Below are positions 1 through 32,000 of a DNA stretch of 32,000 nucleotides, one piece after another (positions within the stretch are counted from its first letter, which is position 1; the number at the start of each line of letters is the position of its first letter). Where the stretch lies: assembly GCA_000175855.1 (NCBI GenBank), contig ACYB01000036.1, positions 35,497 to 67,496 on the forward strand. Reading direction: 5' to 3'. The notes under the pieces were generated by a model. It was given only the letters and a program-made list of their open reading frames with translations. It searched no databases and was not told the origin of the DNA. Source of the DNA: Raphidiopsis brookii D9 (GTDB lineage: Bacteria; Cyanobacteriota; Cyanobacteriia; Cyanobacteriales; Nostocaceae). Both the position numbers and the translations under genes were made by a program.

Positions 1-102
1 GAGCCAGTATAAGCCAGTAGTAGCAATTAACAGCAAAGTAATAATACCAGCCAAGATCCAACCAAAAGATAAGCGTTGATAATTCGCGTTCAAATTATTC
101 AC
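1..102 (-). CDS. partial CDS (5' end only): N-terminus of a membrane-anchored protein running off the left edge
   Basis: Minus-strand GTG at 100-102 is open to position 1. The translation VNNLNANYQRLSFGWILAGIITLLLIATTGLYWL has one hydrophobic helix. It is too short for a family call. Confidence 0.3.
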   Translation of the reverse strand, partial: MNNLNANYQRLSFGWILAGIITLLLIATTGLYWL

Positions 103-175
103 TTTTAACCTACTTTCCCGCCTTTTTGTCGCCACCATATAGTATAATTCGAGTTGGTAGTTTAACGATTATGTT

Positions 176-526
176 ATGATGACTGGTGAATCTTTTAAAG
201 AAATTCGAGTTCAAGAACTACAGCAACGTTTAATCCAGGATAGTTCCAATTTACAATTAATAGACGTGCGAGAACCACAAGAGGTTGCCATAGCACAAAT
301 TTCCGGTTTTGTCAACCTCCCCCTGAGTGAATATGATCAATGGCAAGGAGAAATTTCCGCTCGTTTTGAAACTTCTAAGGAAACCCTAGTATTATGCCAC
401 CATGGTTCAAGATCTGCTCAAATGTGCCAATGGCTTCTATCTCAGGGATTTACGGACGTTAGTAATATTGTAGGTGGGATAGATGCCTATTCTCTCTTAG
501 TGGATAATTCCATACCTCAATATTAG
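176..526 (+). CDS. single-domain rhodanese-like sulfurtransferase
   Basis: 116-aa ORF with a rhodanese pattern: LIDVREPQE followed by the active-site loop CHHGSRS. Confidence 0.85.
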   Translation: MMTGESFKEIRVQELQQRLIQDSSNLQLIDVREPQEVAIAQISGFVNLPLSEYDQWQGEISARFETSKETLVLCHHGSRSAQMCQWLLSQGFTDVSNIVGGIDAYSLLVDNSIPQY

Positions 527-563
527 ACACTGTGTTTACGGATAGAAAGTGCTTAATCATCTT

Positions 564-589
564 GCTACCCATTAAAAGGTAGCTTTTTG
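564..589 (+). terminator. candidate intrinsic terminator downstream of the rhodanese gene
   Basis: GCTACC (564-569), an 8-nt loop and GGTAGC (578-583), followed by TTTTT. It lies 38 nt after the stop codon. The stem is only 6 bp. Confidence 0.35.
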
Positions 590-827
590 TATCAGCAAGC
601 ACAAACTTTTGCAAAAAATTTATGGGAATATGGTAGAATGGTTTGATATGGGTGTTTCAGTATAAGTAATACAAATATAGACAGGTAGTGCAAGCTGTTA
701 GATGTTAGGTTTGTTAAAGTAATAATTAATAATTAATCATAATTAATCTCTTTTTTAATTTCCCTTGTCCGTGTCGCGAGACAAACTTTTGCACCCCTTA
801 AAATACGCCTTCACCAAAATATACTTT

Positions 828-1910
828 ATGCAAGTCCAGCTGACAAATCGACAACAACATATACTATGGGCGACGGTAAGACATTACATTGCCACAGCGG
901 AACCAGTTGGTTCAAAAGCTTTAATTGAAGAATTTGATCTTGGTATTAGTTCTGCCACTATTCGCAGTGTAATGGGCGTTTTAGAAAAATCGGGTTTATT
1001 GTACCAACCCCACACTTCTGCGGGTAGGATTCCCTCGGATTCAGGTTATCGTATATATGTGAATCAGCTGATGAAACCGTCAGCAGCTCTGGTTAAGGAA
1101 GTGGAATCCACCTTACAGCAGCGACTCCCTTGGGATGATTGGAGTTTAGAAGCCTTATTACAGGGTGCGGCGCAAATTTTAGCGACTTTAAGTGGCTGTA
1201 TTACCCTAATTACCATGCCACAAGCTAACACTACCCAAATCCGACACTTACAACTTTTACAAGTGGAAAGGGGAAAAGTCATGTTGATTGTAGTCACTGA
1301 TGGATACGAAACCCATTCCAAAGTGGTGGACTTGTTCCCAGAATCAGGTGTAAATCAACTGGAAGCAGAAACGATTGACAGAGAACTACAAATACTTTCT
1401 AACTTTTTAAATACCAGCTTGCGTAACTATACCCTATCAGATCTAGCCAATATGAATTGGAGTGAACTAGATCGGGAATTTCAAAGTTATGGAGAACTGT
1501 TGAAAAAATCCTTGACAGAATTACTCAAGCGTGCGTCCAATCCGCCAAATAGCCAAATTATGGTGCGAGGTGTGGGAGAGGTGTTAAGACAACCGGAATT
1601 TTCCCAGTTGCAGCAAGTACAAACAATAATGCATCTCCTAGAAGAAGAACAAGAACAACTATGGAAATTAATATGTGACGAACCGGAGATAGAAGAAACT
1701 GGTCAACCCAAGGTGACAGTGCGTATTGGCGCAGAAAATCCCTTAGAACCTATGAGAAGCTGCTCCTTGATTTTTTCTAGTTATCGTAGGGGTACAATAC
1801 CTGTTGGGAGGGTAGGAGTTTTGGGCCCAACTAGGTTAGACTATGAAAATGCCATTGCAGTGGTAGCAGCAGCAGCAGCATATCTTTCGGAAGCATTTAA
1901 CTACTATTGA
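828..1910 (+). CDS. hrcA: heat-inducible transcriptional repressor HrcA
   Basis: The N-terminal winged helix [28 protein letters not shown] begins right after the ATG at 828. The TTG at 765 in the ORF track is probably an upstream extension. The C-terminal [15 protein letters not shown] motif is typical of HrcA. Confidence 0.9.
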
Positions 1911-1966
1911 TTTGCTTTTGCCATTGATGTTATGGTTTTGGTGTGTATGGAGTCTGGCGTGAGAAA

Positions 1967-2614
1967 ATGTTAAGAAGAATAATTTTATTGGCAATATGGC
2001 TAGGGTTTGTTAGCTACGCCTTTTTCCTTGCTCCCCCTGATAACTTTCCCCTAACTGTAGAGCTAATCAAAAACCTTTGTGTAGGAAATTGGCAAGGTAT
2101 TAATCCTCTGATTATCGCCCTATTTTATTTAATGGGAATTTGGCCTTTGGTGTATAGTGCAGTCTTGTTTTTTGATGGAAGGGGACAAAAAATAGTGGCT
2201 TGGCCATTTGCATTTGCATCCTTTGGCGTTGGTGCTTTTGCTATTTTGCCCTATTTAGTTTTAAGAGCAGAAAACCCAGAATTTACGGGTGATAAGAACT
2301 GGTTTTTAAAAAATTTCGACTCTCGATGGACAGGAATTTCATTAAGTTTAGCAGCACTGGTTTTGGTAGGATATGGGTGGAGAGGGGATGGGTTTGATTT
2401 TATTCATCAATGGCAAACCAATAGGTTTATTCATGTAATGACCCTGGATTTTTTGTTGCTGAGTCTATTATTTCCCATACTATTGGGAGATGACATGACG
2501 CGACGGGGTTGGCACAATCATCGATTATGGTGGTTATTTGCCTTGATTCCCCTTTTTGGTCCTTTGGTTTATTTATGTGTTAGACCACCCACAAAAGAAT
2601 CAACCTCCCAATAA
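1967..2614 (+). CDS. hypothetical polytopic membrane protein
   Basis: The ORF is open from the GTG at 1943, and the ATG at 1967 gives MLRRIILLAIWLGF. It has several hydrophobic helices. I do not recognise the family. Confidence 0.6.
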   Translation: MLRRIILLAIWLGFVSYAFFLAPPDNFPLTVELIKNLCVGNWQGINPLIIALFYLMGIWPLVYSAVLFFDGRGQKIVAWPFAFASFGVGAFAILPYLVLRAENPEFTGDKNWFLKNFDSRWTGISLSLAALVLVGYGWRGDGFDFIHQWQTNRFIHVMTLDFLLLSLLFPILLGDDMTRRGWHNHRLWWLFALIPLFGPLVYLCVRPPTKESTSQ

Positions 2615-2652
2615 GTAGAAATAATTGCCGATTGATACAATAGATAAAATAT

Positions 2653-3414
2653 ATGCAGATCATGAGCGAAAAAACAGATAGTAAGAAATCAGAACCTAGC
2701 CAGGATGAAAGCTTCTCAGCCAAAGAGTTTTTCAATAGACAATGGGAACTTTACCAAAAAGTATTAAACAATAATTACATGGGACATCAGGAAATATATG
2801 ATGTGCTACACAAATTATTAGCTCAATGGTCAAAACCCTTTACTATGCTAGATTTAGGGTGTGGGGATGCCAGTTTTACTAGTCGAGCTTTATTAAACAC
2901 CCAAATTACTGAATATACGGGTGTAGACGTATCCACAGCTGCACTAGTGGATGCTGAACAAAACATTGCCCTAATTGGGTGCGAGAGAAAACTTGTGTCA
3001 GTAGACTGTTGGCAATTCATCAATGATTTAGTCCAATATGGAACCCCAAAATTTGATGTTGTTCTCATATCCTTTGCTCTTCACCATTTGCAACCGGAGG
3101 AAAAAGAACAGGTAATTGATAATATCAGAACCCTGTTAAATCCCCATGGGGTTTTCATCCTTATTGACATCATTCGTCAAAAAAAGGAAGATCGGGAAAG
3201 TTATATACAACGCTATTTAGGGAATGTGAAAAGGGACTGGTCTTTAATTGACCCCCAAGAGTATACAATGGTGGAAAATCATATTTCATCCAGTGATTTT
3301 CCTGAAACTCAGTTCTGGTTTCAAACCATCTCTCAAAAACTGGGTTTTATTAACTTCACACCAGTTTATTGTGATGATTTAGATACTACACAGCTATTGT
3401 GTTTTTATCCCTAG
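2653..3414 (+). CDS. class I SAM-dependent methyltransferase
   Basis: 253-aa ORF with SAM-binding motif I (MLDLGCGDA) and a post-I acidic residue (YTGVDVS). The substrate is unknown. Confidence 0.8.
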   Translation: MQIMSEKTDSKKSEPSQDESFSAKEFFNRQWELYQKVLNNNYMGHQEIYDVLHKLLAQWSKPFTMLDLGCGDASFTSRALLNTQITEYTGVDVSTAALVDAEQNIALIGCERKLVSVDCWQFINDLVQYGTPKFDVVLISFALHHLQPEEKEQVIDNIRTLLNPHGVFILIDIIRQKKEDRESYIQRYLGNVKRDWSLIDPQEYTMVENHISSSDFPETQFWFQTISQKLGFINFTPVYCDDLDTTQLLCFYP

Positions 3415-3508
3415 AGACCAGGAAACATACCATACATTCGGGTTTAGTAAGGTCAAACTGTTCTGTGTCTGGTTTTTTGTGCTAGATATTGACCTAATTG
3501 AGAAGTAT

Positions 3509-4408
3509 TTACACTTTTTTACCTGCAGCAGCAGTCTGATTTTGAAACAATACAAAAGCAGCAACAGCGATTAAAAAATAACCAAAATACTTCTGTAATT
3601 TTCTTCCATCAATGAACCCAGACAGATAACCACCAAAAAAACTACCTAAACTAGCAGCAACAATAAAACTACCTATTAAGTTCCAATCCAAATTCACACG
3701 TCCTAAATAACCCAAAAAACCTGCCATCGCATTAGCTACTAAAATCAACAAAGAAGTACCAATGGCTTCTTTCATGGGTGTTTTACCTAAAATTACTAAA
3801 GCAGGAACAATGGCAAAACCACCTCCAACTCCTATCAACCCAGTTAATGTTCCTACTCCTAACCCCTCGGTTAATAACCATAACCAGCAATACTTGCAAA
3901 CTGGGGGTTGGTAAATATGCTCGTAAACATCATCTTGATAAATATCTTGATCCTGTGGTGGATAACCCTGATCTAAATCCAAAGATCTATCCTTTCTTGG
4001 TTCTAGATCCTTTTGGTATTTTATGGATGATTTATCTGGATTTTGCCTACTCCTTCTGATCATAAGGAATGCTGCTATCAACATCACAATTGCAAAAAGC
4101 AGCATTTGTAAATTGTCAGTAATAAATGGTAACCCTGCAATTTTAGCACCTAAAAAGGCACCTAACATGGTCGCAGAGCCAAAAATAAACGCTTTACGAA
4201 AATTGATGTTTCGATTTTTCCAATGAGGAATTAATCCAATCAAGCTGACCGTACCAACAATGATTAGGGTCATGGCAATTGCTGACTTGGTTGGCACCCC
4301 CATCACATACACTAAAACCGGTAGGGCTAAAACTGAACCACCACCACCTATTAACCCTAAGCTAATACCTATTCCAGTCGCCAAAATATGTCCTAAGATC
4401 CACATCAT
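3509..4408 (-). CDS. TauE/SafE (DUF81) family sulfite/anion exporter
   Basis: 299 aa and polytopic. It has two internal repeats with Gly-rich helices (GLIGGGGSVLALP and GLIGVGGGFAIVP) split by a hydrophilic loop, as in TauE/SafE permeases. Confidence 0.85.
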   Translation of the reverse strand: MMWILGHILATGIGISLGLIGGGGSVLALPVLVYVMGVPTKSAIAMTLIIVGTVSLIGLIPHWKNRNINFRKAFIFGSATMLGAFLGAKIAGLPFITDNLQMLLFAIVMLIAAFLMIRRSRQNPDKSSIKYQKDLEPRKDRSLDLDQGYPPQDQDIYQDDVYEHIYQPPVCKYCWLWLLTEGLGVGTLTGLIGVGGGFAIVPALVILGKTPMKEAIGTSLLILVANAMAGFLGYLGRVNLDWNLIGSFIVAASLGSFFGGYLSGFIDGRKLQKYFGYFLIAVAAFVLFQNQTAAAGKKV

Positions 4409-4479
4409 AGTTTCTCATACCCAACTTCACAATCCACCAATTTTTAAAAACAGACCCCCTGTAGGGAGTCTTAGTATTT

Positions 4480-5019
4480 TCAACCTCTTTGGTTATAGGG
4501 CAATTTCTTCAATAGCATAGCCATGGTACAAGTATTGGTTAACCCAGCAAATACTAAACCAGTCCCTACAAAACCACTTAAAATTAAAAACCAAGGAGAA
4601 ACCAAAACTCCTAAAACTGTCCCAGTAACCACCAAAGTTCCTGCCACTATTTGCACTTGTCTCATTATACTTATAGGAGCATTCTTATTCCTATTAGTTA
4701 CATATCCTAACTTTTTCCAAGCACTAATTCCTCCCTGCAATTGACTGAAATCTCTAAATCCAAATTCTATTAATCTATGGGCAGCTTGTTTGGATCTATT
4801 TCCTGAATGGCAATAAAGAACTATCTTTTTGCCAGTTAATAAGGATATTTTTTCTGGATCTAATTTTGATAGAGACAAAAGTTGAGAACCAGGAATATGC
4901 TCACCCATAAATTCTTCCTGCTCTCTCACATCTATCAAATGTACTCTTTGGTTTTCTAACAATTCTTTCACCTGTGAAGCATCTAATACTTGTAATTCTT
5001 CTTTGCCTGAAATCTCCAT
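4480..5019 (-). CDS. rhodanese domain fused to a DUF2892/YgaP-like two-helix membrane anchor
   Basis: It carries LIDVREQEE and the active-site loop CHSGNRS. The C-terminus has two hydrophobic helices ending in GLTNTCTMAMLLKKLP, which is typical of YgaP-type proteins. Confidence 0.85.
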   Translation of the reverse strand: MEISGKEELQVLDASQVKELLENQRVHLIDVREQEEFMGEHIPGSQLLSLSKLDPEKISLLTGKKIVLYCHSGNRSKQAAHRLIEFGFRDFSQLQGGISAWKKLGYVTNRNKNAPISIMRQVQIVAGTLVVTGTVLGVLVSPWFLILSGFVGTGLVFAGLTNTCTMAMLLKKLPYNQRG

Positions 5020-5071
5020 TTGCCTACTCCTGTCGCTATATTTACCAATTTATCCCGTTGAAACTCCACCC

Positions 5072-5766
5072 TTAAACCGCCTTACCGCAAAGTTGATTCG
5101 CAGGAACCGCTGCCATCATTTTTTGAGGATTTGGCAAGTTTAATTCATTCATTAGTTTGACAAATGTCTCCCTGGTATATCCTTTAAAACGAGGGTTATA
5201 TTTTCTTTCTTCACCGATAGTAGAAACTGTAAAACCTCTATAGTCATGTCCCGGGTAAACTTCTATTTCGTCCGGAAGTGTAAACAATTTTTCGGTGACA
5301 ATGTCAAACAGAGTTTCCGCACTTCCACTTTGAAAATCAGTTCTCCCACAACCCTAATTAATAATGAATCTCCAGTAAATAACTTCTCTTGATTGACTAA
5401 AAAGGCTAAATGACTGTCCGTATGTCCCGGTGTACCAATCGCTAAAATATTAATCGCCCCTATGGTTAATATCTCCCCATCTTCCATCTGTTTGTCCGCA
5501 CAACTGACATCAGAATTAGCAGGTACAATCCCCAAACACCCTGTTCGCTCCCGCAATTTACCCGTACCTGTGATATGATCAGCATGAATATGAGTTTCTA
5601 AGCAATACTGCAATGTTAAACCTAGTTCCTCAATTAACTGTAAGTCCCTTTCTACTTGCTCCACCACAGGATCTACTAGCACAGCCGCTTCTGTCTGCTC
5701 GTCAGCAATTAAGTATGTATATGTGCTAGATTCTCTGTCAAAAAGTTGTCTAAATAACATATTCAC
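5072..5766 (-). pseudogene. ETHE1/Blh-like persulfide dioxygenase (MBL fold), interrupted by one single-base frameshift
   Basis: ORF pieces are 5263-5766 and 5072-5287. The metal motif is THIHADH. Adding one G to the gene-strand GGG (plus-strand CCC 5352-5354) restores [60 protein letters not shown], which is collinear with the ETHE1 core. Confidence 0.85.
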
Positions 5767-5808
5767 CCTTCACTTTTACACTTTGCCTACTTGATAATCT
5801 CATCATAT

Positions 5809-5820
5809 TACTATATAGTA
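5809..5820. promoter_or_regulatory. perfect 12-bp palindrome TACTATATAGTA in the divergent regulator/dioxygenase intergenic region; candidate operator
   Basis: Seen directly in the 105-bp gap between the dioxygenase start (5766) and the ArsR-type gene start (5872). The assignment as an operator is inference only. Confidence 0.25.
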
Positions 5821-5871
5821 GAATAGTCAAGTGCAAATTTCAGAAATTCTCTAAAATTTTCCCAGTTTTTT

Positions 5872-6203
5872 ATGTCAAGTATGTATCCAGAAGCTCTAAT
5901 CCATGTTGCAGAATATTTTAAAGTGTTATCGGAAGTAAGTCGATTACAGGTTTTGTGCTGTTTGAAGACAGGAGCAAAAAATGTTACCCAGGTGATAGCA
6001 GAAACTGGTCTTGGTCAAGCCAATGTGTCTAAACACCTGAAGATTCTGACTCAAGCGGGTATTGTCAAAAGAAGACCTGAAGGGTAATGGTGGTTTATGA
6101 GATTGTGGATCCCATATTGTTTCAATTGTGCGATTTAGTGTGCGATCGCCTGCAGGTTAGATTAGAAGAGCAGACTAGGGAGATACAGGATCTTAAACTA
6201 TAA
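5872..6203 (+). pseudogene. ArsR/SmtB-family wHTH regulator (BigR/SqrR-like context), interrupted by one single-base frameshift
   Basis: ORF 5872-6087 encodes the HTH (LQVLCCLKTGAKNVTQVIAETGLGQANVSKHLKILTQAGIV). After the stop, the -1-shifted frame continues as VMVVYEIVDPILFQLCDLVCDRLQVRLEE through the stop at 6201-6203. The shift is at the GGG run 6082-6084. Confidence 0.75.
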
Positions 6204-6230
6204 TAAATTCCCCAGATACTTGGAGTTCTA

Positions 6231-7517
6231 CTAGCTGAATTGCTCCTCCGTATCCAAATTGAATAACATTTGTAAAGTTCGCATACAGTTACGTCTGGTT
6301 TCTATGTCCTGTTGTGATCGCAATTGTACCATAGGATCATGTAATATTTTATTAACTATTCCTCTAGTCAGAGCTTCAATTACTTCCTGATGTTTTTCGC
6401 CAAATTCCGAACCCAATCGGGAAAGAGCCTTTTGTAATTCTTGTTCACGGATGTGTTCGATTTTATTTCTCAAAGAACTAATAGTAGAGACGGTTTCCAA
6501 ACTGCGCCACCAGATATCAAAAGACTCCACCTCTTCGTCCAGGATTTTTTCAGCTTCCTGGGCCATTTTGCGACGACTTTCGTAGTTTTGAGCTACGACT
6601 GCTTTTAAGTCATCCACATTAAAAACCTGGACATTATTTAAATGACTTACATCCGAGTCCACATTGCGAGGCACAGAGATATCAAACAACATGAGAGAAT
6701 GGTTAGGGTCTAAAGCCATTTCTAATTTAGAGCGGTTGATAATTGGTTCTGTGGAGGAAGTACTAGTAAAGACTAAATCACTATGAGAAATAACAGACAT
6801 CATTTCCGGGAGGAGATGAATGTGAATAGTCACCTCTGGGAACTGTTTAGCCAGTTCTGCTGCTCGCTCCCGGGAGCGATTAACAATACTAATATGGGAT
6901 GCGCCCTTAGAAATCAAATGTTGTACCAGTAGACGAGACATTTTTCCCGCACCCACAATTAGTACCCGGTATAGTTCTAAATTTTCTACCTTAATTTGTG
7001 CCAACTCTACAGCTGCTGAACTAATAGATACCGCTCCAGTGCCAATACTCGTTTCAGAACGAACTCTTTTACCAGCAGTTAAAGCTTGTTTAAATAAACG
7101 ATTTAAAATTGTTTTTACACCATTGTATTGCTGTCCCAGTTTGTGAGTATTTTTCACCTGAGCCAGAATTTGTCCTTCTCCAAGAACTAGACTATCCAAA
7201 CCAGCAGCAACTCGCAAGATGTGAGTCACAGCATCAGTATGGATGAGAGTAAACAGATGTTGACGTAAAGAACCTACTGGTAGTTTGCTATGCTCAGCCA
7301 GAAACTGGGTCACTTCCCGAATTCCCTGGGGGATATCGCTGCTGACAACATAAATTTCTAACCGGTTACAGGTACTGAGGATAGCCACCTCATCAATGTG
7401 AGGATAGTTGAGCAAGTGAGCGATCGCACTTTCGGTTTGGGGTTCAGGAATACTTAGTTTTTCTCTTACTTCAACTGGGGCTGTTTTGTGACTTAACCCC
7501 ACTACTGCAATATTCAT
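6231..7517 (-). CDS. hemA: glutamyl-tRNA reductase
   Basis: The N-terminus is [21 protein letters not shown], the catalytic Cys context is [10 protein letters not shown], and the NADPH site is VGAGKMS. The track ORF extends to 7607, but the conserved N-terminus starts at the ATG at 7517. Confidence 0.92.
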
Positions 7518-7635
7518 CTTTAATTTCTTATGACTGGAATAACGCTCTTGCTGTTTTTCGTAGTTGTCATGGCAAAGGGTAACAAGTAATGGTATACCAG
7601 TTACCAATTACCCTTTACCAGCTAGTTAACAAAAA

Positions 7636-8673
7636 TTAGTGGAGTTGTACAACTTTAGGTTGTTCAAACATGTGAATAGTATCTACAAAGCGAGCAGTCT
7701 TAGACTGAGTAGAAATGACCAAACTTTGAGTTCTTGCACCACCGTGGAAGAACCGCACACCTTGCATCAAATTACCACTAGTAATACCACAAGCTGCAAA
7801 CAACACAGTTTGACCAGATGCCAATTCATGAGCATCATAAACTTTATCTGGTTCATTAATACCCATAGAAGAAAGTCGTTCTAAATTAGACTCCTTGCTT
7901 TCGCCAATCAAACCAGTTTTAACCACTGCGGGATCGTAAATTAACTGACCTTGGAAGTGACCACCCAGGGCCCGCATAGCAGCAGCAGAAATTACACCTT
8001 CAGGAGCTGCACCAATACCCATGAGAGCGTGGATATTAGTACCAGCAAAACCGCAAGACAAAGCTGCACCGACATCACCATCAGAGATCAATTGAACTCT
8101 TGCACCAGCTTCGCGGATCTCCTTAATTAAATCATTGTGGCGTTCGCGCTTCATAACAACGACCACCAGTTCTTCGATAGATCGGCCTAAGCATTCAGAC
8201 AGAATCTTGAGGTTTTCAGTAGCTGACTTGTTGATATCAACCTTACCCTTAGCTGCTGGGGGTGCGGCCAACTTCTTCATATAGAAGTCAGGAGCAGCAA
8301 ACAGACCTCCTCGTTCAGAAATTGCTAAAACTGCCATGGAACCGGGTTGTCCATAAGCTACCAGATTAGTACCTTCACAAGGGTCAACAGCAATATCAAT
8401 TTCCATTAATTCATCAGGGCTACAGGAAATAGCATTGTCTGGACTAGCACAAACTCCCACTTCCTCACCAATGTAAAGCATGGGCGCGTCATCACGTTCT
8501 CCCTCACCAATTACAATGCGACCGCGCATATAGATTTTATTCATCCGTTCACGCATAGCTTCCACTGCTACCTGGTCAGCAGTGTTCTTTTCACCCTTAC
8601 CCATCCACTTTGCAGAGGCGATCGCAGCTTGTTCGACAACCTCAATAATTTCTAAACCAATTGTATTTTCCAC
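7636..8673 (-). CDS. glpX: class II fructose-1,6-bisphosphatase / sedoheptulose-1,7-bisphosphatase (GlpX type)
   Basis: 345 aa with a GTG start. GlpX signatures are present: [20 protein letters not shown] and GIGAAPEGV. Confidence 0.92.
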
Positions 8674-8869
8674 AGGTCTACCCTCTTAATTGCTGATCTT
8701 TAGCGACTTTTGCTATGGCTATTTCAGTCTATAAGTCTACCAAAGTCCGGTACTTCAATGAGAAATACTTTGGATAATCAGTTTGTTAAGTTTTACAACC
8801 AGGAGAAGACACCGGTCTATTTTCCGATGCACAAGGATAAAATTTTGTCAAGTAAACAAGGATTAAGAA

Positions 8870-9427
8870 GTGGAAGGCAAAAATATCGAATCCGACTACC
8901 TATCACTGATTAAATATCATCAGGGATGGATGAGTGAAGCTCTTAAACTAGCACAGATTGCGGGTGATGCAGGGGAAGTACCCGTGGGATGTATAATTGT
9001 TAATTCCCAGGGTGATTTAATTGGTCAGGGGGAAAATCGCAAACAACGGGATCAAGATCCTACCGCTCATGCAGAAATTGTTGCCATTCGTTCAGCAGCA
9101 AGAACCTTACAAAATTGGCATCTAGATCAATGTACACTTTATGTCACACTGGAGCCATGTCCTATGTGCGCTGGTGCTATCATTCACGCAAGGTTACAGA
9201 CTTTAGTCTACGCGGTAGACGATCCTAAAACTGGTGCCATTCGTACTGTTATTAACATACCTAGTAGTCCTGCATCCAATCACCGGTTACGAATTATTGG
9301 AGGTATTCTGGAATCTGCTTCCCGTCAACAATTACAGTCTTGGTTTGTATATCAAAGATCCCAAAAAACTCAAAAATCTGGTTACGGATCAAATGGTAAT
9401 GAGTTATCGACAGAGGAAATTAGGTAA
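8870..9427 (+). CDS. tadA: tRNA adenosine(34) deaminase TadA
   Basis: The CDA-fold zinc motifs HAEIVAI and PCPMCAGA are present. The start is uncertain: GTG at 8870 or ATG at 8930 (MSEALKLAQ). Confidence 0.85.
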   Translation: MEGKNIESDYLSLIKYHQGWMSEALKLAQIAGDAGEVPVGCIIVNSQGDLIGQGENRKQRDQDPTAHAEIVAIRSAARTLQNWHLDQCTLYVTLEPCPMCAGAIIHARLQTLVYAVDDPKTGAIRTVINIPSSPASNHRLRIIGGILESASRQQLQSWFVYQRSQKTQKSGYGSNGNELSTEEIR

Positions 9428-9474
9428 ATTAGAAATAATCCAATTTGCGTCACATCCCCTAACTAGTAACCATC

Positions 9475-10215
9475 ATGAAGGAACCTCACTCCGCTTCGAC
9501 CAGTTTTGCGGATCAGTCTCCAAATATTTGCTTAGATCCTCCCTTTTCCCACACTAGGTCCTGGATTTCTCCCTGGTTAACACCCTTGGCCTATTGGTTA
9601 GGATATCATCTAGTTATACCCTTGTTTTTTGGTTCTATTCATGTTGAGGGTCAAGAACATATTCCCATTAGAGGTCCAGTAATTCTAGCACCCACACACC
9701 GTTCTCGTTGGGATCCCCTGCTTTTAGCTTATGCTGCGGGGCGTTATATCACCGGAAGGGATCTGAGATTTATGGTGATGAGTAGTGAATGTCGAGGAAT
9801 ACAAGGTTGGTTTATTCTCAGTATGGGTGGTTTTGCTGTCAATCTTCAACGTCCGGGGATCAAATCTCTACGTCATGTTATAGATTTAATGTTGGGGGGA
9901 GAAATGTTAGTTATTTATCCGGAAGGTGGAATTTTTCGAGATGGTAAGATTCATCCCTTAAAATCCGGTATAGCTCGTTTGTCTATAAATGCCCAATCTC
10001 TAGACCCTAATTTAGACATCAAGATTATACCTGTTTCCATTAATTACGATCGACCCTATCCTAATTGGGGAACAAAAGTCAAAATTTGTATTGGTGAACC
10101 AGTTAAAGTTGCTGACTATATGCATGGTTGTTTAAAACAGAATTCTCAATATTTAACTAGGGATTTAAGAAGTAAATTACAAGAAGTTGCTGATTCCCAA
10201 CCAGTTTCTCTTTAG
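9475..10215 (+). CDS. lysophospholipid (1-acyl-sn-glycerol-3-phosphate) acyltransferase family protein
   Basis: It has the HX4D motif (APTHRSRWDP) and motif III (VIYPEGGIFRDG) of the PlsC family. Confidence 0.8.
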   Translation: MKEPHSASTSFADQSPNICLDPPFSHTRSWISPWLTPLAYWLGYHLVIPLFFGSIHVEGQEHIPIRGPVILAPTHRSRWDPLLLAYAAGRYITGRDLRFMVMSSECRGIQGWFILSMGGFAVNLQRPGIKSLRHVIDLMLGGEMLVIYPEGGIFRDGKIHPLKSGIARLSINAQSLDPNLDIKIIPVSINYDRPYPNWGTKVKICIGEPVKVADYMHGCLKQNSQYLTRDLRSKLQEVADSQPVSL

Positions 10216-10237
10216 GAGCTAATTGCTTCCCCCACTC

Positions 10238-12309
10238 CTAATCCCGATAACCAATCAGTAATTCCCAACCATTGAGTTTACCTATATCCTGGGGAGAACA
10301 GTCAACAACATGTAACTGCCAATTTCCCTTGGCTGATGAATTTAGTAGCTGTTTGAGAACTGGTTGGGAACTGACTGTATAGGTTTTTTCTAAACGGGTT
10401 TGTCTTCCCAAAGTACGACTTTGCAATAACAAAGACTGACTGTTAGGGGGGATCAAATAAACTTCTAGATCTCCCAAAAAATCATGGCTAATATTCACGC
10501 CAATTCTAATATCATTAATAATAATATTTTGAGGAACCACAATTGTAGTTCTCACTCCTTGTTTTTCCCCATCGGGAATAGTAACTTGATTTTTATTTTC
10601 GCCCCTGATTAATTTATTGGCATTGTTGGCAACCAATCCATTACCTCGTAATTTTTGAGCTGCTCTGACTGCTTTAGCTGCATTCACCTTACCATAACCA
10701 AACCACAAACAATGACCATTACTATTATAAGTACCTCCCTGCAAACCCAATTGAGGATCTGGTTGTGGATCAACAATTTTATCAGTGGTTTCTTGTAAAA
10801 TACGGTTGACCTGTTGAGCAGTTAAATCCGGATTGGCTGATAACATTAATGCTGCTACTCCAGCAACCACAGGGGTAGCACTGGAAGTTCCACCAAAATT
10901 ATTAGTGAAATTTCCAGGATTATAACCCGCTTTCCCTATTTGATCTGTTGTCAACATTCCCAGTCCATCTATAGTTGTTGAAATAGTTGGTTGGGTGTAC
11001 ACAAAACCACTTTCTTGAACCACATTCCCGGAGGAGCATTATTACTAGGAGCGCAAACAGAAATATTCTCTCCCCAATTGCTATAGGCCGCTTTTTTATT
11101 TAAACTTGTAGATGCAGAAACGGCAATTACATCGGGATGAATAGCAAACCCACTTAACCACTTGGTTTTGCCTTTTAACAGATCCTTAGGCCAATTTTGC
11201 TCGTCTATAGTACCACTAATGGGACGGTTAGCATTACCTGCTGCAAAAAGAATTACACATCCTTTTCCATTACGTCCCTTGGTTGCAGCACGGGTAATTG
11301 CTGCTTTTTGGCGTAAAGATAAGGGAAAATAAACCGCAGATGCTCCCCAGCTACAGGAGATAACACTGGCATTGTATTTTAATGCCCAGTTGAATATGTC
11401 CTCAATTGATTCATCATCCAAATATCCAGTTGTACGAATTGGCATGAGGGCACAACCAGGGGCCACACCAACAATACCCTGTCCATTTTCTTCAGCAACT
11501 GCTAGTCCAGCACAAGCAGTACCATGACTAGTTTCTTGCTCTCCTGGTAGGGGTAAAAAGTCTTTTTCTTTTAAATCCCTGGGAGCAACAATTTTACCCA
11601 CTCCTTGTAAATCTGGGTGGTTCAAATCAAAGGAGTCATCCACAACTGCGACTACCACTGAACGTACCCCACGAGTTATATCCCAAGCTTGCTCTACAGA
11701 AATATGCGAAGCGATCGCCAGTTGATTTCCACCACTGTGATTGAGATACCACTGTTGAGGATAGAGGGAATCGCTGGGTCTGTAATGGGTTTCTTGTTGA
11801 ATAAAAACATTTGGTTCCGCTGCTAAGACTTCTGGTAGGGTTTGTAGTTGGTTGGCAATTTTGAGAGGATTATGTGGGGACTGTTTGCTGACTAAAAATG
11901 TAAAGGTATTGGGTAAATCAGCTATAGGTTGGTTTTCAGTGAGATTAAGTGAAGAGGTTATAATACCAATTTTATCATTATCTACCCCAGCTGCAAATTG
12001 AACTGTTATCTGATCACTCAAATAGACATAGCTGCTAGGGTTATCCTGTAATTGATAAACATGACTGGCAAAAGCTACTTTTTGATCAGATCTAGCTTGT
12101 GACATAGCCGCTTCTATCTGATCTGGTGTAACAGTGAATAATTCCAACTTAGCTCTGGGAATAGTACGCTGCCATTTTCCCCAGGAGATCCTGGATAATT
12201 CCTCCCTGTTTAGGTCAGCATACAAACGAAGAGTAAAACGTTCCGTGGATTTTATGAGAATCAACTCCTCTCCACCACGTTGCAAAACTACTGGTTGGTC
12301 ATTGATCAT
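10238..12309 (-). pseudogene. S8 subtilisin-like peptidase with a C-terminal proprotein-convertase P-domain, interrupted by one single-base frameshift
   Basis: ORF pieces are 10969-12309 and 10238-11023. Triad contexts are VAVVDDSFD (Asp), SHGTACAG (His) and GGTSSATPVVAG (Ser). The P-domain is INDIRIGVNISHDFLGDLEVYLIPPNSQ. The frames join at 11025-11031 (APSNNAPPG|NVVQESGFVYTQ). I see no obvious signal peptide. Confidence 0.85.
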
Positions 12310-12443
12310 ATTCTTGATGATTAAATATTTTTGATAAACATACTGGAAACTATGCTTAACTTAGTATGGTGGTCACTATATTGTATATCAAGTTGGAGGG
12401 ATTTTCCCGTCAACCGCTTTAAGTCCCCAAACCATTTGACTTT

Positions 12444-13013
12444 ATGAACCTCAAAACTATTTACTTATTGCCCATAATATTTTGTGGTCTGTCCTTACCC
12501 GTCCAATCTCAGGTAGTCCAGTCACCAAATAAACCAGTACAGACTAAACCTAATGATAACCAACCTAGTCCGACCCCAAGGAAGAGTGAAAATACCAGTG
12601 TATTAAGTATTACAGGAGGCGATCGCCTGATGAAGGAGGGACAGGAAGCGGTGTCTGGCAAAAACTATACTCTAGCGGTCAAAAAACTCCAGGAAGCGCG
12701 TCAAATATATAATCAGCTATCTACCTTTTACCAAGAATTAAATGCCAGTTTTTCCGGGATTGATTTTAGCGTCTCTGATTCCCACCGCAAAAAGGCCCTA
12801 GAAACAGCCCAAAAACGAGACGAAGCGACTTATCAATTAGCATTGGTACATCGCTCATTAAACCAACCTGATTTGGCCATACCTCTTTTAATTCAAGTCA
12901 TTAAAAGTCAAAACCCTACCTGGGAACTAGGCAAAAAGGCCTATCAACAGCTGTGGGAACTAGGTTTTGCGGACATAGCTTATCCTGGAAAGACGGAAAA
13001 TCCAGGAAAGTAG
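12444..13013 (+). CDS. hypothetical secreted protein
   Basis: 189 aa. It has an N-terminal signal-like segment (MNLKTIYLLPIIFCGLSLPVQSQ), then a Pro/Gln-rich linker and a helical region. I do not recognise the family. Confidence 0.55.
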   Translation: MNLKTIYLLPIIFCGLSLPVQSQVVQSPNKPVQTKPNDNQPSPTPRKSENTSVLSITGGDRLMKEGQEAVSGKNYTLAVKKLQEARQIYNQLSTFYQELNASFSGIDFSVSDSHRKKALETAQKRDEATYQLALVHRSLNQPDLAIPLLIQVIKSQNPTWELGKKAYQQLWELGFADIAYPGKTENPGK

Positions 13014-13068
13014 CAGATTTTGGATTAACTGATAATAATTAGAGAAGGATGTTTTTCTAGGAATAACA

Positions 13069-13299
13069 ATGATAACTCCCCAACAGGTTGAACAAATGAT
13101 TAAAGGAGAACTACCAGATGCACAAGTACAAGTGCAAGACCTAACTGGTGGTGGAGACCACTATCAAGTAACAGTGGTTTCATCGCAATTTGCGGGTAAA
13201 GGACTTGTACAACAACATCGGATAGTTTATGATGCTTTAAAACAAGCTATGTCAACCGAGGCTATTCACGCTTTGGCTTTGAAAACATGTGCTCCCTAG
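13069..13299 (+). CDS. bolA: BolA family protein
   Basis: 76 aa. The pattern [38 protein letters not shown] and the conserved pairing with a downstream monothiol glutaredoxin support the call. Confidence 0.85.
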
Positions 13300-13335
13300 A
13301 TTATGGACAATTAACACAACAAGGAATTAAAAACC

Positions 13336-13671
13336 ATGACAGTAGAAAACCCAACAGAAATTAAAGCAACAATTGATAAATTAGTCAAAGAAAACAAAAT
13401 AATGGTTTTCATGAAAGGAAATAAATTAATGCCTCAATGTGGTTTCTCTAATAATGTTGTACAAATTCTCAACACTTTAGGAGTCCCCTTTGAGACCTTT
13501 GATGTTCTTTCTGACTATAACGTTCGTCAAGGTATTAAGGAGTATTCCAACTGGCCCACAATTCCCCAGGTTTACATTAATGGAGAATTTATTGGCGGGT
13601 CTGATATTTTGATTGAACTATATCAAAAAGGTCAATTACAGCAAATAGTTGAAGTAGCATTAGCTTCTTAG
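13336..13671 (+). CDS. grxD: Grx4-family monothiol glutaredoxin
   Basis: The CGFS active site (PQCGFSNN) and the [19 protein letters not shown] motif are present. Confidence 0.92.
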
Positions 13672-13695
13672 ATATCCTCTTTAGTCCTCCTATTC

Positions 13696-13876
13696 AAGCA
13701 GGGCGTTTTCAAAGTCCGTGGTAAATTGCAAAATGACTTTTTAAAAACCCTTTTCCACACAGCGATCGCAGCTTTTTTTCTTAATTTTCGATTAATTAAA
13801 TTTTAAAAAAAGCCCAAACATTGACGGTAAAAATGTTCTGGCGATCGCAATTTTGGAGAATGAAAACGCCCTGCTT
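13696..13876. repeat. 16-bp perfect inverted repeat pair enclosing 149 bp (MITE-like or long hairpin)
   Basis: AAGCAGGGCGTTTTCA at 13696-13711 and its exact reverse complement TGAAAACGCCCTGCTT at 13861-13876. The interior carries two HIP1 sites. Confidence 0.5.
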
Positions 13877-13931
13877 AGAGAAGCTATCCATTAGTGAGAT
13901 ATTTTTTAACAAAAAGCGGATTTGGGAAAAT

Positions 13932-14165
13932 ATGAAGGTCTCATTCGAAAAAAACTATCCAAATATTACCCGATGGATTGATGAGCATGAAGGCTTGATT
14001 GAAATTGGCTACGATGACGATGATCCCTTAAATTCTTTTATCCGTGCTGTAGATTCTGGTGGAACACTATGGGAAGGAAAAGAAAGTTATGAAAGTATCG
14101 ATGCAGCACTGCAAGATTTAAATGCGGGGCTGGCATCTGTATTGGAAGAGATTTATGGAGAATAG
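13932..14165 (+). CDS. small acidic hypothetical protein
   Basis: The ATG at 13932 gives a 77-aa product (MKVSFEKNYPNITRWIDEHEG...). The track ORF from 13821 would run through the inverted-repeat element, so the shorter start is preferred. Confidence 0.5.
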   Translation: MKVSFEKNYPNITRWIDEHEGLIEIGYDDDDPLNSFIRAVDSGGTLWEGKESYESIDAALQDLNAGLASVLEEIYGE

Positions 14166-14175
14166 ATTGCACTAA

Positions 14176-15288
14176 TCAGTGTAAACCACTATCAAGTTTA
14201 TCTAAAACAAAGTGATTCCCACTCTCAAAATGTCCAAAAATTCTTTTAGCATCCCGGTCTGACCAAGCATCTATCTCATGGGTAGACGGAGGACGGGGAT
14301 TTCCTTTGAGTGCTTTTAAGTCAAGAGATGATACATTACATTTACCTCCTGATTCTAAATTCCTTGCTAACTGGTCTATTCTCTCGTTAATTAATACTAA
14401 TCTATCCCCTGATATTCCCTTCAAACTACCCTCAAACCTAGATCCATAACTTAACATTTCACTGGGTGAAGGATGCAACCTCTCCCCATAAATCTCTTTA
14501 TTTGTTCTTTTCCACACCAACTCTCCCCAAGGAGATAAAGAGACTTCACCTCCTACCGTCATTAATAGGGTTTCTGGTACACCACTAACGTCAGCAGTTT
14601 TCATTTTATTTGCCAGTCTACGAAAAACTTGAAGATGGTCACGTACGCTGTCTTCTACTACCATTTTCACGGGCAATTTTGGTATGCGCAACAGGTCTTT
14701 GGCTGTTTCAAAAATGTAAATTGTCTCGTCTGCATAAAATGTGGCTAGGGTTTGTAAAAATCCCTGCACACTCTTGAATCCCCCAGTTAAGTTAAATATA
14801 ATCTTATATTGGGAATTTCTATACTCAGGTATGGTATCTTCAAACCACTCCACCATATCTGATAAAGCAATTTGAAAGGACTCAATATCTTTTGTTTGCA
14901 GATCGGTCCTTCGGATTGTCTCAACTATAAAACCCCTTTTTCTTAACCAGAATTTTACCAAAGTAGCTGTCTGTTCCCCTAACCAGGTGTCAGTACAAAG
15001 CAAAAAGTGAGTGTCTGCTTTCTTCTCTAACTTACCATTATAAAGTTTAATAATGCCATTTAGCTCCGCTGACATCTTACTTGCTAACTCAAGATCAGCA
15101 GATGCTAGTTTTTCTTCTACTCTCTTAGCAAGCGATCGCAGTGTTAGGCTATCTTCTGGCGGTATATCTTGAATGTATTTTGCATTAGCATATTTACTGA
15201 CCAAACCTCTTTCCTCTTGAGCTGCTTGATTGGTCAACAAACTTGTGCCACAGGGTGAGAAAACAAATAAACGATTTTCCATGATCAA
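14176..15288 (-). CDS. CARF-domain protein (APE2256-type) with a C-terminal RelE/HigB-like toxin domain (Cami1-like architecture)
   Basis: The N-terminus LFVFSPCGTSLLTN is the hallmark first strand and loop of APE2256-family CARF proteins. The C-terminal ~70 aa (LKALKGNPRPPSTHEIDAWSDRDAKRIFGHFESGNHFVLDKLDSGLH) reads like a HigB/RelE fold. The second assignment rests on pattern recognition only. Confidence 0.65.
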   Translation of the reverse strand: MIMENRLFVFSPCGTSLLTNQAAQEERGLVSKYANAKYIQDIPPEDSLTLRSLAKRVEEKLASADLELASKMSAELNGIIKLYNGKLEKKADTHFLLCTDTWLGEQTATLVKFWLRKRGFIVETIRRTDLQTKDIESFQIALSDMVEWFEDTIPEYRNSQYKIIFNLTGGFKSVQGFLQTLATFYADETIYIFETAKDLLRIPKLPVKMVVEDSVRDHLQVFRRLANKMKTADVSGVPETLLMTVGGEVSLSPWGELVWKRTNKEIYGERLHPSPSEMLSYGSRFEGSLKGISGDRLVLINERIDQLARNLESGGKCNVSSLDLKALKGNPRPPSTHEIDAWSDRDAKRIFGHFESGNHFVLDKLDSGLH

Positions 15289-15346
15289 GGTTTCTGGTTA
15301 CAAGGGGTAATTTTATACTTTGGGACAGAGGTTCCAAACAAGTTTG

Positions 15347-16615
15347 TTAAGAAAGGGTGTTAGCAATGGTCTTTAACTCGAGTATAATCTGACCTGCTCT
15401 TGTTTCTAAACTTTCTGCTTTTTGAGGACTCTTGTTCATACCCACATGGGCAATATCATTGCGAATTTCGATTAACTTACCCCATTGTAGGGAAAACAAA
15501 TTAAAATCAGGTAGTTTTTCAAATTCATCATCCCAAGGGGAAACAGATGTTATTTCTTTGCCACGAAGTTTAATTTGTCCATTATTGAGCGCATTCCCCA
15601 CCTGTTCTCGCTGGTCTTTACTTAGTAGATCTTGTTCACCCAATCGATATGCTAAAACGGAAACTAGCCATTCTCTTGCTAAAGTCATAGCTTGCACAAC
15701 TTGATGTCTTTGTATATACCAATCTATTAGTTGAAATTGTAATCTCAGCCCTTGAGCTAAATTTTCGCTATTAGTGGGATTTTCTAGGGCAAATTGTCCA
15801 TATTCCTGGGTTAATTTTTGAGAAATCAGTCCAAAAGGTTTAGCTCTTTTATCAAAACTACGCTCTGCTTTTTTGATAATTTTCTCTAATTTTGTAGTTT
15901 CTTTTAAAATTTCTACAGGACGGACAAGACCTATAGCCAGAGAAATTTGATTAATAATGTCAGCAGTATCTTTAAATTCTCTAGCTAGAGGTCGTATAGT
16001 CGGATCATCTCTTTTTTCATCATTAGAAATTGCATTTTTTAACAGCTCTGCTAAGGGAGAACCATCACCTACTTTGACAAATCTATCTGCGGCCGCAAGC
16101 CAGTCTAATAAGCTGAGCATGGGCAATAAATCATAGGTGGGGGTATCTGCACCTTGGGCATTAGGGTCAAAAGCTCCATATAACACACCTTCAATTTGTA
16201 CCTGTTTTACCGTACGTAGGTAGCTAATAGCTAACAAGGCAATAACTGGAATGGAACGGAAACTATGGGTCAGGTCAAAAATAACCCTATCGCCCTCGTT
16301 TAAACAACTAGTAATTTTATCAAAAATTAACCAACTGTCATCCAAAGAATTACTCTCGGGAATATCAAAAACAGGCTCTAATTTAACAGATTTATTAGCT
16401 AGTTGTTCTTGTAATCCTTGCCAATTAGATACAGTTCCATTTCTGGGAATTTTAGTAGCTACCGTGGGTGTTAATAATACATATAATGTATCAGGTTGAT
16501 AAAATTCAACCAGGGCTTCCTGAAAAAATTTAGTCCTTACTGCTTGACTAGTTGTGGGATGGATATAATTGGTCTCGGTGTAATTATTAAAACCAAGAAA
16601 GGAAATAATTTTCAT
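15347..16615 (-). CDS. csx1: Csx1/Csm6-like CARF-HEPN ribonuclease (TM1812-type)
   Basis: The N-terminus is MKIISFLGFNNYTETNY, the DLTHSFRSIP motif is present, and the C-terminal HEPN R-x4-H motif RNDIAH is encoded at 15446-15463. Confidence 0.8.
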   Translation of the reverse strand: MKIISFLGFNNYTETNYIHPTTSQAVRTKFFQEALVEFYQPDTLYVLLTPTVATKIPRNGTVSNWQGLQEQLANKSVKLEPVFDIPESNSLDDSWLIFDKITSCLNEGDRVIFDLTHSFRSIPVIALLAISYLRTVKQVQIEGVLYGAFDPNAQGADTPTYDLLPMLSLLDWLAAADRFVKVGDGSPLAELLKNAISNDEKRDDPTIRPLAREFKDTADIINQISLAIGLVRPVEILKETTKLEKIIKKAERSFDKRAKPFGLISQKLTQEYGQFALENPTNSENLAQGLRLQFQLIDWYIQRHQVVQAMTLAREWLVSVLAYRLGEQDLLSKDQREQVGNALNNGQIKLRGKEITSVSPWDDEFEKLPDFNLFSLQWGKLIEIRNDIAHVGMNKSPQKAESLETRAGQIILELKTIANTLS

Positions 16616-16722
16616 CTGTTTACAAGGTTACTTACTGGTATTATGAAATGTTCTTTTATTTACATGTTTTAATTATACTAACCCGCGAATAAAAATTGTG
16701 TCATCTACCTGGCGGAATAGAA

Positions 16723-16744
16723 ATATCTATCTTTAGATAGATAT
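16723..16744. repeat. perfect palindrome ATATCTATCT-TT-AGATAGATAT
   Basis: 10-bp arms with a 2-nt centre. It sits 5 bp beyond the vapC stop and about 110 bp upstream of the csx1 start. Confidence 0.6.
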
Positions 16745-16749
16745 CTAAT

Positions 16750-17019
16750 CTAAACTATAAGGGAATCACCTACGGACATTTTTTGCTGTTGGCGCAAAGC
16801 AACCGCAATTTCAAGCGTAACTTTATTGATCATCAAAACATCCAAGTTATCTAAAATCGCCATGATGGCCTGTTTTTCAGCATCACCTAAACGATGGTAG
16901 CCCAATGTTTCCAAACGACTAATCGCAGAATAATGCGTGGCATAATTCACCAACCAGCTACGCAACTGCGTATATGGCGGCTGAGTGGCGTAAATAATCA
17001 AATTACTATCAATCAGCAT
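16750..17019 (-). CDS. vapC: PIN-domain VapC toxin, C-terminally truncated
   Basis: The likely start is the ATG at 17019 (MLIDSNLIIYA). It has the first three acidic PIN positions (D4, E in SRLETLGY, D in GDSLI) but stops at about 89 aa, without the usual final ~40 aa and last Asp. Confidence 0.65.
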   Translation of the reverse strand: MLIDSNLIIYATQPPYTQLRSWLVNYATHYSAISRLETLGYHRLGDAEKQAIMAILDNLDVLMINKVTLEIAVALRQQQKMSVGDSLIV

Positions 17020-17278
17020 CCTCTCTCCCGAATAAATTGCGATCTTGCCTTTGTTCACGCTGCCAAACAACTGGATCAGCAATTTCTGCAAAAGGATTTA
17101 ACGCCACCGCCTGCGCCAATGCTTGCGCCAAAACTTCCCGCCTTGCTTGGTTTGAAGTGATAGGCCTTTTTTTTCGTGCTTTTTGTTCTAGGTAAACAGC
17201 ATAATTCAGTAACTCCGCTTGCGATGATATCGGTAGAGCGGCAGCATGGTGTTGAATTTGTTGCAAAATAGGGTTCAT
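17009..17278 (-). CDS. vapB: VapB/DUF2281-type antitoxin
   Basis: The ATG at 17278 is preceded by AGGAG. The product MNPILQQIQHHAAALPISSQAELLNYAVYLEQKA...DPVVWQREQRQDRNLFGRE is typical of cyanobacterial PIN-partner antitoxins. Its stop overlaps the vapC start by 11 nt. Confidence 0.6.
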   Translation of the reverse strand: MNPILQQIQHHAAALPISSQAELLNYAVYLEQKARKKRPITSNQARREVLAQALAQAVALNPFAEIADPVVWQREQRQDRNLFGREDAD

Positions 17279-17384
17279 AGCTCCTGTCGTTTGTCTAGTA
17301 CCGGCGATATCTATATTACTGCTCAACAGGAAGCAGGTAAATAACACTCCTCTATGTTGTTGCTTTAGCACGGGGAGTGTCAAC

Positions 17385-17418
17385 TGTAGTATCTTTACAG
17401 ATGTAGTATCTTTACAGA
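17385..17418. repeat. perfect 2 x 17-bp tandem duplication TGTAGTATCTTTACAGA
   Basis: The copies are at 17385-17401 and 17402-17418. The repeat straddles the FkbM stop codon (17412-14) and lies upstream of a TTGACA hexamer and the vapB start. Confidence 0.9.
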
Positions 17419-18212
17419 CTGGCATGAGTGTCGTACCATGGCTCCTTAAGATTGAGTGTTTCTATGAGCATCCTACCCAGAGGATATCTATAAATAATCC
17501 CCTGTACGCCCAATATTTTATAGAACCAGAAAATGCGTTTGTAGATATTAATTGCTGCTCTTTCTGAAAGCCAATGACCGGGTGTTTCTTCTCCAAATAA
17601 TCCACTAGCACCAAATTCAAATTGATGTTCAATGTAATTGCCTTCTCTTGCGGGATATGGGCAAATTTGTTGTGCAGTTTTCTCTTGGTTAATAACTTTA
17701 AATTTCTGATAACCGAGTTCTTTTAAGAGCTTAAATTCTTCCAACAGGCTACTCCACGAAGTTTTGACTGATTCTATGGAAATAAACTGTGGCTTAGTAT
17801 CAAAGTGTTTGAGCGCCTGAACGCATAATATATCTGAACCTTCAATATCAACTTTTAGATAATAGGGAATGCCAAAGTCTTGTAAAATATTTTCAAATCT
17901 AGCCCCTTGTACAGTAATAGCCTCCGATTTGGTACCCAGAATTTCATTGCGAACAACAAAATCTGAAGAAGTTGTCCCCCAAATACTTTTGTCTAGGTTG
18001 GTATAGAAGGTAATTTCGCCATCTTGGGGGGCGATTGCTACATTGAGGAGTTGAAGTTGACCATTATCTATATATGATTGTAGTTTATTTTTTGTTGCTT
18101 CATAAATTTGGGGGTTGGCTTCTATACCCACCACTCGAAAACCTTTTTTTAAATAGTATTCGGTATCTTCACCCTGATGAACACCAACATCTATTATTAA
18201 ATTTTTATCCAT
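17412..18212 (-). CDS. FkbM family methyltransferase
   Basis: 266 aa. IIDVGVHQGEDTEYYLKKGFRVVGIEANP is the FkbM-type SAM-binding N-terminus. Confidence 0.8.
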   Translation of the reverse strand: MDKNLIIDVGVHQGEDTEYYLKKGFRVVGIEANPQIYEATKNKLQSYIDNGQLQLLNVAIAPQDGEITFYTNLDKSIWGTTSSDFVVRNEILGTKSEAITVQGARFENILQDFGIPYYLKVDIEGSDILCVQALKHFDTKPQFISIESVKTSWSSLLEEFKLLKELGYQKFKVINQEKTAQQICPYPAREGNYIEHQFEFGASGLFGEETPGHWLSERAAINIYKRIFWFYKILGVQGIIYRYPLGRMLIETLNLKEPWYDTHASL

Positions 18213-18388
18213 AGATAATAAGTTTTCCTAATCGTTCTCCCAAGCATACTCCTCCATATTAACCCATTACCTCGTTGCTGTCTACCTAATCCAGCGCAAT
18301 CGCACTGCACTCCCTGTGATCGCTCTTCCCGTACCACCGCATCCCCAAAATTAATATAATGGGGGAGTCCTACCTGAATTTAAAGATA

Positions 18389-19240
18389 ATGGTCACCACT
18401 TTAAAACCAGTTTCCACCCTACCAACACAGGACGAATTACCTTGCGATGATGGAGTGCCAATGGAGACTCAACGTCACAAAATGCAAATAGAAATCCTGA
18501 TAGAAACCCTAGGTCCATGGTTAAAGAATCGCGAAGATGGCTACATTGGTGGCAATATGTTTGTATACTTTAGTGCCAATGAAATCAAAACAGAAGATTT
18601 TAAAGGACCAGACTTTTTTGCGGTATTGGGAGTACCAAAGGGAGAGCGGAAAAGTTGGGTGGTATGGCAAGAAGGAAAAAGTCCAGATGTGATTATAGAG
18701 CTGTTATCAGAGAGTACAGCCAAAACAGATAAGATAACCAAGAAAAAAATCTACCAGGAGCAAATAAGGGTACCAGAGTATTTTTGGTATGACCCCTTTG
18801 ACCCAGAAGACTGGCAAGGGTTTGGGCTAAGGGATGGAGTTTACGAACCATTGGAGCGGATAGATGGGATGTATGAAAGCAAGCAGATGCAATTAAAGCT
18901 AGTGCGGTGGGAAGGGGATTATGAAGAGGTAAATGCGGTATGGCTAAGGTGGGCAACTTTAGAAGGAGAACTGCTACCAACCCGGTCAGAGATAATAGAA
19001 CAGGAACGATTAGCTAAAGAACAAGCAGAAGCTTTAGTTATTCAGGAACGCCAACAAAGGGAGATAGCAGAAACCCTAGCTATTCAAGAACGCCAACAAA
19101 AGGAGGTAGCAGAAGCCCTGGCTATTCAAGAACGCCAACAAAAGGAGGTAGCAGAAGCCCTAGCTATTCAAGAACGTGAGAAGAAGGAAAAATTAGCTGC
19201 CCACTTGCGCGCTCTTGGCATCAACCCAGATGAGATTTAA
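18389..19240 (+). CDS. Uma2 (DUF820) family PD-(D/E)xK endonuclease with a C-terminal 14-aa tandem-repeat tail
   Basis: ELPCDDGVPMETQRHKMQIEIL...PDFFAVLGV...PDVIIELLSEST matches the Uma2 core. The ATG at 18389 is preferred over 18359. Confidence 0.8.
   Translation: MVTTLKPVSTLPTQDELPCDDGVPMETQRHKMQIEILIETLGPWLKNREDGYIGGNMFVYFSANEIKTEDFKGPDFFAVLGVPKGERKSWVVWQEGKSPDVIIELLSESTAKTDKITKKKIYQEQIRVPEYFWYDPFDPEDWQGFGLRDGVYEPLERIDGMYESKQMQLKLVRWEGDYEEVNAVWLRWATLEGELLPTRSEIIEQERLAKEQAEALVIQERQQREIAETLAIQERQQKEVAEALAIQERQQKEVAEALAIQEREKKEKLAAHLRALGINPDEI
19025..19192 (+). repeat. four tandem 42-bp units inside the Uma2 gene
   Basis: Units start at 19025, 19067, 19109 and 19151, and the middle two are near-identical. 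They encode AE(A/T)LAIQERQQKEV heptad-like repeats. Confidence 0.9.
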
Positions 19241-19301
19241 AGGCGTTGCACTCACACGGGATGATGTATAATAAGGGGAAGAATTTTTAGCAGGCGATCG
19301 C

Positions 19302-19350
19302 ACGAAGCTCTCGCTATAGATAATCGTTCTTTACCCCTAAAATTTTCCCT
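19302..19350 (+). repeat. degenerate copy of the short repeat family also found at 31809-31972 (left flank of the DISARM-like island)
   Basis: ACGAAGCTCTCGCTA-N12-CTTTACCCCTAAAATTTTCCCT here, versus ACGAAGTACTCCCTA-N12-CTTTACCCCCTTCACAATTTTCCCT at 31809-31860. Both are in the same orientation. Confidence 0.5.
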
Positions 19351-19672
19351 ATAGGACTATCTCCTAGTCCTAATCTTTGACGTTCTTGATTAGCGATCGC
19401 CTCGGCAGTGACTTGAACAGGCATTCCACTGACATTGTATTCCGGTGGATATTTTCGAGGAAGGGGTGATTTCATTATTTATTCTAATTCGAGGTAATTT
19501 TGGCATAATTCCTCCAATTGCTTAATAATCCCATCGGCTTTTTTCAAAACTCACACATACCTTAATTAATACAACGGTGTCAAAATAACCCAGTTAATAA
19601 TGTCCCTGTTTAATGTAATAGGAACTGAGACTGAAAACTAACTTTGGCTTTAATAAAAACGGGTGAAGCTAT

Positions 19673-22600
19673 CTATAAGTGGGCAAGTTTTTTTATGTTC
19701 TCTCTCCATTCCTCGTTGTATTTCAATACCAGTACTTGGTACTTTGTCTCCCTCCTCACCTTTTCTCTCTTTCTTTTGTCTTCTCTTTTCTGCTCTTCTG
19801 TGTCATGCACAGACCCATCACAAAAAATGGCAATTTTGTCTATGTATACAAAGTCTGCTTCACAATCAGTCCCTGGTATTAAAAATTGCGCAGCATCGGG
19901 CATTCTATATCCTCTTTCGTAAATCTCTTTTATCACTTCCCTCTCTAACTCAGATCTCCTATCCGTCTGTAAATACAGTGTTTCAAATTCTTTCTCTCTG
20001 TCCATCTCCCTTTCTCTCTCTAAATAACTCTCCTTAATCTCTTCTAACAGTTCTTTTATTAAATGTCGGTTGATTAAGTTATGCTCATTCTGATTTCTAT
20101 AAGAAAGCAGGCACTGGTAACAAGCATAAACACAATCCTCTTTCGGTTCGTAAAAATGACAAATGTCTAGTGCTTTCTCCGCTATTTTATTCAGGTGTTG
20201 TTTATCTTGTAAAATCTGGGATAAAACTCCCGCTCCCCCCTCCGCAGCTTCCCAAAATAGTAGATATTTACCATTCCCCATTTTTTCTGAGTCTAGTTCA
20301 TTCGGTTCTAAGTTATAATGCTCTTGTATTCCTCTCTCTAAAGCATATTGCAGGCTTGTCATTATTGTCTCTGTGTCTTCTCTATTCTCACTTTTCCCCT
20401 GGTCTATGGTGTCTATTTTTGATTCCTCTGCTTCTTTAATTAATTCAATAATTAATATGTTACAAGTAATATTCACCATCAGAAAAATGTCACTTTTGGT
20501 TGTAGTGCTATTTTTCCCTATTTCTTCTTTATTCTCTTCATTCTCATTACTTATCCATTTGCCTGTTTGCGTATCTAAACAAAATCCTTGGTCTTTCTTT
20601 TTTGCTGACCCTCTATTAATTCTCGATATGCTCGCTGTCGCTCCATAAGTCAGTTTTAACAGATTCTTCCCCTCTTTGGTTTTTATTATTACCGTCTTTT
20701 TGTTCCCTTCACTATAACAAAAATGAGTGGTTATGTTATATCCATATTTTAATCTCTCTTCTTCATCACAAGTAATTCTTTGCTTTTTCTGAGTATATAC
20801 TGTATCCATGGATAGAATTTGATTAACTTTAGCACGTTCATTTTTATCTGAGTATGCTTTAATATCTCTTTCGCAATTTTCACACCAGTCTTTAGTATCA
20901 ATATTATAAATATAACCACAGTTAAAGCATACTGTTGCTCTCTGATATTGATTTTCTATACCACCGAGGATTTTACTCCTGGAGATCATGAATTTATCCC
21001 CCTCATGATAAATTATGTTCCGAGGAGCAAATTCTCTCAGAGCAACCGAACGCAGTCGAGAAATAAATTCACCCCCTGTTGGTTATTAATAAACGCCCGC
21101 ACCGGTAAACGGGGAAAATTAAACCCTGGTAAAAATCCCTCAGCAGCAAAGTAACGATAGGGATAAAATTCATTTTGTTGATTATTTCTACTGTTCCCCC
21201 CTATTAATAATTCCATCTGTCTTTTTGCCTCCTTTTCCTGTCTTTCATAGTCATCTGCTTCTGTTTTCCCTTGTAAATACTTATCCCTTTTTTTTGTCGC
21301 TTCTTCTAATTGTGCTTTTGCACTTTGGTAAAGTTTTCTCCACCTTTCACAGTGTTGATTAAACGCACTAGGTGCATTTTCTATAATCCCTTCTACCCAG
21401 TCTTTTATATACCAGTTGGTCTGTCTCAAGTCTTCTTGACAAAACTCGTCCGCTAAAATTTCCTCACAGGCTTTCACACAACTCTCAAATTTACTTACCT
21501 GCCTAAACTCATCACCACTCTTTCTGTCGTGATTATTAAACTCACTTACAGTCTTCCTAAGATTTATTCTTTCTATTATGTCATCCCGAAGTGGATAGTC
21601 CTTATCTCCCAGTTCTAAAATATTGGTCATAGAATCCCCCAAATATATTCCCGTATGAGCTAACCATATAGAATAAATGTGGGATTTAATTAAATCTTCA
21701 TTGCCTAGTTCTATTTTTGGCGGTGCTACTATACCAGATACCATTTGGGATTGTCTATGAAAAAAGTATTGGTCATGTCCACTACTATTGGAAGCATAAG
21801 TAATTACTAAGGCTTCTTGTCCACTTCTCCCTGCTCTTCCACTTCTCTGTGCATAATTAGCTGGATTAGGTGGAACATTACGTAAATGTACCACACTTAA
21901 ATCAGAAATATCTATTCCTAATTCCATTGTAGGTGAGCAAAACAAACTCCCTAAAATCCCCTGTCTAAATTTCTCTTCCCGCTCCTGACGCACTTGACTA
22001 GAAACCTGTCCCGTATGTTCTCTACCCTCTATTGTTTGAATCTCTCTAGCATGATTCTGGTAGAAGTTTTGAAAGAAACTGTTAACCGTAATTTTATTTG
22101 GTTCTGTATCTTTTAATCCCTTAAATGATAGAATATCTACCGGAATTTCTGCCTTTTGGGCAGATTTCCAAATCAAACAGTCAACTCGCAATTGTATTTC
22201 TAACGGCGTTAAATCCGAGTTAGAGTTAGCCTTACTTTTTTTCGTTAAAATTCCAACATTAATTAAAGCAAGAATTAAACACCTAATTAAATCATTGTAC
22301 TCAGATTCACATAAATCCGTACTACGACCAGACCAGTTATCACAGGAACGTAAAAACTTACCCAATTTACTGTAAGCAGTCAGTTTTACCCTAGTTTCAT
22401 CATTGGTTTGCTTAGAAGTAGAATCACCAGTTTTGTTTAGCACTGCCCACCTAGCCATCTTCGGCTTTTCATCAGGCTCAAAAGCCCATGGATCCTTTAT
22501 AGCTTGATTAACATTTCGTACCAGACTATCCTGTTTATCCCTCTGCAATAAAATTGCATCCATAGCCAATTCCCTTCTTAAAAGGTCCAGTAGCACAACA

Positions 22601-24918
22601 CAGGCCTTGTATCTTTCAGAAAAACTAGCTTCTAAAAGAACAACATGGCTATGCTTTTGCCAAACCTCCTTGTTACGACAAGCCTCCTCTAGTCCATCAT
22701 ATTCAATCTCTAACAGTCCACATTGCTCCAAATTCGGTTGTACAATTCGCCATCCCCGTCGCAAGTCTTGGTATAGTCGATACTCTATTAATTGGGCAAA
22801 AGCATTTTCATTTCTTCTTCTACCATTGTCAAACTCCACCACCTCCTTAGCGTAGTCACCTTGAGACAGATTCATTTGCTTAATTACAGCAGAAACTAGA
22901 CTTCCGTGCCTTAGTTCCCCCTCCGCTTGCAGAGCACCTAACAAAGCACCCCTTAAAAAACTGGTTTGAACAAAATCATTAAAATGTCCTGCTTGTAAAG
23001 AAGCATCTTGACGATTATCAGTAAAACTCAGGATTTTAGCAGCTTTCGCCTTTTCCCCTTTGAAAATGCTTTTCAACCGGGTAACAGTGGATAAACATAA
23101 GAGCGTAGTTGCCGTACTTCTTCCTTCACTGCTTAAACTAGATAGTTTAGAAAACTCATTCTTATGACCAGAATGAAAAGTTCCACAATGTAAACAAAAC
23201 CTAAAAGGGTGAGGAACAAACCAACAGGTATTCCCCTCTAGCAGGGAACCTATCTTCCCAGATGGTAATATTTGCAGTGATTGGGGGACAAAACGTTCAT
23301 AATCTTTTTTTATTTCCCTTCCCCTCCTTTTCGTTTCTTTGAACCAGCTATCGGGTAATTTTTCTCGGTCCTGTGGATCATGCCAAAGATTAGGTCGATT
23401 TAGGATTAGGTAACCTGAGATTTTTGGGTCCTCCGAAACCTCATCATCAAAACTACGGGGGAAAATGCCTTCATTTGGTAAGTAATTAACCAAGTAATAA
23501 TCCTGTCCACATTCCCGGCAAAACACTAGGGGAAAAAGTAGCCGATTTTCAGTGGTGGAATATTGACCATCAAGGGTTAAAACTCGATACTCGGGATTTT
23601 CAATAGTAGAGTACACATTTCCCGCTTGTGAGATAAATTGATGCAATCGAAAAGTTAATCCTTTCACCCTACTTCCCCATAAAAACATCTCTTGAATGAT
23701 GTCTAAACAAGTCTCTTGAGGAATTTGTGTTTCGTCAGCTAAAAGTTTGGCTCCTGCTTCTAAAGTAATAGGCGTACGTCTTACTAACACATGTCGTTTA
23801 TTCTCTTGTTTATCTTCTTCTTTTCCCCTCTCTAATGTGTGTTCTAATACTTCATCTAGTCCAAAAGTTGTTTCCATCCAATAGCTGAGGGGATGAGCCT
23901 TAAACTCTTCTATAGTTTGCTGTGAAGTTTCTGATAATCCTTCAATAATGCTAGTACGTAACTCTTCAACCGTAGGTTTATGTCTGACTATAGAGCGTTG
24001 TAAAGATTCAGTGATGACATTTTGTTGGAGAATTTGTTTACCGAATATTTTACTGGCTACATTAGCTACTACTTGACGACGACTCACAAGAGAGTTTTCC
24101 GTAGACATAGTAGCACTAGTACCAATATATAATAAATCTTGACCACAGCGCTGGCGTAACTTACGGATAAGAATAGCCACATCAGCACCTTGACGACCTC
24201 GATAGGTATGTAATTCATCAAGGACCAGAAATTTTAAGTGAGGGGAACTGACTAATTTTTCTTCATGCGTGCGAGAGAGCATCAGTTCCAGCATTACATA
24301 ATTAGTCAGGAGGATGTGGGGGGGATTATTTTGGATTTCATTCTTGGTTTGTAAACTTTCTTGTCCCGTATATTTAGCAATGCGGATAGGGGAATTGGGT
24401 ACATTAGCAAGAAACTTATTTAATTCTTCCTCTTGGGAATTAATTAGAGCATTCATAGGATAAACTAGAATTGCCCTCACACCTTTTATTTCAGGATTAT
24501 GGAGCAAATCATTAAATATAGGAACAATATAAGTCATACTTTTCCCCGAACCCGTTCCCGTTGTTAACACATAGGATTGACAAGTTTGTGCCACCTCAAA
24601 AGCCCGTTTTTGGTGGAAATGAAAATGAAAAGGTTGGTTATTTTTAGAGAAATAGGCAATACACTCAGGATGGAGGAGACCTTTATCTACCAATTCAACT
24701 ACTGTTGCTCCTGGTGTATATTGGGGATTTAGTTGTAGTAAGGGAGAATTCCAAAATTTTCCACTAGTTAGTTCCTGATTGACAAATTCTTCAACTCGTT
24801 GATCCTGAATTTTTAAAAAACTTTTTATGTAGCGGTGATAGTCATCAACTATCTCTTGACGGAATTGAAAAATATCTAGAAAGTTAGGGAAATAGTGAGG
24901 GTGGTTCATTGATTTCAT
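19673..24918 (-). pseudogene. DExH helicase fused to DUF1998/MrfA-Zn and a Vsr/DUF559-like nuclease domain (DISARM DrmA+DrmB-like; ~1,748 codons), one single-base frameshift
   Basis: ORF pieces are 21037-24918 and 19673-20989. SF2 motifs are GTGSGKS, LDELH, GTSAT and QRSGRAGR, and CxxC pairs are CRECG and CLHCG. The lower frame is open upstream of its first Met and joins at the C5 run 21072-21076 (..AFINNQQG|GEFISRLRSVALREFAPRNIIYHEG..). DUF1998 signatures are FLPGFNFPRLP, CFNCG-x12-CENC, EAAEGGAGV and CVYACYQCLLSYRNQNEH. Confidence 0.75.
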
Positions 24919-24967
24919 TATTGGGTAATAGGGGTGGTTTTGGGTTTATTAAAGGGAAGGGAGAGGT

Positions 24968-27900
24968 TTAAAACAACCTATCCCAGGCTTGTAAAATCAA
25001 CCGTTGAGTTTTATACTCACCATACATTTTCAGCTCATTATTTTTAAGCACTCTAAAAGACTCACTGGGAAAATCAGAACCGTAGATATCCGTAGGGTCT
25101 AGAATGTAACGCATTTCATCACGAGAAAGATTATGGAGTTTACCATAATAAGCATCTAATTCAGCCCTAATTAAGGCTCTTCTCTCTATGTTCCAAAAAA
25201 AAGGTTCACCCTCATATCCCATCTCCAGAGCAAAAGGACGCATATCCCAGGTTGTGTATACTAATTCTAATACCCGGGGAGTAATATATTCTATATCTTT
25301 TTGGGTGTATCTTTCTGGGGGAATTATTGGTAGTTGTTTAACTATGAAAAAGTTAAGATGGGTGCTACCAACTTTTTGGCGGGTTACATAATCAAATACT
25401 AAGCTACTAAGATTAGCCACTAAACAAGAAACTAAACTAGTTTTTTCTAAAATTATTATTGGTGCACTATTACCAACCCCAACCCTAGGTAACAAACTAA
25501 AAATAGCGGTACGTTGATCAGTTGCACGACAGATATCTCTAAATGCTAAAAACCAACTGTGATCCCACTTTCCTGCTAACTTCTGGTCAACTTCTGTTTT
25601 ATCAACCCAATACCGTGGGAAACAAACAAAAGAAGGATCTTTCTTTTCGTCCTCTGTTAAATCTCTCATATCTCCACTGGAGGTATAAGTTCCCCACCGG
25701 TGATCAAACTGGTGAAACATCTTAGCTTCATATAATGGCACTAAACTATCACCCTTCTCATTTTTAAATACTCCACTATCATTTGCCATGTCAAACATCC
25801 TCATAAATGAAATTCCCCAGGGGTTAATTCCCGTCTTTTCATTTTCTATTACCGGTAGTTGGTGGTAGATTTTTTTTGTTAATTGTGCATCCTCACTAGT
25901 TCTAAATACTGGACATGTTAACGTGTTGGGGTTAATTAGAGCAATTTCTTCTGCTTTTAAGTTAAATACTCTGTTTTTTTCTTCCAGTTGTTTCGTTCTA
26001 CTCAAGAAAAATCCAAATCTGCTTTCTTCCGTTCTTCTCTTACTTATACCTAGTAAACAAAATTTATAACTGCGATGAACAGCTATAAATATTGCTTCTC
26101 TATTTTCAAAGTCATAAAGACTCGCCAAATGCTGTTGTTTAACCAAATCACCAAAAACATTTTACAAGTGTCATCTGTAGCAATACCAGTCGGTACTATT
26201 ATTCCCACCCTTCCATCTTCCTTGATTAAATTTCTCGCTGTTTCCGCAAAAATTGAGTAAGTATTAACATCACCCACAGCAGTTAAAGGGAATCTCCCTG
26301 ACTCCCGAATAAATTTATTTTGGGCTTCCGCATCATGACTCGCCTGTTCAAATTCTTGAGCCAGTTGGGGATTTTTTTGGGGTAATTCCTTAATCAGTTT
26401 CTCCCTAGCTGCCTTATTCTTTGCTGTAGCTATTTCATTGCTCCGTGATGCAAAAAATTCTTTCTGCTGGATTTTTATTCTCTCCCAGGGGGATTACCTA
26501 ATACACAATCAAAACCTCCATTTTTAAAAACTTCTGGGAATTCTAATTGCCAATGAAAAAAGTGATATTTTTTAGCGAGTTCATTACTGTTTTTTATTAT
26601 TTCTGCTGAACTTAAATTTCCTTTCAACAGTTCCATTAAAATCGAATTAGTAGGCAATAACTCTAAAGTTTTCTCCGTTACAGATATAAAAAAAGCTGCC
26701 GTCCATAAATTACATGCAGAGTAATCACTCCACATATCACTTCTCAGCTCTTCATATTTGCTGGACTTTTCTTTAATCGACTCAGGATCAATCTCACTTA
26801 CTTCCCCCAGCACCTCAGCTTTCTCCATATATTCTTCCCTCGTCTCCTCTCTTTCTTCAAACCATGGCATCACCAATTGTAAAGACCCTAACTCCCTTTT
26901 ATTTCTCTTTTTTACACCAGTGACGATTTTTTTATCATCCCCACTTATAGCCTTAAAAGCACCATCTGGTATTCCTTCTTCTAAACATTCTAGATCTAAT
27001 ACTCCCACCAACGAATTCCCACATTTTATCCGATGATCTAAAAAGTTTAGGGGTTTTCCACTACAGAAACCTTCTATCCATAATCCCACCTTGCATAAAT
27101 CTACTGCTAAGGGATTGATATCTACCCCATAAATACAATTTTGTATCACCTCCCTAATTGCTTCCCTTAACGACGAAGCACCAGGTTGAATATCTCCCGT
27201 TCTGATTTTTGCCAATTCCTTACCCAATCTTCTTGCTGCTGCTAATAAAAAATGTCCTGACCCACAAGCAGCATCCACCACCTTTATACTCAGTATTGCT
27301 CTTTCTTGTGTCTTCTCATTTTCCTGCGCCATTTTTTCTTTAATTACTGGCTCCAAAGCCGTTTTTATTAATTCTTGTACCAAGCTAGGTGGCGTATAAT
27401 AAGAACCAGTTGTTTTTCTTTCACTACTAATATCCACAACTAATTTAAAACTAGAGTTATACTTATCCAGAGTTATTTGGGGATGAAAGTCCAATAAACT
27501 TTCATAAACACTACCCAACTCCTCCACATCCAAAGCCCCATAATTTACCTTTCGTATTTGTCCATTTTCATAATACAGAGATAAACAACGCAAGGCATTT
27601 AATAAGTGAGAATTATCAATAGAACTTGTTTCCAAAAGTGTTAAACTTTCAGAACCAAATAGGTCACCATTTAATGGCGATAAGTCTAACATACTTCCTC
27701 GCCATTTTTCATCGAATAATTTAAAAGTTATACATAAACCACACCATAAATCCTGAAAACTTTCAGTTCCTGAAGGCAATATTTCTGCTAAAACCCTTAA
27801 CCTTTGTATACTATAATACCGATTATAAATTTTACCTTTTTCCGATTCCGAATCCAATAAAAGTAAATTACGCGATTCTGCAACCATCAGAAATAACAGA

Positions 27901-28840
27901 CGATAAATTAACCTTAATAATTGGCGATAAAGGTTTTGGTCACCTGATGGTCCATGTAATTTTTGGCGCAGAGAATCATTATCCCAATGTTGTAAGAATC
28001 CATTCCCTAAATATTCCAGTGCTTTTTCCACTCCATCTCTGAGTTTCTCTCTAACCCTCCCCCCCTCTTCTAATCCTTTTTGATAATAATCTTCCAGTAA
28101 ACATGTTTCCGGATTTTCACTAGAAATTGGCAATCTAGATCTATGAAATAGTCGATAGAATAGACTGAATTCAGCAAAATTTTCATCTTGAATAATCTGT
28201 TCTAAATTAAACTCTATATAGCTTAATCTAGTTAGTAAAGAAGAGTCACGCAATAAACGCCAACGAATACCATTTGACGCGATCGCCCAGAGATGTTCAG
28301 TAGCGTTGAGGTATTCTTGAACTAAACTATGAGCGGAAATGCGGGAAGATCTAGTAATAGGTTCACTATTGGATGTAGTGGTAGAGCGTTTAGGGAGTTT
28401 TTCTAGTTCTTGACGACAACCGATAATATGAATAGGGAGGAAAGAAAAAATAGCTTCAGGGTCATAAGGAACAGGAACAGCGCGATGGGAGATAGAATAG
28501 GGAGTTGAGCCAACCATTTCCCTCTTACCACAGGGGACAACCTGGTAACCAAGAGTCCGCAAAAGCGGTAACGCTAACATTTCTCGAGTTACCGAAGTAG
28601 CAGAATCCGTAGAGGAAAGTCTTTCACTTTGTCGTTTAAAGGCATACCAGTAGGCTTTAACATCTCCCCAAGCGACAGCTAATTCATCCTCAATTCTGAT
28701 TCCTTGAGGAAGACCAAAATCTTCTGGTAACTGACCCTTATAAGAAGGTTCAAGGATTGAATTGAGGATATCAGGAATCAGTAAGTTACCATGAAGACCA
28801 CTCCGGATAAAGTAGACTTAGCTGTTCTGGGTGAGGGCAT
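24968..28840 (-). pseudogene. large N6-adenine DNA methyltransferase, Eco57I/PglX-like (DISARM DrmMI-like; ~1,291 codons), three single-base frameshifts
   Basis: Pieces in gene order: the ATG at 28840 (MPSPRTAKSTLSGV), a shift at 28798-99, then an open frame through ORF 26475-28580 (motif I VVDAACGSGHFLL). A shift at the G5 run 26488-92 turns GNPPGRE* into GNPPWERIKIQQKEFF. A further shift at 26153-63 leads into ORF 24968-26146. Confidence 0.75.
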
Positions 28841-28923
28841 AACACTAACAAAATAGTCAAATTATGATTATAACATATTGAAAATGGTATTTAACAAATA
28901 ATCTTGGTACATTGGAGGAAAAA
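28841..28923. promoter_or_regulatory. divergent AT-rich control region between the methyltransferase operon and the SNF2 gene
   Basis: It is a short gap between two divergent starts. It contains TATAAC (28869-74), and a GGAGG Shine-Dalgarno at 28914-18 lies 5 nt before the ATG at 28924. No promoter was mapped. Confidence 0.3.
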
Positions 28924-31780
28924 ATGGAAATAGGATCTATAGTTAACTGTCGTCAGCGCCAATGGGTGAGCATACCCAGTGAAGACCCGGAAATTAGTTT
29001 ATTAAAACCCTTAAGCGGAAATGAGCAGGAAATAATAGGTATATATAAAAAATTGAATTTGGAAGAACCCACACCAGATAAATTTCCTCAACCCAATCCA
29101 GAATACATAAAAGACCATCAAAGAGCTTGTCTTTTAATGGATGCTACAAGACACTTGCTACGTAGTGGTGCTGGTCCTTTTCGTTGTTTTGGGAGAATTT
29201 CCTTTCGTCCTCGTCCTTATCAAATAGTTCCCCTATTAATGGCCCTGCGACAAGAAACAGTCAGATTATTGATTGCAGATGATGTAGGTATAGGAAAAAC
29301 AATGGAAGCTGGATTAATTGCCCGGGAATTATTAGACCGTGGCGAAATCGAGCGCATTGCAGTTTTATGTCCTCCTCACCTATGTGACCAATGGCAAAGG
29401 GAATTACTGACTAAATTTCATATAAAAGCTACAGTAATCCGCTCAGGAACTGCAAATAAATTAGAGCGAGAAAACCCCACAACCAAATCTATTTTTGAGT
29501 TTCATCGTCATATAATAGTCAGCTTAGACTATGCAAAAATGGAAAAAAGAAAAGCAAGTTTTATTTTGCATTGTCCTGACCTTGTAATTATAGATGAAGC
29601 TCATACTTGTACCATAGCTAATGCGCAAAATAGAAGAGAACAACAAAGATATCAAATAGTATCAGAAATTGCTAAAAACCCTTAACCCATTTATTATTAG
29701 TAACAGCGACCCCCCATAGCGGAATTGAAGAATCCTTTTTATCTCTTTTAGGATTATTAAAACCGGAATTTTCCCAGTATCCCCTAGAAAATCTAACAGA
29801 ATTGCAAAAACAGGACCTAGCCAATCATTTTATTCAACGACGCAGGTCCGACGTAAAACAGTGGTTAGGTAGCCAAACCCCATTTCCAGAGAGAGTTTCA
29901 GAGGAAAAATCCTACAAACTTTCCCCGAATACAAAACTCTTTTTGATGCAGTTTATGATTTTGCCACAGGACTAATTAAAAATACCACCGAAGATATGAC
30001 TTATAATCAGAGGAGAGGTCGGTACTGGTCAGCACTAGCCTTAATTCGTTGTGTAATGTCCTCACCTGCTGCTGCCATAGCTACCTTAGAGCGTAACTCA
30101 GCAAATCTAGATAACCTTGAAGAATCACAGCAAGAAAATGATTATGAAATTGATAATCAACTAATGAGCGCCTATGTTTATGATACCACAGAAGTAGAGC
30201 AATCAGTAGACACTGCGCCCAGTATAGTAATTGAACAGGGGAAACAGAGCTATAAACCAGGGGATAAAAGAAAAATAAAAAGTTTTATTGAAGCTGCGAG
30301 AAAGATAGAAGAGAAGAAAGACCAAAAACTCATTACCTGTTCCATGTACGTGCAGGAGCTATTAGAGAATAATTATAATCCCATAATATGGTGTCGATAT
30401 ATAGCCACAGCCCAATACCTAGCCAAAAACTTGCGAGAAAAACTAGAGAATCAGAATAAAAAAGACGATAACACCAGAGTTATTGCCATAACCGGTAATC
30501 TTTCTGAAGAAGAGAGAGAAATTAGATTAACAGAATTAAAAAACTATAGTCGAAGAGTACTAGTAGCCACAGATTGTTTAAGCGAAGGGATAAACCTACA
30601 AACTCATTTTAGTGCTGCAATCCACTATGATTTACCTTGGAATCCGAACAGATTAGAACAAAGGGAAGGGAGAATTGACCGTTATGGACAGACTGCACCG
30701 ATAGTAAAAAGTTGCTTATTATATGGTAGAGACAATCCAGTGGATGGTGCAGTTTTAGATGTTTTAATTCGTAAAGCAGTAGAGATTCATAAGACCTTAG
30801 GAATTACAGTACCCATTCCCATAGAAAGTGCAAACATTGCAGAAACCATATTTAAATCCCTATTTGACAGAAATAATTATGGGAAACAACTATCATTATT
30901 AGACTTATTAAGTGACGAAGAATCAGGAACCGACAACCTATCAAAACAGTGGGATAGAGCAATAGAAAAAGAGAAAATTAGTAGAACCAGATTTGCACAA
31001 AGAGCCATCAACCCAGGAGAAGTAGAGAGAGAACTATGGGAATTAGACATAGCACTAGGTTCACAAAAAGAAGTAGAGAGATTCATTATAAATGCTTTTT
31101 CCGCCATGAATTGTAGCTTAATTAAAGAGAAAGACACATGGTTATTACCGAAAAAATCATCTGATTTTAAAAACAGATTAAGATTAGAAGAAGAACTAGA
31201 TAGTATTAAGAGAATCAGTTTTAGTGTACAGACAAGAGAAGGGATAGAGTACGTAGATAGGAATCACATTTTAGTTGAGAGAACAGCAACTCATATTTTA
31301 GAGACTGCCTTAGGGGACATGAATCATAGTTTAGCCAGTAGATGTAGCTTTACAATTACTGATATAATTGAGAAGAGAACCACATTATTATTATTAAGAT
31401 TAAGACATTTAATAAAAACTAGAAAAAGGAGCAAGAGAGAAATGATAGAATACCATGAATTTTTAGGAGAAGAATGTCTTCTAATAGGATTTTGTGGTTC
31501 ACCGGAAAACCCTGAATGGTTGGAAGATAGGAAAGCGATAGAATTAATTGAAGGAATAAAAGTAACAGGAATAGGGATTGATCCGAAACAGGAGATAGAA
31601 GACTTTTTAGGAGAATTCAACGAGATAGAGAGAGAACTAGAAAAAATTGCCAACCAGAGAGCGCATAAATTATGGGAAAGTCATCAGAGAGTGAGAAAAA
31701 TTACCAAAGAAATACCTGTAACTGTGGAACCAAGAATCCCCATGGACTTATTAGGAGTGTACATTTTGCATCCTAGCTAG
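28924..31780 (+). pseudogene. SNF2-family helicase (DISARM DrmD-like; ~952 codons), two single-base frameshifts
   Basis: Pieces are 28912/28924-29685, about 29682-29975, and 29996-31780. Motifs are DDVGIGKT, IIDEAH, VTATPHSG, ATDCLSEGINLQ and QREGRIDRYGQ. The frames rejoin at 29674-81 (AKNP|LTHLLLVTATPHSG) and at the C4 run 29923-26 (KLSP|EYKTLFDAVYDFA). Confidence 0.75.
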
Positions 31781-31804
31781 AAAATTAAGAGACCTAGGGA
31801 ATGT

Positions 31805-31972
31805 GTTTACGAAGTACTCCCTACGCGAGATCGCACTTTACCCCCTTCACAATTTTCCCTTGATAACGAACGGTCGGCAAACAAGTAAATGCGCTTGCGA
31901 AGCACTCACTACACGCGTTTACGAAGTACTCCCTACGCGAGATCGCACTTCACCCTCTTCAAAACTACCTAA
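31805..31972 (+). repeat. short dispersed-repeat cluster: a 34-nt perfect direct repeat (31805-31838 and 31917-31950) with diverged tails and a degenerate copy between
   Basis: GTTTACGAAGTACTCCCTACGCGAGATCGCACTT occurs twice, 112 nt apart. GCTTGCGAAGCACTCACTACACGCG at about 31893-31917 is a degenerate version. Confidence 0.7.
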
Positions 31973-32000
31973 ACACTAACAATAACAAAAAGTATAAATA

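Follow-up and report, generated by a model that had tools for sequence, protein, structure and literature searches.

Three large genes occupy positions 19673-31780 of the window, the 32,000-nucleotide stretch of Raphidiopsis brookii D9 DNA that we analyzed. armC (19673-24918, minus strand) encodes a YprA-like DExH helicase followed by an OB-CON-DUF1998 module and a Vsr-type nuclease, armB (24968-28840, minus strand) a PglX/DrmMI-like Eco57I-type N6-adenine methyltransferase, and armA (28924-31780, plus strand) a BrxHII/DrmD-like SNF2 helicase. Their reading frames contain exactly six one-base breaks, and in silico repair of one base in armC, three in armB and two in armA gave stop-free frames for proteins of 1748, 1291 and 952 aa, respectively. 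A first-pass annotation of this DNA had named the same set of SNF2 helicase, Eco57I/PglX-like methylase and DExH helicase-DUF1998 protein and had counted six frameshifts; Pfam and PADLOC searches bore out the set, and the repair bore out the count.

armB and armA are divergent, and between their start codons, where a shared region of ~80 bp had been noted, lies a spacer of 83 bp (28841-28923; 84 bp in Cylindrospermopsis raciborskii CENA303), which contains one sigma-70-like match, no more than shuffled sequence gives. Beside the spacer lies an A6 run (28919-28924; A7 in CENA303), the last base of which begins the ATG of armA. The inverted SNF2 gene, common to the window, CENA303 and a third strain, is the sole locus-specific feature: in 50 of the 50 other complete surveyed loci, armA is co-directional with armB-armC. 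The island has a GC content of 37.1%, compared to 39.4% for the remaining window and 41.9% for the 6-9 kb stretch, a difference that is real, as had been suspected by eye, but small. Neither the window ORFs nor the syntenic genes, as annotated with Pfam, gave a match to the PLD family, in agreement with the first reading, and no UvrD/GajB-like gene was found after the helicase. The island's other neighbors are only a 79-aa ORF and a Uma2 gene.

The D9 record splits armC into two ORFs, EFA72523.1 and EFA72522.1, to which the window ORFs are identical. Restoring one base at 21072-21076 yielded 1748 codons, the single frame for helicase and DUF1998 that had been proposed (~1,748 codons), and the intact CENA303 orthologue (OSO89156.1, 1748 aa) differs from the repaired protein by 13 substitutions (99.3% identity). 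Pfam matches to armC were DEAD, Helicase_C, MZB/DUF1998 (PF09369, E 1.8e-8, above the gathering score) and, weakly, the MTES_1575 nuclease. The RecA1/DEAD domain (24097-24615, minus strand; PF00270, E 3e-24) carries Walker A (GTGSGKS) and DELH motifs that are invariant in the family alignment, and RecA2/Helicase_C lies at 21820-22104 (minus strand; PF00271, E 1.7e-13). A beta-rich insertion (23185-23520, minus strand) contains two invariant CxxC pairs (C467/C470 and C575/C578) and AF2 strands at residues 462-569 (the AF2 model of the N-terminal part had a pLDDT of 70); it occupies the position of the ARMADA/Druantia beta-barrel zinc-binding module and presumably binds zinc.

The OB-CON-DUF1998 "canopy" module (20108-21150, minus strand) extends from the motif FAAEGFLPGFNFPRLP (residues 1257-1272) to a four-Cys MZB domain (20108-20353) and has one extra CxxC...CxxC insertion (C1331/1334/1346/1349). 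A DUF1998 match had been expected within 19673-21200, and PF09369 was found there. The accompanying claim that FAAEGFLPGFNFPRLP is a DUF1998 signature lying before the frame break stood in part: the motif is invariant in the family and precedes the break, but the Pfam match covers residues 1523-1604, wholly past it. The PADLOC DruE1 model aligned across the break (about residues 1258-1668 versus model positions 1300-1713), and since this stretch opens at the motif, the motif lies near the start of a DruE-like C-terminal module, outside the Pfam domain. The best Foldseek matches for the last 438 aa (AF2, pLDDT 81) were MrfA (6znp_A, 4e-7) and DrmB (7s9v_B, 1.2e-3, probability 1.0). At the C-terminus, where a nuclease fold other than PLD had been proposed, we found a Vsr-type PD-(D/E)xK domain (19700-19945, minus strand) with invariant D1689-F1690, C1700-D1701-G1702, H1705, D1714 and R1718. 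Among 18 family members, this domain was matched by PF18741 in 17, PF04480 (DUF559) in 8 and PF03852 (Vsr) in 3, and the last ~96 residues have a fold like the I-Bth0305I catalytic domain (3r3p_B; TM 0.69 on target, rmsd 2.9 A). PADLOC scored armC at 292 bits for DruE versus 50 bits for DrmA, and DrmB models did not match its C-terminal module even at E<=1. Of the solved structures, E. coli DruE (9tu7) was the best match by sequence and MrfA the next; DrmA was absent from the PDB sequence and fold matches.

For armB, the Pfam matches were Eco57I, N6_Mtase and MmeI_Mtase, and PADLOC returned DrmMI (285 bits) along with type IIG REase-MTase models. The true N-terminus of the protein is MPSPRTAKSTLSGVVFHGNLL, and its CENA303 counterpart, intact at 1293 aa, shares 97.9% identity with it. 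armA matched SNF2-rel_dom, ResIII and Helicase_C in Pfam, with the SNF2 N-terminal domain at 29227-29637 and Helicase_C at 30350-30688 (plus strand), and in PADLOC matched "DpdE" (PDLC02853) from end to end with 247+304 bits and DrmD with 124+142 bits. One substitution separates it from the intact CENA303 protein.

Compared with CENA303 (99% nucleotide identity), in which the three genes are intact, each of the six breaks is the loss of one base from a homopolymer run. The only break in armC (minus strand) falls in a C5 run at 21072-21076 (G5 on the coding strand), which is C6 in CENA303 and two other relatives (98-99% nucleotide identity); a 90% relative reads CCCCCTT versus CCCCCT, one base more, so that its frame is intact. 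In armB (minus strand), single bases are missing from an A5 run (26153-26157), a G5 run within the catalytic NPPW motif (26488-26492; C5 on the coding strand) and an A2 run 15 codons into the gene (28794-28795), and in armA (plus strand) from an A5 run (29674-29678) and a C4 run (29923-29926). The breaks might be real mutations, through pseudogenization or homopolymer phase variation, in a decaying or switched-off island: all three genes are hit, the D9 genome paper describes the smallest genome among filamentous cyanobacteria, and several affected runs (A2, C3, G3) are shorter than is typical of classic 454 errors. We consider this unlikely. Phase variation usually involves runs far longer than 2-6 bases. 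At all 13 one-base homopolymer differences, it is the window that has lost the base (two-sided binomial p = 2.4e-4), and the density of these deletions is similar in the island (0.58/kb) and the flank (0.37/kb; p = 0.42). In the flank they disrupt genes for TauE, MBL, ArsR, an S8 protease and a 79-aa protein, whose CENA303 copies are all intact. Furthermore, the repaired genes carry no other lesion, and no column invariant in the other 23 sequences of the family alignment is altered in the window protein. The D9 genome was sequenced to 27x coverage on 454/GS20 with few Sanger reads, and its paper mentions neither pseudogenes nor frameshifts. Most probably, the six breaks reflect under-called homopolymers in this assembly, in which case the real genes are probably intact and the "broken fusion gene" of the first-pass annotation most likely has no counterpart in the organism.

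An anti-phage system named ARMADA, consisting of a YprA homologue, a BrxHII-like helicase and a PglX-like methylase, was described as a "missing link" between DISARM and Druantia by Bell, Gaudin, Wu ... Beisel and Koonin (Bell et al. 2025, bioRxiv 10.1101/2025.09.15.676423). We are highly confident that the D9 island is an unremarkable case of ARMADA type I (armA, armB, armC), with frame breaks that most probably arose in sequencing. Repaired armC is 60% identical, across 99% of the protein, to P0005, a sequence from the 90% cluster that also holds UJS04812.1 and QNP30886.1, the Cylindrospermopsis proteins that Table S1 of Bell et al. (2025) lists as "ARMADA Type I helicase." According to the same authors, a helicase-methylase pair lies ahead of the YprA gene in cyanobacterial ARMADA, and the YprA-helicase ends in an active Vsr-type nuclease. 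Type I is also indicated by the lack of a UvrD/GajB-like gene and by the single zinc-module insertion in the OB region. The ARMADA/Druantia lineage is defined by BrxA-like and MarR-like insertions. Co-occurrence of the three genes, which had been anticipated, was found in 50 of 81 surveyed loci, most others being cut by contig ends, and the 50 complete loci span Cyanobacteriota, Chloroflexota, Actinomycetota, Pseudomonadota, Planctomycetota, Acidobacteriota and other phyla. The earlier view of a DruE/MrfA-like architecture intermediate between DISARM and Druantia was supported. Its novelty did not hold, as ARMADA had been published in September 2025; in effect, the concept had been re-derived from the sequence alone.

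The initial identification of a class 1 DISARM island is contradicted by the DruE-over-DrmA score, the lack of a DrmB match and the absence of DrmC, and the arrangement is that of published ARMADA type I. That initial reading, a variant of class 1 DISARM in which drmA and drmB were fused and the PLD gene drmC was replaced by a C-terminal nuclease, would fit the good DrmMI and DrmD scores and the DrmB-like fold of the C-terminal module. However, it is very improbable given the helicase scores, the absence of DrmA from the PDB sequence and fold matches, the absence of the split helicase/DUF1998 genes and of a PLD with a 4-helix bundle, both DISARM features, and the published YprA phylogeny, which places ARMADA with Druantia, apart from the DISARM/Dpd clade (Bell et al. 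2025). The preference of the helicase for DruE models and the type IIG matches of the methylase could instead suggest a Druantia-type system, DruE with unrecognized partners, beside an unrelated type IIG/Eco57I-like restriction-modification gene and SNF2 helicase. This seems hardly credible, because no DruH-sized, DruA-D or DruM/F/G partner gene is present among the neighbors, the three genes are adjacent and co-directional in 50 loci from many phyla, and the nuclease is Vsr-like rather than the PLD pair of Druantia III. Finally, the "DpdE" match of the SNF2 protein (model positions 6-971 of 985) and weak DpdJ matches of the helicase raise the idea of a Dpd-like (7-deazaguanine DNA modification) restriction module, which we regard as extremely implausible: no dpdA/B/C-type genes (TGT-like or 7-deazaguanine biosynthesis) were found in the window or syntenic annotation, D9 retains the four-Cys DUF1998 cluster that canonical Dpd helicases have lost (Bell et al. 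2025), and the PADLOC model, which was made in 2023 when ARMADA had yet to be defined, may include ArmA-like training sequences.

Gene content, architecture, family membership and conservation were established at the D9 locus itself; for the mechanism of ARMADA type I, we drew on experiments with ARMADA type II, the biochemistry of DruE and MrfA, and DISARM. By analogy, ArmB would methylate N6-adenine at a specific motif and so mark host DNA, while ArmC might load onto exposed single-stranded or unmethylated invader DNA and translocate 3'-to-5' like MrfA and DruE, with the canopy acting as a strand clamp and the Vsr-type nuclease cleaving the strand. ArmA would supply a second ATP-dependent DNA-translocating activity required for defense, and immunity would be direct and non-abortive. 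The protection that ARMADA type II gave E. coli extended to 13 of 80 phages, involved no cell death and was lost in ArmA or ArmC Walker A/B mutants and in an ArmB NPPW mutant (Bell et al. 2025).

Compared to known systems, the D9 locus has an SNF2 helicase, an N6-adenine methylase and a YprA-family helicase in common with class 1 DISARM (drmD, drmMI, drmA, drmB, drmC), as well as a DUF1998 module, which in D9 resembles DrmB at the fold level, but DISARM splits the helicase, from another YprA clade, and DUF1998 between two genes and has a PLD protein, DrmC, as its nuclease. By fold, the N-terminal core of armC and its C-terminal DUF1998 module both match MrfA/YprA of Bacillus subtilis (6znp) best, but this protein of about 750 aa has neither the inserted zinc-binding and helix-turn-helix modules nor a fused nuclease, and functions with MrfB in mitomycin C repair, not defense. 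DruE of Druantia type III, a 3'-to-5' ssDNA-dependent helicase, is closest by sequence (PADLOC DruE3; 9tu7) and likewise combines helicase, zinc modules, MZB/DUF1998 and a C-terminal nuclease region in one polypeptide, but has PLD domains and the partner DruH, without a methylase or SNF2 partner. ARMADA type II (armABCD of E. coli NCTC 12900/EDL933), the only ARMADA type with experimentally proven direct, non-abortive anti-phage defense, has homologous ArmA, ArmB and ArmC in the order A-B-C; it differs in adding ArmD, which joins a GajB/UvrD-like helicase to a RelE-like domain, and in an ArmC that often carries two OB zinc-module insertions and extra inactivated EEP/Vsr domains, none of which is seen at the D9 locus. 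Apart from the inverted armA and the six breaks in the record, which are probably artifacts, the D9 locus corresponds to ARMADA type I in its BrxHII/SNF2-like helicase, PglX-like methylase and YprA-like helicase with OB-CON-DUF1998 and Vsr-type nuclease, in having no fourth gene, and in the cyanobacterial order of SNF2, methylase and helicase.

The region 19673-31780 of the window contains three very large reading frames, every one of which is interrupted. The helicase gene armC (24918 to 19673, minus strand) consists of a 1293-codon open reading frame (ORF) with DEAD and Helicase_C domains and an overlapping 438-codon ORF. The methylase gene armB (28840 to 24968, minus strand), of the Eco57I/N6_Mtase/MmeI_Mtase type, is spread over four frame segments, and armA (28924-31780, plus strand), which lies 83 bp from armB, is found in three pieces with SNF2-rel_dom, ResIII and Helicase_C domains. 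The 438-codon ORF of armC matched the MrfA zinc-binding domain PF09369 (formerly DUF1998) with an E-value of 1.8e-8, above the gathering score, and gave a sub-threshold match to MTES_1575, a restriction-endonuclease-like Pfam family. Addition of a single base to six homopolymer runs restored continuous reading frames, with products of 1748, 1291 and 952 residues for ArmC, ArmB and ArmA, respectively. The restoration of one base placed the helicase core and the OB-CON-DUF1998 region of ArmC in one 1748-aa polypeptide, and a one-base repair likewise recovered the NPPW motif of ArmB, which is also present in CENA303, a C. raciborskii strain. Thus, the first-pass annotation was correct in its coordinates, in its six frameshifts and in its helicase frame of "about 1,748 codons", and the DUF1998 domain on which its reading depended is present. 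Its impression that the island is richer in AT than the genes at 6-9 kb also held, although modestly, with a GC content of 37.1% for the island, 41.9% for the 6-9 kb stretch and 39.4% for the rest of the window.

The origin of the frame breaks was assessed by comparison with the syntenic CENA303 contig NBYN01000058.1, which is 99% identical in nucleotide sequence over window positions 3340-31807. In CENA303 all three genes are intact (SNF2, 952 aa; methylase, 1293 aa; helicase, 1748 aa), and their products share 99.9%, 97.9% and 99.3% identity, respectively, with the repaired window proteins. There were 13 one-base homopolymer differences, and 13/13 were deletions in the window (p = 2.4e-4 for one-sidedness, or 0.007 with two intergenic one-base insertions taken as contrary cases). 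Seven of these are in the island, six in coding sequence and one in the run of A residues at the start codon of armA. The other six are in the 16.3-kb flank, at 3515-3518, 5352-5354, 6082-6084, 11018-11019, 18223-18226 and 19334-19337; five of them break genes for TauE, an MBL-fold hydrolase, an ArsR/HTH_5 regulator, an S8 protease and a 79-aa ORF, all of which are intact in CENA303, and that at 18223-18226 lies outside these five. An enrichment of frameshifts in the island was considered and rejected (0.58/kb in the island vs 0.37/kb in the flank, p = 0.42). Previously, the D9 genome was determined on the first-generation 454/GS20 platform at 27x coverage, with only a few hundred Sanger reads for fixing "454/Roche technology intrinsic errors", and the D9 genome paper does not mention frameshifts or pseudogenes. 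The repaired proteins have zero stop codons, and the window helicase is unaltered in every alignment column where the other 23 family sequences are invariant. Because the deletions are one-sided and similarly dense in the flank, the platform was 454/GS20, and the repaired frames are free of stops and of changes in invariant columns, we consider it highly probable that the six frame breaks are assembly artefacts, with the caveat that some of the affected runs are just 2-3 bases long. Slippage at such short runs would be the route by which, if the deletions were real, the D9 lineage silenced all three ARMADA genes while CENA303 kept them intact. This we regard as improbable; it would offer a snapshot of the loss or switching of a defence system in the smallest filamentous cyanobacterial genome.

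Given the artefact reading, the helicase gene described earlier as "broken" is probably not so, since the homopolymer deletions are one-sided, the flank is affected to a similar degree and the CENA303 gene is intact. The R. brookii D9 GenBank proteins EFA72522.1 and EFA72523.1 match the 438-aa and 1290-aa fragments of the helicase exactly, and these split ORFs, together with the methylase and SNF2 fragments, should probably be treated as 454 artefacts. The D9 draft record appears to contain roughly one probable 454 error per 2-3 kb. In a third strain (locus L090; GCA_002321945.1, NPIL01000001.1, a 3.76-Mb single contig), the island genes at 218-21776 are also fragmented; because almost no gene there is whole, which points to a long-read assembly without polishing, L090 was not used as evidence of decay.

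To assign the three proteins to families, we compared them with PADLOC models and PDB sequences. ArmC matched DruE3 with 292 bits and six other DruE models with 168-256 bits, and its C-terminal 504 residues matched DruE models only. Membership of ArmC in the DrmA family was rejected, since the matches to the DrmA models were confined to the RecA2 motif region, with scores of 50 and 40 bits, and no DrmB match was found even at E<=1. Among PDB sequences, the best match was E. coli DruE of Druantia III-A (9tu7, 159 bits), followed by B. subtilis MrfA/YprA (108 bits), and DrmA was absent from the matches. The best PADLOC match of ArmB was DrmMI (285 bits), while ArmA matched a "DpdE" model end to end, then DrmD, and BrxHII models as well. 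The best PADLOC and PDB matches of the three proteins thus indicate a locus that combines genes like the accessory genes of DISARM class 1 with a Druantia-like helicase, and the first-pass annotation had sensed this mixture of DrmMI- and DrmD-like partners with a DruE-like helicase. As a separate observation, the PADLOC 2.0 model labelled DpdE (PDLC02853) matches ArmA over model positions 6-971 of 985, far better than the DrmD or BrxH models, so tools of that generation may call ArmA DpdE and the locus a partial Dpd, DISARM or Druantia system.

Over 99% of its length, the window helicase shares 60% identity with a Cylindrospermopsis helicase (P0005), whose locus codes for an SNF2 protein, a methylase and the helicase. 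The 90% cluster of P0005 includes UJS04812.1 (C. raciborskii KLL07) and QNP30886.1 (C. curvispora), both of which are listed as "ARMADA Type I helicase" in Table S1 of Bell et al. (bioRxiv 10.1101/2025.09.15.676423). Our results indicate that the island is a member of ARMADA type I, a system published in 2025 and already catalogued in the same genus, and the sequence matches of ArmC would place it on the ARMADA/Druantia branch of the YprA-like helicases and not on the DISARM/Dpd branch. The earlier assignment to DISARM was therefore wrong and the novelty of the locus overestimated. Of the possibility raised at that stage, that the helicase lies squarely inside a described family whose partner genes are absent here, the former part proved true, the family being ARMADA, and the latter did not, as the partner genes are present.

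The last 438 residues of ArmC were modelled with AlphaFold2 (pLDDT 81). The PDB folds closest to this model were those of MrfA (E 4e-7) and DrmB (E 1.2e-3, probability 1.0), and its last ~96 residues could be superposed on the I-Bth0305I catalytic domain, which is Vsr-like (TM 0.69, rmsd 2.9 A). The C-terminal 115 residues of 18 family members matched MTES_1575 in 17/18, DUF559 in 8/18 and Vsr in 3/18, and the alignment showed the signature D-F...C-D-G-x-x-H...D...R to be invariant in the C-terminal domain of the family. A profile of the last 115 residues gave no significant match to PDB sequences, nor did phmmer find a PDB match for the FAAEGFLPGFNFPRLP region, so the nuclease assignment rests on the family-wide Pfam matches and the fold match. 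On this basis the C-terminus of ArmC is predicted to be an active Vsr-type PD-(D/E)xK nuclease, as it is, in place of a PLD domain, for ARMADA I/II helicases (bioRxiv 10.1101/2025.09.15.676423). The OB region contains one CxxC...CxxC insertion in the alignment (C1331/1334/1346/1349). ARMADA helicases have been described with a helical BrxA-like insertion downstream of RecA1, a zinc-binding beta-barrel and, within RecA2, a MarR-like domain. In a model of residues 1-800, of moderate confidence (pLDDT 70), a helical insert occupies ~277-417 and a beta-rich region 462-569, the latter containing two invariant CxxC pairs and being succeeded by a further helical region; a Foldseek search with this moderate-confidence model returned helicase cores only, MrfA first.

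Full-length matches to the helicase, including the C-terminal nuclease, were found across phyla, and the best 120 homologues listed are 1621-1925 aa long and align to 94-100% of the repaired query of 1748 aa. The helicase alignment was used to scan GTDB species, each represented by one genome, and yielded at least 80 loci in many phyla; the repaired SNF2 and methylase proteins then served as tblastn queries against these 80 and C. raciborskii locus L004. The co-occurrence of the three genes, on which the initial reading relied, was confirmed: all three were present with substantial coverage in 50 of the 81 loci listed, and most of the others end at contig ends. Among the loci listed, the three genes are co-directional in all 50 complete ones, with the order helicase-SNF2-methylase in 42, SNF2-methylase-helicase in seven (cyanobacteria and three others) and methylase-helicase-SNF2 in one. 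Previous work reported helicase, SNF2, methylase as the usual type I order, with the SNF2-methylase pair first in many archaea and cyanobacteria (bioRxiv 10.1101/2025.09.15.676423). The species complex has two ARMADA I alleles, 60% identical and at different loci, one in CS-505, KLL07 and others and the other in D9 and CENA303. The second type I allele in L004 (GCA_048258825.1, 1145-15361), 60% identical to that of the window, is co-directional, with a 23S_rRNA_IVP four-helix-bundle gene between armA and armB, an MNT/HepT toxin-antitoxin pair between armB and armC, and DO-GTPase genes downstream.

The sole structural peculiarity of the window locus is that armA is inverted, so that an 83-bp spacer separates it from the divergently transcribed armB-armC pair. 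The same divergent arrangement is found in CENA303 (84-bp spacer) and in L090, and it is therefore a feature of the lineage and not an assembly error; the L090 island (NPIL01000001.1, 218-21776) has other downstream neighbours. A Raphidiopsis/Cylindrospermopsis-specific inversion of armA, with the spacer as a bidirectional control region, might represent a functional rewiring of ARMADA regulation, which we treat as a weaker alternative. In the 83-bp spacer, a promoter scan detected a single weak sigma-70-like match, a number not above that in shuffled sequences, and a search beside armA for inverted repeats that might explain the inversion gave short pairs at chance level only. The inversion does indicate that a single operon is not obligatory for the three genes.

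The surroundings of the locus were also inspected. A few kb from it, at 14176-16615 (minus strand), are two orphan CRISPR-associated-type genes, one for a 370-aa Cas_APE2256 protein (E 7e-34) and one for a 422-aa protein whose CENA303 orthologue matches MJ1674_2nd and for which an exact look-up found no identical entry; no CRISPR array or further cas genes were noticed in the window. Together with a PIN toxin pair (16750-17425), an FkbM methyltransferase gene (17412-18212) and a Uma2 endonuclease gene (18359-19240), they give the area the look of a small defence island. The window contains no tRNA gene as an integration site, and the glutaredoxin ORF of the neighbourhood is matched in the syntenic CENA303 contig. 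The 3' part of the Uma2 gene (19024-19176) carries a tandem 42-nt (14-aa) repeat, AEALAIQERQQKEV, in the C-terminal tail, seen as offset self-matches against CENA303, where the protein is shorter (283 aa vs 293 aa). Within armB, a strongly diverged mosaic patch with small indels between D9 and CENA303 lies at 25357-25480 (residues ~1120-1165) and holds ~20/25 of the amino-acid differences, the remainder of the gene being ~99% identical; the patch may represent either a tract of recombination or a segment related to specificity. Just downstream of armA, 31805-31964 contains two ~48-nt near-identical copies and a partial third of an element beginning GTTTACGAAGTACTCCCTACGCGAGATCGCACTT, which resembles a short dispersed repeat or MITE of cyanobacteria; the alignment with CENA303 stops at its start, at 31807.

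By homology with PglX and DrmMI, ArmB would mark host DNA by N6-adenine methylation. ArmC may act as a YprA-family motor whose OB-CON-DUF1998 canopy clamps the tracked strand, with its fused Vsr-type endonuclease as the likely effector against invading DNA, and ArmA would be a second, SNF2-type translocase. MrfA and DruE bind ssDNA, and DruE unwinds 3'-to-5'. Anti-phage protection by ARMADA was demonstrated only for type II, in E. coli, where all genes were needed, Walker A/B mutants of ArmA and ArmC and an NPPW mutant of ArmB lost protection, and infected cells remained viable (bioRxiv 10.1101/2025.09.15.676423), so type II immunity acts directly and does not involve abortive infection. For an experimental test of type I, an intact cyanobacterial locus like that of CENA303 is a reasonable candidate; beyond correct annotation, the locus itself has little significance.

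[quoted passage not shown] With respect to Dpd, the dpdA/dpdB/dpdC 7-deazaguanine insertion/biosynthesis genes were not found in the window or the syntenic annotation. In Druantia type III, DruE is paired with DruH and ends in PLD domains, whereas the C-terminus of ArmC is Vsr-like and no DruH-sized or DruH-like partner is present among the neighbours, which are the SNF2 gene, the methylase gene, the 79-aa ORF and the Uma2 gene. DISARM class 1 resembles the locus in its DrmD SNF2 helicase and DrmMI adenine methylase. However, its DrmA and DrmB are encoded by separate genes, and a consistent split of OB-CON-DUF1998 from the helicase occurs in DISARM only (bioRxiv 10.1101/2025.09.15.676423), whereas here, and likewise in the homologues listed, both are in a single frame. 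The DrmC PLD nuclease of DISARM is also absent: as the first-pass annotation had noted, no PLD gene is nearby, with no PLD-family match in any window ORF or annotated syntenic gene. Downstream of armC are only the 79-aa ORF and the opposite-strand Uma2 gene, with no UvrD-like, GajB-like or RelE-fused ArmD gene; ArmD, a GajB-like helicase, is the extra gene of ARMADA type II (bioRxiv 10.1101/2025.09.15.676423). Both the lack of ArmD and the presence of just one zinc-module insertion in the OB region agree with the description of type I, and the helicase is adjacent to both a BrxHII/RapA-like SNF2 helicase gene (28924-31780) and a gene for a PglX-like N6-adenine methyltransferase with NPPW (24968-28840), as in that type. 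PADLOC 2.0-era models give partial DISARM, Druantia or Dpd labels for this locus; the correct label should be ARMADA type I.
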